A stretch of 64,000 nt of DNA from Cyanidioschyzon merolae. Its lineage: Eukaryota. Position numbers and translations under genes: made by a program. Below the pieces are notes generated by a model, which saw nothing but the letters and a program-made list of their open reading frames with translations, ran no database searches and was not told where the DNA came from. Shown here piece after piece: positions 1-64,000 of the stretch (positions are counted from its first letter, which is position 1; each line of letters starts with the position of its first letter). The stretch lies in the NCBI GenBank assembly GCA_000091205.1, contig AP006500.2. The stretch is one strand, 5' to 3'.

Positions 1-1237
1 TGGCAGCCCAGCGCACGCCGGCGACAAAGCCGATGGAAACCACGGCATTGCACACGGTATGCGTTAGGAGCATACCCGATGAGAGTAGCGGTAAAACTGC
101 TGTAGTGAGCAATGCGTCTGTCGTTCCAAACAGTGCTGCGGCAACGAGTGAGCGTAGATGCCAGGCCAGGAGCCTCGCGACCGGCGCTCCATGAATCGCT
201 GCTGTTCGCAGCCATCGTTTTCCGTAGACAATCTCCAAAAACAGCGGAACGTAGACAGGGCCGACCACCGAAAGTAGAATCGCCAGGAGAATCGCACAAA
301 GCCGTGCGTCTTGCGCGAAACGATATGCCTCGACGAGCTGAGCTGGATCATTCTCGCTGGCGGTGCGGGCTGCCAGGACGCAGACGCTCTCCTCCAGCGG
401 AAAAAAGAAGAGCCGCAGCACCATCGACGCCAAATTTCCAGTTATCTTATAAGCTCCAATCTGCTCTGCTGTGAGGCGCGTGGAGAAAGCCAAAAACACG
501 TTCTCTGCATCGGACGCCAAAAACTTGAGCGCAGCATGGAACGACGCATGTAGCCATAGCCGTCGGCTGTCCGTATCCCGCCTCTGATCCGCTTGGCGTC
601 GTCTCTTTCGCGACCCGAGACGCCTCTGAAAACTTAGCCAGGAATGCGCCAGCACAACTACCCGGACGAAACTCTGTGCAAACCACCCCAATGCAGCGCC
701 CAGTGCATCATCGCCAGTCACATAGGCAATCGATACCGCAGATAGATGCTGCGCAAGCGCCGCAAGGCCGTCCGCTCGTGCACGCCCTGCGAGTGCCCCA
801 GCGTCGCCGTGCAACAAACACTGTACATGGAGCCATTCGCCTATGGATGCCTCTAACAGGGCTCCGGCTCCGACGAATGCGTACGCCATGTCCACGGGTC
901 CGGAGCTGATTTTCGCTGAAGCTCTCTTCCGAAACGCAGCATCATTGCCAACAAAGACGATGACACACCAGAAGATATTCATCCAAAACCAGAAGCGTCG
1001 TTGAGCGAACTCGGGGCGCTGCAACACGACGCGCCGTACTACCTCCCGGGCAGGCCAGAGTGCAACTGCGACCGACAAGCCCAGGTACACGTCCGAGAAC
1101 GCTATCGCAGCTGGCCCAAACCGGCGCGCTAAAAGCGTACGCAGTGCAAAGCTGATCACTTTGCTCAACAGGGACCAGAGGATCGTGGACCTCACGTTCG
1201 CGCTAGCCGTCTCTATGGCGACCTGGGAACCGCTCAT
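1..1237 (-). CDS. RFT1: RFT1-family oligosaccharide flippase homolog, N-terminal ~412 aa. Start ATG at 1237 (minus); the ORF runs off the window's 5' edge.
   Basis: My own minus-strand translation from 1237 down to 1 has no stop. It gives a multi-TM protein, MSGSQVAIETASANVRSTILWSLLSKVISFALRTLLARRFGP...GAYKITGNLASMVLRLFFFPLEESVCVLAARTASEND. The segment GxYxLxxNxGSLxxRLxFxPIEES matches the yeast Rft1 signature [34 protein letters not shown]. The ORF track omits it because it is truncated by the window edge. Confidence 0.65.
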   Translation of the reverse strand, partial: MSGSQVAIETASANVRSTILWSLLSKVISFALRTLLARRFGPAAIAFSDVYLGLSVAVALWPAREVVRRVVLQRPEFAQRRFWFWMNIFWCVIVFVGNDAAFRKRASAKISSGPVDMAYAFVGAGALLEASIGEWLHVQCLLHGDAGALAGRARADGLAALAQHLSAVSIAYVTGDDALGAALGWFAQSFVRVVVLAHSWLSFQRRLGSRKRRRQADQRRDTDSRRLWLHASFHAALKFLASDAENVFLAFSTRLTAEQIGAYKITGNLASMVLRLFFFPLEESVCVLAARTASENDPAQLVEAYRFAQDARLCAILLAILLSVVGPVYVPLFLEIVYGKRWLRTAAIHGAPVARLLAWHLRSLVAAALFGTTDALLTTAVLPLLSSGMLLTHTVCNAVVSIGFVAGVRWAA

Positions 1238-1863
1238 CCGGTCAGCGCTCGCGTGCCGTCTCGAGCGCTGCAACGGCTTCGGCTCTCCAGTCGTTCCCGC
1301 TTTTTCCATGGAGTACTCGCGGAAGTGGTCCTAGCGGCGACGGAAACAACGCGCGAACGATAATTCTTTCGTCTTGTCGCACTTGACGCAACAAGCTCGC
1401 TACAACCCCGCTCACGCAGTGCAAGAGACCGCTGCAGCCCGCTGCGGAACGACTCGAGAGGCTGCCAAGCCGGTGCAAAACGTCCGACCTCCAAAGCGTT
1501 CCGCCAGTGCGGAGCATCCGTTACGTTGGGTGCCTCTTCTACAGCGCAACCGGCAGAGAGACGGCTACGATGGAGGCTCCAGTGCACGTACCGCGCAACG
1601 AGGAGTGTTCCACTTTACAACGGCAGCAAGCTGCAGGATACAACACGAGAATCACAGACTGTTGCTTATGGAGCTTCAAGCGTACCGATTGTACTGGACG
1701 CTGGCCTGAATCCGCGGAGGTATTCGTGTGGGATCCGGATGCGCAACGTCGTGAATCGTTTTTCTGTGCAGACGTCCTTGCTGAGGAACAACTGGACGTA
1801 TCTACTTTCATACGTAGTGTGTCTGTATAGTCGGTACACCTCGCTCGCTGGCGTCGAAACGGT

Positions 1864-2268
1864 ATGCAGCAGTGCGAACTTGACCACGTTGCACTGAACG
1901 CCACAGACGTTGATCGACTCTTAAAGTTTTACGCTGGGCTTTTCGGCTGGTGCACTGAACGAGTGGACGAGTGGCGCGAGGGCAAGGTGCCTTTCCCGTC
2001 GCTGCGCGTGAACGCCCGCACGATCATTGACCTGTTCCCGTCTTCAGAATCAATGACGCTGAAACAGAGCTCCGACACGCATCTGAACCACTTTTGCATA
2101 GCTGTAGATCTTTCGACTTTCCGTGCTGTACAAAGCAAAGCGCAAGAACTGGGTGCTGAGGCGGCCGGCGGGCCGCGGCAACTCTGGGGAGCCCGTGGTA
2201 TGGCAGTTTCCCAGTATTACAAGGATCCCGAAGGCAACTTGTTCGAAGTTCGTTGCTATGAAGCATAA
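1864..2268 (+). CDS. VOC-superfamily protein (glyoxalase I / bleomycin-resistance fold), 134 aa
   Basis: True ATG at 1864. The N-terminus HVALNATDVDRLLKFYAGLFGW is typical of VOC beta-alpha-beta-beta-beta modules, and the C-terminal YYKDPEGNLFEV matches the DP(D/E)GNxxE motif. Confidence 0.55.
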   Translation: MQQCELDHVALNATDVDRLLKFYAGLFGWCTERVDEWREGKVPFPSLRVNARTIIDLFPSSESMTLKQSSDTHLNHFCIAVDLSTFRAVQSKAQELGAEAAGGPRQLWGARGMAVSQYYKDPEGNLFEVRCYEA

Positions 2269-3125
2269 GCTTTGGAAAGCGGGTTATGAAAGGTCACTCG
2301 CGCGGCGGCATACCGTTTCCGGGCGAGCGAAGCGCACGTCGGCAGCGCGCGACAGCCTAGCACGCTGCACAGCGCCGAGCGCGTGCCTGGAAGAGCGTCC
2401 ACTGCGCTCGGGCGTCGCTACCCAGCAATAACGTCGTAGAGGAGGCCAGCACGTGCTGCATAGTGACCGGAGCCCGTTTCCAGCAATTCTTTGCGCGAAT
2501 CGCAGCCCATGATTCATCGACTGGAGGTAGGCTTGCGTCAGCGGTCTTCCCGTTCGCAGGCGAAACTGCACTGAGCTGCTCGTTCACCTCGAACGGTCGC
2601 GTTTGGCAAGCACGGTACAATGCAGAATATTGAGGGGGACCGGTCCCGCATCCGTAAAGTGCTCACATCGATCAGCGTGCGGAACGATATTTACATCCAA
2701 TTTCACGCGATACATATCGACCACCATCATGGTTTGGCTTCTGATGCCTCCAGACCAAATCCCGTGTTCAGAGGATCGCGCTTCTTTCGACGCATGCTGG
2801 TGCACTCGCCCGAGGACAGCGGGAACAGCAAACGCATGTCGCCGCAGTGCATATACACTGGATGGACGACCACTCGCTTTCGAGCAGTCGACGCTCGCGA
2901 GTATTCAGCAAACGTCTTCATCATGACGATGTCGCAGTTCCTAGGAATACGCTGTGACACAGCGGCCGGTGTCGCGTTGGTGGCATCCCGCTCCCTTGTT
3001 GTCGCTCGTGCGTCCGCATGTGCACCGATGGACGCACCAGTGGGCGTCAACGCATTCGGGGTACCAACTGCGTAGCGACGTCACCGAAAACTTGCGAGTA
3101 GCCGAACCTTTGCTTGACGCATAGC

Positions 3126-3833
3126 CTAATATCGCTCAAAACGAGCACCAAGTAGACCAGCACCTGCCCATGGAGTCGGTACGACAACAATATCGTGCGT
3201 GGTAATCGAGCAGTCAGCTTCTGAAGTGCGCAAACCCCTCACAATCGAAAACACCACAGGTTGAGCGCGATGCTCGGACACCGTCACCGCAAGCGTCTCC
3301 CAGTCAGTACAGGAGGCGACGCGTACAACTAGGTCGCCTTCTTGGAGGCCTCCCTGGGCCGCTGGTGACCCAGCCTCTACCTGCACCACCTTTGCGAACG
3401 GTCTCAGGTTCGACTGACCCAGACTCGTCCCAGTCCATTCTGAGCGTTGTGCTGGCTGGTTGTCTCCGGGGCGGTGTTCCCGGCTCGAGGCAGTCCGCAC
3501 TGCTGGTGCGCTCTCAACAACTCGTGACACAGACGCGGTAGACCGTGCGGTTTGCGCGTGTGTTGGCCCGCTCGTCAGCACCTCCGGAAGCAGCCTTTCA
3601 ATTTCTCTCATTATCAGACGATAATCGGTTTGCAGGCACACGAGACGTTGACGATACTGGCGGATCTGGTACACATCGCAGTCCGAACGGGGGAAGCCGT
3701 CCTCGTCAACGAGTGGACCTCGCACCCCGGCAGGCGTGACTTCTAGACAGGATACCAAGCGTTCAATCTCACGCTCGATTTCTTCTTTCTGTAAAGCTAG
3801 CGCTCGTAGGCGCTGTACGCTGTCGGAGGTCAT
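3126..3833 (-). CDS. PSMD9: 26S proteasome regulatory-particle assembly chaperone PSMD9/Nas2 (coiled-coil + PDZ), 235 aa
   Basis: ATG confirmed (cat at 3831-3833). The N-terminus has a coiled coil (LRALALQKEEIEREIERL). The C-terminal PDZ segment PFAKVVQVEAGSPAAQGGLQEGDLVV aligns with human PSMD9 [25 protein letters not shown]. Confidence 0.7.
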   Translation of the reverse strand: MTSDSVQRLRALALQKEEIEREIERLVSCLEVTPAGVRGPLVDEDGFPRSDCDVYQIRQYRQRLVCLQTDYRLIMREIERLLPEVLTSGPTHAQTARSTASVSRVVESAPAVRTASSREHRPGDNQPAQRSEWTGTSLGQSNLRPFAKVVQVEAGSPAAQGGLQEGDLVVRVASCTDWETLAVTVSEHRAQPVVFSIVRGLRTSEADCSITTHDIVVVPTPWAGAGLLGARFERY

Positions 3834-4786
3834 TTTTTCGACGTCTCAGACAGGCGAACGACGGCGCGTAGCTCCAGGCGTTGCCCGGGAACCTTTACGG
3901 ACGAGGTCGTTTACGACGCTCAAAAGGTCCAAAGATCACAATCCGAAAAAAACATCGGAACTTGGTCTGAAAGAAATCTGAATAGAGCGCTGACGCTCTA
4001 TCCGACTTTTGATTAACAATAGCAACAACAACCGACCTCACGACATTGTCAAAGTCGAAACTGTCGAGCAACGGAACGCACGAAAACCGCACAACTCATC
4101 ACAGTACCTCATTCCGGCGTCTGTGCAGCATTCATAACAAGCATAGGGGATCAACGTATATTCGTACTCGATACACTACTATGCCTAGTTTGTTTACCAT
4201 CAGTAAACCTAACGAAACTCCTACTGAGTAGAGAGATGCATACCTCACCCGCACAAGCGTAACACCCTACGATGGCTACGCTTTCGACAGAAGCATCGCG
4301 AGGTATCTTGCCAGGCCCCAACATCCCCATGTATGTCAGGGCGGTACTGCGATAGGCTGTAGTCTCGGCACCAGGGAAATATCCTATCGCAGGGGATTAT
4401 TCCGTGTGAGTTTCCGATTTACGATACCTGATTTCCGCTGCAGAGCGATGCGTGCTGGTGAGAACACGCATGCGCCAATGCGGCATCGGACACGTGTCTC
4501 CTTTATGGATCGGTGTGAGCACTGCGGTCGGGCAGCGCTTCACGGGACCTGGCAGGCATGAGATACGACGCGCATGCCGCCGCCGTTGAAGAGAAACTTG
4601 ATCTTGATTTCCAGCGTATAGCCGAAATGTAAGAGTTGTATTTTCGTTAACTTCATAGCCAAGCACAGTTTTTCAGTTCATTTGTGTTTCACACCTCAAC
4701 TAAAAAATTCGATTGATATTTCGCAGTATATAACGGAGGCTTTCGAATAGCGTGCTTTTTCGAAAAAGACGCTAAAAAAGGAAAGT

Positions 4787-7112
4787 TATGGGAAAGCGAG
4801 TCGACGAGCCTTGAGGCCCAGTGTCGCCGGCTGCCTGAAAAACAAAAAACAGTGCCGAGTCAAGAAGAAAAGAAAAGAAAAAGAAGCAAAAGGGAGAGGC
4901 CCTACGTCGAAGGCTGCAATAAAGACGACAGTGCGACGAAATCGTAGTAAAACCCTGTCTTCGTAGACATATCAAGGGTCCGCACAAGGAAAAGTCGCAA
5001 GACGCCATCAGAATCCATATCGCGTCTTACTCCATGAGTATTATAAAGGCGTCGTTAGGACTAATGCATTTGGAGAAGGATACGTGTCGCAACGTGACGG
5101 ACATCAAAACAATTGACGTTCTGGAAGAATTTTTCAACAAGACCTTCACCCGCCACCTGATGCTTGGCACCGGGGAAACGTCGAGTGGAAGTGAGCGAGC
5201 GCATGCCCTCCACGAAAATCACGCCGAATACCGCTTCAGCGGTACTCGATACAGGGGCGACTTGTGTATTGACACCTGCGGGGCGGTCAGGTACTTCACG
5301 AACCTGAAGATCCATTTGACCGTGAAACTCGAATGCTTCACGATACGCGTCCTGTTTGCGCTGTACTCGGGCCTCTCGCGCACAGGAATATGGGTCATTA
5401 TCGATGGCATCACGAATGATCGCCAGCACGAACAGGAGACTGAGCTCGTCGAAGAGAAGATATCACACAGGAGAACGAATGAGGCTTCTGTCATCCGTGC
5501 GGCTATGCAAGAGCATCGTGCGGACTTGGTGCTCGCGCATCCAGCAGAAAAGGTATCAGATATGAAAAAAGATGAAGAAAGATGCTGTTCCCGAGCCCTG
5601 CGCTATTTTATGTTTTTGGGCCGGGATCTGGAACGCATGGCCGAAAAGCAGCTGAGTCGCGGAAAAATGAAGATTCGGAGAAATGGAAGGCTTTCCTAAT
5701 GGGTACGCGCTTCAACGTCGTTCCGATATGCAGCATCAACTCACATTTCGTGGCAGTCTGCTCCAGCGTCCCTCATGGCATCATGAGGGATATCTGTCAG
5801 GAGTTCGATGCAGGCAAGAAGGAGTTCATGGGCCAAAACCGGGAAACTCATTGGAAGAATATCTTCGATTTCAAACGTCTCAATACGGGCAAGAAAGGGT
5901 ATTCACGGGGACCATCGGAAGCGATGGGGCAGCCATGTGTGTCCACTACCGGCGGCTGAGGGCGGATCGACCTATCGTGCCTTCGGCTTCGCCCTCGCCG
6001 AAGCATGAAGAAAAGAAGGAGGCAGATCCTGCGACACAGGAGGTGCAGGATAACGAGCTTGTCGTTGGCTCGGCGAAGCATGAAGAAAACAACAAGGTAG
6101 ATCCTGCGACTCAGAAAGTGCAGGATAACGAGCTTGTCGTTGGCTCGGCGAAGCATGAAGAAAACAACAAGGCAGATCCTGCGACACAGGAGGTGCAGGA
6201 TAACGAGCTTGTCGTTGGCACCGACCCGGGGAACACAAATATCGTTACCATCGCTGTACCCAAGCGTGCGGAAGATGGTCCTGACGTTAGCTCACGTCAG
6301 AAAGACATGCTTCTTTTAAAGTTCTAAACATAGAAATACCATCGAGAATCGGGAATACTGAATACGAGGAAGAAAATCGAGACGTGGAATGCCGGAGTGC
6401 AAGAGCATCTGGAAGCTTTGAGCGAGCTGACGAGCCGAGGAGCGGACTTTCAGGCTTTTCGGAAATCCATGAAAGTTCGTGTTGCTCATTGGGAGGCGCT
6501 GTGGGAGGAGTATCCAAAGCCCCGGTGGGCTCGTCAGCGACTGATCTTGTGTTGTGGGAAATAGGGAGCGTTCGCCAACTTTTTCAATGCGTTCGGCGCC
6601 CTCAAAGAGGACGAGAGTCAGAGGCTCGCAATAGCGTATGGAGCAGGGCGCTGGATGACCCAAAAAGGGTGTACACAGCTCCATCGACAAGAGCGTACAA
6701 GAAGTGTGCACATCGTTTTGTCACAATACCTATAGATGAGTTCCTAACGTCCTATATGCACCATGAGCTGGGGTGCACACTTCCGAGCGTCGAGACGGAA
6801 AAGCGTCAGCGGGGCCCTGAGGATATAGCAAAGTACGGAGCGCTGACAGAGCAGCAAGTAGAAAGTAGGGCGAAAGTTCCTGGGCTACGTGCACTGGTGC
6901 GTACAACCAGTGATGGCAAGAAACGTATAGCGTTTGTCAATCGTGACTCGAACGCCGCTATCAATACCAGGAGATGTACGGTGATGGAGACGAGACCCCC
7001 GGAGTTGATACGATCCAACTTTACGGGGCAGCCTCTCAAGGTGGACTTACCCAGGGACAAGTTGGAACCAGTAGTAGGTGGCCGGTCCAAAAAGACCGGG
7101 AGGCGTCTGCAC
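4787..7112 (+). pseudogene. Fanzor/TnpB-like nuclease gene, copy A, inactivated by frameshifts and in-frame stops
   Basis: Homologous protein segments are split across ORFs 5034-5699, 5582-5959, 5683-6327 and the 5' part of 6384-7802. Stops at ...LLLKF*T*KYHRESGIL (6328-6340) and a frameshift near 6550 (LILCCGK*) are absent from copy B. The ATG at 4787 is followed by an early stop. Confidence 0.55.
5994..6210 (+). repeat. 66-bp (22-aa) tandem repeat, ~3.3 copies, inside the Fanzor-like ORF immediately N-terminal to the RuvC-I motif
   Basis: Units GAAGCATGAAGAAAACAACAAGG(C/T)AGATCCTGCGAC(A/T)CAG(G/A)A(G/A)GTGCAGGATAACGAGCTTGTCGTTGGCTCGGC start at 6004/6070/6136. The encoded unit KHEENNKADPATQEVQDNELVVGSA duplicates the strand (DNELVVG) leading into the catalytic TDPGNTN. 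Confidence 0.8.
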
Positions 7113-7202
7113 GTCAGCGTACCGACATCCACACTATCGGCGTCGTGTATATGCGTCGGTATACCTGTTTTGTCTGTGGTAGCTGAGAAGCATGGCCCGT
7201 GG

Positions 7203-7802
7203 ATGACTTTTTCGAGTCGTTTCTTTCGGCAGCTGATTCGCGGTGTCAGCTATGTGCCGGTCGTGTACGTTGTCCACGATCTTGTCGGTACGATTGTTCC
7301 CGTGAGGGGTGCGTCTATGCAACCAACCCTGAACCCAGGTGCGGCTGCAGGGGAGCTACCTCCCGGACAAGTTAGCGGCAGTCAGGATGTCGTGTTGGTT
7401 AGCCGGCTTCTCCGCGCTGTTTGGAACGTAAGGCGTGGGGATATCGTCGTTTTGCGGTCTCCCGACGCGGGACCGCAGAAGCGACTCGTGAAAAGGGTGG
7501 CCGCTCTAGAGGGGGATCGCGTTTACAACCACCGCACTGGGAAGTTTGTGGAGGTTCCACCTGGCCACTGCTGGCTCGTAGGTGACAACCGTACGGTGTC
7601 CCGTGACTCGGCTAGCCACTACGGGCCGGTTCCGCTGGGACTCCTCGAAGGACGCGCAGTGGCGGTTATCTGGCCACCACGTCGCTGGCAGGTGCTCGCG
7701 ACGTCACCAAGCACAGGTTTGTGGCTCGACACTCGGAACAGCGAGGGAGACCAACTGCCAGCCAAGAAGCAAGTGCTGGCCAAGTCGGCAACTACGAAGT
7801 GA
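7203..7802 (+). CDS. IMP2: Mitochondrial inner membrane protease subunit, IMP2-like (signal peptidase S26 family), 199 aa
   Basis: Internal ATG at 7203 of track ORF 6384-7802. The sequence RGASMQPTLNPG...RRGDIVVLRSP...KRLVKRVAALEGD...VPPGHCWLVGDNRTVSRDSASHYGPVPLGLLEGRAVAVIWPPRRWQ aligns along its length with human IMMP2L, including the catalytic Ser (SMQP) and Lys (KRV) boxes. Upstream of 7203 the same frame is the Fanzor-like 3' end, so the fusion is an artefact. Confidence 0.8.
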   Translation: MTFSSRFFRQLIRGVSYVPVVYVVHDLVGTIVPVRGASMQPTLNPGAAAGELPPGQVSGSQDVVLVSRLLRAVWNVRRGDIVVLRSPDAGPQKRLVKRVAALEGDRVYNHRTGKFVEVPPGHCWLVGDNRTVSRDSASHYGPVPLGLLEGRAVAVIWPPRRWQVLATSPSTGLWLDTRNSEGDQLPAKKQVLAKSATTK

Positions 7803-8880
7803 ATGGCTGAACGTCCGGATGGTGAGCAGAGAACGGCGCTATGGAGCAGCACCCATTTCAGAATACCATACAACGGATCCGCTCAGCGAACTCGGGCGTA
7901 GACGCTCAAGTCTGGACCGCTTCGCATTGTCATCTACAAGAGGTTTTGTGGGCGTTTTCTTCGAGTACGTCCTTTTCCTCGCTCTTGTCTCCGGTATTGT
8001 ATACGTCGAACGATGCATGTTTTCTTGTTGGGTTGCCAGTAACCGAGGCATGTCGACGGCAGCGGTAGAGTCGCGGTATCGCCTCTTCGGGCAGTTGTGG
8101 ACGCATTTCATGCCCAGGCAAAAGTTGCCATCGATGGGTCCTCTGTATTTGTATGCAACGTCGGTGCTCCGTTTGCAGCGGTGACAAACTTGGGCGTGTT
8201 CTGGCGTTCCCATGCGTCCCCAACGTACGTTCTCCCTCTCGGAAGGGCGCTTTGTGGTACCTGTACGCCAGCTCCATCACCCACCATATGGTATCGACGG
8301 GTGCAGAGGGCTTGCCCCGAGATCGTCCTCCGTTTCGGCGCCTGGTGCCGTAAACTGCGATGACGGGCTCGTTCTGGTCGATCGCCTCGGCGAGCACCAG
8401 ACGCGCTGCAAACACAAGTGCAAACGCCTCCTCTCGATGACTCAACATGCGCTGGCTTGCGCGCTCTTCGCTCCCTGAGTACGCTTTTGGCGAAACATGG
8501 CGATGATCGTGACGCGCATCGCGTTGCCGTACCTACTCGTGGGCATTGTGTGTCCACGTGCTTCACTTGTATGCGAGCGTGCAGTCACGGCTTCTGGGAC
8601 TCGCTGCTGCTTCCGTCGCTTGCTCGCTGGACGGACGTTTTTCGCGTTCATTATCTTCCGCTGATACGAAGAGTACAGGCGCGCTAGCAGAATGCACGGC
8701 TGCTGGTCCAAGTCAAGTATGCGGGCACAAAACCCGAGCAGCCATAGCTTCGCCTGTTGCCACCAGGGGTATTGGGTCTCTGTTTGGGTAAAAGAGGAGC
8801 GCAGGTGCAGGGGTCCGCACTGCATGCTCCAGGCTGGTGCAGAGTGCATTGGAGAGCATCCTCGCGAGGCGATGCATTTG

Positions 8881-9100
8881 TACGGGTCGTTGCTCGTCTG
8901 CGTAGTAGCTCGTCTGCATAGTAGCTCGTCTGGGCTGTACGGGTCGTTGCTGGTCTGCGCAGTAGCTCGTCTGGGCTGTATAGGTCATTGCTCCTCTTCG
9001 TAGTAGCTCGTCTGGGCTGTACGGGTCGTTGCTCGTCTGCATAGTAGCTCGTCTGGGCTGTTCGGGTCGTTGCTGGTCTGCGCAGTAGCTCGTCTGGGCA
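8881..9100. repeat. 41-bp minisatellite, ~5.5 copies
   Basis: Unit AGTAGCTCGTCTGGGCTGTACGGGTCGTTGCT(C/G)GTCTGC(A/G)(T/C). The period is not a multiple of 3, so three units equal one 41-aa peptide repeat, and two minus-strand frames (track ORFs 8684-9544 and 8713-9276) both stay open across it. Confidence 0.8.
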
Positions 9101-10094
9101 GGGGTGCGTTTCAGCTCTGACGGTGTCATGAATCGTATGGGAGGTTCGCTGTTGTCCTTGTTGATAATGGCGATATTGGCCGATACGCTTACGCAGTCGG
9201 TCTCGACGAAAGACGCAACCTCTCCTGGTCGTATTGCGAAGCTGGTATTCCCGCAGTTTTTCCTTCCCGCTTGCATCTATTGCTTGCGAGGCATGGTGTT
9301 GCCACTGCCGAGCGGTGTTTCCTCGATGACCGTGAAGAAAAGCGGATTCGACTTGAGCACCGAATCGATTATTTGACGTGACAAATCCAGTCGACTTTCG
9401 GAACGGGCCTGCGAACAAGGCATCAAGGGGTGACGTCGAGGCTGTCTGCTCGTCAACCCAACAGAGCGCATTGCTGCGTCCACGAGTTGCCCTGAATCGG
9501 AAAGATCGAAAACTTGAAGCATGTGAGATTCGGGTATGCCACACATAAGGAGAGAAGAAGCGAAGCAGCTTGCAAATATGAGTTGGATATCGATTTCTGT
9601 TTTTTTACGGACCCGTGTTCGGGGGTATCGCGAATCATTCTGACTCCGATGAAAGAACGCATTCCAGCGGTAAATCGTTCAAGGTAACGCTCCGAAAACA
9701 CGACCAAGAATCCTAAAACTACGCGTGAACCCGTATGCCCATAGTGCTGCACTTGGAATCTTGATGCCGCAGATCCAGAGAAAAACGTTTGGATGTATCG
9801 CAAGCTAGGAAGAGCGCAAGCAGCTCAAAACTCCATGATAACGTAATACGGTTCTAGAGACCTGCTCTGGGGCCGCGCTCCCATCCGCAGAGGCAGCGCA
9901 CGAAAGCAAAAGCACAGGACGACTGCACCAGACACCAGCGAGACCGCGGCTCACGACCCGCTCGACAGACACCTGCGTTTGCTCCTTCATCGCACCGCTG
10001 CTTGCACTGCCTCAGACTCGTTCATAACCCAGCATACAAAAGCGTAGAGCGAGATTGTATCCCCCTTCACCGGCTGATCTGACAGGTGTCTTGC

Positions 10095-10120
10095 GCTGTT
10101 GCTGCTGTTGCTGCTGTTGC
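10095..10120. repeat. (CTGTTG)n microsatellite
   Basis: GCTGTTGCTGCTGTTGCTGCTGTTGC, upstream of the large ORF. Confidence 0.7.
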
Positions 10121-10783
10121 CGGTTCTGCAGGCCTCAACTCAAGCGCTCTGAAGTGCAGCAAGCGCATCGCCGGTTCCCCAGCACGTCTGCATGCGCTTT
10201 ACAGGCAACGGAAAGCCAGCGCGTGCGAGAGACGCTCGTATCCCGCCAACGCACTTGCCACGACTTTAACTCGACCAGGAGGCACAAACCTTCCTGCCCA
10301 GCCGAACCGAAGGTTGAACACGCTCTCGTAGCAGCGACGAATAACCGTCTGCGACAATCTTCAGGGACAAGAGGTCAGTCTCATACGAGTGCCTGACCAG
10401 AAAACCGTTATTCCCAGGTACCTAAACCCGAGCGTCTATCCCAGGTCACTAGAGCTGCACCTAGCGCCAGCACAGTGCACTCGGAGACGCAGCACTTACT
10501 CCAAAGTCGTAGCTTTCTCAAGTCGATATCGAACAGTGCTGGAACCGGTTCCCGGCATACTTGCGTCCATTCACGCTAGACTCTATGTGCAGTTCGAACA
10601 AGTGCCTACAAAACCTTGTGCAGTTTCCCGCATCCAGGATGCATATCGCACGCGCTGGTGACTGCTGAACCGCATCATCGACCGATCCACCAGGTGTTGT
10701 ACTGCTTCTTTCACTATCGATCCACCTGGCGCGTTCGCGTTGGTTCAGGATATGCACAGGCTGCCCGACGACAACCAGGACTC

Positions 10784-13700
10784 ATGTCCCAATTGCGTGA
10801 AAGTTCACCCGTGCACTATCTCGTGCCCCGACAACCGGCTTTCGTTGAAGCGGAGCTTAGAGCCGAGGGCACGCGTCTGCTGTTTCTGTTGCATCGCTCG
10901 CGCCAGCAACTGGAAACGCTTTGGAGTGAACGTTCCACCGAGTTACTTTCCGGATCTAGTCCAAAACATGAAATTGAACGTCTAGACCGTCGCTTTTATA
11001 CCGAGTTGAGAAAGCTTGATCGCCTTGTTTCCCGCTTCCACCTCCTCGGGGGGCTTCTCCCGGCAGCGTTGCACCGCGAATTGACCTGGCTCTTTCTCAA
11101 CCTCTGCTTGGGTGACGCGGCTATCACGCTACGTGACTTGGATGTTCGTAGCGTCTGCGCCGAACGACTCTCGGCAACTTTGTTGCAGCGGGATCGGTAC
11201 GAGGCCCAGGTCGTCCGGCTTGCTCAGGAGGCTGCAGGCGTATCGGCGCCGTGGTCAGGTTCAACCAGTGGCGAACGTTGGCGGAAGCTCACGCAACCGC
11301 TGGCAGCTTTCGAGGGAATCTTCTGTGCACTTGACCGCATACTGCGAGCGTATCACTTTGATGATGACGTGTCCAGTGCGAGTGTGGACTTGGTTCCGCC
11401 CTGCTCCAATGATATCGAAGCGGATGCCTTGTCGTTGCATGGTGCCGTCCATAGTCCTCAAAGCCGCTCGATTCACGTGAGAGCGCTACTCGGGCTTGTG
11501 GAAGTGATTCGACCCTTGTTTGCGAGCTGTGCGGAGCGCATCTGGTGGGATCACTATCGGCCTCGTATCGTGGCAGCCGCTGAGCAGCACGCTCCCGAAG
11601 CCAGACGCCAGCTCTATCTGGAAGCCATCCTGTGTACGAAGCTACTGCCCACAGAGCTGGAGAGTGACGCAGACACCTCCGGATGCACCTGGGTGCGCGA
11701 TGCCTTCGAACACGGCTACAACGCGGGCGCATTCTCCGACGCACAGTGGAGCGGCAGCACGTTCACGGAGTGGGATACGCTGTGGTTAGAGCTGTGGTCA
11801 CGCGTAGCCCGGGATTTGTTGCCTATGACCCAGCGTCATGCATGGCAGGAGAGTCTGTCCAAGCAACCGCAAGAGAGGCAACAGAGCGCAAGAGAGAAGG
11901 AGCAGCTTCTGCTGCCCAGCATCGCGTCACTTTCTCAGAAAATTTTCGAGTCTCTAGGGATGCCTCTGGCTGACTTTGCGTACGCTCGTCCCGAAGATCA
12001 TGGATTTCCTGAGAGCATGCGCTTTGCAGTTGGCTCCAACGTCCCGGAACGAAGGATTCGTGCCTGCACCGAGCTCATGGTGCGCTACATCGGCAGCGGA
12101 GTGGATCCGTATGCGACCAACGAGTGCATCCTTACGGGGCTCAGGCGGCTGCTTGCCCTGACGGACATTGCGATCCATCCCAACCGCGGTGGTGTCTGGG
12201 CACCGCGTTTCGGCGCCTTTGTCGAGACACTAGCCACAGCGATGTTCGAGCGCGTCTCCCAGCAACAGATACACGGAGATTCAGCGCTATACGATCGAAT
12301 CGCGGATTGTCCCCAGGAATCCGAGCACCAACTCAGCACTGCTTGCGTATCGCGCATTGTGGAGATGCTGTCGGAGACTCTGGAGCGGGCGCTCTTATCC
12401 GCGAACAGAGCGCTGGCGAGTCGAGCGCAACACTCTCTGCGGTTGATGCTGCGGATGCTGGCCCCGACGTCGGACTCGGCGAGCTCGGCACCGCATCTAT
12501 CCCTGAGTTGCACGCGTTGGGCTCGAGCGCTCTTCGAGAGCGTCGTCCTTGATACGTTCGAACAGGAATCCAAGGCGTCGAGACGTGCCACGGCTGTAGG
12601 CGTGGCGATGATCCTGTTACCGTACCTGCTGCCGCCTCAGGATGGAGCGCCTGACGGGCGCGATGACGAGCTCGAGTCACAAGTCGCATCGCGGGAGTCA
12701 GTGGAAAATCGCCTTGTGCTTCTCCTGGACTATATCCTGGAAGGCACTTCAGCGAGCGACGCACCGTTTGCCGAGGCCGCCTACCACTTCTGCCTGCGCC
12801 TGCTGGATCTGGTTCATCCATTCATGCAGACGGAGCAGCACGCTTCGGTCGAAGTGGGTGTGTTTCTCTCACGCTCTGCATACACATTCTTGATCGAGGA
12901 GTGGCTCTACCGGTTCGCCGAGCGCATCTTCGACGTCCTGGATGCACTGGAGGATCGCGATGCCTCCTCGCCAGCGCCGTCCCTACAAGTGTTCGAAAAC
13001 CTCATCATGAGAATGAGTGAAGTACTGCAGAGCTATGAAGGCGACACTGACGCAGCGGACTCGCTATGGCATCGCCTCTTCATCGAAAAGGTCCTGGAGG
13101 AGCGACTCACTGGCCACCGAGCACTCGACAACGCCACGAAAGAGTGGTCTGCTGTCGTTCGTGCCCTGGTTGCTTCGACAGACAAGGCACCGGTGCGTCG
13201 TCGCCACGCGCTGATGGATCGCCTCTTGGCGGCTGCAGCTGCAGATGCAGATGCGGCTGCTGCACTGACGACGACATCATCAACAACAACAACAACGCCG
13301 CCGACGCTCCAGGCATGGCGACTTGGCCTGCTGGGTCAGGCGTGTCGACGCTATGCAGACGCTTCGGAGCTTGCGCTTCGCTACGGAGATCGCATTGCGG
13401 TGCTAATACAACGTGCCTGTTGCGCTGTTGCTGAGCGCTCGGTCTACAAAGCGGGCGGCAAACTGCTCCGTGGCTTGATGCAAGGACTGACCGATTCGTG
13501 GCCTGTAGCTGTGCGAGCAAAACAGGTACCAGTTGCCGAGCGCTGGCAGCGTGTGCGCACGCTCTGGCATCAAGGCTGCTCCTTGAGTCTCTGCATTCAG
13601 CAGATCAGCTGGCAGCACATCGAGATTCAGTGGCATGAACCTTGCCCTGATGCGGTTCAGTATGCGTGGTCCTTGTTTGCGCAGAATCTGCGAGCGATAG

Positions 13701-16700
13701 AAGCATTCCTCGGTGACGCTTCCGCATCCATCGATACCAATAAGGCCAAAGCAGCTGCTCGCTGGCTCTTTGCGCTTCGTCGCGGAGCACGCTGGTTGCT
13801 CTCCGGGAAGCGCATGCGCTCTGGTCTGGATTCCATCGGTGACGAAATGATCGACAATGCTTTCAATGCAGAGGACGCGTTTGATACACTAGACGAGGAT
13901 CTCCCGGGCGCGTTTACCGACTCGAATGACGCTGAGCCCGTATCCGACTCGCCCCGCAAATCACCCGACTGGACTGCCTTGAATGGCAATGCTTCGGGCT
14001 TTCTCGACTTGCTTCCATCGAATGCAACGCAACTGCTCGAGCAGTGGCAAGCGCTGGTGCTGCGCATCGTCCTCGCTGCAGATCCGGATACGCTTCAACG
14101 CGATGCCCTGCGACCGTTGGAGATCGGGCACCAGGGCTTTTCCATCGATGACGCTGGGGCACAACGCGCCGGACGAGGTCGTGCTCGTCGACGCTTTGCG
14201 CTGCGGGCGGTTAACGAGTCCGCAGTGGATGTGAGCGGGTGGGCGCTGCTGGAGGCACCGCCCTGGAGCTTGCAGGCGTTTGCGTTGGCGGCACTGGAGA
14301 GCCGGCGCTCGCTCGCCGCTCGTGCCGGGAGCTTTGCGATATGCTGCGGCAGCATAGCAGCCGCACACGATGATGCATTCCCCAAGCCGCTCCTCAAAGT
14401 CTTGCTCTCGGAGCGCGGCGTCTTGAGTGACTTTCCGGGCGTCGGGCGTCGAGCACGGGCACTGCTGCTTCCCGCGTGTCGATTCCTGTCGCTGTATTCG
14501 CTCAGAGCGCTCGTTCTGAGACCCATTCTTCACGAACTCGACGCAGCGGCTGCAATCGACGACAAAGTTCTGCTTCGACAACAACGTACCCGTTTGGAAA
14601 GCGTTTTTCTTCTGCTCGATGCGCTGTCACCGCGACTCGCCAGCGAAGCACGACTCTTCCGGGAGCTCGTGGCGACGGTGTTACGCACTGCCTGTCGCGG
14701 TACCTGGATGACCAATCTAGCCAGCGTATATGCGTTTGCAATGAGGCTCTTGTTCAAGGTTGCGCTTCGTGTGCGCAGACTCGCGATGCTGAGCTCGACG
14801 CCACCTCGTGATGAGCGCTGTGCGACGCTGCCCAGCATCGACGCCGGACACCAGCTATCCGAGGGAGCATTTGCGTCGATGCTCCTCTGCGTCGCACAGC
14901 GGGGTGCGTATCCGGAGCCTTGCGCGAACGTCGCAGCGTTGACAGGCGCGACGCAGCAGCTGGCGTGGCCCACACGCGCAGTTGCTGCCTGGCTTCTGAT
15001 CCAATATGATCTCGTTCGTGAAGCGCACTGGCGGGCACTCGGTGTGCGGGACTCGTTCAGCGACTCCGTGGCGGTGAGCTGGCGACGAGCCCTGGACGCT
15101 GCCATGTCGCTCGCAAACGATGCCCATCATGCGGCACTGCGACGACTCGGTACGTTGCTGGTCTGCCGACTCAGCGCGTGCAGTATCGCGCGATCGAATG
15201 CTCTCGATGCTTCGTGGCGCTCCGCGGAGCAAGTCCAGGCCCTGTTGTACGCCATGTATCTGGATGCCAAGGGCCCGTTGTCGCTCTTCATATCGTCGGC
15301 ATCGAGTCCGACGGATGCTGCAGCAGCTGCAGCGGCAAACGAAGGCGATGTGTTGTCGAGTCTGACTGCTGCGGTCGCTCAGCAGTGGACGGGAGCAGCA
15401 GCTGCAGCGGGGTCGATCGCTGCCGGCGCCCTGGCGGATGTCATCCTCGATGCGGCGGCGGCATCGTGGGAGCTGCTCAGCGGTGGCCCTGTGTGGCCGT
15501 CCATTCGCGACGGCTGCCTGGGCTCTTCTCTCATGGTTAGTCGACAACCCGGTGAACACTGGACATTCGCCATGCTGACGCGAGTGCGATGCCTTGAGCG
15601 CCTCCATGGACTGATGGATGCATCGGAACGACAACGCGTCCAGTGGTACCGCGAGTCGGCGCCTGACCTCTCGATGCTCCACGGTACGCAGGTTGTCGAT
15701 GGCGACGGTGCCGCGGACGACCGCCTGCGCAAACTCGAGCACGAGATCCTGGTAGCCACCGCGAGTCGCGATCTGGACAGACTAGCGCAATGCATCGAAA
15801 AATGTCCGTCGCAGCTGGTATGGCGGAGTCTGATCGTGCCAGCGCTGCGATATCTGGCCGACCAGCCGCTGTATTCGGAAGCGGAGCTTGCCGACAAACA
15901 CCCGCTCATCGATATGGTGATGAGGTTAGCGAGTGCTCGTGTGCGACGGGCGCCCAATGCCTGGAATGCGCTCCTGGATGAGACTGTACCACACACCGAC
16001 GCGACAGCGGTCGTGCGTACGCTGCATTGCCTCGAAGCGCTGGGTCGAGTAGCGCCACCAGCTTCGTTGCGCTACGAGCTTCTCATGGGGCGCCTCTCTG
16101 GCGTCGAGCGGGATGCTGCTGCATCGCTCCTGGCTGTCTGGGTCGCGAATCATCGCTCGCTACTGACCGAGATGCTGGAGCGATGGCGGTTGTATGTCGC
16201 GGGACTGGAGGCGGCTTTCACGTCTGGGGGCGTGCCGGCTCAGGGCGCCTTGCCTGACCGTCTGTTCGCAGCCCGGGATACACTGATAAGCTTCCTGGAG
16301 CGACTTTGTAGCTGGCGACTGCACGATGTTGCAGCGTTCTTCCAGCAACAGCCGATCTCGGTGATCGACTGGTGCCTGGCGCAGCTGGGTACCGCGCTTG
16401 TGTTCAGCGACGACCTCCGTGGCGACGTTTCCGGAATGCCCGGGAGCACGGGCTCAGCGGCGACGCTCGGGCAACGCGAATCCTTAGCGCAGCATGCGCG
16501 CAACACCTGGTATCTCTTGGCACAGACGCGAGCGCTGGTCCTTTTCCAGCGTACGTTATACGCAGTCGCTGAAGCGCGTCGAGACCCTCGCTTGTGGCCG
16601 TTCCGCGAAGCCGCCCTGCAAGCTGTTCGCCTTGCGATGAATGACCACCCGTTTGCATTGGTTGAGGGCGCCACAGCCACAGCCGCAGGCACTTCAGCCA

Positions 16701-17203
16701 GCACACCAGCATTGCAATGGATCGACGAGCTACTACCCTTTCTGAACGACACCGAAGTTGCCGTTCGCAAAGTCGCTGCCCAAGCGCTGGCGGCATGGAG
16801 CCGCTGGTTCGTACCCCATGCCTCTGATCACGATGATGAACGCATGCTCCACGAACCTGTTATTCGGACGTACTGGTGCGAGGCCAATGATCGAATCGAC
16901 GACCAGGGCCGAGCGCTGGTGCTCGCCGCACTCATCCAGTACCATCCGTACAACGTCCGCCCGCGTTGGATGTCGGATGTGCTCCATGCACTGGTGCGCC
17001 TCACTGAAGTACGATCCTCGAATCGAGCGTCGCTTCATCATTCGACGGCTCGCCGACGCGAAGCAGCGCAGGTCGCGCGCCAGTGCCTGCAGGCGTTTCG
17101 CCATATGCACCACGCACAGTGGACTCGCGAACAGCAACAACTTGAACCGAGCGTTCGCGAGCAACTTGCGGACTTGTGGCTCGGAAGTGCGTACGTCGTC
17201 TAA
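10784..17203 (+). CDS. Very large (~2,139 aa) alpha-helical/HEAT-ARM-like repeat protein, function unknown
   Basis: Uninterrupted 6.4-kb ORF in GC-rich codons. The track start at 10616 is TTG, and the first ATG is at 10784. It is Leu/Ala-rich with HEAT-like helices near the C-terminus (EVAVRKVAAQALAAWSRWF). There is an internal (ACA)n-encoded T-run (TTTSSTTTTTPP) and no recognisable catalytic motif. A proteasome-activator Blm10/PA200-like identity was considered, but the C-terminus ...AYVV does not fit the YYX gate motif. Confidence 0.5.
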   Translation: MSQLRESSPVHYLVPRQPAFVEAELRAEGTRLLFLLHRSRQQLETLWSERSTELLSGSSPKHEIERLDRRFYTELRKLDRLVSRFHLLGGLLPAALHRELTWLFLNLCLGDAAITLRDLDVRSVCAERLSATLLQRDRYEAQVVRLAQEAAGVSAPWSGSTSGERWRKLTQPLAAFEGIFCALDRILRAYHFDDDVSSASVDLVPPCSNDIEADALSLHGAVHSPQSRSIHVRALLGLVEVIRPLFASCAERIWWDHYRPRIVAAAEQHAPEARRQLYLEAILCTKLLPTELESDADTSGCTWVRDAFEHGYNAGAFSDAQWSGSTFTEWDTLWLELWSRVARDLLPMTQRHAWQESLSKQPQERQQSAREKEQLLLPSIASLSQKIFESLGMPLADFAYARPEDHGFPESMRFAVGSNVPERRIRACTELMVRYIGSGVDPYATNECILTGLRRLLALTDIAIHPNRGGVWAPRFGAFVETLATAMFERVSQQQIHGDSALYDRIADCPQESEHQLSTACVSRIVEMLSETLERALLSANRALASRAQHSLRLMLRMLAPTSDSASSAPHLSLSCTRWARALFESVVLDTFEQESKASRRATAVGVAMILLPYLLPPQDGAPDGRDDELESQVASRESVENRLVLLLDYILEGTSASDAPFAEAAYHFCLRLLDLVHPFMQTEQHASVEVGVFLSRSAYTFLIEEWLYRFAERIFDVLDALEDRDASSPAPSLQVFENLIMRMSEVLQSYEGDTDAADSLWHRLFIEKVLEERLTGHRALDNATKEWSAVVRALVASTDKAPVRRRHALMDRLLAAAAADADAAAALTTTSSTTTTTPPTLQAWRLGLLGQACRRYADASELALRYGDRIAVLIQRACCAVAERSVYKAGGKLLRGLMQGLTDSWPVAVRAKQVPVAERWQRVRTLWHQGCSLSLCIQQISWQHIEIQWHEPCPDAVQYAWSLFAQNLRAIEAFLGDASASIDTNKAKAAARWLFALRRGARWLLSGKRMRSGLDSIGDEMIDNAFNAEDAFDTLDEDLPGAFTDSNDAEPVSDSPRKSPDWTALNGNASGFLDLLPSNATQLLEQWQALVLRIVLAADPDTLQRDALRPLEIGHQGFSIDDAGAQRAGRGRARRRFALRAVNESAVDVSGWALLEAPPWSLQAFALAALESRRSLAARAGSFAICCGSIAAAHDDAFPKPLLKVLLSERGVLSDFPGVGRRARALLLPACRFLSLYSLRALVLRPILHELDAAAAIDDKVLLRQQRTRLESVFLLLDALSPRLASEARLFRELVATVLRTACRGTWMTNLASVYAFAMRLLFKVALRVRRLAMLSSTPPRDERCATLPSIDAGHQLSEGAFASMLLCVAQRGAYPEPCANVAALTGATQQLAWPTRAVAAWLLIQYDLVREAHWRALGVRDSFSDSVAVSWRRALDAAMSLANDAHHAALRRLGTLLVCRLSACSIARSNALDASWRSAEQVQALLYAMYLDAKGPLSLFISSASSPTDAAAAAAANEGDVLSSLTAAVAQQWTGAAAAAGSIAAGALADVILDAAAASWELLSGGPVWPSIRDGCLGSSLMVSRQPGEHWTFAMLTRVRCLERLHGLMDASERQRVQWYRESAPDLSMLHGTQVVDGDGAADDRLRKLEHEILVATASRDLDRLAQCIEKCPSQLVWRSLIVPALRYLADQPLYSEAELADKHPLIDMVMRLASARVRRAPNAWNALLDETVPHTDATAVVRTLHCLEALGRVAPPASLRYELLMGRLSGVERDAAASLLAVWVANHRSLLTEMLERWRLYVAGLEAAFTSGGVPAQGALPDRLFAARDTLISFLERLCSWRLHDVAAFFQQQPISVIDWCLAQLGTALVFSDDLRGDVSGMPGSTGSAATLGQRESLAQHARNTWYLLAQTRALVLFQRTLYAVAEARRDPRLWPFREAALQAVRLAMNDHPFALVEGATATAAGTSASTPALQWIDELLPFLNDTEVAVRKVAAQALAAWSRWFVPHASDHDDERMLHEPVIRTYWCEANDRIDDQGRALVLAALIQYHPYNVRPRWMSDVLHALVRLTEVRSSNRASLHHSTARRREAAQVARQCLQAFRHMHHAQWTREQQQLEPSVREQLADLWLGSAYVV

Positions 17204-18192
17204 GGACACGGCACACGTGATAAGGTATCTTGGAAAAAAACTGGACACGTACGAATCACATTTAAACATCCACGCCCATCGTGGCGCTACCAGGACAACG
17301 GGACACGTATCTCCTACGAAACGCGCGATCTGCAATGCAAACTTGCAATCTTAGATACAACTAGGCAGAAATCGGTACTTGATTCGATGCCTCACTGCAT
17401 CCAGCGCGCCGATCGGACACCGCATGTATGCCAAGCGGCTGGCAAGTAGCGGGAAAACGCATCCGCTGTTGTTCTTGTTGTAGTTGCTGTTGTTGTTCGC
17501 GATCCGTAGATTCGCAAGCGTGCGTGCGTGCGCGCACCCGAACGTAGCGACGCTCATTGCAAGTGATCGACAAGCATAGGATGCCTGCAATATCAACCGG
17601 TGATCACAGGGGCTTGTTTGCGCACACTGTGCTTCCAGAGCATGACGAGAACGATACACTTGCAATGGGGTGGACGCACGTGCCCTGTAAGGGCACATAC
17701 ACATACACACACATGAATGCAAGCATGCACGCACCCTATCGTCCAAGGAGCGGTCGACGAGCGGCACCGATAATGCGGTAACCTGGATCGTTTGCGCGAC
17801 TCCTTTGACGGGATCTTTTACGCGGCATACATCTTGAAAGGATGGAAAGTGATTCGCACGCCTCGTGTCTTGATTGGACACGCCACCAACTATGATCATC
17901 TCCATACGAAATGGCAAAGAGCGCATCTCTCCGTCTGTAAACTTTCCTGCAACGTATTGTTTTTTTCCATGAAAATTCTGCATACTCTGAACTGGACACG
18001 GTTCCTTTGGATTTTTTGAATTGAAACTGTTATGAATGATCATCCCGAATCAGAACTGTTAAGCAAACGGCCACGCCATGTAACGGGTGCCTGTACACGA
18101 GCCGCGCCCACACACCGAAGCGTGGAAGCGGCGAACTTATCGGACACTCGTATAGACAGGCATCCACCTCATGCGTCGCACATGGCAGCACA

Positions 18193-20397
18193 TTATGCAG
18201 TGGAGGATGCAGGCGCCTCCTCATCATTCGATGTCGATACAGGTAATGTGCTTTCGGTTGAGGCATCGGCGTTGGCGGCCGACGCTGGCTGTACTGGGGC
18301 AGTAGGCGAGCCCGGCGGCGGGCAGGTCGGCACCGTAGACGACGAAGACAACGATAACGATAACGATGATGATCGTGATGGTGATGATGACTCGGTCTCC
18401 TCTTCGCTCAGGTGATCCGATCCCAGAGCTGCTGAGGTAGCTGCTTTTTTTCTGCTTTGGAGGAGTTGCTCCGCTTTGCGAATATGCCGCAGGGACTGTT
18501 GGCTGATCACTGATTCGTCGGCTCCAAGTGCACGCAGTTGCGCCTTGGTAAACGCCATGTCGCACACGTTCTTGAGCTGCGCGAGTGCAGCACCGCCGTC
18601 CACTTTTTCCATGCGGCGAGCTTCGCGCAGGAGCTTGAGTTGGTACTTTTGTAAATGCGTGCGCACCTGCTTCGGACTGCGGCTCTTCACGATACCAGCG
18701 ATGGCAGCGAAATTCTTCGGACCGAACTTTTTGCAGCCTAGCAGAAAGAGCTCGTGTTCCACGTCTGCCCAATACCGTGTAGTGCCCAGCGGCCGTGCAT
18801 GACGTTCACCCCGCCTCGAGCGGCGCTTCGTAGTTAGGTTCAGCTCGCTTCCTGCAGATTGTGCGAGTGAAGGCGCCCCATTCGTGCCGACACTGGAGGA
18901 TCCCTCTGGGCCAGTCATCTCTGAGAATTCTCTGCGAGACCTTTGCCGTGCTGCGGCTGCCATTTGCTGACGATAATTCATCTTCTCGAGCGCCTCAGCT
19001 GCCGGACCAAATACTTCGCGTGCTGCAGAACAGGCCTCAGCCGCCTGGCGTGAAGGAAAGAGGAAAGTTCCATCGTGGAATGGTGCAAAAGCGCATTGAT
19101 TCCCTAGGCGTGTCTCGGGAACGTTACCGGTAGTTCCACTCGCGAACGACGCGGCTTTCCCAGTTTGGTGCTTATCCGAGTCAGTGATTTGCGCTCCTTC
19201 GTCGAGGGCAACCAAATTCCGGGCGCTGCTGCTCCTCGATACGACTGCATCCACAATGCCGGGAAGAAGACGCCGGTCGCACACGCCGAACCCCTGGCTA
19301 TCCTCGAATACAGAGCAATCCTCCCCGTCGATCGCCGCAGTGGGGGCACTTATCAGGTTCTGGGTGCCGCTTTGACCAACACCAGCGGTGAAACCGCTAC
19401 CGGATACGATGTGGCGAAGCTTCTCGGCCTGAGTGCGCTCCTTGTCCAAGAACTTCCTACTCGGCTCAAAGGTCGCAACGTATGCGGGTGTAAGCGGGGA
19501 GAATACACCAGCAATATGATGATGCACGTCCGGAGTTGAAGCGGACTCTCCTCTCAGATACTTCTCAAGCATGCGCTGCAGAGCAGCTACTTCCGAACGG
19601 GACTTCTCAAGCTCGCATTCGAGCCGGCGAATGCGATCCGACTGCTGCTCAATCATCGTCAACAAATCCGAATCTTCTGTGGCTTCACTCGATTTGTGTG
19701 CGGACTTGATTCCACGGTCCCACGTCTGCATAAAACGATCGTCACAGCCAAGCGCCTCGTCTCCAATGCCAATGTGCAGCATAGGCAGCGCATCCATCTG
19801 GGCCGTCTCATGGATAGAATGCATGTCCGAGGCGGAACTCACGGAGAATGCTACTTCACTAATCTGTCCAAAGTTTGAAGCATCAGCGCTTATCTCTGTC
19901 CCCGGTGAGCTGTAATCTGGATCAAGCGCATCGACAAGCACACCCAAAACGTCGTTCAAATCGATGTCCTCCGTAGCGCTCTCGCAAAAGCGTCCGGGTG
20001 CGCGCCCTGTCATGCGAGATGTCTGCAACGCTGTTTCCGTCAGTTTCACAGCTCTACCGCCGCTCACGCTCTGCTTCGTCTTCGATACTTCCACACAAGG
20101 TTGCAGCAACGACGCCGTGGGGCTCTCGTCTCTTCCACTCCACGCACACGTTTTGTCCTCTGCGTCTCTGAGCCAGCCCACTTCACGATCCGCGCTCGCG
20201 GCGTCAGGGCTCAACCGAGAAATTGCGCTTGCGCTCCTCGAAATGTTCCCACCGGCTTCGTTATACTCGCCTCTTTCGCACCTGCCCTTCCAGGCTTTCG
20301 AAAACGAACCGGCAAAGTCACACTCGGTTGAAGTAGGTGTAACACAGGTTGCAACGCCAACACCAGTTCCCGTATGGAGTGTTCCCAACGTCGCCAT
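18193..20397 (-). CDS. Myb/SANT-domain protein, SHAQKYF-class-like (single repeat), 734 aa
   Basis: ATG confirmed (cat 20395-20397). A single Myb repeat RYWADVEHELFLLGCKKFGPKNFAAIAGIVKSRSPKQVRTHLQKYQLKL has THLQKY in place of SHAQKY. It is followed by a coiled coil (RIRRLECELEKSRSEVAALQRMLEKY), with long S/A-rich low-complexity flanks. Confidence 0.6.
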   Translation of the reverse strand: MATLGTLHTGTGVGVATCVTPTSTECDFAGSFSKAWKGRCERGEYNEAGGNISRSASAISRLSPDAASADREVGWLRDAEDKTCAWSGRDESPTASLLQPCVEVSKTKQSVSGGRAVKLTETALQTSRMTGRAPGRFCESATEDIDLNDVLGVLVDALDPDYSSPGTEISADASNFGQISEVAFSVSSASDMHSIHETAQMDALPMLHIGIGDEALGCDDRFMQTWDRGIKSAHKSSEATEDSDLLTMIEQQSDRIRRLECELEKSRSEVAALQRMLEKYLRGESASTPDVHHHIAGVFSPLTPAYVATFEPSRKFLDKERTQAEKLRHIVSGSGFTAGVGQSGTQNLISAPTAAIDGEDCSVFEDSQGFGVCDRRLLPGIVDAVVSRSSSARNLVALDEGAQITDSDKHQTGKAASFASGTTGNVPETRLGNQCAFAPFHDGTFLFPSRQAAEACSAAREVFGPAAEALEKMNYRQQMAAAARQRSRREFSEMTGPEGSSSVGTNGAPSLAQSAGSELNLTTKRRSRRGERHARPLGTTRYWADVEHELFLLGCKKFGPKNFAAIAGIVKSRSPKQVRTHLQKYQLKLLREARRMEKVDGGAALAQLKNVCDMAFTKAQLRALGADESVISQQSLRHIRKAEQLLQSRKKAATSAALGSDHLSEEETESSSPSRSSSLSLSLSSSSTVPTCPPPGSPTAPVQPASAANADASTESTLPVSTSNDEEAPASSTA

Positions 20398-20732
20398 CTC
20401 TCCGCGCCTTTTTCGACAAACTTGTACCGGACTTGATTAGTCACACGCACACAAACACACACACACCTTCGTCAGTAATAGGGTCCCCGTCCTTTGAGCC
20501 AGTTAGAGCCTGCAGTTGCCGCCGCGGCGTCGTGCTTCTTCGCGCTTAAACGCAGTCAAACCTGTCGTATACGGAGCATCCGCACGTTACGCTATCGTCG
20601 CCGATCCTTCGTCGAAATCGCGAGACCCCGCGGCGGTGTCGCGCGATCGTCGAAGCGCGCACGAACACCACGAACACGAGGGCTTGTGAGAGGCCGCACG
20701 AATGGCTTGGTTCAAAGCGTGTCCGTTATATC

Positions 20733-20752
20733 CAGATAAGTTCGTTATCTGA
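20733..20752. promoter_or_regulatory. Palindromic inverted GATA-site pair (CAGATAAGTTCGTTATCTG) ~340 bp upstream of the Myb ATG
   Basis: Perfect 7-bp arms AGATAA/TTATCT around a 5-bp spacer. It lies in the divergent upstream region of the minus-strand Myb gene. Confidence 0.3.
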
Positions 20753-22135
20753 GATTTTTTCGATGCGTCGCTATGTCACGCGCTCAGTCGTTATATGTGA
20801 CACGTGTTTGGCACGCGCTTCCTCCAGCGGCGATGCGGGCGGCGATCCTACCTGGCGGGCGCTAGGGCGCCGAGACGCGCTCAGTCGTGCGTTTCATCAG
20901 CGTTTTAAGATCGTTTCTTGAGCGTCTTGGGCGACAATCGCGCGCTGCTCGATGGTGCGCGGTTAGCGGCTCATCCAGACGCGGGACCTGCACAGAAGAT
21001 GGTACGAGCGGCGATCCACATGGCACACACGCCTGCAACCCGCGTACATATGTGGGGCATCGTTGTTGTCGGTATGCTGAACGCGTGATCCATGCGTCCA
21101 CGAGCTTGAGGCCATGCTTTTAGGGGAAGCGAAATATATTCAGAAATGAGTTAGAGAAGCGTTCGTCCGCGTATCCGGGACTATCGATTCTGAAAGCTAC
21201 GCGCTTTCCTGCACGCCGGTGTGTCTGCTGGGACCCGTCCGAGGCGTTCACAACACGGTACTCCACCGCGAGACGTCTGCGGAGACTGTCTCTTCACGGG
21301 ATCGAGGCGCGTTCCATCAGTGCCAGAAGCGTTCTACGGCGACACAGAAGATTTGTGAACTCCTCGGGTGTCCGTTCGAGACGTTAGTGACCTGCGCTGG
21401 AACCAGGGGCTTGTTGCCGGTCTTGAATAGACCCGCAGCGCAGACAAGGCCACTAACACCACGGATGACGCGCTGGCGGAACGTGGCGACGAAGGCAATC
21501 TCTGAGCACTTGCCGCAGCAGCGTGATGCGCCCCAGTGCGACTGAACTGCAACGAAGCCATGCTTACTGTAGACGAGCCCGAAGGAACGACGGAAGGAGC
21601 CCGTTCGGCTCCTTCCTTAATTCAGCGTTCTGGAACAGGAACAGGAACGTGTCCGTAAACGAGGCGGAGCATGTCGCCTGGCAATCAGCAAGCTCCGCCC
21701 ACCCGGTGGATCCTCGCGCGCCACTCTTGAGCGAATCGCGATTGGCACAGGCCCCACAACACCCACGTGCATGGAAGAAACACAATTCTTGAATCTGGTG
21801 CCAAATTGCTGAACATGCGAACAAAAGACTCGAGACTTTGATGCCATAGCATGCCAAGCGCTCTTTCGCCACCGCAAACCTCCATGGCATAGTTGGTATC
21901 CACAAGGTCGCCAGATCAACGTTACCGCTGTGTCTAACTCGGACACGCTTCCGAAGCATTTGGAGTGTTTTACCGTTCATAGAGAAGCTGTGCTGTCTCT
22001 CATGGTCGCCAGCCTGCCGCATCTGCGCACACGATAGGGAACGTGATTCAATGAACTGATCGCCGCACTGGCAGCACCCCAGGCGTGGTAGCGAACCGGC
22101 AAGGCAGGCTAGGCACCGAGAGGCTCGTACACTCG

Positions 22136-22565
22136 CACCGTGATTCCCAAAAGACGCGTACAGATGCTCTTGATCCATCGACTCTGAATCCACCGTGTCG
22201 CAGTTCAACGCTTTCCGGGATATCGAGCAGTATCGTATACGCCTTTATGGAGGCGTGTAGGATCTTTTATAGGATGCTAGAATCACCGTGATTCCCAAAG
22301 ACGCGTACAGATGCTCTTGATCCATCGACTCTGAATCCACCGTGTCGCAGTTCAACGCTTTCCGGGATATCGAGCAGTATCGTATACGCCTTTATGGAGG
22401 CGTGTAGGATCTTTTATAGGATGCTAGAATCACCGTGATTCCCAAAGACGCGTACAGATGCTCTTGATCCATCGACTCTGAATCCACCGTGTCGCAGTTC
22501 AACGCTTTCCGGGATATCGAGCAGTATCGTATACGCCTTTATGGAGGCGTGTAGGATCTTCTAAA
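22136..22565. repeat. ~147-bp tandem repeat, ~2.9 copies
   Basis: CACCGTGATTCCCAAAGACGCGTACAGATGCTCTTGATCCATCGACTCTGAATCCACCGTGTCGCAGTTCAACGCTTTCCGGGATATCGAGCAGTATCGTATACGCCTTTATGGAGGCGTGTAGGATCTTTTATAGGATGCTAGAAT recurs starting at 22136, 22284 and 22431 with 1-2 differences. It is intergenic, about 460 bp upstream of threonine synthase. Confidence 0.85.
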
Positions 22566-22836
22566 CAACCCTTCAGTACCACCGCCGATCGACGCATCGA
22601 TCATCCGCCCTGTGCAAGTCATCGGCGGGGCAGGCGTCACGGATCGCGCCGCCGGCGAGCGCAGCGGCGCCTCGGACGGCCGTTGCTTCGCCAGCGTCGC
22701 TGCGCACGCTCTCCAGCCACAGGTACCGTTGTTGGAGCCGAACGTTACCTATCACGAACTCCGTCATGTTTGTATTCTGGTGGCCGTCACATTCAAGAAA
22801 TTTTCTTGCCTCACCTGTCAATAATTGTTACAGTGA

Positions 22837-24420
<1,584 letters not shown>

Positions 24421-25651
24421 GGGTGCGCTTCGCTCCAACGAATACAATTCACTGGACGAAATCCTTTTGCTTTCCGCATAAACGCTTGTTCTTGGACGCG
24501 GGACGCATAAATAGATGTAGCTTTGGATGCAATGAACGCGGCGTTCACGCTGCGGTACCGATGGAAACAACACGCAAAGTGAAGCGGGGACTATGCACCC
24601 GCCGTCGAGGGCGCTTCGCAGAATCCGCTGACCATTACCCTCCGCAGAGGTATGCTTCGCAACACGCGCGAGCGTCTCCAAGCAAAGCGCTTCCCGTCAC
24701 GCACCCTGTACCTTGAGGCATATTGGCGGATGTTGCGCACCACGTCACGTGCATGCCGTCGTGCGGCTCGCCGGATTCACACATCTAGGCGCGAATGTCA
24801 AAACAGACGCCTACTGTAGGATAGCGATACTGTGCTACTGAGATGCTGTGTCCGCATCGCTACTTCAGACGCTATGGCGGACGCTGACGGCACACTCGGT
24901 GCACGGTGGACCGTCATCGATGACCATGGCCCCCGAAAGCAAGCACGGGCATTGGCAGCTGAATCACAGGGGTAGGGCGTGGCATGATGAACGCTTTCCC
25001 GGATGCCGATGTACATTGCGCAGTCGGGAATCCCCAGTCAGTGCCGATATCTTGTTGATCCAACACCAATGCATTCCACGCGCCGGTGTTGCAAATTGTC
25101 AGGTATCGAACTTTTCAGAGGATAGATGGACACGGTCTGTGTTGTCGTGCATATTTTCGGTAGTATCGAATCATGGAAGATCATAAATGTTTACGAATTG
25201 TAGAGCTAAATTGTTCCCGGTGCATATATGCAACGCCGCAGCCGGTCAAGGTACCCAAACTGCACCACACCAGTGCCTCTGTCGTGGCAAGAATCCAGCG
25301 CCGCCTCTCCTGAACACTGATTTTTTTCAACGCAAGTCTTTCGCGTTTTAGCACAATGCACGCACAGACTACGAAACGGTTCCATCTAGATTTCGCTCGA
25401 CACAGAGCAGGTGTACACGACCAGGGCTTTAGGCTTTACCGAGTGTTGATCGATGTGCTCAATGCTCAGTCAAGAAAGGCCATGTGCGCATTGTTCATGG
25501 TGCAGAAAGACATACGACGGCGACGCTTCTCGCATTCGATTGCCTAGCCGTCCAAGGCTCCGGCAGCTTACCGGACACCAAGGATTGCATCCAGCTCTCT
25601 TTCTTCTTGTACCATTCTCAGCGGGCACCCATGCTCGTGATGCGAGTACGC

Positions 25652-25717
25652 CGTCGAGACCGCATCGAGTGCGGGAATCGAGTCAGAACGATTCCCGCAC
25701 TCGATGCACGCTCTCGA
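25652..25717. repeat. Perfect 19-bp inverted repeat with 8-nt spacer, in an extended imperfect palindrome
   Basis: Left arm GCATCGAGTGCGGGAATCG (25661-25679), spacer AGTCAGAA, right arm CGATTCCCGCACTCGATGC (25688-25706). Outer arms GTCGAGA (25652-25658) and TCTCGAC (25711-25717) extend it. Both strands therefore encode the same peptide (IECGNR...IPALDA). Confidence 0.8.
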
Positions 25718-26876
25718 CCATGGAACAGGCTGGCAGCCGTTGTGCACAAAAACACGTGCAGCGCCATAGACTGCTGCCGAACGACGCGACTTATCGGTCA
25801 TTTGCTTTTCCAATGCATTGATCAAGTGGTCGGATGCACGTTCCTTGTCACCGTGCAGAAAAAAAGAAATCCACGGCGACTCCAGGTGCGGTCCCGTGTG
25901 CTCGTGCCCGAAGTCATCCGCGTGATCCATTCGTGCGCCCAACGACGCTCTGAATGAAGCGTTCTGTGTATCATTCTCTGCTCGATACGGTGCACAGCGC
26001 GTCCAGCTGGGTCCCGGGGCTTACCTTGCCGAGTGGCATGGATGCGGTGGGTGCAGTGCGTATTCCTTTTTTCCATGGGATTCGCACACACGTGAGGTAC
26101 ACCTTGGGACGTAACCTTGCCCTTTCCTATGTATCTAGCTACAGTTCGTTACGTACCTTTTCGTCACCTTGTCTTCCGCAAGCACGCACGCGGACCGAAG
26201 GGCGCGGTGTCGCTCCCTCCCGCTCACCAGCGGAGAAGCAGCAGAGCAGTTCGGTGCGCGGTGAGCCTGGGAACGAATTGTCGAAGAATGGTGACGCGGA
26301 TGCGAACGACTCGTCTATAGATCTGTGAGCATAAGAGTGGCGTTCGAAAACAGACAAAGCGTCATAGACTGGATCGAGTCAGATCGGAGGCCATGCCACA
26401 AAGCGAAGCGCGATGTTGATTACTGCTGCATGCTCCATGACCGCTTTTGAGTGGTAGAAATCGAAGTCATCTAACAGCAGGGCAGACCAATTCGGGAAGT
26501 AGAAGCTACAGAGTGATTTTACGAAGGATGAAGTGTTGAGCGACACTGTCCATTTGGCGATTTGTAGGCGACGAACGACAGAATCGACACTGGGACTGAT
26601 CGTGCCCTCGTATTCGCTTGGTTCTTCTTTATGGAGACCGGGTTGCCGCACTTTGCGAACCCACATCCAGATGTACTACATTTCCTCAATAGTGTAATCG
26701 AGTGAGACTGACTTTGGTCCTTCCTCTTGAAACCTTTCGCGTTTCGGTTCGAAATCGATCGTGTTTTGCCGAATGCACGACGATATCTCGGCGAAGCGTT
26801 CTCCTTGCCTTGTCCAAGCGTGTCTCCTCATCATCGTACGTAATTACGGTACAGAAACTTCATGACCTGTCGCTTC

Positions 26877-27745
26877 TTAAGTACTATTTCTTTGAGCGGG
26901 TATCAAATGCAACGAATTCACTATGAGACAGTGATTGATGCAGAGTTTGGGTAGCACTATGTTGTTTGCATGTCGCTCAAGATACGGACTACGAGAAAGG
27001 CGGTTCATCCACCTGCCGTCCGTAAAATGACTGACTTGGACAATAAAGTTCCTCTTTCGCAGTGAACCACCGACAGCGTAAATAGTTTCCGCCAGCTTTC
27101 TCCAATCTACACGGTACATTCCTGCCAAAGAATATCCACGATGAAAACAACCAAATACGAAAACGACATGCCCGTGAACTTGTTCCGGAATGCACTGCTC
27201 TGTGTGTAACGCTGCGGGCGACGATGTGCATCCATGGCGAGGCTGCGGTGGTATCCGCAGTGTGAAGACCGCCACGAATAACACCGCAAGTTGCTCGTAT
27301 TCCATTAGATTCGCATCCTCAATGGACGCCCGCCCAGTTGAAAGCGCATACACCAATGCACAACCATGCATATGAAATGAGACTCGCAAGTGCAGCAAGC
27401 ACCTCTTTCGAATAGATTGCCCATCAACTCCAGACGGTGTCGCGAAACACCGATTCCGGGATCGTACCGAACAATTCCACCAAGTGCCGTCACGATATGG
27501 TGCCGTTTTGGAGCGCCAAGTACGCTCAACACATATCGGATGTGGTGGTGCACTCGCCGCAGACGTTCGCACGCTGCATCCGCAGCACCATTCCATGCGC
27601 GATGCAACGCCTCCTGCCTCGCCATACACTGCAGCCAGATGCCCAGAAGCCCGTAGGCTTCACACAACGTCTCTGGTGCACGTTCTCGGGTCGTGAGCGT
27701 TCCAGGACAACCTGGAATTCCATCACTGCAAAACAAAATTGGCAA
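26877..27745 (-). CDS. Hypothetical His/Cys-rich protein; two overlapping minus-strand frames suggest an intron or frameshift
   Basis: ORFs 27305-27745 and 26877-27629 are both long and overlap by ~325 nt in different frames. His/Cys clusters (HMHGC, HTEQCIPEQVHGH, CCTCESHFICMVVHWC) hint at a metal-binding protein. I found no convincing family match or splice sites. Confidence 0.2.
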
Positions 27746-28067
27746 TAACGGTATCGCTGCTCGGGTTGTTGTTCAGATATCGGCTCTAGCGGCGCCGTCG
27801 GCAGGCGATTCAGGGAGTGCCTCGGCGGCAATGGGGGCCACCAGCGTCGCGCCTCAGCCCGCCGCCGCGCTGCCGTTACACCAGCACACACACACCTGCC
27901 TCGCTGTGGACAGCGCCAGCTTCGGTGCTGTCTCCGGCACGGCAGCCGCGGCACGCAACATAGCGCGCGCGTACCGCCTACCTGCTGGACGTTCCCGGGG
28001 GCGGGGATTCTTCGCACCTCTTCGTGCGGCTAGTCGTACGAGAACTCCAGAACCTGTTCTACGGAAC

Positions 28068-28733
28068 ATGGGCGGATCACTTTCTGGAATGCAGAAAATA
28101 GACCGAAAGGTCTTCGATATGCGGTTGACAGCAAAGAGGCTTGGTCGTCTTGCAGTCAAGCACCAACGTCTCGCTGAACAGGAAAAGGAACGGACGCGGA
28201 AAGCGCTTTCGAGCGGAAACCTGGAAGCGGCACGCACGCACGCCGAATCATCTATCCGCAACAACAAACAATCCAACGCATACTTAAAACTACAAGCTCG
28301 GATGGACGCTGTTGCGGCACGAATAGAGTCGAGTCAGAACTTGCGTCTCGCCACGGGGAATATCACGGCGGTGTCGACGCACCTGAGTCGAGCTGTAGAG
28401 CGAATGGACTTGGAAGAAATCGCGAGCCGTTTAGCGCAGTTCGAGCGCATTATGGAGGATATGGACGTGCGTTCCACATATGTGGACGAGACCATGCGTA
28501 CTGTGGCCGACGTCGGGGCGCCACGCGAAGAGGTGGACCGCTTGATTCAGAGAGTCGCCGATGAGTACGGTCTCGAGCTTGCCGATGCTTTGGCTTCACC
28601 AGGGTTGACTGCGCTCGATGCCACACGTGTTCGGCGAGCAGACGAAGAGCGCCGGAGGCAACGTCGTCTAGACGAGGAAGAGCGCGCACGACTAGAGGCA
28701 CGGTTCGCGAAGCTATCTGCGCCGGCACCCTGA
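28068..28733 (+). CDS. CHMP1: ESCRT-III subunit CHMP1/Did2 (Snf7 family), 222 aa
   Basis: ATG at 28068, inside track ORF 27693-28733. The sequence KVFDMRLTAKRLGRLAVKHQRLAEQEKERTRKALSSGNLEAARTHAESSIRNNKQSNAYLKLQARMDAVAARIESS...LEEIASRLAQFERIMEDMDVRSTYVDETM aligns across the full length with human CHMP1B. There is a C-terminal MIM-like RRLDEEERARLEARFAKL. Confidence 0.8.
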   Translation: MGGSLSGMQKIDRKVFDMRLTAKRLGRLAVKHQRLAEQEKERTRKALSSGNLEAARTHAESSIRNNKQSNAYLKLQARMDAVAARIESSQNLRLATGNITAVSTHLSRAVERMDLEEIASRLAQFERIMEDMDVRSTYVDETMRTVADVGAPREEVDRLIQRVADEYGLELADALASPGLTALDATRVRRADEERRRQRRLDEEERARLEARFAKLSAPAP

Positions 28734-29483
28734 TGTCGCCATCGCAACACCATGCACGGGAGATGTGCTGGTTATGCAATGCTCCGCGAATACATGGGCA
28801 GTGTGTGTGTGTGTGTATGTCAACACCTAGTCATTCGTGTTCTCTGAATAAACCATCAGTGCCGCAGCGACTGCAGAGCGAAGAAGCTGAACGGCAGCAC
28901 AAAGCAAGATGGATTGGCGTTGACGCAACAGCTCCGCGTACGTGGAGTGTGCCTGACAACTAGCGCCCAGAGATACCGCATCTATGGAAAATGTTGAGCG
29001 AACACTTCCTACCAATACCTATCAACTGATTCTGTCCAGTTCGAATAGATCGGCCTCGTCGTGCCGCGCTGTGTATTCGTCATGAAACTGAATAAAATGC
29101 GTTTCAATTGGAGACGACATTTGATATCCCATCGCTTCTGCCAAGCGTCAAGCAAAGGGTTTTCCGCATGGCGCGTGCAAATCGTTGGAAACCCTGACCT
29201 CAAACCATTCTGATCGCGCTCGCTCATGCCGGTGACAAGCGTTTCAGCGTGCATTACATATTCGTCAAGACGCACGCGATCTGTTGCTGCGACTCGTTGC
29301 TGCTGACCAGCGCACCTATGCAAGCATCTACTCGATGCGTTCGCTCGGCAGGTTCCGCAACCCACAACGTTAACCGTCACCTCCGTGCCGTCCGCCAAAC
29401 AGACGATGGCGCAGGACCTTGCTCGTGCTCTTGCAGCGAGCTGGTCACCCGAGCAAACATACCGATGCGGGGAGTACCGGTGC

Positions 29484-30620
29484 TCAAATCTCCCGCTGTT
29501 GCTGGTCGAAAGAGAGCGCACCAGGCCCTTCGAAGACGAGCATGAGCACCCCCGCCATGATGCTGATCGTCTGTACGAATTCATACTGTTTGACATCTCG
29601 CGCATACTGACCAAAAGGTGAACGATCATTGACCTTCCAGAAAGCCGACATCAGCAGATTGTGTGCCGCATAAAACGCAATCAGAATGGACCCGCTGATG
29701 CGTGTCCGGTACCCAGCCAAAACCGCAACCATGACCGGTACTGCAAGCAGCGTTCCTAAAAATCCCAAGGACGATAGAAAATCGATGGGTAACAGCACCA
29801 GCATGATGCGTGCAGTCAGTTGCATGTATTCGAAAACTTTCTGGGAGCTCAGCAAGGCGGATCCTGAAGCGGTACCACTGCTAGCTGGGCGGCTGAATCC
29901 GCCCAGAAGTCCACCGGGAAGTGCGCTGAGGCCTTTTTTAATACGTGCATTCGCCGCAACCATGAGGAACGAGCCAGCCAGGCAAATATTCCGAACCAGA
30001 AACGACACGTTGCCCCCAGTTGCCGGAGCGTCCCTGCCGTACAATGCCTGTTGCACGAGGATATGGACGATGAGCACGTATGACGCTCGCTCCTGCAGTG
30101 AGAGCAAGGCCCGATCGCGCTGGAAAGCTTTCCCAGTGGTGCGTGCCCGCCCTGCTGCGATAATGGCCAGCGACGCCGACACCGAGAGGCACACCATACC
30201 CAGTAGGAAGAGGGTGCCGGCCCAAACGGGGACCCCGTAAAAGTGCCGCAGAAAGCGCGCTTGGCCACCAAGATCTGAAAGCACCCGCAAAGCGTCCTCC
30301 AAAAACGTAGCAACCAAGAGCACGCGAGTAATCATGGAAATGCTACCTTTCCCGATTCGCCCCGAGCGACCGAAGTGCGTCGACAGGTTTTGGACGGCAG
30401 CGGCAGCAGCGCCTCGTAGTGGCGAGCCACTGGTAGCGCTGGTTACCGGACCGGCAGCACCAGTCCAGCCAGGCCCCGAACTCGATTGCACAGGACTTGG
30501 TCCAACAGCCGCGTCTCCAGCGTACATAGGCTGTTGTTCCGCACTTGGAACAGCGCCGTGCGGCGCTCCGTAGCGCGGACCTCCATAAACGCCCCCCTGG
30601 GTGGGATAAATGCCTTCCAT
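29484..30620 (-). CDS. SURF4: SURF4/Erv29-family ER cargo receptor with a Gly/Pro-rich N-terminal extension
   Basis: The core LLVATFLEDALRV...LLSSQKVFEYMQLTARIMLVLLPIDFL...VFEGPGALSFDQQ aligns with human SURF4 (ISTFLEDGIRMW...GPGGVSMDEKKKEW). The track start at 30653 is TTG; ATG candidates are at 30620 (MEGIY...) and 30335 (MITRVLL...). The ~95-aa G/P/A-rich leader may be real, or may be 5'UTR or intron. Confidence 0.7.
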   Translation of the reverse strand: MEGIYPTQGGVYGGPRYGAPHGAVPSAEQQPMYAGDAAVGPSPVQSSSGPGWTGAAGPVTSATSGSPLRGAAAAAVQNLSTHFGRSGRIGKGSISMITRVLLVATFLEDALRVLSDLGGQARFLRHFYGVPVWAGTLFLLGMVCLSVSASLAIIAAGRARTTGKAFQRDRALLSLQERASYVLIVHILVQQALYGRDAPATGGNVSFLVRNICLAGSFLMVAANARIKKGLSALPGGLLGGFSRPASSGTASGSALLSSQKVFEYMQLTARIMLVLLPIDFLSSLGFLGTLLAVPVMVAVLAGYRTRISGSILIAFYAAHNLLMSAFWKVNDRSPFGQYARDVKQYEFVQTISIMAGVLMLVFEGPGALSFDQQQREI

Positions 30621-32059
30621 GTCGCAGCTCACGTTTCTGAGAAACCGGTACAACCTTTGAGGCGACGGGAAACTATTCTCGAGTCCAAAGTGCGAACAGA
30701 GGTCGTCGACTCGCCGAACAGATCGTGTTGCAGAAAAAGGTCACCGTGCGCCGAGAACAAACGCCTTTCAAAAGAGAAACGTTGTCGTCGCCAGCGGTGT
30801 AATGGCGGCGAACAGCGTCCTAGACAAAACGTCTCCATCTGACGTGCAGACGCCTCCCAGTTTTTTTCCATTGACAAAGCGTTTACTTAGGCCAGCGTTC
30901 TCCAATTGTACGCTTTTTCTTCTCTTACTTTTTTTGTGTTATTTTCAGTACCCTGTAAAGGATCCATCAATCCCCTGCTCCCAAGTTACATTACCTATAC
31001 GTCTTCTCGGATATTCTGGTCGTTTCATACGTCCTATCGTGTGTGCCTAGTGCCTGCCTTTCCGTATCCGCCTTTGCACCTTAACCGCTGGAGTAGATAC
31101 TTCATAGAGTTAGACCAGCTTTTCTATATCACAGAGGGCATCGGCTCGAGGCGTGGTTCACCCGACGTAGAATCGGATCTCGTCTTCAGTTTGTGCTTGG
31201 ACAGTCTGCGGATGCAGGCTTGCCTTCGCTGCACGACACGCTGGAGACACTTGGCTGTTAGGATATATCCTGGGAGCCGCCCCTCCACTTCGTGATCATG
31301 CATCGAATGCGTTGTTGTCGGTTGGCTATGCGGGTTTGTGCTTGACACCCACCACAGTGGGTAAGCGCAGAAAGCGCAATGTGCCCGTGTGCGTATCCGA
31401 TTCGCTGGACCTTCCGACTAGAAGTTCGATTTAGATGCACCCTCCACGGGGTGTGTGAACGCACACGCCACCATTGCCTCCTGCATTCCAGTCGTTCATT
31501 GCGTATCTGCCACAGCGCTAGCATAGAATCAAAAGTACATTAGTCAAGGTCGATTCGAATGCGACCTTTATCTTGCCGGACGCGTGAAGCCACCCTAAAC
31601 CACAGGGGAAACTCTACGAACCACCCTTTCAGCGGCTTCGTATCCGCTCCCCAAATACATAGGCGGGCAAGTCGCTTATTCCAGCTTCGACGGCGAACAT
31701 ACTGCCAGCCGTCTTCCAAAGTATCCGCCGAGATTGTTTCCAAAGTTTAGGTAGGTACCCAAGGTAGAAGGTAAAACGGAGCCCGAGTTCGAGGATTGAA
31801 CCAGGATTTGCGCCGGAGCCTGCAGCGTTGATTCGGGAGGGGCGGATAACTGCTCAGAATTTTCGTCAGCTTTTTCTGCTGCTGCTGCCTCCGCCCCTCC
31901 GTTCGTTGCGGTCAAGGTCCCTGGCGTGGGCTTCCTTCGCCGTCGCCCAAGCACCCCGCGTTCGCCCACTTTCAGAGCTTCTCCGGAAAAACTAGACCTC
32001 TTATGCGGGCGTGGTGTGTTGGGCTTAAAGATAGTTGTTCTTTGATGAATAGTTTGTGA

Positions 32060-34758
32060 CTAGTTTGCATCGCGCTCAGTGAGCGCACCTCGGAGATCAG
32101 GCAGGCATGAGACACGACGCACATGCCGTTGTTGAAGGGGAACGTGATCCTGATCTCTAGCATGTAGATCTATTGTAAACGTTGTATTTTCGTTCAGGCC
32201 ATAGCAACGTACAGTCTTTCAGTTCGATTGTGCTTCAAACCTCAAACAAGTCTAGTCAAGTGTTTTTTCGCAGTATATAACAGAAGGGTTCAAAGAGCGT
32301 TCTTTCTCAAAAAACAAAAAAAGGAAAGCTATGAAAAAGCAAGTGCACGATCCTGGAGGCCCAGTGTCGCCGGCTGCCAGAAAAAAACAAAAAACAGTGT
32401 CGAGTCCAGAAGAAAAGGAAGAGAAGAAGGACCGAAAGGGGGATGCCCTACGTCGAAGGCGGCAAGAAAGACGACTGTACGACGAGATGGTGGTGAAAGC
32501 CTTCCTTCTTGGACATATCAAGGATCCCTACAGGGAAAAGTTGCGAGACGCTATCGAAATACGTGTCGACTCGTACTCCAAGAGTATTGTCAAGGCGTTG
32601 TCAGGACTGATGCATTTGGCGAGGGAGATGTATCGCGACGTGACGCACATGCAAACGGTCGAGATTCCAGACGATATCTTCGACAAGACGTTTATTCGCC
32701 ACCTGATGCTTGGTACAGGGGAGATGCGGAGGGAAAATGAGCAGTACATGCCGTACACGAAAACTTCGCGCAATTCCGCTTCGAAGGTAATCGATACAGC
32801 GGTGACGGAAATATTGACACATACGGAGTGAAAAAGTACATCACGAATCTGAAGAACCATCTGATCGTGAACCTCGAACGTTTCATGATACGCGCCGTAT
32901 TTGGACTCTACCCGGGCATCTCTCGCTATGGGAAATGGGCGATTATCAACGGCATCACGAACGATCGCAAGCATGAAGATGAGGTCGAATTTGTTGACCA
33001 GAAGGCGTCAAAAGAGAGCACGAATGAAGCTGCTGTGATCCGTGCGGTTGGACAAGAGCATCGTGTGGTGCTCGGGCTGGTGCATCCAGCAGAAAAGGTA
33101 TAAGAGTTGAAAAAAGATAAGGAAAGATACGATTGTCTCCTCCTACGGTATTTCGTGTTTTTGGACCGTGAACTCGATCGCAAAGCGGAGATGAAGCTGA
33201 GTGAAGAGACAAATGGAGAGTGGGAGAGACGGAAGAATTTCCTAATGGGGAAGTGCTTCAACGTCGTTCCGTCATGCAATGCCAAGTCACATTTTGTTAC
33301 TATCGACTCCAGAATCCCTCACGGCATCATGAAGGAGATCAGTCCGGAGTTCAATGTTAACAGGGAGGAATTCTCCGGTGAAAACCGGATGACGTACTGG
33401 AAGAACATCTTCGATTTCAAACGCCTGAGAGTGAGCAAGCAAAAAGTGTTCACTGGGATAATCGAAACCGATGGAGTAGCCTTGTGTGTACACTATCGGC
33501 GGTTGAAGACAGATCAGCCAGTCCCTCCCTCGGCTGCGCCCATGACGAAGGATGAAGAAAACAAAGAGGCGGGTCCTGCAATGCAAGAGGTGGAGGACAA
33601 CGACTTTGTCGTTGGCGCGGCGGAGCATGAAGAAAACAAAGAGGAGAATCCTACGACTCAGTAGGTAGAGAATAACGACCTTGTCGTTGACGTAACGAAG
33701 GATGAAGATGAGAAGGAAGCGGACCCTGTGATGCAGGAGCTGAGGGGGAACGACCTCATCGTTGACGCGGCGAAGCATGAAGAAAACAAGAAGGCGGGCT
33801 CTGAGAAGCAGAAAGTGCAGGATAACGACTTTGCCGTTGGCGCTGACCCCGGAAACACAAATATCATAAGCATCGCAGCACCCACGCGCGCGGAAAATGG
33901 TACTCACGGTAACTTACGTCAGAAAGACATGCGTCTATTGAGGTTCTCGAGAGCGATATACAATCGATAATCGGGAATCATGAATGCGAGGAAGAAAATT
34001 GAGGCATGGAATGCAGGAATGGAGGATCACCTGGAAGCTATGAGCGAGGTGACGAGCTGCGGAGCGGACTTTGAAGCTTTTCGGAAATTCATGGAAGTTC
34101 ATAGTACCCATTGAGATGCGCTGTGGGAGGAGTATACAAAGCCCCGGTGGGCTCGTCTGCGTATGAATCTATACGGTGGGAGGCAGCGCGCATTCGCGAA
34201 TTTTTTCAATCAGTTGAGCTCCCTAAAGGAGGACGAGAGTCAGAGGCTCGTAGTAGCGTACGGAGCAGGGCGCTTGAAGACCCAAAAAAGGGGCTACGCC
34301 AGCTCCAACGACGAGAACGTACAAGGAGTGTGCACGGCGTTTTGTTACGATACCTGTAGATGAGTTTCGAGCATCCTATGCACACCGTGAACTGGGGTGT
34401 ACACTCCAGAGAGCGGAGATGGAAAAGTGCCAGAGGAGCCCTGAGGATATAAAAAAGTACGGACCGCTGACGGAGGAGCAAATGGAAAGGAGGGCAAAAG
34501 TGCGAGGGCAACTCGCGTTGGTGAGTACAACCCCCAAGCGGCAAGAAACGTATGGAGTTTGTGAACCGAGAATTTAACGCTGCCACCAATATCAGACGAT
34601 GTGCAGTGCTGGAGGAAAGACCTTCAAAGAAGACAAGAGTGAACTTTGTTGGACAACCTATCAAAGTCGAACTATATAAGAAAAAGTTGGAAGCAGTAGC
34701 AGGTAGCCTGTCCAAAAAGACCGGCAGGCGTCTACACTCCAGTTGGAGACTTCTTGTC
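32060..34758 (+). mobile_element. Copy B of the Fanzor/TnpB-like element (~2.7 kb), degenerate
   Basis: It is co-linear with copy A from the left-end hairpins (GCGCTCAGTGAGCGC at 32066-32080; GGCATGAGACACGACGCACATGCC at 32107-32130) through the ORF to the 3' terminus CCTGTCCAAAAAGACCGGCAGGCGTCT (~34723-34750). It ends 76 bp upstream of the KTI12 ATG. Confidence 0.6.
32331..34758 (+). pseudogene. Fanzor/TnpB-like nuclease gene, copy B (~809 codons) with a frameshift and 3 or more in-frame stops
   Basis: ATG at 32331. There is a basic NLS-like N-terminus (ARKKQKTVSSPEEKEEKKDRKGDALRRRRQERR). Lesions are a frameshift near 32828, stops at 33104 (TAA; TCA in copy A), 33662 (TAG) and 33968, and later shifts. 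The RuvC-I-like motif [16 protein letters not shown] is at ~33830-33880 and the RuvC-III-like motif EFVNREFNAATNIRR at 34555-34600. Confidence 0.55.
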
Positions 34759-34833
34759 TAGGCCGCGTTCGCCACTACTGTACACCGCTGGCGACAACGT
34801 TTTTCTTTTGAAAGGCGTTTGTTGTTGACGGTG

Positions 34834-36021
34834 ATGCCGGTTGTCGTGCTCTGCGGCTTGCCTCGAGCAGGCAAGTCAGCGCTGGCAAAGCGAATCGCTG
34901 AAGCAGCACCACCACACCTTAAACCAGTGACGATACTCTCAGATCGCGGCATAGAGGACTACGCTGAGCCGCAGCGCGAGAAGACTGCGCGCAGTCGTCT
35001 GCGTGCAGCCTTGGAGCGTGCACCTTACCGCGAACGTCTGGTGATCGTAGATGCTTGCAATCTCGTCTCTGGTTTTCGCTATGAGCTATGGTGCGTGACC
35101 CGCGTGCCCGCTGGAAAGCGTCAAGAGTCAATACCTCACGTGACAGTACTTATTAGAAGTAAGGCAGACGTTTCTGAAGTCTCCTGTGCTCATAGTCCGC
35201 CGGGATACCAGCGCTCCACTGCCGACCGGCCTTCGGCTGCAGCAGTGGGCCCAACGCGTCTTGTTGTCGAACCCGAACTGACGTCGCCGGAGAGGATCGG
35301 GCACGAGCCGCAAGCGAAAAGCGCCCGGTCGGCGAACGCAGATGCTTTGCGCTCTGTTCTGAACGGGCGATGTGAAGTGGCAGGTCCCAGACAACAGCCT
35401 CAAGCGGACAGCGACGTGGCAGCGAACATTGCCCGGGTACGAGAGCGCTTCGAATGGCCAGACCCGCAAGGCCAACGATGGGATCGACCGCTGTTCACCA
35501 TGTCATTGAAGGAGAGGGTTTGCTCGTACGAAACTCCGGATGGGTGCACGTTCTTCGAAGAAACGCAATGGGTCGCTTCCATCTATGATTGGATTTCAGG
35601 AGGCACTGCTCGGAAGGATTTCAAAACGACGTCACGAATGACGATCGCGACGCGTCAGACTCGCGTTCAATCCGCGGATAGCTACTTCGAAAGCGAGATC
35701 CGCAAAATCGAGGACGCTATTATCCAAGTGCTCTGCGCCGGAGATGAGGGCGAGCATCAACACCCCGGAACGGTGTATACGTACGACAAGTGTCCGCTTC
35801 GCCTTCCTGAATCGTACTTGCGACGGATTTTCCTGCTCGCGAATCAATCCAGTCGCCTGTATACGGTATCGCAAGATTTGCGTGCACATCGTCATCTCTT
35901 TGTACGTCGATATCAGAAACGACGGGTAGAGCAAGATTCGAGTGCTTCGGTGCAAGAGTTCATTCGGTCTCTGGAAGGATACCTTGAGCTGCGCGACCAA
36001 CAACGTCGTAGCGAACACTGA
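34834..36021 (+). CDS. KTI12: KTI12/PSTK-family P-loop protein (Elongator-associated), 395 aa
   Basis: The track start at 34819 is TTG; the ATG is at 34834 (MPVVVLCGLPRAGKSALAKR = Walker A). The box RLVIVDACNLVSGFRYELWCV matches the KTI12 signature LNYIKGFRYELYC. Confidence 0.65.
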   Translation: MPVVVLCGLPRAGKSALAKRIAEAAPPHLKPVTILSDRGIEDYAEPQREKTARSRLRAALERAPYRERLVIVDACNLVSGFRYELWCVTRVPAGKRQESIPHVTVLIRSKADVSEVSCAHSPPGYQRSTADRPSAAAVGPTRLVVEPELTSPERIGHEPQAKSARSANADALRSVLNGRCEVAGPRQQPQADSDVAANIARVRERFEWPDPQGQRWDRPLFTMSLKERVCSYETPDGCTFFEETQWVASIYDWISGGTARKDFKTTSRMTIATRQTRVQSADSYFESEIRKIEDAIIQVLCAGDEGEHQHPGTVYTYDKCPLRLPESYLRRIFLLANQSSRLYTVSQDLRAHRHLFVRRYQKRRVEQDSSASVQEFIRSLEGYLELRDQQRRSEH

Positions 36022-38040
36022 AAACGACGCTGTCTACTACTGCTTAAGATGACAGCTACAGTTGTTAGCCAGCGGCGGCCGCAGGCTAAGAACGCGTCCT
36101 GGATGACAAAGGCATGAATAGCGCCAGAATCCATTGCCCAGGTCTAGGACGGAGGCAGTAGCGAGTCGCTCTGTTCGGGAGCACGCGCCTGCTCAGCGTC
36201 AGATCGCTGACGACAAGCGATGGACGCATACTATGACGACTCTGAACCTGCGCTCTCGTCGATGAGCCGGTGTGCTGCGGAGCGTCATTCGAGCAAGGAA
36301 CGGCGTCAGACAGGCGAGCATCATCAGTGCCTGAGGCGCGGCCATCGCTCGCAAACGAGTGCACTGTCGACAGCACTTGACGTTCCCGCACTAGGCATGC
36401 GAGTGCATACTATCGATCGAAAGCGGACACGTGCCCCAAGCATTAGACAGTGGACCCATTTTCGGCAAATGAACAGGGCAGTAATCTGTGTCAGTAATCA
36501 TAAGCAGATGGTATGGGAGGAGATATGGATGTAGGCGAAGTGGCGTCGCTTGGTACGCTCAGGGAAGCTTTCTTGCTAAGCGCATAGCACCTTGTTGCTG
36601 CGAAACGACACGTCTGCACAAAAGTCCCTGTATGTCGATTTTCTGCTGTTCGCAAGTCATGCGCTGTGGAAGCGCTGCCGACTCCTATGCATAGTGCTGA
36701 CACAGCTCTGCTGCACTACTCGCCGAGCGAGTGACGTGCCTGGGTTTACCTTGTGAAATCGTAGGTTCCGTTTCCTCGAACAAAAGCCTAGCACTCGATA
36801 CCGCTGTGCTTGCATGCGACTACGGCAAATCGTCTGTCTCAGGTACCGACACCCGTCGCGCAAGCGGAGACCCTCTTGGTCGACTAAATGATCCTGCAGC
36901 CCCCAAAACGACAACAACAGAACATGCGTTGCAGCGCAGACAAGACCGAGTCTAGGCGGATTCGCATTTGCTCTGTGCTACAAGCAGAAGACCCCTCCGA
37001 ATTCGAAATTTCGCTGCAGTTGCATTTCGGACGAGTCGGTTGAGCGGGTCTAATCAAAGCACCGAAAATAACTCGTGCGACATGGCCATGAGCGCAGCCT
37101 CAAGCTGGAGCGGTAGCCGTTCCTGGAACACCCATGTGGGCGACAACGATCAGCTTCCCTGGAGTCGGGTATACGCGCTTTCCCGACGGGAGAAGATTCG
37201 TATCTTGCCTCATCTATACTGTCTTGACATGCCGCCACACGGGCCTACTTCTTACCGGACCAATCGAGCGAATATGTGCAACCAAACGAATGCCATCGCA
37301 CAGCGAGACCACCAAGCAATCCATCACTTGAGAGGATCAGCTTGTCATGTTCTGGACGGCAGCCCGCAGCCATAACTTGCGTACTGCGACGACGGAAGCG
37401 ACGTGCTTGGTGGCACACGCTGCGTCCTATGGTGCCGCTCTCGGTTCCAAACAGACGCCGAGATATACCATCACGAAGCCCTGTTGCAGGACGTTCACAG
37501 GATGAGGCGGGTACAGCCTGCGCTTCCCACTCAGTCCAAGTCGGGGAACGATCCAGCGCATCTACAAGCCCAGCGAGACGACGTGTCGCAGCCGTCCGAG
37601 CCACTTTTTCTATATCCTCGGCAGGCTCATGCCTGGTGTTGGTACCGCTAAGCGAACCAACAGCTGACGTACTCGAGGAGCGTGTGCGCACACCAGGTCC
37701 AGTGCGGCTCGCTGCATCCGCAGATGACGATCCGAGCGCTTGCGTTCCAGAAAGTGTTCGTGGACGCGACGCTGACGCCGTCACCAACCGGACATCGTCG
37801 AGGACTTTTCGAATCTCTGACAAGTCCGTAGCATCGGACAGCGCGCTGCGGCGTGTGCGTCTCTATGGCGTTTCCGGCGGTGATATCACCGGCGTCGCCA
37901 GCCCTGCAGCCGGTGACGACTCCACATCCGAACTCGGGCACGCTGCCGCTGGTGCACTAGAGTTCCGACACCCGCCTGCGTGCGGCTGGGATAACGGGCA
38001 TATTCGACTTGTTAGTCCGCTCACGCGTTTTCAGTGCTGC

Positions 38041-38417
38041 TGCTGATCACTACTGATCTCTAATGACTGCTGTTGATTGCTACTGATCATTACTGATCAT
38101 TACTGATTGCTACTGATTGCTACTGATTGCTACTGATCGCTACTGATCGCTGCTGATTGCTGCTGATTGCTACTGATCATTACTGATTGCTACTGATCGC
38201 TACTGATTGCTACTGATCTCTACTGATTGCTACTGATTGCTACTGATCGCTACTGATTGCTACTGATCGCTACTGATCGCTGCTGATCTCTACTGATTGC
38301 TACTGGTCTCTACTGATTGCTACTGATCGCTACTGATTGCTACTGATTGCTACTGATTGCTACTGATCATTACTGATTGCTACTGATCATTACTGATCTC
38401 TACTGATCGCTGCTGAT
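38041..38417. repeat. 10-bp satellite (CTACTGAT[T/C][G/A]), ~37 copies
   Basis: Near-perfect head-to-tail 10-mers with variants TACTGATTGC, TACTGATCGC, TACTGATCAT and TGCTGATTGC. It lies ~190 bp upstream of the glycosyltransferase gene. Confidence 0.9.
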
Positions 38418-38420
38418 GCG

Positions 38421-38421
<1 letters not shown>

Positions 38422-38451
<30 letters not shown>
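38422..38451. repeat. (GGC)10 trinucleotide repeat
   Basis: Pure GGC x10 abutting the 10-bp satellite. Confidence 0.9.
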
Positions 38452-38452
<1 letters not shown>

Positions 38453-38608
38453 ACCGAACGGCCTCGACGCCGTATTGGCTTCTGCGTAGAGGCAGCATTC
38501 TGTAAACGCCTTTGGGCAGTGTACGGTTTGGTTGCGCGGGTTCAATAACAGCACCAAAAGAGTTAGTTGACTTTTATAGGGGCTCTTAATTAGACGCCGA
38601 TAGAAGCT

Positions 38609-40492
38609 ATGAGCAACCCGAACAGGAGCTCGACGCTGGGAGGCGCGAGACAGGGAGGCGGCTTAGACTCGAGTCGCCGCCGGGGAAACAACGCAGTTCG
38701 TGGCGGGTCTCAGAACGTTGCTTCTGCTGTTGGTGCACAGCGCAGCGGAAGCACCACTGAGTCCGCTCGAGTTGTTGCTGATTCTTCGGAAGCGAGCTCG
38801 GAACCGGCACCGTTCGTGGGCGCACACCAACCAACAGAAGCGCCCAAGCGAGACTCGGAGGCGGGTACTGCTGACGAGGCACGTCGGGCAGCTTCCGCGA
38901 ATGCTGCGACGATGGCTTCACCCGACGATTTGGCAAGAGATATGGAAATGGCGCGCATCAACACGATATCACTGAAACGTGTGGAGTCTGAACCGGAGGT
39001 GGCGCCGCTAAAGCTCATGGACCAGCTCATTTTCAGCACCGAGGACGGTTACCGGCAGGCGGAACTGGAGCTTCTCGCGAGCGGCCGCTCGACCGGCGAA
39101 GCAGCTGAAAGTCCAATAACGCTACCTGACGTGCAGGCGGGTTCTTTTGGGGAGCGCCCCATGGACAAGGCTCGGGACGCCGTCTCCGAAACACCGACGG
39201 AGGCGCAGAGCTACCTGCGCGAAGAGGCTGCTGTTAGCCCGCGCACATCCAGTTCCGAACGAGAACGGGAGGAAAGCAACTGTGGACCGAAATGTCCCAA
39301 ACGCTACAGAATTGCACTGTTTGCATGGGAGTCGCTCTACTCGGTTGCGGTAGGCGGTGTTGCGCCGCACGTCACCGAACTCGCAGCAGGCCTAGAGCGT
39401 CGCGGCCACGAAGTTCACGTTTTCGTGAGGTCGGGTGCTGGCCAGGCCCCCTATGAGCGAATTGACGGTGTATACGTGCATCGTTGCAGCTTCGACTTGT
39501 CCCCGGACTTTGTGAAAGAGTGTGAGAATATGTGCAACTCATTTATGCACGCGATGTACGAAGTGGAGTGTTTCATGAATGCTCATTTCGATGTTATTCA
39601 CTGCCATGACTGGCTCACGGGGTTCGCTCTGACCAACGCGAAGCACATCCTTGGACGGCCTGTCTGCATATTCACCATCCATTCTACGGAGTATGGGCGT
39701 AGCGGCAATAATCACTACGGTGGCCAGTCGGCTCGTATTCGCGATATTGAGCAGGCCGCAATATCTGCCGCCGATCGTATTATCTGCGTCAGCGGTGTGC
39801 TTTGCGATGAGGTCAAAGCGGTATACTCTTTTGACTGGAACAAACTGCGCTGTGTCCACAATGGTATTAATGCGCTGCGTTACGACGGGAATTTGTGGGA
39901 TCCCGGAGAAGTCCGCGCGCGCTACGCGGTGGGCCCCCTGGATCCAATGGTGCTCTTCGTTGGGCGTATGGCAGTCCAGAAAGGACCAGACCTGCTGGTT
40001 GAAGCCGCTCCCTTCATCTTGAAGGCCCGTAGCGACACCAAATTCGTGATGGTCGGCGACGGCTACATGAAACCATCACTCGAGGCTCGCTGTCATCAAC
40101 TTGGTGTGGCACACGCTTTCCGCTGGACCGGCACCATGGGCGGAGCACCGCTGGTTGAGGTCTTCAAAGCTTGCGACGTGGTCTGCGTGCCGAGTCGAAA
40201 TGAGCCGTTCGGGATCGTTGTTCTCGAGGCTTGGGCGAGTGGAAAACCTGTCGTCGTCACAAAGAACGGCGGACCACGGGAGTTTGTCACTCATGAAGTG
40301 GAAGGATACCAGATTGACACCAGTCCGGACTCCATAGCTTGGGGAATATGCAAGTGTTTCGAAAACTTCGATCATTCGAGGTTCATGGGCGAGCAGGGTC
40401 GCAAGAAAGCACAAAGGGAGTTTAGCTGGGATCGCATTGCGGAACTCACGAATAACGTCTACGATGAGTTGTTGCTCACACGCCCGTATTAA
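38609..40492 (+). CDS. GT-B glycosyltransferase, glycogen/starch-synthase-like (archaeal-type GT5 / GT4 clan), 627 aa with ~230-aa disordered S/A-rich N-terminus
   Basis: ATG at 38609. The catalytic core from ~aa 235 is RIALFAWESLYSVAVGGVAPHVTELAAGLERRGHEVHVFV (a K/xGGL-type N-terminal motif, as in short archaeal glycogen synthases) and ...SRNEPFGIVVLEAWASGKPVVVTKNGG (an E-x7-E motif). I could not assign the sugar-donor specificity. Confidence 0.6.
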   Translation: MSNPNRSSTLGGARQGGGLDSSRRRGNNAVRGGSQNVASAVGAQRSGSTTESARVVADSSEASSEPAPFVGAHQPTEAPKRDSEAGTADEARRAASANAATMASPDDLARDMEMARINTISLKRVESEPEVAPLKLMDQLIFSTEDGYRQAELELLASGRSTGEAAESPITLPDVQAGSFGERPMDKARDAVSETPTEAQSYLREEAAVSPRTSSSEREREESNCGPKCPKRYRIALFAWESLYSVAVGGVAPHVTELAAGLERRGHEVHVFVRSGAGQAPYERIDGVYVHRCSFDLSPDFVKECENMCNSFMHAMYEVECFMNAHFDVIHCHDWLTGFALTNAKHILGRPVCIFTIHSTEYGRSGNNHYGGQSARIRDIEQAAISAADRIICVSGVLCDEVKAVYSFDWNKLRCVHNGINALRYDGNLWDPGEVRARYAVGPLDPMVLFVGRMAVQKGPDLLVEAAPFILKARSDTKFVMVGDGYMKPSLEARCHQLGVAHAFRWTGTMGGAPLVEVFKACDVVCVPSRNEPFGIVVLEAWASGKPVVVTKNGGPREFVTHEVEGYQIDTSPDSIAWGICKCFENFDHSRFMGEQGRKKAQREFSWDRIAELTNNVYDELLLTRPY

Positions 40493-43400
40493 CAACACAG
40501 CATCAATGCCCTGGTGCACGAGTCGCGAAACTAGACTCGGACGTGAAGTTGACGTGTCGGAACACTCGTGTCGACCAGACGTTGTTCTCGAATCGTCATG
40601 CGCTTCGGTTTCATCGGTAGCGGGCGCACTGCTTCCAGGGCGCTTTGCCTACAAGCACATATTCATCGCGCTTCGCTGACGACAGGCAAACGCATGGCAC
40701 GAAAGCGGTTCCAAGAGATCCGGTCTGAGGGTGACGGTTCCGGCCTAGTGTGTCACCATCTTTTGCATGACCATGCCGATTCATCATGACCGCTGCTTTG
40801 CCCGAGTGTGCAGCGTTCAAGGGACTGCTCAAGTGCTAGAGCAGGTAAAGACCCGCTGTGGGGTATCGCTACAGTAAAGAGGTTCGTTCCTTCGCGGATG
40901 CGTTCGTGCAGCTGGCAGGGATGAAGCGCGGTTGACGCTTTCGTTTTGTATCACGTTCGCAGATAGAGGAATCGTCCACGATTCCGTGTTACAAGCCTGT
41001 GCTGGTATTTTCCGTGAATTCTGGAAAGCGGGCGTCCCAGGAACCGTAAGATGAAAGTCCAGGCCAACTCAAGAGAACCGATGAGCGTCTCGTGCAACGG
41101 GAAGCACCAAGCATTTTCAAGCGCCCGAGCACCGCTTATCTCCCGGAGTCGTCGAGCGCTTCGACACTGGCTTTCGGTGACGTCTCTGACAATCGTCCGC
41201 GGGAAGCGACACTGGCCTGGCACCGCGTCTGGTGTCGACGATATTCACGAACTGCTTCCGCTCCCGAGAAGCGTGCACTTGAGCCTCCCCGTGGGATCCG
41301 CAGCGTGCTTCGGCGGTTCCTCGAAAGGTCCGTAGCGCTCGAGCTCGAGCCCCAAGCTTCGAAAAGCGCCTGACATTCCTCGTATGCACTCCAGAGGTAG
41401 CCTGTGATCCAGTTCGGCGTTGCTTGGCGTTCAGCTGCTGTCGTCGATGATGGTTGCACGGTCGCAAAGCCGCGGCATGGTAGGCGCACCTGGGGTCTCT
41501 CTCAGAGCGACGCTCGTCTCGCCAAGTAGGCATGCAACAACACCAGTTGTCATCGTCGTGGTCTGTGGTGTAGCTGTGCAAACCTGCTGAGCTCAGTGAC
41601 GCTAACTTGCCGGTGCCCGTCCATAGAAGTGGTGCATCGTCTGCCCTAGACAGTATACAGAGAGCAGTAGTGCGTGGCGGAGCACCAGCACCAGCACCAG
41701 CACCAGCACGCCTTTTTTGCTGTTGTTTCTTGTATCTTGCCGGCATTCAACATGAGCATTGTAAGCTTTAGACTGGAGAGCGATCGCAGAGAGATTTCAT
41801 GCTGTCATTGCTAGCTTGTGGACAACGACCCTATCAAGTCAGTCATTTTATGGTCGCAGGTCGATAAACCGCCCATCTCATCGTACTTATCCTGATTGTC
41901 ATGCGTTCAAACCCGACGTTATCAGAATCTTTTCGTACCACTAGCTCCTCGCGAATCCATTCCAGTGCAAAAGTTCTCTGAGAGAAACTGCGAGAGACGG
42001 GAAAAAATGTCGAGTTTCTGTACCATGGATACGAACGGTGTCGAAGAGCCACTGATGGACACAGGGGAACGTGCGCTTCCGCGGGAGACCGTCGCCCACG
42101 GAAACACATGCGGTTGATGTCGTATGGTAACGCAAACGCTTGTTCCAGGAGCGACGAGTGTCCTTCTCAAACGGTGAGAAATCACCCGAGAGAAGTGGTT
42201 GACCTGAGCATCCATACTCAACGTGCGTAAACCCGGTGTTCTTAAACAAGAGACAAGTGATTATTCCAACAAGATCAGCCCGGCGGCGATACTATCGTGA
42301 CCTCGCCTACCAGTCGCCAAAAAGACAGCACCGTCGACCAGCTCAGCCTTCGTCGGGGGCACGCATCGTGGCCTCTCCTTTCGACATTCTTCTGTGCTGG
42401 TCTTAGGAAACGTCGCTTTCCATCCCTCGAACGCGGTCGAAGAGTAGGCGGCTGACATTGGCGTGGAGCCGCTCTTCGTGTCAGCGCCTATGCTCAGTGG
42501 TTCGATCCTGTCCAAGGCGCCTTCTCTGTTGTCGTATGCCATTTTGATGCTCACCGGTCAGTAGACGAATCGTTCGTATCCTTGACACAGCTCGTGGCAA
42601 AATCATTTTCGTACAAGTCGTTCTCTGTCTTCACCAGCTCTGAACTGCTGTGTTGGTGCGCAGCACGCGTGCTAACGAGAGCCGCAAAGCGCGTTTCGGC
42701 CCATGGGCATGCTTGCGACGAGAAAGATAACACAAGTTACTTGACGAATCGTAGATACGTACATAGAAAAGGCGAGTTGCGGATCCACCGATCTTCCACA
42801 GCGTCTGCGTTTCAAAAACAAAAGAGAACGGATGTGGGGTATAGCGGCCACATCCATGGCACCCTGCGGAGTATCTGAAAAGCCGAAGGACAGGAAGACC
42901 AAGGAGCCACCAGACGAATACACGGAATATCCTCACGAGAAGCAGATAAGGAGGAATCAGGGATAGCGCTCGGAGCGGATCCATCAGTCCGAAAGCATTG
43001 TCAGGGACGCTTTCATGAAACACACGAACGGGGAGAATCCTCCCGAACACGAGGTATAGGACGCTATCAAGGGTCTCGTAGCTTCTCATACGAGCAAGGT
43101 TCACACCTAGCTTTCTGCGTTGCAGTGCACATTGGCAAGCAACTGGTCGTTGACATTCCGGACGCTGAAGTGCCGGTTGTTCATATTCACCTGGAATATT
43201 TCGATCAAAGTTTCGCCCGGCAACACAACGCATGCTGTGCATCGAGAAAGCAGGACGGCCTGATCGAAGGATTACATTCATGCTTGCACATATGCTTTCG
43301 CTTCAGCTGGAGCCACATTTCTTGAGACGGTTCAGCGCCATACTCATCCAAAGGTCTGCGGCTGCAGCTTCACTTGACGACCCGCAGGAGACTTCGCATC

Positions 43401-43638
43401 CAACAAGTGCTGCGTACTCGCGGAAAGCGTTCTCCAGATGCTCGCCCAAAACCCCCGATCGGTCATCGTTCTCATGAAAAGCCCCATTTCACGGTGTCGC
43501 CGACGCACACCAACCCTCTATCTATGCACGAGTCGTTCCAGTTGATGTTCTTCTTATCTGATGCTCGATGGACGCATCGCCCAGGGTGCTCGCTTGCACA
43601 GCTGACGAATGCACGCCGATGCACACCGACTATGAGTC

Positions 43639-45324
43639 TCAGGGTCTGCGGCAACCAGCGTCGCCGGCATCCACCATTTTATAGGGATTAAGGATACCCT
43701 TCGGATCCAGGAGCGCTTTGAAACGCCGCATGAGCTGTAGAACCTCTGGACGCTTACCCCGTTCAAGGAGGCGAGTTTTAAGCACCCCGATCCCATGCTC
43801 TGCACTCCCCGATCCGCCATGCTGCTGGACCACGTCGTATAGCCACGGCTCCAGCGTACTGCGCAGCATGTCCCGCGGGTGCTCGCTGGAAACGTTCAGA
43901 TGTAAATTGCCGTCGGCGACATGTCCCCAGCTAAAAGTCCTCGCATCGAGCTTGTGTTGACGCAATCGTTCGCGGACTGCCTCGACGGTTCCGTAGAACG
44001 ATGGAAGCGGCAAAGAGAGATCATACTTGAGGATACTAGGGCCGGATCGACGAACCAGTTCGGGTAGGGACTCGCGCAAGCCCCATAGGTGTGCACTCTG
44101 CGACAGGTCCTGGGCCATAATCACATCCACTCGCGGGTCGGCACGAGTCATGGCGTCGAGGTAGGTCTCGAGCGGCGACAACGCCCGATGCTCCGTATCA
44201 GCAGCGGTACCGCACTCGATCAGAACATAGAAAGCATGGCTCCCTTGCAGCGGGACCCCAAATCCATCCCCATGCGCCCGCAGGAGCGTCATCGCATCGT
44301 TGTCCATGAACTCAAAAGCGCACAAATGGGCATTCAATGAACGACGCGCTTCTCGGAGCCACCACCGCACCTGCTCGAAGGGTCCCGGGAGTCCTGCTAG
44401 GGCCACTTGTGTGCCTGTAGGTGCCGGCGAGCACGACAGCGTGGCCTTGGTAATGATGCCAAGCGTACCCTCCGCTCCGATAAAGAGATGCTTGAGATCG
44501 TAGCCGGTGTTGTCTTTGCGAACTTTCCTACCAACGCCGAGGTCCAGGATCGTGCCATCAGCGAGCACAGCCTCGAGGCCCAGCACAGTGCCGTGCAGGG
44601 AGCCGTAGCGAACGTATCGAGACCCACCCGCGTTGGTCGAGAGGTTGCCACCGATTTGGCAGCTGTCCTTGGCCCCGAGATCCAACGGAAAGCAGAATCC
44701 TCGTTCGCGGCAGTGCTGCTCGGCACGGCCCAGCGTGACGCCAGCTTCGACGGTAATCGTGCTGTGCTCTTCATCAAACTCAAGAATTCGGTTCATTCTC
44801 GAGAGTGAGAGGATAATCTCGTCAAATACAGGGACAGAGCCTCCCACGAGCCCAGTATTGCCGCCCTGCGGTGTTACAGCCAGGTTCCGTTCGTGGCAGT
44901 ACGCGAGGATGCTCGCAACGCCTGCAACCGTGGACGGCCGGAGACAAAGACTTGCGTTTCCATGAAACTCGCCCGTCCAGTCCGTGTTGTAGCTCCGCAA
45001 CTGGTCTGGACTCGTAATGGACACAGTAGCGGCTGTAGCAGGTGTCGTTGGTGGAGGTTGCGGCTCAGCAGAGCGCGCCAGCTCTACCAGTGTCGCGATA
45101 TCCTTCTCAGTGAGTTTCGCGTAGTTGCCCTGCAGTTCCCTGATAAATTTTGTTCCTGTGTTATGGGGCCTTCTGAACAGCCCAAACTGTCCAAAAGTGA
45201 GCGTCGTCCTCAGCACGTCCACCGGACTGGTGCTTCTGTTGCCGCCACCAAAAGTTCGAACCGGTCCTAAAGTAGGCTTGTCCAGCACGCTCCGGACACG
45301 GTGGAGCAGAAACTGCGTTAGCAT
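43639..45324 (-). CDS. D2HGDH: D-2-hydroxyglutarate dehydrogenase (FAD-linked oxidase, D-lactate dehydrogenase family), 561 aa
   Basis: ATG confirmed (cat 45322-45324). The sequence VTPQGGNTGLVGGSVPVFDEIILSLSRMNRIL...PLDLGAKDSCQIGGNLSTNAGGSRYVRYGSLHGTVLGLEAVLADGTILDL...RKDNTGYDLKHLFIGAEGTLGIIT...LDPKGILNPYK is near-identical block for block to human D2HGDH. Confidence 0.85.
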   Translation of the reverse strand: MLTQFLLHRVRSVLDKPTLGPVRTFGGGNRSTSPVDVLRTTLTFGQFGLFRRPHNTGTKFIRELQGNYAKLTEKDIATLVELARSAEPQPPPTTPATAATVSITSPDQLRSYNTDWTGEFHGNASLCLRPSTVAGVASILAYCHERNLAVTPQGGNTGLVGGSVPVFDEIILSLSRMNRILEFDEEHSTITVEAGVTLGRAEQHCRERGFCFPLDLGAKDSCQIGGNLSTNAGGSRYVRYGSLHGTVLGLEAVLADGTILDLGVGRKVRKDNTGYDLKHLFIGAEGTLGIITKATLSCSPAPTGTQVALAGLPGPFEQVRWWLREARRSLNAHLCAFEFMDNDAMTLLRAHGDGFGVPLQGSHAFYVLIECGTAADTEHRALSPLETYLDAMTRADPRVDVIMAQDLSQSAHLWGLRESLPELVRRSGPSILKYDLSLPLPSFYGTVEAVRERLRQHKLDARTFSWGHVADGNLHLNVSSEHPRDMLRSTLEPWLYDVVQQHGGSGSAEHGIGVLKTRLLERGKRPEVLQLMRRFKALLDPKGILNPYKMVDAGDAGCRRP

Positions 45325-46269
45325 GACTGGAGTAGTGGAGCGGCGGGAGTGAGGCCTCTCCAGAGGTCACCGCTTACCGCAGCCAACCGCGAGGTGCCAG
45401 CATGAACGTCGGCTGCTCAAAAGCTCCGATGTGGCGTTTCCGAACGCGAACGTGCTCCTGTTGGCGTTTTGGTCACCGCTGCACTACGCGCCAGACTAAG
45501 TACACAGCAGTTGCAGACAAGTTGTGCTTGGGAGTCTCCCCGGGTGCGAAGCCTATCGAGCAGATATCCTCGAGGAAAGCCGCCGTCTCTGGAGCCAAAC
45601 TCGGGTGTTTTCGCGCTCTGCGTTCGTGCGGTACGTTCGCAGGCTTGACCAAGGCCTGAAGCTCAGCACATGTGGCGGGTTTGGGGTCTTGCGAGCACAG
45701 AGCCCAGCCGAGTTACGCGCCTCCCGCCGTGGGATGCATTCCATGCCGTCGAGTTCCCGACAAGGGCACGATCTTCACCAAGTCTCATATCAGTCTGCTA
45801 TGCAATGATGCATTTGCAGTCGATCTTTTGAAAAAGAGCCGCACTCGTGACGCAGGATCATCTTCTAAACCGGAAATCCGATCGAATAAGAATACCAGAA
45901 AGGAAGCAGCGCTGAATCAGACAACAGCGAAAACTCTTGTCTATGCTGCTGTTACGCGTCCCTGGCGTCCGTACGAGTTGCAATCAAGGAATATTGGCCG
46001 AGGGTGCTGGCACCCAGAAGCGTTCGTCTAGGCAGTAGCTTCCATAGCGCGGTAACTTGCGGCATTCATGCTTCCACAGGGCCTAAGTTCGCGTCCGCGA
46101 TCCCACACAATGGACAAGTGAACTCCGCCGGGTGTGTCCTGCACCTCCGCCATCGACTGGGTTCGCTCAACGCATCCCCGGGGATTCGAGTTTGTGTATT
46201 GCTTCGGGTTTTCTTCATTGTAGATATCTAGGCTCAACGTCCCTTGCCTCATTTTCCGGGATGCTCGAC

Positions 46270-46915
46270 AGTGGTGGGTATCCGAGGCATCCACCAGTGC
46301 CCCGCTCCAAATATGACGAGGCCCGTCTCGTTTCGGACAGGCCTTCTTAATGGCTTCCAACTGAATTGTGTTATACCCCCAGGTGCGCGTCATCAAGTGC
46401 TTTTTTTCGCGGTTTACAGCAGAAGCGTTCCAAGTGTGTTTATTTTCAAAAAAAAAATCGAGGGCATGTTATGGACATGCAAGTCAGGGATCCTGGTGGG
46501 CCTCTATCGCTGGGTGCCGGAGAAAAACAAGAAAATCCTCATGTGATCGAGCGTCGAGCGAAGAAGAGCAGCTGGCGGAGAATCAGAAAAAGAATACTAG
46601 GGGCGATAAGCGAGATACGGTTTTCACCCGGCTGTACGATGACGAGACTCTTGCCGTACAGCGGGCACGAGTTGCAGTGATCTTTGTACTGGTTCCATCA
46701 ACCAGTTGCAATAGAATCGCGGAGTTCGTGAACCGAGATTCCATCGCCGTCATGGTTGTCAGCCGATTTACGTTGCTGAAGAGGAGACCCGCGGCGCTCA
46801 CGCGAGCCAACTTGTGGGTCAGCCTCCCCGGCTCGGAGTGTACAAGGAGAAACAGAGCCCGATAGCAGTCAGCCGGTCAAAAACGGCTGGGAGGCGTCTC
46901 CTTCCGGGTATTAAG
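46270..46915 (+). mobile_element. Copy C: ~650-bp internally deleted (MITE-like) derivative of the Fanzor/TnpB-like element
   Basis: Its left ~330 bp aligns to the left end, 5'UTR and first codons of copies A and B. Its right ~200 bp aligns to the RuvC-III region (EFVNRDSIAVMVV, degenerate) and to the 3' hairpin AGCCGGTCAAAAACGGCTGGGAGGCGTCT. The central ~2 kb is missing. Confidence 0.5.
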
Positions 46916-48862
46916 TTTCGCTCCATGGTCTTGAAACGTCTATGGCTTTGCGGACTATCTAACTCGCCGGAAAATCGGGCTGTGCTGCAGTAGTATTTCA
47001 GCGCTTCCCTGTGGTTTCCTCTGTTGCTTCGTTTTCGTTCTCTTTGATGCAGAGTCAAGGAGACCGAACGAGTGCCCTTGAATTCAGGATCAAAGGAAAA
47101 ACGTGGTATCGCGTTGACAAGGTTTCAACTGATGACTCGAACAACCCGACGAATGTTTGCTGTGTCGAACATCGCGAAACGATTGGGTATCGTGCCAACG
47201 TGTCTTCCTGGTGCATCCATGTCGTATTTAAATACAACATTGAACTGCTCGCACTGGCCCTGCTTTTCGATCTTATTCCAGAACTTGTCTAGATATACAG
47301 CGTCGACATTCGGTGTGGGACCATAGCGCCGTCCGGATTCATATATGGATTTAGAGTTCTCGGTTGTGATTTGGGATAGGCTTCATTGTCGCCTTGGCAC
47401 TGGAATGCTTAACTTCACCGGATTCAGGATGATTCGCAACATCCCTGACCAAGGATGCGTAAAATAATCGATACCATTATCCACTGCATATGTACAAGAG
47501 TACACGCTTCTCATTTCCTAAGGTGTAGCACGCTCAACTCTAGCATTTTTCAAATTCCGATTTTCTGTTTCAGCGACACTCGAGAGCGCAGCAATGCGTT
47601 CCGCTTCATTGGCGATGCGGGAGACTCGACGTCGCCGCTTGGGGACCTGTTCACAAGCTCATGCCTAACGTTCACTGAGCATGTAACCTCAAACAATTAC
47701 TTCTGATCGAAGAGGCAAATCGTTCTGTCGTTGAGGCCACTGACGAAACCGTATTCGACGGCATCGTCATGTCTCCCGCGGAATATGTCCCCAGAAGCTC
47801 CTCTTGCCTTCTGTTTCTTTCTGTAGGGAAGTATCATGGACTCGGGCTTGAGTCATCAGAGCAATGGCTTCCGGTGAGGCGTGCGTCATCGCCTTGCGCA
47901 AAGGCAGCATGGACGGATCGGAAATTCTCGACTCGGTCTCCAGCAAGAATTCGCCTTCCGGTACTTGTTTGATCGTAGACAGCATCGCGTTGAACAAATC
48001 GTGTATCGAATGCGACAACGTGTGTTTGCTCGTGCCGCGTCCAGGAAACGCTCCGAGCGGATCACCCAGACAAAGTCCAGTATCGTATTCTACGGCACCG
48101 GGCCCCGAAACGGAGGTTTGGATCCAAGAGAGCCCTCTCCATCTATGAAAAGCACGTACCGAGCGCGATGAATCAAGCGTTCATGCGCGGCAGAGTAGTT
48201 CCCAGAAAAAAAAAGCATATAGAAGGTGGACGTACGCGAACATCTACCCACAGTCAAGTGTCATCGATACGAATCGCGCGCCGAGGCGGTGTACAAAGGA
48301 AACAAAAAGCCCACGCGATGTATCGATCGTAACTTTTCCCGCTGCATGGAATGCGTCGATTAAAGCCGGAAGCAGCAAAGTCGGAATTCAAACGCTGCGA
48401 TCAACATCCTTAGACTGCTTACAGACGATCTCGAGGGAAAGGAGAAACCGTCGAACGTAAACCTAGAAATAAAACATAGGAAATACAGCTTTCGCAGAGC
48501 AATCCTTCAAAGGCTGGTGTTGATAACAACGGGAAGAAGCTCCAGTTTATTGTGTACATTCGAGTTCATGAAATGAACCCGTTCCATTTTATGCCGACAT
48601 TCCTGGAGCGGCACGACAGGCAACGCAACGACCTGCCGGCTGGCGACGCGTAGACCGTGGCGCCACCCCGTGTCCCGCACCGCACGGCACCGCACAGCAA
48701 CGCGCTCTTCAAGCGTACGCTCTCTGAACGCCGGGTGTGTCGTCAACGACGAACGCCCCTGAGCCGAAACCCTGTGAGTCCTTCACAAGAGTCTGGTGTT
48801 TCTAAATTGCTGTGAGCGCGTGCGGTGGGGTTTTCTTGGCCTGCTTTTGGATCGAAACTCGA

Positions 48863-49555
48863 ATGAGCACAACGGGGTCAGCTGCACCCGCGGAAGGTCC
48901 GGATAACGACACCGGAACAAGCACCCACGGACACGAACAGGAGAGGTAGGTTTGGCTTTTCGAGCTGACGTGCAGCGACCTGAATCAGAACGTGTTGCAT
49001 TGGTCGAGTCTGCGTCGACTCGGGGTGAAGAGAACGCGAACTAACCACGCCGCTGGGACTCGAGGTTTCCAGGTATTTGCCGATCGCCAATATTAGCCGA
49101 TGTATGAAGGGCGCTTTGCCAGAGTCCTCCAAAGTTTCGCGAGAAGCAAAGGAGCTCGTTCAGGAAGCAACCAGTGAGTTCATATCGTTCATAACTTCTG
49201 AGAGTAGCGACAAGTGTATGCGGGAGAGGCGAAAGACGATCTGTGGGGGTAGGTTTTGTGCACGACAGCCGGTGCGTCAGACACGAGCACCACCGGGTGC
49301 GTGCTATCGGACAGGAGACTAACCATTTGCTTTTTTTGCGGCCTTGTCACAGAGGACATTCTCTACGCCATGCGTACGTTAGGTTTCGAAGAATATATTC
49401 CACCGTTAATGGCATACCTTGAGAGATACAGGACCCTCGAGCAGTCCAGGCGAAACGAAAAGCAAGCGCCTGGTACCTCAGAGGGAACCGACGGGGAAGA
49501 TAGCGAGTCGGATGGCGGCGGGATCGATGACTCTGCCAAAGACGATACGTCATGA
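48863..49555 (+). CDS. NFYB: NF-YB/HAP3 histone-fold transcription factor subunit, ~153 aa from three exons (48863-48945, 49073-49247, 49353-49555)
   Basis: The spliced product ...[90 protein letters not shown] matches NF-YB ([78 protein letters not shown]). The track shows the exons as separate ORFs 49077-49322 and 49256-49555, and exon 1 falls below its size cutoff. Confidence 0.75.
48946..49072 (+). other. Spliceosomal intron 1 of NF-YB (127 nt, phase 2)
   Basis: Donor GTAGGT at 48946, branch CTAAC at 49041-49045, acceptor CAG at 49070-49072. Splicing joins ...GAG AG|G TAT TTG CCG. Confidence 0.7.
49248..49352 (+). other. Spliceosomal intron 2 of NF-YB (105 nt, phase 1)
   Basis: Donor GTAGGT at 49248, branch CTAAC at 49319-49323, polypyrimidine tract, acceptor CAG at 49350-49352. 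It restores KTICG|EDILYAM across the histone fold. Confidence 0.75.
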
Positions 49556-50301
49556 CTCGTTGCCGTTGTATTTGCCATTGAGTATGCAGTGAAATCAACG
49601 GTCGCCACCATCGCCACTGCGGCTGACGAAGACGATACCAGCACGAAAGAGTTTTCGCGACCTGCAGAGAGCCATGCGCAGCTGCAGCGCCGCTGGTGGC
49701 GGCGATCGTTCGAAGACAACGACAACGATGATGATGATGGTGATGATGAAGCGCAGGCCTAGGTGGCATACTCAGCAACCAGTACCTGATCGTTTAGGGG
49801 CCATCCTGGATGCGATGAACCGACATCCACCGATTTGGTTTCGCAGATCACCTGGTACCGTCTAAACCACGACAGCACATGAAATGAACCTTGTCTTCGC
49901 CAGTCCCCCGGACGTACCGAACAGCAAGCGATCACACACAGCCAGGTATCGATGATGGCTGTGCGGGTGCCCGCGTGCCCCCTGCATCTTTAGTCGATAA
50001 TCTGGATCGGCGCGGTGCCCAAGTAGACTGAGGCCCCACGTACTTATTCAGATTGGCTCAGTCTGCTCTTTTTACGACATTCCCTCGATACCTTCTACCG
50101 CATCATGACTTCAAGTCCGGTCTTGAATACCAGCAAACCGCCGATGCCTCGAAACGAAACTGGCATAGAGGCCGACTGCGAACGCCGACGGCCGGCCCCA
50201 ATGCCGCGCTGCGCTCGACTACCGGTTTGCATCGAGTGCCTGACTCGAGTACGCTTTCATGCGTCGCTCGGATCGAACGGTTCGGGAGCACGGGGTCTTC
50301 C

Positions 50302-50979
50302 ATGGCTTTCATTGCTGGAACGCTCCCATTTGGTCGTGAAGTGCTGAATGCGGGCACTCAGACCTCCGCGGCTTGCTGGTGTCACTCGAGCGGTGACCGC
50401 TCGCGGTCGAGACGGAGCAGCGCACTAGTCGCTCGGTGCGCCGCCTCGGGGCAGACCTTCACGCGAAGGCGTTTCTGCCGAGACTTTGCCTTCGCTTCCC
50501 TGAGCCTGATTTCCGTTCTAGGAAGTTCACGCTGTCAGGTAGCGAGTGCAGCAACTGCGCCAGAGGCTGCACTCGTACAAGTCTGCAGGGCCTACGACGC
50601 GTTGGACGAGCTTGTGAGGCTCATCGAGCAGTCCCAAGACACTCGCAGCCTGCGCCAAACGATTCGCATCATCGTCAAGCAGAGCAACTTGAAGCAGAGT
50701 ATCAAGTCCGCCGCAAACGGCCGACTGCCAGCGGGACCTATTCGCGATGCCGCATTACGCGAAGGACTCGATGCTCTCGAGTACCTGAGTCAGGTGACCG
50801 CGTACTACAACCCCGTTTCAAAAGTGCCGACCCTCGAAATGCGTTCTTTTGCGATCGAGTCCGTGAAAGCTGCAAAGCAGCGTTTACAGGCGTATCTGGA
50901 TGCGTTCCCACCGGATGAAGTGGAGCGCGCCCGACGGACGGTTTTTGTTCAAGACGTTGCAGCGTACGAATCTATGTGA
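50302..50979 (+). CDS. Hypothetical protein (~226 aa), no family assigned
   Basis: The track ORF starts at TTG 50053; the first ATG is at 50302. A moderately conserved-looking helical C-terminal half (LVRLIEQSQDTRSLRQTIRIIVKQSNLKQSIKSAANGRLPAGPIRDAALREGLDALEYLSQV) but no motif I recognise. Confidence 0.25.
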   Translation: MAFIAGTLPFGREVLNAGTQTSAACWCHSSGDRSRSRRSSALVARCAASGQTFTRRRFCRDFAFASLSLISVLGSSRCQVASAATAPEAALVQVCRAYDALDELVRLIEQSQDTRSLRQTIRIIVKQSNLKQSIKSAANGRLPAGPIRDAALREGLDALEYLSQVTAYYNPVSKVPTLEMRSFAIESVKAAKQRLQAYLDAFPPDEVERARRTVFVQDVAAYESM

Positions 50980-52083
50980 GTGCATACTTGAGACGCTCGG
51001 AGGAAAGGTCGCAAAATTCCGTTGGTGCTTCAACATGAAGCTGAAGCGCTCGCGGCATAGCACATGGATGCATCTGACCTTTATCGAGCTTGCGCACATC
51101 CGGAAGGTCGCCAAAGTTGCACGGCGCTTCGAAATGAACCTGCAGGAGCCGCGGCTCATGAGACGCGAGTACCCATTCGACTCGAGACGTTTAATGTGGA
51201 TCTTGCCGGGCAAGCGCGTCTCCATATAATGCACGCGTCGATGCTCGGCCAGAGGACGCATCGGAAGTCGGACCCAGGGTCGCGCTTTGGAGCGATGGTC
51301 GCGCATTCGGCTGGACCCGTGGATGGAGCGCCCGTGGCGTTCGTATCCCAGTAACATGGATCATTGCATATGATCTATTGTGTGCACAAGTAGTCCACCA
51401 CCAAGATGCTCCCACGATCCGACACACGGTACAATAAGGCAGTCCGTGAGCACGCCGAATGCAGTGCTTCTCAAAAAGCATCGAACGATGTCATGGTGTC
51501 CACCGATAGTGAACACGACAATAACGCCCATGGACGGAACTCAACGACGCACGCTCGACATCTTTGTCGAACGCTGCTTCCGTGCATCCGACAGAGAAAA
51601 GCACACAACGCTAGTCTCGCCCAGTTGCTTCCTTTTGGCATTTCAGTCGATGGCAGCAGCGAAGCAAGCGGCAATACGCTCGCGCACACCCTCACGCGAT
51701 CATATGCTCCAACAGCGCTGGAGGCCTGCCCATGGTGCATAGTGCTCCCCTCGATCCATCTGTGCGTAATTCGAGACTCGCATAAACGCACGCACCAAAT
51801 TTGCCTACTATCGCCGATTCGTGACTGCAACAGCATCCACCATCCGAATCGGGAGCCTGACACGGTCGTCTCTGTTGCACACGTCGGAGGACACGTCGGT
51901 GCGCACGCACGCACGCACGCACCGGCACGCACCGGCACGCAGGCATCGATCTCGAGGCACGCGCACCGCACGCAGCAGGCGCAGGGCAATATAGTCATAG
52001 ACATAACAGCACACTAAGATCTATTATAGTATAATGCAGTACATCGCATCGCTATCCACAGATGCGCAACGGATGGTGCACCG

Positions 52084-54891
52084 ATGCAGCGGCGCGCCGC
52101 CGTCGACGCGCAAGAGTGCCACGACACGCGTTTCTCACCCAACTCGGGTGGTGCTTTCGGTAGAGCACCAAATTTGGCCGCAGCAGCTGCGATCCAAAGC
52201 ACGCCCCGGCACCGCAGGTTGAGCCACGTGCGGATCGCCTTAGTACCTAGAAGTTTTTGTTTTTTGGACGAGGTATGGATGAAGCCTAGCTTACCTCCTG
52301 TTCCGCTTGGAGCATGTGCAATAACGACGATGCGGCCGAGAAACCGAATACGAGCCCAGCTCGACCTTTGGAACGAAAGAGTCGGTGAATCGGGACTTTT
52401 TTTCTCTCTCCTAGTCGCGTACTGGTGTTCACAAGCGTGGTTCTTCGTGTACGGCGTTAAATATGCGCTTAGTCTGGCGCTTCCTTCCGATTGGTCTCGG
52501 TATATGCTGATCTTTGGCAGAGGTTTTGGATACGTGGCAACGTTCAACGCGTTGCTTCTTCCTATAACCGTGAACCGAACCCTGACCAATATCTTGTACA
52601 GGCTGCCTCTGTACGATATTTTTAGCGTAGCCCGATGGTTGCCGGACCTGCACGCAATCATCGCGCGCTGGTTCACAATCGCAGGCTGGATCCACGGCAT
52701 CCTGCTGAGTGTCGCTTACGGCGTTGGGACGCTTCCGTTCCGCGGCGGCTTCTTGCCCTTTTCGAATACGATCCCCACGACGATGGTTTTTGTAACCGGA
52801 TGTGCCCTGATGGCGTTTCTGCTAGCGATCGTGCTGCTCTCTCTGGGGAGCGTTCGTCGGCGAGTCTATCGCGTATTCTGGGCGAGTCATGTGCCGCTAG
52901 CGATTCTTACCTATGCGGCACTCGTTTTCCATGGTCTACGGGGCGGCCGCCTCTGGTCCGTCTATTTTTTTGGGTTGCCGGTCGTACTCTACATACTGGA
53001 TAGGCTGTATCACAGCTTTGCTGCTGCCTTCACGCCACATCGAGTTCTGTCTGTGGAGCTGTCGCATAAGAATTCGAATGTGGTTCGTCTTGTCCTGGAA
53101 CGCAGGGGTCGCAAGTTCGTTGCCGGCCAATACTTCAAACTGGCCTGGAAATTTCACGTTTGCTCGCACCTGGCTGTCGCCGGAGAATGGCATCCTTTCA
53201 CAGTGGCCAGTTCACCTTTGCTAGACAAAGATCGCATCATTTTTTTCATTGCCGCAACCGGGAAGTGGACGAATGCATTGCGAGCATTGGCTCTACAGCA
53301 ACACCAGCAACAGCATGACGAGAATCTCGAACACGCATCATCCACGAGTCCGACACCGAAATCCCTCGCTACTGAGGCAATGCCTCACGCTGTGGACAAG
53401 TCGAGCATAACGACGTGTTTGCCTATCAACCGCCGGTGGATTCTGCTTTCGGGGCCGTACGGCGCTCCTGCGCAGAGTCATCAGAACTTTGCGCACCAGC
53501 TGCTGATCGGCACTGGCGTTGGTGCCTCGCCAATGTTCTCCATCGTGCAGGAGCTCTGCGGTCGAGCGACGCCCTGCGACAACAACAACAACAAAGACGC
53601 AAGCCTAGAATGCAGCGATGTGTCCACCGGAGGTGACCTTGAGAACGGCACCCTTGCGTCGGTATCCGATACGACATCTCCGACGAGGGAAAGCACCGAC
53701 CTGCCCAACTTCGAAAAGCTGAAAGCGTCCACAACAGCGAACGATTCGAGCTCCGAAGTGGTTCCGAGCGTGCAGGCTCTGCCGCCGGTGCTAGCGGCAC
53801 GTCTGGGCACCCTGCGCGGTGACACTTTCCTGGATCGCTTCTCCGCTGCGGTGCTCAGTAATCTGTGGCTCTTCTCTATCCTGTGGATTTGTCTGGCCGA
53901 CCTGACCGTGTCCATCTGCGCGTCGGCGTTCAGTCACATTGTCGCATTCATTGGTAGCCTTGCTCTGTTCGTGGTCATCTTGACGATGATTTGTCTGACC
54001 GTGATTGCGGATATGAGGCTCAGCGTGAATCCGCCCCGCTGGCACTACGTTCTGCTGCTACGAGGCATCCTGCTGCTGTTGTGGTTTGCGGTGGCTCTCA
54101 CAAACGCAGTCCTCTGTAGCCTGCTTATCGTGGAGTACTTTCTGGCTTCCAACGATCGCATGGCGAGCATCAGCAAGTCAAGCGAATGGCTCTTCGTGAT
54201 GGTTGTGACCCCAGTGCACATTACGATTTTCGTGCTTCTGCTTTTCTTCTTCTTTCTACCGCGTTCATGGACCTGGCGCACGACGGTAACAGCGAAAGTT
54301 TTCCGTCGTTGCTTGCAAGGCTCCTGGGACCACCAGCAGCGTTCCAATAAAGTTGTGAGCGACGCTCGCAACGCGGAATGGAACGCTTTCTCTCACATTC
54401 GCACCGTAACGTTCGTCTGGGTAGTGCGCTACGTCGAAGACCTCTGGTTTCTCGAAAAGCTCTATGAACTCGCTTCTCAGCAGGATGCCAGTGATCCGTG
54501 TCGACCACGGTTACGAATTCATGTTCATATTACCCGACTTGGACACGACGACGCCGATCCGGTAAGCAGCAGACTCCCGGCGAATTGCGGCGAGATTCTC
54601 CAGTTCCATTGTGGTCGACCCGACTTTGGCGAATACGTCGCGGAATTGGTGAACGAGGACCACGACACCACGACACCGCTAGCCGGACGCGGGAAACCGG
54701 GCGCACCTGCAAGCATCAGACGCTTCCAACGCACGCGAGCCTTCTCGAACAAAGTGCATCATGGCATCTTCTTTTGCGGCGGCAGGTCTGTTGTCCGCAG
54801 CGTGCACCAGAGCATTCGTGCGGTAGCAGCGGCACGGGCGGCTCGAGGTTTGCCTCAACGCAATGTGTTCTTCATGAAGGAGAACTTTTAA
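52084..54891 (+). CDS. NADPH oxidase / ferric-reductase-family flavocytochrome (NOX-like), ~935 aa; the true start may be an internal Met (52276 or later)
   Basis: A ferric-reductase TM domain with paired His (HGILLSVAYG...; HGLRGG), an FAD-binding HPFTVASSP motif, and NADPH-binding LLIGTGVGASPMFSIVQEL and C-terminal GIFFCGGRSVV. A long low-complexity insert sits between the FAD and NADPH modules, and there are extra C-terminal TM helices. Confidence 0.7.
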   Translation: MQRRAAVDAQECHDTRFSPNSGGAFGRAPNLAAAAAIQSTPRHRRLSHVRIALVPRSFCFLDEVWMKPSLPPVPLGACAITTMRPRNRIRAQLDLWNERVGESGLFFSLLVAYWCSQAWFFVYGVKYALSLALPSDWSRYMLIFGRGFGYVATFNALLLPITVNRTLTNILYRLPLYDIFSVARWLPDLHAIIARWFTIAGWIHGILLSVAYGVGTLPFRGGFLPFSNTIPTTMVFVTGCALMAFLLAIVLLSLGSVRRRVYRVFWASHVPLAILTYAALVFHGLRGGRLWSVYFFGLPVVLYILDRLYHSFAAAFTPHRVLSVELSHKNSNVVRLVLERRGRKFVAGQYFKLAWKFHVCSHLAVAGEWHPFTVASSPLLDKDRIIFFIAATGKWTNALRALALQQHQQQHDENLEHASSTSPTPKSLATEAMPHAVDKSSITTCLPINRRWILLSGPYGAPAQSHQNFAHQLLIGTGVGASPMFSIVQELCGRATPCDNNNNKDASLECSDVSTGGDLENGTLASVSDTTSPTRESTDLPNFEKLKASTTANDSSSEVVPSVQALPPVLAARLGTLRGDTFLDRFSAAVLSNLWLFSILWICLADLTVSICASAFSHIVAFIGSLALFVVILTMICLTVIADMRLSVNPPRWHYVLLLRGILLLLWFAVALTNAVLCSLLIVEYFLASNDRMASISKSSEWLFVMVVTPVHITIFVLLLFFFFLPRSWTWRTTVTAKVFRRCLQGSWDHQQRSNKVVSDARNAEWNAFSHIRTVTFVWVVRYVEDLWFLEKLYELASQQDASDPCRPRLRIHVHITRLGHDDADPVSSRLPANCGEILQFHCGRPDFGEYVAELVNEDHDTTTPLAGRGKPGAPASIRRFQRTRAFSNKVHHGIFFCGGRSVVRSVHQSIRAVAAARAARGLPQRNVFFMKENF

Positions 54892-56736
54892 ATGCCGCAC
54901 GAAGTATGGTAACCAAAGAACATCGTTCTCGTTTAGGAGATCACAGCGCCGTATGGTTGGGAAGTTTGTTAGCGAAAGGAAGTCCCTTGTTCGCGACTTT
55001 TCCAAAAGCGGGTGGAGGAGATGCCCACATCGCGTTTCGGGACGACCTAGAGCGTCCTGGATGCTCCTTTGGATGCAGCCTATCGAATGTAGCTGCTGCG
55101 TAAACGTTGCTTCAATGAAACGGACGCCGGACTGGACCAGTGGAACTGACGACAATTCGGGCGAAAAATTCCGATCCGCTGTTGTACGCCAAGCGCGACC
55201 GCCCATGCTTCCGTGTTGCCTATATCCTCTATCCATGGACAAGCGCACGCGGCTGGATAGGCTCCTCCATGCAGGAGGCGAGTTATCCGCCAAAGCATCC
55301 AAGCGATGATACATACAGACCGCCACGCAGCACGTATGTGCAGTTGGTACGGCGCCCGCAAGGTCATCCGGTCGATTGATTGATCGATTCTCAGTCCCCG
55401 AATGCCGCAGAGAACAAGCGACTCGCGGAATGCATAACCGTCTGTGAAAGCATGCTGAGCGATTCCCTGGTTAGAGGCAGCAAATACGCTGCCCGAGGAA
55501 TCCGATCAAAGTCATCGATCTTGTACCATCAAGTGCAATACCACCACTTTTGGACGTCGGGCTGAACAGTGCCGACCTACGCTAGCAACGTCGTCCCTTT
55601 TAGGAACGAGGCAGAGGCGGCCTCTGAACCGGCGGCATTACTCGAGCTCGCCGTGGCGCCCTGCTGGATCTCCCGACACGACTACGTCACCAGGCAACCT
55701 GGAATACAACCGGACGCTTGTCGAAACGCTTCCGTTTTCCTTGATATGCCTTGTGCTGCATTCCGTCGAGCATGCTCCACGTGAGCCGATGACGCCTGTT
55801 ACCGTTACCAGCCATTGTAGGCGCCTGATGCAGCACTTGCCTCTGAACGCTTGCAGACTTTGCAATCCTCATGGAGTGCGCGTTTCGTGTGGGCGATCAT
55901 GGCTTGGAAAGTCGCACGCCCGTCAGTGTAGATCGTGAGAGCGCTCCGCGATGTGCTCAGCTTGTAGCCGTCGAGCACTTTCGGGTAAAAGCTGAAGCAA
56001 TGCATATCGATATGCGGCGTATTCGCGAACGAAAACTCGCCTGTGGTGCCAACCGCACGAAAGAGCACCTATACGTGCGACCGTTTTCGAGAACAGGCTT
56101 CATGCCCGAGCGCCGGTCTCCATACCAACGATGACCATAAGCGGGAAGGTTCAGGGTCCCGGGCGTGCCCTGCGGATACCGAATCCGTGATCGAGCAACC
56201 ATCTTCCAACCGGTGCGACTGTGCGGCAGAGAGAGACCGGGAGGCCGTCCGTTCCGGTTCTCCCGCAAGTACCATGCCAGCTACGCAGTGCATCCGCGCC
56301 ACCAGCAGCTGCTTTCCTGGGAAGCGATGCCATTCGCCGATCGCCAAAGACCTTGTGAAACGCATCGGCCGTGTTCTCTACCGGAGCTCTGAACCAGGGA
56401 TCGCACGAGCTGCCCGCAGCAGTGCTTTCCTAACCCATAGTCATTCAGCTTGCGCTCCAGCAGCGGCTGTGCAACACTCTGTGTGGTGCGAATCGAGGCC
56501 CCAGATTGCATCTGAAACCGCGCACAACTCTCGAGCGCATTGTTTCCCGATAGGCGCTAGGGACAACGTGACCATGCCAGTTTGCTCTTGAGCCGCACGC
56601 ACATACGTATGAAACCTCCACAGTACACTGATACGTACACACACGTATACGAAGTGGCAATCCGTATGCATGCAGCTCTTCGACGCTCGAGATATCTACG
56701 TGTGCCCGGGGATTCCCCAAGCCGCTCCGGCTACGT

Positions 56737-57846
56737 TCACGCTCGCGATCTCGTTGCAAGCAGTAGCGCACGAATATGGCGTGCACAAATGAGAATACCG
56801 AAACGTCCCAGGTCAGTATCTGCCTTGTGTGAAGAGGACCACTTGCATCGACCTTCGAGGATGCCGATCAAGCGAGGATCCGCATCTTCTGCGTTCGCCG
56901 CTGCCTTCGAGCTCAATGTTGACACCTCTACCACCGGGGCACCGCAAAGTCCCCATTCCAGACGCTCGTTGCTCTCGATCATATGCCGACCTGCACAGGC
57001 TTCGCCCAAATGTGTTGAAATCCGCAAGCTCGGGTGTAAATCACAGAGCACCGCGCGCCTCTCTGTATAATAGAGCGCCGCCTTCCCGAAGGCATCGAGT
57101 TCTTCGGGCCCTTGACCCTGCGACTGCTCCCAGCCACTCAGCTGGACTTGAACGCCAGGGGCCGGCGATGCGCACTGCTCCGTTGAAATCCTCATTCCAT
57201 AGGAATGGGGTTCGGCCCCGAGACTAGCGATCATCGCTTGTGGATCTCGGATGCGGAGCATCGCAACGTCATGACCCGCGGGATGGAACACCACCATCGA
57301 TGGATCCCCCGGAGCATGCTCGCGTGGCAGCTGTAAGTCCGCCGACGTCCGTTGATGTGTCGCCATTACCAACACCTCCACCGGCGCTATCGAGGGTGCC
57401 CCAGCGATGCCACTCTGATGCGCACCCGCTGACGTAGCCGGGACGCACGTACTGCTAGGCAACAAGTGCGTGTTCCGAATGCGCAAAGATGCGTCCGCGT
57501 CCTCCAGTGCTGCTGGAACGTCTCGATCCAGGGTAGCGCCACCCGGCCCGATACGATGAACGGGCCACGCGAGCCGTAACGCACCGTCCAGCGTACGAAA
57601 CTCTAGCACATGTCGGCAGTCGATGTCGCGGACGTATTGCAGCCAGCCTTGGGGGAAGTAGTGTCGAAAGCGTTGTGGCGCCGCGACATGAGCTGATACA
57701 ACAGCGTGCGCGAAGCTCGCGCCTTCACTGTCGCCATGTACAAAACAGCCCGAGCCGCGGGCGAGTAGTTCGAAGCTGGACATGCCGAGACGTGCGCTTC
57801 GGAACCACGAAGCGTACGACAGTACTGATGCGAGCTGCTTGGCCAT
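56737..57846 (-). CDS. Hypothetical protein, 369 aa
   Basis: ATG confirmed (cat 57844-57846); long ORF with no overlapping better candidate. Order HAVVSAHV ... DVAMLRI ... GLCGAPVV is faintly reminiscent of a chymotrypsin-fold triad with Cys nucleophile, but the spacing is atypical. Confidence 0.3.
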   Translation of the reverse strand: MAKQLASVLSYASWFRSARLGMSSFELLARGSGCFVHGDSEGASFAHAVVSAHVAAPQRFRHYFPQGWLQYVRDIDCRHVLEFRTLDGALRLAWPVHRIGPGGATLDRDVPAALEDADASLRIRNTHLLPSSTCVPATSAGAHQSGIAGAPSIAPVEVLVMATHQRTSADLQLPREHAPGDPSMVVFHPAGHDVAMLRIRDPQAMIASLGAEPHSYGMRISTEQCASPAPGVQVQLSGWEQSQGQGPEELDAFGKAALYYTERRAVLCDLHPSLRISTHLGEACAGRHMIESNERLEWGLCGAPVVEVSTLSSKAAANAEDADPRLIGILEGRCKWSSSHKADTDLGRFGILICARHIRALLLATRSRA

Positions 57847-59259
57847 TCGCGACGGTTCCAGTTAGGTCCTGGTGCCAACCAGAGCGCTTTTGAAGGAAAG
57901 GATCGTCCCCGAGGCCGGGGTCTGCTGAGAACTCCAGCCCTGTCCGAGGCAAACGTGGACCGTTCGCGTCACCGTTCAGTGGACGGGGGCTCCATTCATT
58001 GTTGCAGCACGCACTGCCAGAGAGCCTGATCGTCCAGAGTAACTTGTACCGAAGCCGCTAACGCTCAACCAAAGCTCCGGCACGGCGGACTCCAGGGTAT
58101 CCAAAGTGGGAAGGTTTGTCGCTGCACTGCGTCAAACAGTTTCCTAGAGCAAAGTTGCGTTCCAAGTCGGGTCTTCTCTAGTCTTGCAGGTCAATAGTGT
58201 TCCGCACCGGACGTGTGTCAAAGCGTGCGATTTCATGGTAGAGAGCATGCGATCGAAATCACGATGCAATATACCATACAGATCGTGGACGAAATGCCTG
58301 TACGACATATGCTTTACTGAACAGTACAAGGAGGACTGCAATCTTTCTTCGGGTGAGTCGTACATCAGTGCTCAAATGGCTGAGGATCACTGCAAGAGAG
58401 AAGGATATGCTCTCCGTGCCAAAAACTGATATGTTCAAAGTCTGCTTCCAGTCTATGGCAGGGAACGGCCCGTTGATCACCTTACGGAAAGCGAAAGCGA
58501 CGATAGCGGCTGGCACAGGCATCCCTGTTTCACAACCTCTTGTTCGCGTGGTCCTTAAAACACTGGGAAAAAAGTCGTAATAAAACAGTCCTAGTTCACG
58601 AACGCCCATTTTCCACCGAAATCGCATCTGCAGTATTCCTGGAGCGTTGAGATCCGCGTGAAGCGCGTGGACATTGGTTTGTTTTTTCAGTCGACGAGCC
58701 TCCCTTCGGACGAAACGGTCGGGACGTACATGGGTATTCGGGGTGAAGGGAGCTTGGTGTCCAAACGATTGAACTCGGAGAGATCGACAAGATCCTCTGT
58801 GGTCGTTACAAGGGATTCATCTGGCGGCCTCAGTTTCGCTCTTGCAGAATACTCAGACAACAGCACCCGCTATGTCGAATCATCGAAGAGTTTTCCCTGG
58901 CGTTTGGTGACTTGATTGAAAAACGTGGTATTTCACCATTCGCCTTGCATTCGAGCGTTTGCCGATTCTATCAGGGGTATAGCTGTTTTCCATTCCTTCG
59001 TAGAGTCCATGGTTCAACCACGCATCGACGGATGATTTTCTATCGCGAAGCGTATTGATCGCTCCACTGGGCAAATCGCTGGAGCGTTCACCAAGGTGAG
59101 CCGGGGGCAAATGTCGACTTTCTTCCTCAAGTCCCTCTCACGCCGAGAAGGCCCTCAACTAGGGACATCACGCAGTGCATTCATTTTCAAAAATAAGAAA
59201 TCTAATGGATGCGCTGGGTTGTACACCTCAAAAGGTTGGGATGGAGAGAAGGCAGTGGA

Positions 59260-59570
59260 GCGCTTCGGCGATTGAAAAGCACGGAGAGCTGACAGAGCAC
59301 CAAACGGCACTGAGGGCAAGAGTTCGAGGAATCCTTGCAATGATGAGTACCACCAGCATCAGTAATCGCATGGAATTCGTAAACCGAGGCTTCAACGCTG
59401 CTATCCATATCAGACGATGTACGTTGTTGAAGACGAGACCCGGGGATTTGAGGCGAACCAACTTCCTGGGGCAGCCTCTGATGCTCGAAGTGTGCCTAAA
59501 GAAACTGATTCCGATCGCATGCGGCAGATCAAAAAGACTGGGCGGCGCCCGTCAGTTGGTATGAATTCAG
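59260..59570 (+). mobile_element. Copy D: 5'-truncated 3' fragment of the Fanzor/TnpB-like element
   Basis: Track ORF 59175-59564 encodes ...AIEKHGELTEHQTALRARVRGILAMMSTTSISNRMEFVNRGFNAAIHIRRCTLLKTRPGDLRRTNFLGQPL..., co-linear with the C-terminus of copies A and B and including the RuvC-III-like NAAIHI motif. It ends with the hairpin CAGATCAAAAAGACTGGGCGGCG. Confidence 0.5.
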
Positions 59571-60358
59571 TCTGTATTCATTTATAGGAACAGAAACGAA
59601 CCTTTATTTAGGAGCGAGATAACAATCCCGTTCTCTATCTACGATAAGCGTTGATAGGGGGAAAGTTTCCGCATGGTCGAGAGTTCGCCTTCTAGGCGGA
59701 AGGCCAGCGAGACGGACGAGTCTACCAAGCTCGTGCTTCATGCTTCCTCCAGTGGCAAGTGTTTTAGTGAGATCTGAGCAGCTCGTCCGCAAAACGCAGC
59801 TCATTCTGGGATCAGGTGCAGTTAGGCTGCATCTGGGCGTCGCCCTGGTCGCAGTGGACTCCTAGGATATCGCTTCACGCTGCCGCAGGCTGTACGTCTG
59901 CCAGTGCAGCTTGCAGGCTCGCAGAATGATCATATACTTCGACTCCGTATCAGGTGAAGCGTTCCTCGATCCGACGTGCTCAGTGGCGTGCCAAAGCCGT
60001 TCTATCCCCATGATACATCTGCTCCAGCGATATAAGCGCCACGGCGAGCGCACAAAACAGGTACTCGGTGAACGATACAACATACGAAACGGCCAGTATA
60101 TCCGAAAGCAAGTATGGGAGATGGAAATTCAAGGTAGTTGCTTCATGACGGGCGCTTTCCCGAAAGCCATGATCCATCCCGCAATCTGGGATTCACGGTC
60201 TATGTAAACGTATTTGCATCGAAAAGGAATCGGACATAAGTGCGGGAACCGCTTTCTGTCGAGAGCGACGTTCCCTTGTATGCCCGTGGCCTCCTCTGGC
60301 TGTGCACGGTCTTCATGCGTCGTTCGCTTCCATCTTTTCCTGATTTGAGACGCTGAGG

Positions 60359-61885
60359 ATGCACCGAACATACCCAGGTGCCCTGGACAGTGTCTCGCGT
60401 TGGTTACAGCAGCAGTCTCGAATGGTGCCCGCCGAACAAGGCTCTCAGCTAAGAGCTTTCATCAACTTCAACCAGAGCGACGCGGCGCGTTTACAACAGG
60501 TTTACGAGGAAAAGCTAGTGCAACGACTCGCAGCTGAACAGCGACTACAGCAGGTTCGTCAACAACTAGCCAGTGCCCAGGCGAGACTGCTCCAGCTCGC
60601 CGCTGCTGCTCCTGCTATCGAGTCGGACGCTGATCCTGCTGCACAAACCCGCCGGGTATATCGCTTTTTCCGCGACGCTCAAACAGCTGTTTATGGTGAC
60701 GAGAAACCGGCACGGCGAAGTCGGTACCGACCTGAGCCAGTTCGCAGCGAGCAGGCAGCACCAGCATCGACTTCTCCGCTTGCAGTCGATCCGACGCTCG
60801 AGCGCGTATCCAGTGTCAGCAACCAATCCCATAGCAGCGGAAGCATGCCCGATGCGGACGATGCTCGAGCTCCCTACGCAAGCGCTTCGCTCGCGGCAAA
60901 AGTCACCGAGCCGCCTCCGAGTATACACTGCGCTATCATTGCAAGGGCCATCACCGCGTATCGAAAACGACGCGAGGCGCCCCGTCAACCGAACCTGAGC
61001 GACTGCTTGCCGCCAGCAACCATTCGGATAGCAGCACCAGGAGGCGGAGGCGGAGCGCAGGAGCCAACGATATCGAATATTCACATCGGAGACTGGGTCT
61101 GGGTCATCTCCTACCTAGATCGGAATCATGGGTTGTGGCGGTGTCTTGTTCGACCGCCGCGATACCGTGGTCAAGGCCGATTAGGGGTCTTTGCGACGAG
61201 GTCTCCGCATCGCCCAAACGCGATCGGTATCTCCCTGGTGCAAGTCTTCGATATGCAGCCAGCGGTCTCGTCAGCGTCGAACGAGGCGGCCACAGTGGAC
61301 CTCATTGTACGCGGTTGCGACCTCCTGAACGCGACACCGATTCTCGGCATTGAACCCTATCAGCGTGCGTTGCACGATCAGCCGCGAGCGCGAGTTGGTT
61401 GGCTCTCGACGGAAACAGCGCTCACGATGCCCATCTGGGATGATCTGCTGGCATCAGAGGCAGCACGGGTGCCAGTGCGCGTACTCTCCGACGTGGTTCG
61501 TGACAAGCTGCAGTGGCTCGTTGCTCACCTACCGGCAGTGGATATCGAGGCTCGCCTGCGCGCCGTCGCCTTTGCTCAACAACAACAACAACAACAACAA
61601 CAGAAACATGAACATGCAGCTGCGAAGACCGGTTCGTCAATCAACTGTTGGCTACCTCCTGGTGATAACGGACGAGATACACTATGTTTGGGTGCATATC
61701 GACTCCGCTACCGCTACGATGAGGCGTCGGGAACGTTCTACGTGCTCGATATTCAGTCCGGTTTGCGAGCTGCTGTTCTCCAGAGTCCAGATGAGCGCCA
61801 AACTGACCCGGAAGTTGCCGAACACTGGGCATTCTGTGAGCGCTTTGAGTGCTTTCCTGCGAGCACGCCAGCACCAACACCATGA
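60359..61885 (+). CDS. TRMO: tRNA (adenine37-N6)-methyltransferase TRMO (TsaA/YaeB family) homolog with polyQ insert, 508 aa
   Basis: ATG at 60359. The TsaA-like core is DWVWVISYLDRNHGLW...GVFATRSPHRPNAIGISLVQVFDMQ...VDLIVRGCDLLNATPILGIEPYQ (compare RSPxRPNPIGLS and LDGTPVLDIKPY). There is an in-frame (CAA)n run (QQQQQQQQQ) at 61577-61600. Confidence 0.7.
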   Translation: MHRTYPGALDSVSRWLQQQSRMVPAEQGSQLRAFINFNQSDAARLQQVYEEKLVQRLAAEQRLQQVRQQLASAQARLLQLAAAAPAIESDADPAAQTRRVYRFFRDAQTAVYGDEKPARRSRYRPEPVRSEQAAPASTSPLAVDPTLERVSSVSNQSHSSGSMPDADDARAPYASASLAAKVTEPPPSIHCAIIARAITAYRKRREAPRQPNLSDCLPPATIRIAAPGGGGGAQEPTISNIHIGDWVWVISYLDRNHGLWRCLVRPPRYRGQGRLGVFATRSPHRPNAIGISLVQVFDMQPAVSSASNEAATVDLIVRGCDLLNATPILGIEPYQRALHDQPRARVGWLSTETALTMPIWDDLLASEAARVPVRVLSDVVRDKLQWLVAHLPAVDIEARLRAVAFAQQQQQQQQQKHEHAAAKTGSSINCWLPPGDNGRDTLCLGAYRLRYRYDEASGTFYVLDIQSGLRAAVLQSPDERQTDPEVAEHWAFCERFECFPASTPAPTP

Positions 61886-62227
61886 TCGACGACTCTGGGT
61901 ATTTGATAGTCGCTTGCAGTACAAAAGGCCCAGCGACTGCACCACAGCGTCCGTCAGTGGTGGCCCATGCGTGTGTTACGCTTTCGCGTAGGTGTTCGCA
62001 ATATGCAAGTCTCGACAAGATATACGACCGGAAAGCATGCATCTCGCTGGGTGCTCTCCGTTTCCGTACATATATGTACGAGAGAGACGCGGCGAAATAT
62101 TGTGCAATCAATGGATATTACTAGTCAATATGTACAACCAGGAAACGTTTGCCCAGCTGGGGCGCTGCGATACGGGCGTGCTAGCCGCTACGTCCCGCCT
62201 GCCTCCGCCGTCCATGTCGAGTGCACC

Positions 62228-63564
62228 CTATGCGTATAACCTGTGGACGGGGCGAAAACCGCACAGCACGCTGCGACCGTCGGAAGCAATAACCCGTACG
62301 GTGTCATTTGGCTCAGCAGTAGTCGGAGCTGCTGTCCATGCCCCGAGACTTGGTCGTTGTCCATTACGGGAAATAGGCCAGTCGGCAGTCAGGGCGTAGG
62401 TACGCGCGTCCCAGAATCGAATGGACCCATCGAAGCCGCTAGAAACCAGAAACGCACGAGGTGATTCACCGCTGGAGGACATCTCGTGACTTCCGGGCAG
62501 CATTCCGAACGCCAGACCGCTCAGTGCCCCAGAGTGTGCTGGTATCCAGTACAGAGGCGACCCCTGGCCGGTGCCTAACGAGCCACTCGATGTTTTTGTC
62601 GCCCCATGAAAGCCACACTGTCGCACATCCCAGATCGCAACGATACCCGATGCAGTAGCACTGGCCACATGCCAGCCGTTTGGATGCCAGCGGACGAGTA
62701 CCTGCCGATGCCCCAGCGTTGTCGATGCCGGTGACGCGAGAGGGCCCGAGTCCAGGCCGAACACTTTGGCAGTTCGAATGTCCCAGAAAGCTGGTCCGCT
62801 CCAGGTTGCTGCGAGGGCAACCAACGCACCATCTGGATGGACGTCGACGCTCGATAGCAGAGGCTGCGACGCGAGAGCGCTCCCGGATGCAGCACCTGCT
62901 ACATGCACCTGCTCGAGGATTCGGAAACCGCATGGCTCTGCTGCGTCCATGACTGCGAGTCCAAGCGAGGCTGCTGCATCGCAGGCAACGAAAGCAGGGA
63001 CGCGCACATGAGCTGGTAGAAACGAGATGCCTGTAATAGCGGGTAATGCTGTCGCAGTCGATGAGCACGATGTGACGAACAGGGGAGCAGGTTTCCAGAC
63101 TCGTTGTCTGGGATGCGCTTCCTGCGGGAATGCGTCTCCCAGTTGCATATGCGCTTCCAGTAGCGTGACCGTCCCATCTGCAAAGCCGGCAAGACTGAAG
63201 AACTTGCCGTTTCCGAGTCCAGTCGCTGCCGTGCTCTCTGGAGCTGCAGTTGACGGCAGGTGTGCACGTACCAGGGCCGTGACTCGCCCCGCACCACCCT
63301 CTCGGAGCAGCGACAAGGTCACTGGAGCGTCCGCTGCGGGCGCGGCCGGACTAGAGGTGTCCGACAACGACTGCAGATGCAGAGGCCAGCGTCCTAGCCA
63401 TACGCGGCCTGCGAGGTCACCGATCAGCACCACCAGCACCAGCGAAGCGTCTACTGAGCCGCCCGCAGAAGCGCTTCCCAAAGCTACCGGTAGCAGCTGG
63501 GTCGTCACCCGCAACGAGGACTCGTTCAGGGTGCCCTTCGCTGCGAGTTCCCAGCTCGTCCACG

Positions 63565-63599
<35 letters not shown>

Positions 63600-63703
63600 G
63601 GTTGCCAGGGTTTGGCGTACAGCGTGGGCAGCCAGTGTGCTCGCCGTGCTGCGGCTTGCCGGAAACTATCCTCGGTGAGCTGTGCTCGAAATTCGTGACT
63701 CAT
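62228..63703 (-). CDS. WD40-repeat protein with N-terminal polyQ, 491 aa
   Basis: ATG confirmed (cat 63701-63703). WD-like units include GIVAIWDVRQ and SGFDGSIRFWDARTY. A (CAG)11 tract (plus-strand CTG, 63566-63598) encodes QQQQQQQQQQQ. Confidence 0.55.
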
Positions 63704-64000
63704 GGGTGCTAGCTCCCGTCACAGATAATCAAGACACACATTCCGGGGACCGGAACAGCGCAAGGTCCCCAGAAGCCCCGTCCAACGCTCTGTTTCCACC
63801 AAGGCACCGTGTAAACCGATAACGGGTGCGTTGTTTATCCACCAGCTTTTCAGGCTGTGATGCTTCCTTATGGGGCACGAAAATTTCTGGACCACCCGGA
63901 TCAGCACGTCCTTTTCGTTCTCGTTTATAGTTCACTCGCAGATGCTTACGAATAGCATGAGATGAAAAAGCTCACGCAAATACTTCATGCTGTCACTGGT

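Follow-up and report, generated by a model that had tools for sequence, protein, structure and literature searches.

What are the four related insertions, A to D, that lie in a 64,000-nucleotide stretch of DNA from Cyanidioschyzon merolae (the window), and how could such an element multiply? The original prediction described them as TnpB/Fanzor-like elements in a eukaryotic nuclear context. The window is nuclear DNA of C. merolae strain 10D, as six flanking proteins (BAM82540, 82545, 82546, 82547, 82551, and 82553) are identical to the reference annotation of that strain, and these exact matches confirm the predicted setting. Searches of the window against a phage collection and against Rfam returned no matches and no families. 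All four insertions are present, with similarity far above chance; copies A and B share 75–77% identity across ~2.6 kb (E = 0), and copies C and D resemble A and B in their 3′ part, in both nucleotide and protein sequence.

We conclude with high confidence that CMe-1A, a ~3-kb repeat whose sole gene encodes the Fanzor1 protein CMe-1, gave rise to these four insertions and to at least two further relics, all of them degenerate copies. The family is already known from this genome, having been published in 2013 (Bao & Jurka 2013, Mob DNA 4:12, Repbase; PMC3627910). These authors reported ~150 interspersed copies with ~80% identity to the consensus, absence of TIRs, and neither a TSD nor a class assignment (PMC3627910). 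Their CMe-1A consensus is 3169 bp long, with a CMe-1 protein of 734 aa, and its 5′ 635 bp are supplied by the non-autonomous TE-N2_CMe (PMC3627910). Our assignment follows from the alignment of the window copies with this consensus: copies A and B match it at 82–88% nucleotide identity over 2.4–2.5 kb, their repaired proteins match CMe-1 at 66% (A) and 75–83% (B) identity, and copies C and D and a solo 3′ end align to it as well. The four predicted copies are thus real, but the count was too low, since the window also holds this solo 3′ end and an old relic, copy E (Table 1).

Table 1. CMe-1A copies and associated repeats in the window (consensus positions refer to published CMe-1A)
Feature	Position	Strand	Remarks
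Copy A, 5′ non-coding module	4089–4523 (shared module 4089–4515)	+	own 5′ side truncated
Copy A core	4524–7117	+	consensus 649–3091 at 82–85% identity
Copy A tandem unit, 75 bp (25 aa), 3 copies	5994–6219	+	directly upstream of RuvC-I strand
Copy E, old heavily decayed relic	25598–25960	-	region AYGA...YSHHEHGC
Solo CMe-1A 3′ end	30745–30867	-	consensus 3063–3169 plus hairpin; inverted relative to copy B
TE-N2_CMe-like module, copy B 5′ junction	30861–31424	+	30981–31166 matches consensus 91–271
Repeat 'Y', copy B 5′ junction	31426–32067	+	adjoins copy B core
Copy B core	32067–34833	+	consensus 660 to end plus ~16 nt, 85–88% identity
Copy B tandem unit, 75 bp, 4 diverged copies	33546–33843	+	TRF period 75, 4.0 copies, 69% matches
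Copy B non-coding 3′ tail	34762–34833	+	terminal hairpin 34783–34833
Copy C, internally deleted relic	46364–46900	+	46364–46534 = consensus 802–969; 46659–46900 = C-terminal coding part
Copy D, C-terminal fragment	59209–59543	+	CMe-1 residues 613–723
TE-N2_CMe, full-length copy	59588–60221	-	82% identity to consensus 1–633

The limits first proposed for copy A (4515–7120) are close to those of its core but leave out a 5′ module, which a multiple alignment of upstream regions shows to be common to ~13 other copies of a subfamily and which is 75% identical to the 5′ module of one of the copies elsewhere (L035). The Fanzor1 pseudogene of copy A starts at 4788, and correction of three frameshifts and six stops restores a protein of 785 aa. 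It carries the motifs VVGTDPGNTNIVTIA and IAFVNRDSNAAINTRR and keeps the catalytic D, E, and D as well as a Gly at the canonical RuvC-II position. Consensus positions 2120–2196 match its tandem region three times, in agreement with TRF (period 75, 3.0 copies, 92% matches). The 3′ end is gone from consensus position 3091 on, and the terminal hairpin is therefore absent. The end of copy A and the Imp2 gene are fused as a 472-aa ORF in the window, and 433-aa chimeric "protease" proteins from the same fusion occur in metagenome collections.

Copy B contains a Fanzor1 pseudogene at 32331–34761, from which the repair of three frameshifts and four stops gives 811 aa; the ~800-aa protein foreseen for the two long copies thus exists only after repair. 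The RuvC-I motif is present and the RuvC-III-like motif reads MEFVNREFNAATNIRR, in which the RuvC-III Asp is replaced by Glu (NREFNAA; D725E). Both RuvC motifs had been predicted for A and B, and both are found there. The proteins of A and B exceed the 734-aa consensus because the 25-aa unit before RuvC-I is expanded to three units in A and four in B. The N-terminus is strongly basic (KKQK..., RRRRQERR; KKQKTVSSPEEKEEKKDRKGDALRRRRQERR in copy B), and reading the sequence bears out the basic character predicted for that of copy B. An N-terminal nuclear localisation signal occurs in ~60% of Fanzors and is not strictly defining.

The 3′ end of copy B, first placed at 34758, lies further downstream, where the tail and hairpin reach the start codon of KTI12; the hairpin directly abuts this ATG at 34834, the annotated start of BAM82546.1. 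On the 5′ side the copy is cut at a junction common to many copies, with other repeats abutting, and both these repeats, the TE-N2_CMe-like module and 'Y', recur beside CMe-1A cores elsewhere in either orientation at 84–91% identity. Beyond them, at ~125 bp upstream of the start codon of SURF4, lies the solo 3′ end, which has 85% identity to the consensus 3′ end and 82% to that of copy B. We rejected the 117-nt inverted repeat 30749–30867/34714–34830 as the TIRs of a 4.1-kb element: its left arm belongs to another copy, present here only as a solo 3′ end, while between this arm and copy B lie two independent repeats that are found in either orientation at other loci. A search for an empty site of copy B in related strains gave none, as every contig carries the insertion or breaks inside it.

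The remaining copies are short. Copy C, predicted at 46270–46915, is real but consists of two separate segments with 76% and 67% nucleotide identity to CMe-1A (41–44% by tblastn), and its 3′ end, as read from the sequence, is lost near consensus position 3085. Copy D, predicted at 59260–59570, has been moved to the limits given in Table 1; it shows 74% nucleotide and 59% protein identity to CMe-1A and is cut near consensus 3098. The full-length TE-N2_CMe copy stands beside it, just upstream of the TrmO gene (ATG 60359). Copy E matches CMe-1 residues 508–624 (tblastn, 33% identity, E = 5e-15), and the alternative Glu is gone (DAV instead of DEF).

Our results support the view that the CMe-1 family protein is a Fanzor1, the eukaryotic homologue of TnpB, as had been proposed. 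Single-sequence searches of Pfam and the PDB with the repaired A and B proteins gave nothing (Pfam E ≤ 10, including OrfB_IS605 and OrfB_Zn_ribbon, the Cas12f1-like TNB), a search of protein sequences with a small alignment reached close relatives only, and a five-sequence profile found nothing in the PDB. Only a profile of 40 relatives (~20% mean identity) succeeded, and its significant PDB matches were the solved Fanzor1 proteins PpFz1 (5e-16), GtFz1 (7e-16), and SpuFz1 (2e-10), with no other. The family comprises 2791 cluster representatives at E ≤ 1e-3. Four of the 40 distant relatives match PF07282 (Cas12f1-like TNB), while a near-intact relative that is 75% identical to copy B (P0001) reaches only 0.23 against this Pfam domain, at the RuvC-III motif.

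An AlphaFold2 model was built on this near-intact relative (pLDDT 80, pTM 0.78). The top seven Foldseek matches of the model are all Fanzor1 (SpuFz, PpFz, and GtFz; E 1.3e-17 to 2.9e-14), the best being SpuFz (E 1.3e-17) with a TM of 0.71 normalised to the target, so that the structural comparison proposed at the outset agrees with the profile. In the Foldseek search, Cas12 proteins appear only at E ≥ 6e-3; TnpB and Cas12f reach no better than E ≥ 1e-2 in the profile and Foldseek searches. The model has a long helical REC-like N-terminal half, a WED domain, and a split RuvC, like solved Fanzor1, and is disordered at residues 375–470 (pLDDT < 50), which correspond to the repeat-unit region.

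The catalytic positions follow the same pattern. D484, G623 (AYG), E656 (DEF), and D725 are invariant across the 40 relatives, and E656 is 33 residues downstream of G623. In the rearranged RuvC-II of Fanzors, the canonical Glu is replaced by Gly or Pro and an alternative Glu lies downstream (PMC10530073). Judged by sequence, the putative CMe-1 triad D484/E656/D725 matches this rearranged site (PMC10530073). The expected D/E/D arrangement is present, with Asp in DPG, Glu in DEF, and Asp in RD. The Glu, which lies in VDEFRTS, is the alternative residue, and Gly (AYG) occupies the canonical RuvC-II position. The canonical four-Cys zinc finger is missing between RuvC-II and RuvC-III, where CMe-1 has HH-x3-C-x11-C, so that its handling of RNA or DNA may differ from that of the solved Fanzors.

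None of the window copies is functional. The coding copies carry stops and frameshifts, copies A, C, and D lack the 3′ RNA region, and copy B has Glu for the RuvC-III Asp. The stops and frameshifts of A and B lie at different positions, as predicted for independent decay, and the picture of a decayed Fanzor-like lineage stands: the protein is Fanzor1 by profile and fold, and every copy in the window is dead. The dN/dS values against the consensus are 0.31–0.48, which implies that selection was still acting on the protein during much of the divergence.

The non-coding 3′ end of the element is also conserved. A ~75-nt non-coding tail is kept to a sharp end in ~40 copies, and it closes with a hairpin whose conservation among copies is accompanied by compensatory substitutions and indels. 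In copy B this hairpin has a folding energy of -27.5 kcal/mol (z = -4.85; none of 200 shuffles as good); z ranges from -4.4 to -5.8 in the best copies and is -2.4 in the solo 3′ end. In 30 of 34 copies the sense strand folds more stably, each hairpin having ~4 G-U pairs; the p-value of this asymmetry is inflated because the tested copies are related. Fanzor guide RNAs derive from this same position, the 3′ end of the element, and the terminal hairpin of copy B is a candidate for the 3′ end of a guide-RNA (omega/fRNA) scaffold. When applied to the entire 3′ module, RNAalifold gave next to nothing and no consensus structure. Two further helices, one in the last codons (CGTCT/AGACG) and a long-range one between the ORF end and the tail (CAGTAGTGG/CCACTACTG), were dropped since compensatory changes are absent, and a left-end hairpin at 32067, the 5′ junction that many copies share, is no better than shuffles (z -1.2 to +0.7).

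Environmental Cyanidiales contigs carry >70 related copies at loci that are unrelated to one another, and no TIRs, TSDs, or transposase were detected in CMe-1A. No second ORF with a family match, such as a partner Y1 TnpA or serine recombinase would give, was found in or beside the elements. The idea of a single-ORF, IS1341-like element thus holds as far as the missing TnpA and recombinase go, but the element has no defined left end, and several 5′ modules are joined to one core.

By analogy with characterised Fanzor1, CMe-1 would enter the nucleus via its basic N-terminus and would bind a guide RNA that its own element encodes at the 3′ end, made up of the end of the ORF and the ~75-nt tail with its long hairpin. 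The guide would be the sequence just past the right end of the element. CMe-1 would then cut matching DNA beside a short adjacent motif via a single RuvC site, predicted to consist of the DPGN Asp, the relocated Glu of VDEFRTS, and the NRD-NAA Asp. In TnpB systems, such cleavage of element-free sites favours retention and spread of the element by homologous repair, and it may do so here.

It is also conceivable, although we consider it unlikely, that the Fanzor element is a non-autonomous passenger, copied by an enzyme that recognises the 3′ hairpin (a LINE-type reverse transcriptase or an HUH/rolling-circle enzyme), with no role for Fanzor in the increase in copy number. The lack of a transposase, TIRs, and TSDs would fit such a passenger, as would the joining of several 5′ modules to one core at the same point and the many copies that are truncated on the 5′ side but retain the 3′ end, some of them as solo ends of ~110 bp; yet truncations can come from deletion in a compact genome, and in copies A, C, and D it is the 3′ end that is missing, not the 5′ end. 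Short GGT-like repeats sometimes follow the conserved 3′ stem-loop, but there is no poly-A or regular microsatellite tail, and most of the "GGT" sequence belongs to the 3′ arm of the hairpin. Neither the window nor the fetched loci showed a partner enzyme, and dN/dS < 1 argues that the protein mattered to the success of the element.

A further step would be that CMe-1A is a Fanzor-only element, in which copying is driven by the Fanzor1–RNA complex, whose nuclease would trigger homologous repair in a recombination-proficient alga, instead of the complex only assisting a separate transposase; we hold this to be a long shot. The facts that this reading brings together are the ~150 copies without transposase, TIRs, or TSDs, the purifying selection on the protein, and the conserved 3′-terminal sense-strand hairpin, which reaches beyond the published consensus.

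An ordinary host gene family with the copies as non-mobile paralogues is extremely improbable. Undefinable TIRs and TSDs, heterogeneous 5′ ends, and the past selection on the protein (dN/dS < 1) could be read in this way, but the window copies are intergenic pseudogenes outside the reference annotation, the >70 relatives have unrelated neighbours and no common flanks, truncated, inverted, and nested copies are common, the conserved 3′ end is sharp despite differing flanks, and the 2013 publication presents the family as a repeat with ~150 interspersed copies; the proposed mobility of the insertions stands. We likewise see next to no chance of a prokaryotic TnpB/IS200-IS605 element arriving by contamination, organellar DNA, or recent horizontal transfer: the RuvC fold common to TnpB and Fanzor, the TNB matches of the four relatives, and a right-end hairpin without TIRs, as in IS200/IS605, point that way, but the flanking genes are exact matches to C. 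merolae nuclear genes, the best sequence and structure matches are Fanzor1, the 734-aa protein has the long helical N-terminal half of Fanzor1, and there is no TnpA, significant left-end hairpin, or match in the phage collection.

As degenerate CMe-1A copies, the insertions are pseudogenes missing from the reference annotation, and the practical value of their description lies partly here, as gene callers join the end of copy A to Imp2. The discovery value is small, since the paper that defined Fanzors (Bao & Jurka 2013) already listed a Fanzor1 from C. merolae, and the biochemistry of Fanzors has been known since 2023. C. merolae is a compact, genetically tractable alga with an old family that shows selection on the protein, and its CMe-1A could serve to ask how a Fanzor benefits an element that lacks a transposase.

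Compared with CMe-1A as published (Bao & Jurka 2013), the window copies belong to the same genome and the same family, and the essentials all agree. The conserved 3′ end extends ~16 nt further and completes the long hairpin, so that the published consensus appears to be ~16 nt short at this end. The published consensus contains a single 25-aa unit, whereas copy A has three and copy B four, and a second 5′ module, different from TE-N2_CMe, is joined to the core in copy A and ~13 others, beyond what was described.

The solved Fanzor1 proteins are SpuFz1 (8GKH, 9CEU–9CEZ), GtFz1 (9CER), and PpFz1 (9CF0/1). CMe-1 is homologous to them across the helical N-terminal half and the split RuvC (TM 0.5–0.7), and it shares the Asp, relocated Glu, and Asp; a guide RNA from the 3′ end of the element is predicted for it as well. 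In contrast, sequence identity is just 13–15%, CMe-1 has no counterpart of the CxxC...CxxC zinc finger that follows DE(Y/F)xTS in SpuFz, a disordered repeat insert precedes RuvC-I, and the element has no TIRs or TSDs.

The bacterial systems, TnpB (ISDra2, IS200/IS605) and Cas12f, are more distant. CMe-1 is about twice as long, has Gly for the canonical RuvC-II Glu, resides in a eukaryotic nuclear host, and in the window proteins gives no OrfB_IS605 or TNB match in Pfam; CMe-1A, unlike IS200/IS605, has neither TnpA nor a significant left-end hairpin. The RuvC fold and the D...NAA-x-N signature of RuvC-III are nevertheless common to CMe-1, TnpB, and Cas12f, and CMe-1A resembles IS200/IS605 in having a right-end hairpin without TIRs or TSDs; the guide RNA of TnpB is encoded at the right end, as is predicted for that of CMe-1A.

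The original prediction of two long and two shorter related insertions was borne out when the window was compared with itself, with coordinates corrected and further pieces added (see table). Copies A (~4534-7117) and B (~32082-34737) both lie on the plus strand and share 75-77% identity, and shorter matches to them occur near 46.7 kb and 59.2 kb. Three-frame translation gave each long copy one long reading frame, containing the RuvC-like motifs noticed earlier and interrupted by stops and frameshifts at positions that differ between A and B, as expected of the independent lesions proposed for them. With these lesions mended, the A protein is 785 aa and the B protein 811 aa long, and the two share 60% identity; tblastn with the repaired proteins revealed a fifth, very diverged fragment, copy E.

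The paper that defined Fanzors lists one Fanzor1 family for this alga, the element CMe-1A (consensus 3169 bp) with its 734-aa protein CMe-1 (Bao & Jurka 2013, PMC3627910). CMe-1A has ~150 copies, each ~80% identical to the consensus and some still intact; it lacks TIRs, no TSDs or class were assigned, and its 5' 635 bp are a separate element, TE-N2_CMe (PMC3627910). We compared the consensus DNA and CMe-1, taken from the supplements of that paper, with the window; CMe-1 shares 66% identity with repaired A and 75-83% with repaired B. Because the window copies and repaired proteins match CMe-1A and CMe-1, the finding is a correct rediscovery of a published, already known family; all that is new is the longer 3' hairpin, the expanded repeat, the additional 5' module and the notes on annotation. 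The copies are nuclear and interspersed, and six flanking ORFs are residue-for-residue identical to Cyanidioschyzon merolae 10D proteins (BAM82540, 82545, 82546, 82547, 82551 and 82553), all on one 1.25-Mb record.

Window features related to CMe-1A and its neighbouring repeats
Feature	Window position	Strand	Consensus position	Identity	Remark
Copy A	4524-7117	+	649-3091	82-85%	
Copy B	32083-34817	+	660-3169	85-88%	
Solo 3' end	30762-30867	-	3063-3169	85%	
Copy C	46364-46534 + 46721-46899		802-969 + 2903-3082	76% + 67%	
Copy D	59209-59479		2737-3010	74%	
Copy E	25598-25957	-			
TE-N2_CMe copy	59588-60221	-	1-633	82%	
TE-N2_CMe-like module	30861-31424				
Repeat 'Y'	31426-32067				unnamed, 640 bp
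Upstream sequence 1					TE-N2, direct; as in consensus
Upstream sequence 2					TE-N2, inverted
Upstream sequence 3					repeat 'Y'; as in B
Upstream sequence 4	4089-4515				third module, ~870 bp; as in A
His/Cys substitute	6750-6830 + 34370-34450				CMe-1 residues ~655-680

As single sequences the repaired proteins matched nothing in Pfam or the PDB, and a five-sequence profile had no PDB match. A word-indexed database search returned 24 relatives, all but one from JGI metagenomes, among them the nearly intact P0001 (752 aa) and two distant proteins. Some bear a precomputed weak Pfam label, DUF8286 (PF26935, on P0001-P0020), and Pfam seems to hold part of this Fanzor1 lineage as that domain of unknown function. 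Searching 1.84 billion cluster representatives with a profile brought in 2791 relatives (E <= 1e-3). When 40 diverse ones are aligned (mean column identity 20%), only 11 columns stay invariant, among them those of the DPG Asp, AYG Gly, DEF Glu and RD-NAA Asp. The profile of this alignment matched Fanzor1 proteins of known structure, from Parasitella (5e-16), Guillardia (7e-16) and Spizellomyces (2e-10), over the N-terminal half and all three RuvC segments, with IscB alone, faintly, below them; 4 of the 40 reached the Pfam Cas12f1-like TNB domain. With this alignment as input, AlphaFold2 modelled P0001 (pLDDT 80, pTM 0.78) with the repeat insert as the sole long disordered stretch; the model's top seven Foldseek matches in the PDB are Fanzor1 structures (E 1.3e-17 to 2.9e-14, TM on the target as high as 0.71), Cas12 proteins appearing only at E >= 6e-3. 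The canonical RuvC-II position holds Gly and a conserved Glu lies 33 residues downstream; this is the catalytic-site rearrangement described in Fanzors (PMC10530073). Judged by profile and predicted fold, the protein of the A/B family is a Fanzor1, and the predicted TnpB/Fanzor-like identity agrees with profile, structure and catalytic positions alike, with the Glu relocated.

A and B owe their additional length to a 75-bp unit directly preceding the RuvC-I strand, which occurs three times in A, four in B and once in the consensus. Some metagenome loci (L043, L044, L056, L058, L060, and L052, L055) carry partial CMe-1A duplications, inverted head to head and joined within this repeat region (consensus ~2093-2140), and full copies are joined in pairs, consensus-1 to consensus-660.

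All window copies are presently inactivated, in line with the predicted decay. A keeps the catalytic Asp, Glu and Asp but is interrupted by six stops and three frameshifts, and it breaks off at consensus 3091, lacking the non-coding tail. In B, there are four stops and three frameshifts, and the RuvC-III Asp has become Glu. C has lost an internal segment, only a C-terminal part of D is left, and E is an old relic that has lost the alternative Glu. Measured against the consensus, A has a dN/dS of 0.48, B of 0.39 and seven copies from metagenomes 0.31-0.47; a large share of the divergence thus built up while selection acted on the protein, which fits the published comment on long-lasting coding capacity (Bao & Jurka 2013, PMC3627910). 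Since A, C and D break at consensus ~3085-3098 and the solo piece starts at 3063, this stretch looks like a breakpoint hot spot. Truncated-copy breakpoints (window 7117, 46900, 59543, 30867; L057, L064, L069) cluster at consensus ~3063-3107 (CTGGGAGGCGTCTGCACGTCAGTTGGAGACGTTTTGTC). The motif ACGTTTTGTC in this cluster also occurs in the reverse complement of the TE-N2 5' end, and a CTGGSAGGCR motif is also present at the CMe-1A 5' junction.

Many copies share that junction at consensus ~648-690, upstream of which four different sequence arrangements were found; it forms no significant hairpin. The TE-N2_CMe-like module and repeat 'Y' lie directly upstream of CMe-1A cores in either orientation, also at L003, L007, L008, L013, L019, L022, L036, L046 and L047, and their recurrence at one junction (consensus ~650) suggests that the core's 5' edge is a preferred insertion or recombination site. 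An apparent TIR of B was rejected, its left arm being the solo 3' end of another copy, and no empty site for B was found in related strains.

The 71 related loci retrieved from metagenome contigs have no host genes in common with the window, and the 3' ends of ~40 distinct copies align up to a sharp point and then diverge. The final ~50 nt form a long hairpin in two sequence versions, in which copies differ by compensatory base changes and by a 3-nt indel that is likewise compensatory, and the 3' arm runs past the published consensus end (B 34783-34833; consensus end 34817). As RNA, the B hairpin is predicted at -27.5 kcal/mol (z = -4.85; other copies down to -5.8). The sense fold, with ~four G-U pairs per hairpin, is better than the antisense in 30 of 34 related, non-independent copies (mean -21.0 vs -14.9 kcal/mol), and this asymmetry points to an RNA from the sense strand. 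Over the whole 3' module RNAalifold yielded no consensus structure, two further possible helices lack covariation, and Rfam gave no match. Comparison of copies demonstrates a conserved 3' end, predicted to be structured, together with past purifying selection. Because Fanzor guide RNAs are encoded at this 3' position, the hairpin is a candidate end of a guide-RNA scaffold.

The B hairpin finishes one base before the annotated KTI12-like start codon (BAM82546.1; 34783-34836), so the transposon must contain the entire 5' UTR and promoter of this gene. Likewise, the solo 3' end (30745-30867) and the TE-N2 copy (59588-60221) lie ~125-140 bp upstream of the SURF4 and TrmO start codons. No stop separates the C-terminal remnant of A from Imp2 (annotated start 7203, BAM82540.1), leaving a 472-aa chimeric ORF (6384-7802, +). 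Its 90% cluster holds many 433-aa metagenome gene calls named 'inner membrane protease subunit 2', which are probably the same artefact and show that environmental strains also carry insertion A.

Other repeats are a 147-bp tandem repeat (22136-22560, 2.9 copies, 99% identical) upstream of a PLP-dependent enzyme gene (22993-24420), a 10-bp minisatellite (GCTACTGATC, ~38 copies, 38039-38417) shortly before the glycosyltransferase gene BAM82547.1 (38609), and a 41-bp tandem repeat (4.7 copies, 8908-9099) within a 286-aa minus-strand ORF (8684-9544). L001, an unrelated metagenome contig, has close to its CMe-1A copy a region (16549-16952) to which a 405-bp stretch of the window (9364-9767) is 66% identical in inverted orientation; this stretch may be a further repeat or part of a conserved gene.

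By analogy with characterised Fanzor1/TnpB systems, the protein would enter the nucleus and bind RNA from its own element's 3' end, and the complex would cleave DNA matching the sequence just outside the right end, beside a short motif; cleavage may favour retention or spread through homologous repair. CMe-1A has no transposase. That a separate trans-acting enzyme recognises the 3' hairpin and copies the element is unlikely, though the varied 5' modules, the copies truncated at their 5' side and the solo 3' ends leave room for it; copying driven by the Fanzor itself is much less likely still.

Compared with known systems, the CMe-1 lineage differs in the zinc-finger region: Fanzor1 and TnpB carry a CxxC...CxxC zinc finger after DE(F/Y)xTS, whereas here YTHHELGC-x11-C, with two His and two Cys, replaces it, and the distant relative P0023 has no Cys in this region.

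Follow-up and report, generated by a model that had tools for sequence, protein, structure and literature searches.

The closest described relatives of the elements considered here were reported from Cyanidioschyzon merolae. Bao and Jurka (2013) described CMe-1A as a repeat of ~150 copies and ~3 kb without terminal inverted repeats (TIRs), left its ends unresolved, classed CMe-1 as Fanzor1, and equated the 5′ part of CMe-1A, 635 bp, with the repeat TE-N2_CMe (PMC3627910). The same repeat appears in Nozaki et al. (2007) as a WSV486-like interspersed repeat with 253 copies, 5% of the genome, and is reported there to be transcribed (PMC1955436). Both papers called the distribution of copies random and left ends and target site duplications (TSDs) undefined (PMC3627910, PMC1955436). 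Half of the repeats carry H3K27me3, and expression is weak (PMC5405695). For Fanzor1 loci, Saito et al. (2023) reported transcription of the omega-RNA from the 3′ inverted repeat, with a 17-codon overlap in GtFz1 (PMC10432273). Placement of CMe-1A at gene starts is not reported in the papers searched.

We analyzed a stretch of 64,000 nucleotides (the window), assigned to C. merolae 10D by exact protein look-ups. A whole-element nhmmer profile found five element copies in it, here called A, B, C, D, and X. As the initial annotation had recognized, two of them are long and lie on the same strand: A (3.0 kb) and B (3.4 kb), which match over 4534-7112 versus 32082-34737 at 75-77% identity (blastn). 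Both are members of CMe-1A, the published Fanzor1 repeat with the alias "WSV repeat". Compared with the published description, in which copies are ~80% identical to the consensus, rather than with a Repbase consensus, they agree in organism, ~3-kb unit, lack of TIRs, and a 5′ part in common with a separate ~635-bp repeat. As published for this repeat, the unit has a single TnpB-like ORF and its copies are ~75-85% alike. New relative to the CMe-1A papers are a hairpin-bearing tail that defines the right end, a derivative with an internal deletion, and a measured association with co-oriented start codons. The 5′ parts of the copies are mosaics of other repeats, with at least four alternative repeated 5′ modules upstream of one common core. 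No second ORF or transposase ORF was found in the element, and all 80 fetched copies are degenerate (longest frame 506 aa).

The Fanzor-like character given to the copies by the initial annotation is borne out by the published family and by relatives whose profile matches solved Fanzor1 structures. Judged by sequence, the copies are homologous to Fanzor1 through a link that is transitive, running through the wider family. A profile of the CMe family retrieves 1323 representatives, many of them 600-740 aa long, and a profile of 40 full-length relatives hits Fanzor1 entries in the PDB (9cf0, 2.7e-17; 8gkh, 2.1e-10; 9cer, 7e-6). The narrow CMe profile gave no match against the PDB, and direct domain scores are weak (Pfam Cas12f1-like_TNB, E 0.15; NCBIfam guided_TnpB, E 0.23). 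The split RuvC residues D, E, and D occur in order in the family consensus (GADPGNTNI, VDEFRTS, and NRDFNAAINIRR) and likewise in the wider family; copies A and B retain the motifs, split over different reading frames. A CxxC...CxxC zinc finger is absent between RuvC-II and RuvC-III, where the consensus, TSYTHHELGCTLQRVEMEKCQRS, offers two His and two Cys that may form a degenerate or alternative metal site. At this position SpuFz1 and PpFz1 have Cys-rich segments in the PDB alignment. An AlphaFold2 model of P0006, built on an alignment of 15 sequences, reached a pLDDT of 35, too low to be of use.

Across 80 copies, the right end is a ~110-nt unit that spans the last ~7 codons and the stop codon and continues as a ~65-70-nt non-coding tail, which holds three inverted repeats able to form hairpins and has a G/T-rich terminus. 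The tail is kept in 73 of 78 profile hits from the fetched loci and the window. Hairpin partners pair in 80% of cells versus 39-53% when slid against each other; covariation in the hairpins was not above shuffles (50/500; duplex test p 0.11), and an Rfam search of the right end gave no match. Two subfamilies have distinct terminal hairpins at an identical location. The terminus is sometimes microsatellite-like, with (GCT)n(GGT)n at loci L056 and L068, (GT)n at L046, and (TGCG)n at L025, and conservation is lower after the stop codon (0.79) than at the end of the ORF (0.87). The position and layout of the right-end unit, as in Fanzor1, suggest a putative omega-RNA scaffold or right end. The right terminus reads ...GGCGTTTG(N)TG(G)TG, which is not the Helitron-type CTRR, and a 3′ hairpin is present. 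With that terminus and no second ORF, the element was placed neither with IS200/IS605-like nor with Helitron-like transposons. In TnpB/Fanzor systems the TAM lies beside the left end rather than the right. A TAM-like motif shared beside the right ends, raised by the initial annotation, did not appear: apart from the G/T-rich terminus of the element itself, the ends had nothing in common there. No unoccupied site was recovered from a close relative.

Two of the window copies lie between a SURF4-like gene and a KTI12-domain gene. The SURF4-like gene (29484-30620, minus strand; BAM82545.1, 378 aa; Pfam SURF4, exact look-up) has its ATG at 30620. Upstream of it in the same orientation is copy X (30751-31424, minus strand), an internally deleted element whose tail ends ~130 nt from that ATG. 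It keeps exactly one 5′ module plus the ~110-nt right end: a class-3 module (31424-30862) runs straight into the final ~17 nt of ORF sequence and the tail (30868-30754). Besides the sequence read, X is supported by an inverted match of 30756-30867 to 34714-34823 (82%), by the tail profile (E 2.4e-22), and by the whole-element profile (model positions 2601-2719). Head to head with the 5′ end of X, copy B begins with a class-2 5′ module of ~645 bp (31426-32066, plus strand), delimited by 88-90% matches that start at 31426 in seven loci. By published description, this module is probably the TE-N2_CMe unit of Bao and Jurka; it is found without the core at locus L073. The common core and degenerate Fanzor1 ORF of B follow at 32067-34761 on the plus strand, a span drawn from ORF fragments, the consensus, and the start of alignment of most copies at B 32066-32069. 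The ORF has stops and frameshifts, RuvC motifs GADPGNTNI and NREFNAATNIRR are visible, and the TAG stop of the family occupies 34759-34761.

The initial annotation had ended copy B at ~34758, 76 bp before the KTI12 ATG. Only the stop codon is there, and the tail conserved in ~80 related copies runs on (34722-34831, plus strand; alignment of 80 tails, folds, and pairing counts; tail profile 34722-34824, E 5.4e-26). Stem 1 covers the last codons and is followed by a GGCG..CGCC hairpin, a long terminal hairpin of variant 2, and the G/T-rich end TTTGTTGTTGACGGTG. The end of B lies between 34825 (tail profile) and 34831 (whole-element profile envelope), 2-8 nt before ATG 34834, at which the KTI12-domain protein BAM82546.1 starts exactly (34834-36021, plus strand; 395 aa; Pfam KTI12, E 1.3e-27; exact look-up). 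The same arrangement of B and KTI12 is present in strains L084-L087. In Cyanidiococcus the orthologous SURF4-KTI12 spacer is 1240 nt long and has no element.

Copy A (4090-7117, plus strand) was delimited by blastn against B, by nine related copies at its 5′ boundary, and by nhmmer. Its left neighbor is a divergent Nas2/PSMD9-like gene (3126-3833, minus strand; ORF with Pfam Nas2_N, E 2.8e-24, match from residue 9), whose ATG at 3833 is 256 nt from the 5′ end of A. A class-1 5′ module (4090-4533) precedes the common core and a frameshifted ORF, whose fragments are spread over three reading frames. The whole-element profile matches 4368-6072 and 6147-7117, covering model positions 10-2630 of ~2720. 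Within the ORF are three 75-bp tandem units (5994-6219, plus strand; TRF and blastn self-hits); copy B has four (33546-33843), so the number differs between copies, and protein repeats also occur at loci L038 and L004. Copy A is 3′-truncated, lacking the last codons and stop codon of the family together with its non-coding tail, a loss of ~90 nt. It is followed on the plus strand by a spacer of 85 nt (7118-7202; the tail profile stops at 7117) with no detectable element origin when compared with both tail consensus variants (Smith-Waterman, shuffle p 0.55 and 0.69), and by IMP2, mitochondrial inner membrane peptidase subunit 2 (7203-7802, plus strand; BAM82540.1, 199 aa; exact-sequence look-up, Pfam S26). 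Thus, the claim that the long copies end ~80 bp before an ATG stands for A, where homology stops at 7117, and falls for B. The other two copies, both on the plus strand, are remnants. Copy D (46332-46904; nhmmer, sequence, and ORFs) is internally deleted, consists of model positions 326-550 and 2417-2621, and adjoins no gene start. Copy C (59209-59570; blastn, nhmmer, and sequence) is 5′-truncated, spans model positions 2276-2635, and is followed 789 nt downstream by a TrmO-like ATG at 60359 (Pfam TrmO_N). Of the five copies, A, C, and D have no tail, and each of these ends no more than 15 nt from the tail start.

A survey of element 3′ ends relative to gene starts, which the initial annotation had called for, used 52 independent loci from metagenomic Cyanidioschyzon relatives with ORF-based gene calls, not the annotated 10D genome. 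A same-strand ATG (ORF of at least 150 aa) lies within 40, 100, and 150 nt of the tail end in 10, 16, and 20 of the 52 unique loci, compared with 1.9, 4.6, and 6.6% of random non-ORF positions (p 5e-8 to 4e-11). At 100 nt this is 31% versus 3-5% expected (p 8e-10), and the excess still has p 3e-5 against a 10% null and 0.003 against a 15% null; raising the ORF threshold to 200 aa gives 14/51 versus 3.2%. The excess over chance is about eightfold across ~50 independent copies, a factor that shifts with the spacer length assumed before insertion in the null. Gene ends on the opposite strand occur within 100 nt at chance level (3/51 vs 3.4%) and are mildly enriched farther out, at 150-300 nt (p 0.04-0.05). 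Of 18 downstream ORFs tested, 17 (16/17 plus the KTI12-like gene of the window) encode ordinary host domains that differ from one another. The right end is therefore non-randomly placed, 0-150 nt upstream of a co-oriented start codon in about a third of copies, and this strand-specific excess upstream of gene starts is that of promoter- or 5′-end-targeting elements; it may have arisen at insertion or by retention. Roughly 60% of copies have no gene start next to them.

We think this bias most likely stems from a preference for placement at gene 5′ ends in the same orientation. Placement would be fixed at insertion by a strand-biased preference for the 5′-proximal promoter/5′-UTR region. Such insertions would be tolerated because transcription leaving the right end could still serve the downstream gene; some outward transcription is to be expected, as an omega-RNA guide must be read from the flank. 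We hold the explanation as a whole, in which CMe-1A copies have a non-random right end, placement is set at insertion, and the fused ORF is a by-product, with moderate confidence. Adjacent and non-adjacent copies are equally diverged (consensus similarity 0.870 vs 0.878) and their tails are equally conserved (0.794 vs 0.789, p 0.79), which together with the element-free Cyanidiococcus spacer supports an origin at insertion. The lack of a target motif to the right of the end and the majority of copies away from genes count against it.

Another route to the same pattern, which we regard as possible though somewhat unlikely, would be insertion anywhere in spacers of this streamlined genome, with later deletions of the DNA that separates the element from the next essential sequence and survival near gene starts of co-oriented copies only. 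Tail loss in A, C, and D so close to the tail start is as such trimming would leave it, and at locus L088, whose tail stops 3 nt short of the SNF8 ATG, a deletion has removed the terminal hairpin right up to that start codon. Junction deletions thus occur and may contribute. Non-element DNA left amounts to 142 nt in the X and B region and 341 nt in the A region, compared with 1240 nt in the Cyanidiococcus spacer and 0.3-4.7 kb for other window spacers, which hints at loss of flanking DNA; the mild enrichment of opposite-strand gene ends at 150-300 nt also fits. However, trimming should grow with age, yet divergence gives adjacent and non-adjacent copies the same age, and the excess is specific to same-strand starts. 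Most adjacent copies also keep an intact tail ending 6-35 nt before the ATG, making random deletions an unlikely cause, as these would not halt at the last base of the element.

A stronger form of directed placement, which we consider unlikely, is that the right end of this Fanzor1 family is directed to, or has become, the host transcription-start region, with housekeeping genes such as KTI12, RPL37a, FtsZ, and SNF8 transcribed out of the element. If so, host 5′ leaders and start codons would supply the guide segment of the element, CMe-1A would become the first TnpB/Fanzor carrier known to be placed in a gene-start-specific and strand-specific way, and it would offer a possible route from a selfish nuclease to an RNA-guided or cis-regulatory function.

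Exaptation, in which the tail serves as an outward promoter or 5′ leader and adjacent copies are kept by positive or purifying selection for driving the host gene, appears distinctly unlikely. The gap between tail and ATG is 2-35 nt for KTI12, RPL37a, WD40, Macro, and others, so transcription must start in the tail or upstream of it; the downstream host genes are conserved and intact, and the repeats are reported to be transcribed (PMC1955436). Nonetheless, gene-adjacent tails are no better conserved than the rest, the post-stop tail falls below the ORF end in conservation, and IMP2 is intact though copy A lost its tail. H3K27me3 on half of the repeats and their poor expression (PMC5405695) likewise speak against exaptation. 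The same chromatin mark and weak expression argue against strong read-through (PMC5405695).

We think it very unlikely that the element moves like a SINE, as RNA mobilized by one of the 26 non-LTR retrotransposons of the alga through target-primed reverse transcription with 5′ transduction of upstream promoters, which would also account for the gene-proximal placement. This would suit the sharp 3′ end with its stem-loop and G/T-rich, sometimes microsatellite-like terminus, the alternative 5′ modules before one core, the absence of a transposase ORF, the 5′ truncation of some copies, and the lack of TIRs with TSDs unresolved (PMC3627910). No poly(A) or TSDs were seen, though, and copy X, internally deleted with both ends intact, is more typical of DNA transposons, which all characterized Fanzor carriers are (PMC3627910, PMC10432273). 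Chance, one of the explanations first offered for two of two long copies lying before genes, is highly improbable: the genome is compact, with ~1 gene per 3.5 kb, and remnants C and D are away from gene starts, but the excess within 100 nt persists under each null and the adjacent host genes are all different.

The 472-aa ORF with a GTG start (6384-7802, plus strand) exists in the sequence but is not a true gene; it is a by-product of the truncation of copy A, whose loss of stop codon and tail left the frame open from the pseudogene into IMP2. It runs from a frameshifted stretch through the RuvC-II/III end of the Fanzor pseudogene and the 85-nt spacer into IMP2, and its sole Pfam match is Peptidase_S26 (residues 289-381, E 2.9e-18). 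That it encodes a genuine nuclease-peptidase fusion is next to impossible: the frame is continuous and open and metagenome pipelines call a 433-aa protein, but the start is GTG in a eukaryote, the first ~95 residues read the element out of frame, RuvC-I sits in a different frame, non-coding spacer lies inside the frame, other copies have a stop codon ahead of the tail, and ATG 7203 is the start of the reference protein, exactly, and of 199-aa cluster members. The initial annotation was right to call the ORF an artifact and to warn of chimeric annotations. Ten or more IMG/Logan gene calls, 433 aa long and labeled 'inner membrane protease subunit 2', are chimeras of copy A and IMP2, and a second chimera joins the element to EAP30/SNF8. 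Prokaryote-style gene callers thus already yield false "protease" proteins with a Fanzor C-terminus, and analyses of domain fusions or Fanzor distribution in metagenomes should mask the CMe-1A repeat.

How transposase-less Fanzor carriers move and choose sites becomes testable here, as C. merolae is fully sequenced, transformable, and nearly intron-free and has a ~250-copy family whose putative guide-RNA end shows a measurable strand-specific association with host start codons. A related matter on which the family sheds light is the tolerance of a very compact genome for 3-kb insertions that separate promoters from coding sequences.

Like the Fanzor1 ribonucleoprotein loci (SpuFz1, 8gkh, S. 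punctatus; 9cf0, P. parasitica; GtFz1, 9cer, G. theta), CMe-1A has a homologous nuclease with D/E/D RuvC residues and, as read from DNA, a conserved, hairpin-forming non-coding region from the last codons to the right end, the place that encodes omega-RNA in those loci (PMC10432273). Unlike SpuFz1, PpFz1, and GtFz1, it does not keep the Cys4 pattern (consensus ...TSYTHHELGCTLQRVEMEKC...), its copies are degenerate, and it has no terminal inverted repeat. With IS200/IS605-TnpB elements it shares a TnpB-type nuclease, a subterminal right-end hairpin, no TIRs, no TSDs, and a guide-RNA scaffold at the right end (putative in CMe-1A); it differs in having no TnpA, no conserved tetranucleotide at the right junction, a eukaryotic host, and mosaic 5′ modules. 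The Drosophila P element, maize Mutator, and S. pombe Tf1 insert preferentially at gene 5′ ends or promoters, and Dictyostelium TRE elements beside tRNA genes. Like these, CMe-1A is concentrated in a compact genome no more than ~150 nt upstream of gene starts. Unlike them, it is strand-biased, with its right end facing the gene and the ATG often 2-35 nt away, and it encodes an RNA-guided nuclease rather than a known transposase or integrase.

We surveyed the window with a profile of 29 whole copies and found five elements of the Fanzor1 repeat family CMe-1A. Copies A (4090-7117, +) and B (31426-~34831, +) are 75-77% identical (4534-7112 against 32082-34737, blastn), and both are fragmented into ORF pieces in differing frames. 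Copy C (59209-59570, +) is 5'-truncated and copy D (46332-46904, +) internally deleted. Copy X (30751-31424, -), an unexpected find, is a 5' module with a right end. The conserved right end, or tail, is present in B and missing from A, C and D. Among 80 related loci fetched from hot-spring metagenomes no intact full-length ORF was found, the longest frame being 506 aa; a relative was encoded in 393 of 600 among the matches listed.

The element itself is already known. Bao & Jurka (2013, PMC3627910) described CMe-1A as a Fanzor1-encoding repeat about 3 kb long and of unknown class, without TIRs and with undetermined TSDs, whose ~150 copies share ~80% identity with the consensus and whose 5' 635 bp are a separate repeat, TE-N2_CMe; they also report some intact family members. 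As a WSV486-like interspersed repeat, the element was given as 3.2 kb long, with 253 copies making up 5% of the genome, and as transcribed (Nozaki et al. 2007, PMC1955436). In Auxenochlorella, another streamlined alga, the most abundant repeat is likewise an uncharacterised Fanzor element. The family consensus has the three RuvC motifs in order. Neither the element protein nor the narrow family profile gave a significant match when searched directly against Pfam, NCBIfam and PDB. The family profile retrieved 1323 representative proteins, many of 600-740 aa, and matches to Fanzor1 structures were obtained only with a wider profile built from 40 of these (Parasitella 9cf0, 2.7e-17; Spizellomyces 8gkh, 2.1e-10; Guillardia 9cer, 7e-6). 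An AlphaFold2 model of a 429-aa C-terminal element protein had a pLDDT of 35 and was discarded as unusable. PF26935 (DUF8286) is a precomputed Pfam match on N-terminal parts of the element protein (246-611 of locus L088; proteins P0050 and P0051), and the assignment for P0050 was not reproduced in our own Pfam scan.

Just before RuvC-I the Fanzor ORF contains 75-bp tandem units encoding KHEENK..DPATQEVQDN.LVVG, three in A (5994-6219), four in B (33546-33843) and up to about six in other copies (L038). The window has three other tandem arrays. One, with 4.7 copies of a 41-bp unit (8908-9099), lies inside a 286-aa ORF (8684-9544, -) with a reiterated ELLRRPATTRTAQTSYYAD motif; another, with 2.9 copies of 147 bp at 99% identity (22136-22560), is upstream of the PALP gene; the third, 38 copies of a 10-bp unit (38039-38417), directly follows ORF 37276-38046.

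When the 3' ends of the 80 loci were stacked, conservation extended ~65-70 nt beyond the stop codon, with the consensus GGCG(N5-9)CGCC ACTACTGTACACCGCTGG CGTCGTTCGACTTTCGAACGGCG TTTGGTG. In B the stop codon is at 34759-34761 and the tail ends at 34825 by the tail profile (E 5e-26) or at 34831 by the envelope of the whole-element profile, the 3' terminus being uncertain by up to ~8 nt. The ATG of a KTI12-domain gene (34834-36021, +; BAM82546.1, exact sequence match) then follows (...GTTTGTTGTTGACGGTG ATG CCG...). The initial annotation had placed the end of B at ~34758, 76 bp before this ATG; that position marks the stop codon only, and the conserved tail leaves a gap of just 2-8 nt. The same junction is found in strains whose KTI12 is 98% identical. 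Similarity of the tail to the region upstream of Cyanidiococcus KTI12 was not significant (p 0.21). In X, a repeated 5' module runs straight into the final ~17 nt of the ORF and the tail (...GGAAAAAAA|CTGGGAGGCGTCTGCAC...). X, reduced to a 5' module and the ~110-nt right end, points to the tail unit as the cis-acting end of the element.

Three hairpins recur in single-sequence folds of the right end: the first (GAGGCGTCT/AGACGTTTC) across the last codons, the second GGCG...CGCC, and a long terminal one. Two sequence variants of the terminal hairpin exist (CGTCGTTCGA-CTT-TCGAACGGCG and CAACGTTTTTC-TTTT-GAAAGGCGTTTG), each with its own pairing register; owing to this difference RNAalifold gave no consensus structure for 46 right ends, and individual MFE folds could not be mapped onto alignment columns. 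With a hand-set structure, 80% of cells were paired in 27 variant-1 tails, compared with 39-53% with slid partners. Covariation in these 27 tails was not above shuffles (50/500), nor did a duplex-energy test detect co-variation of the variable segment before the hairpin with the G/T-rich terminus (p 0.11). We therefore claim only that the family founders had hairpin-forming sequence, and make no claim of ongoing structural selection on the tail. Rfam had no match within the 64-kb window. In the Fanzor1 elements of Saito et al. (PMC10432273) the 3' inverted repeat is reported to give rise to the omega-RNA, with a 17-codon overlap in GtFz1. Its position and layout match those of the CMe-1A right end, which makes the tail a putative omega-RNA scaffold.

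On the 5' side, the common core begins at 32067 in B (TCGCGCTCAGTGAGCGC) and is preceded by one of at least four alternative repeated modules, each flanked by further repeats. Three are in the window (class 1, 4090-4533; class 2, 31426-32066; class 3, 30862-31424), with others in the fetched loci L003-L082. Every module class is itself repeat-flanked, and neither a single 5' boundary nor a left terminus, TSD or left-flank target motif could be defined in the window copies and metagenome loci. In L024, L026, L060 and L065 a solo tail precedes the class-1 module by ~270 nt.

Copy A also ends shortly before a host gene, as the initial annotation had it: family homology breaks off at 7117 (...GGCGTCTGCACGTCAG), 85 nt before the gene for IMP2 (7203-7802, +; BAM82540.1, "similar to inner mitochondrial membrane peptidase Imp2p", 199 aa, exact sequence match). 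The other copies go on with ...TTGGAGACGTTTTGTCTAG, encoding S-W-R-R-F-V-stop, and the non-coding tail, all missing from A. The 85-nt spacer does not resemble the tail (shuffle p 0.55). A decayed tail after A, C or D was rejected (p 0.16-0.72, similarity test). As A is thus a 3'-truncated pseudogene without a stop codon, a frame is open from the element into IMP2. This 472-aa ORF (6384-7802, +), previously taken to be an artefactual fusion, is an ordinary artefact. It has a GTG start; its first ~95 residues are the element read out of frame, residues ~100-245 correspond to the nuclease's RuvC-II/III end, and the 85-nt spacer and IMP2 follow. Its Pfam match is confined to residues 289-381 (Peptidase_S26), and the reference protein starts at 7203. 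Five ATG-started ORFs of the window match C. merolae 10D proteins residue for residue. A contig index look-up returned no record for the 472-aa ORF, the 199-aa IMP2 or the IMP2 paralogue (P0141). A second IMP2 gene (BAM82534.1; protein at least 90% identical) is six annotated genes upstream on the same chromosome, outside the window. The predicted danger of chimeric gene calls is real. Unlike the 199-aa reference annotation, at least 10 distinct 433-aa proteins in IMG and Logan begin inside the element, the IMG calls being named "inner membrane protease subunit 2", and in a second chimera the element C-terminus is joined to an EAP30/SNF8 protein.

A also lies between divergent genes, with Nas2 (3126-3833, -; Nas2_N E 2.8e-24) 256 nt to the left and IMP2 85 nt to the right. 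X and B fill another divergent intergenic region, their tails directed outward to SURF4 and KTI12. X faces the SURF4-like gene (29484-30620, -; BAM82545.1, exact sequence match), whose annotated ATG (30620) is ~130 nt past the tail. As X and B abut head to head at 31424/31426, only about 142 nt of the 4213-nt spacer is non-element. The two tails form an inverted repeat (~110 nt, 82%) about 4 kb apart, and the class-2/class-3 head-to-head junction is also present in the metagenome locus L073. The 7-mer ACGGTGA follows both outward tails (30741-30747, -, at +7; 34827-34833 at +3), and the joined flanks would form the 7-bp inverted repeat TCACCGT...ACGGTGA. Either the target was palindromic, or the element itself ends in ...CGGTG, able to pair with a CACCG that precedes the terminal hairpin.

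Cyanidiococcus yangmingshanensis keeps the gene order PALP, Snf7, SURF4 (-), KTI12 (+), glycosyltransferase, FAD oxidase, and has a SURF4-KTI12 spacer of 1240 nt without a detectable element, which places the X and B insertions in the Cyanidioschyzon lineage alone. The six-gene order is conserved between its contig JANCYV010000015.1 (L083) and window positions 22993-45324. Of four comparable element-free spacers, C. merolae has three that are two to three times as long as their Cyanidiococcus counterparts (PALP-Snf7, ~3.3-3.6 vs 1.3 kb; KTI12-glycosyltransferase, 2.6 vs 1.1 kb; glycosyltransferase-FAD oxidase, 3.1 vs 1.2 kb), and the convergent Snf7-SURF4 spacer is about equal (0.75 vs 0.69 kb). 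SURF4 contigs in Logan and ENA are DNA assemblies broken inside the repeat. One ENA contig (L089, 1-5562) joins SURF4, the X tail and ~190 nt of the X 5' module to unrelated genes (kinase/PP2C, PANTS-like), through either structural variation or chimeric assembly at the repeat.

We also examined how often tails end close to host start codons. The survey used metagenomic relatives and ORF-based gene calls rather than the annotated 10D genome. Tail ends were set from the alignment, and merging loci with matching downstream flanks (at least 85% identity) left 56 unique flanks, 52 of them usable. We measured from the tail end to the first ATG opening a same-strand ORF. With ORFs of at least 150 aa, such an ATG lay within 40, 100 and 150 nt in 10, 16 and 20 of the 52 loci, the shortest distances being 6, 8, 16, 20, 27, 32, 32, 32, 34 and 34 nt. 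For random positions drawn from both strands of these sequences, long ORFs excluded, the figures were 1.9%, 4.6% and 6.6% (binomial p 5e-8, 8e-10 and 4e-11), so chance, raised earlier as one explanation, does not account for the placement. To allow for uncertainty in the pre-insertion spacer length, generous nulls were used as well (p 3e-5 vs 10%; p 0.003 vs 15%). For ORFs of at least 200 aa, 14 of 51 were within 100 nt, with 3.2% expected (p 4e-10), while opposite-strand gene 3' ends were as frequent at that distance as expected (3/51 vs 3.4%); in 27 loci the nearest long ORF began on the same strand, and in 17 it was an opposite-strand ORF with its end towards the tail (p 0.023). Ordinary and mutually different host domains were found in 16 of 17 scanned nearby metagenome ORFs, or 17 of 18 with the KTI12-like gene of the window (WD40, cytochrome b5, phycobilisome protein, Macro, ribosomal L37ae, methyltransferases, PHD, Rpr2, LRR, superfamily-1 helicase, Vps54, NusB/RsmB, ABC transporter, FtsZ, phosphoglucomutase, VHL); these are thus real genes at independent loci. 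In L088 a tail without the terminal hairpin ends 3 nt before the SNF8 ATG. There is thus a placement bias specific to same-strand starts. The shared motif suggested for the right flanks did not appear: to the right of the tail, no motif is conserved other than the G/T-rich terminus that belongs to the element.

Copies next to genes and copies elsewhere are alike in divergence from the consensus (0.870 vs 0.878) and in tail conservation (0.794 vs 0.789). The idea that gene-adjacent tails are younger or better conserved was rejected on these values. The placement fits having been fixed at or soon after insertion. The explanation that we favour, at roughly even odds, is that insertion is strand-biased and prefers the 5'-proximal region of genes. 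The element would insert preferentially there in one orientation, and the insertions would be tolerated through transcription leaving the right end, some outward transcription being expected of such elements because the omega-RNA guide must be read from the flank. With spacers of 2-35 nt, host start sites must lie in or upstream of the tail. That retention and trimming shaped the placement, through deletions at the element-gene junction, is a lesser possibility which we keep because such deletions clearly happen: the tail-less A, C and D all stop within 15 nt of the tail start, L088 is deleted right up to the ATG, and very little non-element spacer remains around A and around X and B. Slow trimming should increase with age, however, and the equal divergence of adjacent and non-adjacent copies argues against it. 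Equal tail conservation likewise speaks against adjacent tails having been selected as promoters. Half of these repeats carry H3K27me3 and their expression is below that of genes (PMC5405695), so the element's own promoter is unlikely to drive strong read-through. As the mode of transposition, RNA-mediated mobilisation would also fit the sharp 3' end with a stem-loop, the at times microsatellite-like terminus, the mosaic 5' modules, and the lack of both TIRs and a transposase. C. merolae has 26 non-LTR retrotransposons.

Promoter-proximal insertion is well known for the P element, Mutator and Tf1. For TnpB/Fanzor carriers, the literature searched yielded no such report. Against the same literature, three results appear to be new: that the right end has been defined, that an internally deleted derivative occurs, and that the right end has a co-oriented link with host start codons. 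Copies of this repeat were described as "distributed randomly" by Nozaki et al. (2007, PMC1955436), whereas here their right ends lie just before co-oriented host start codons more often than expected by chance.
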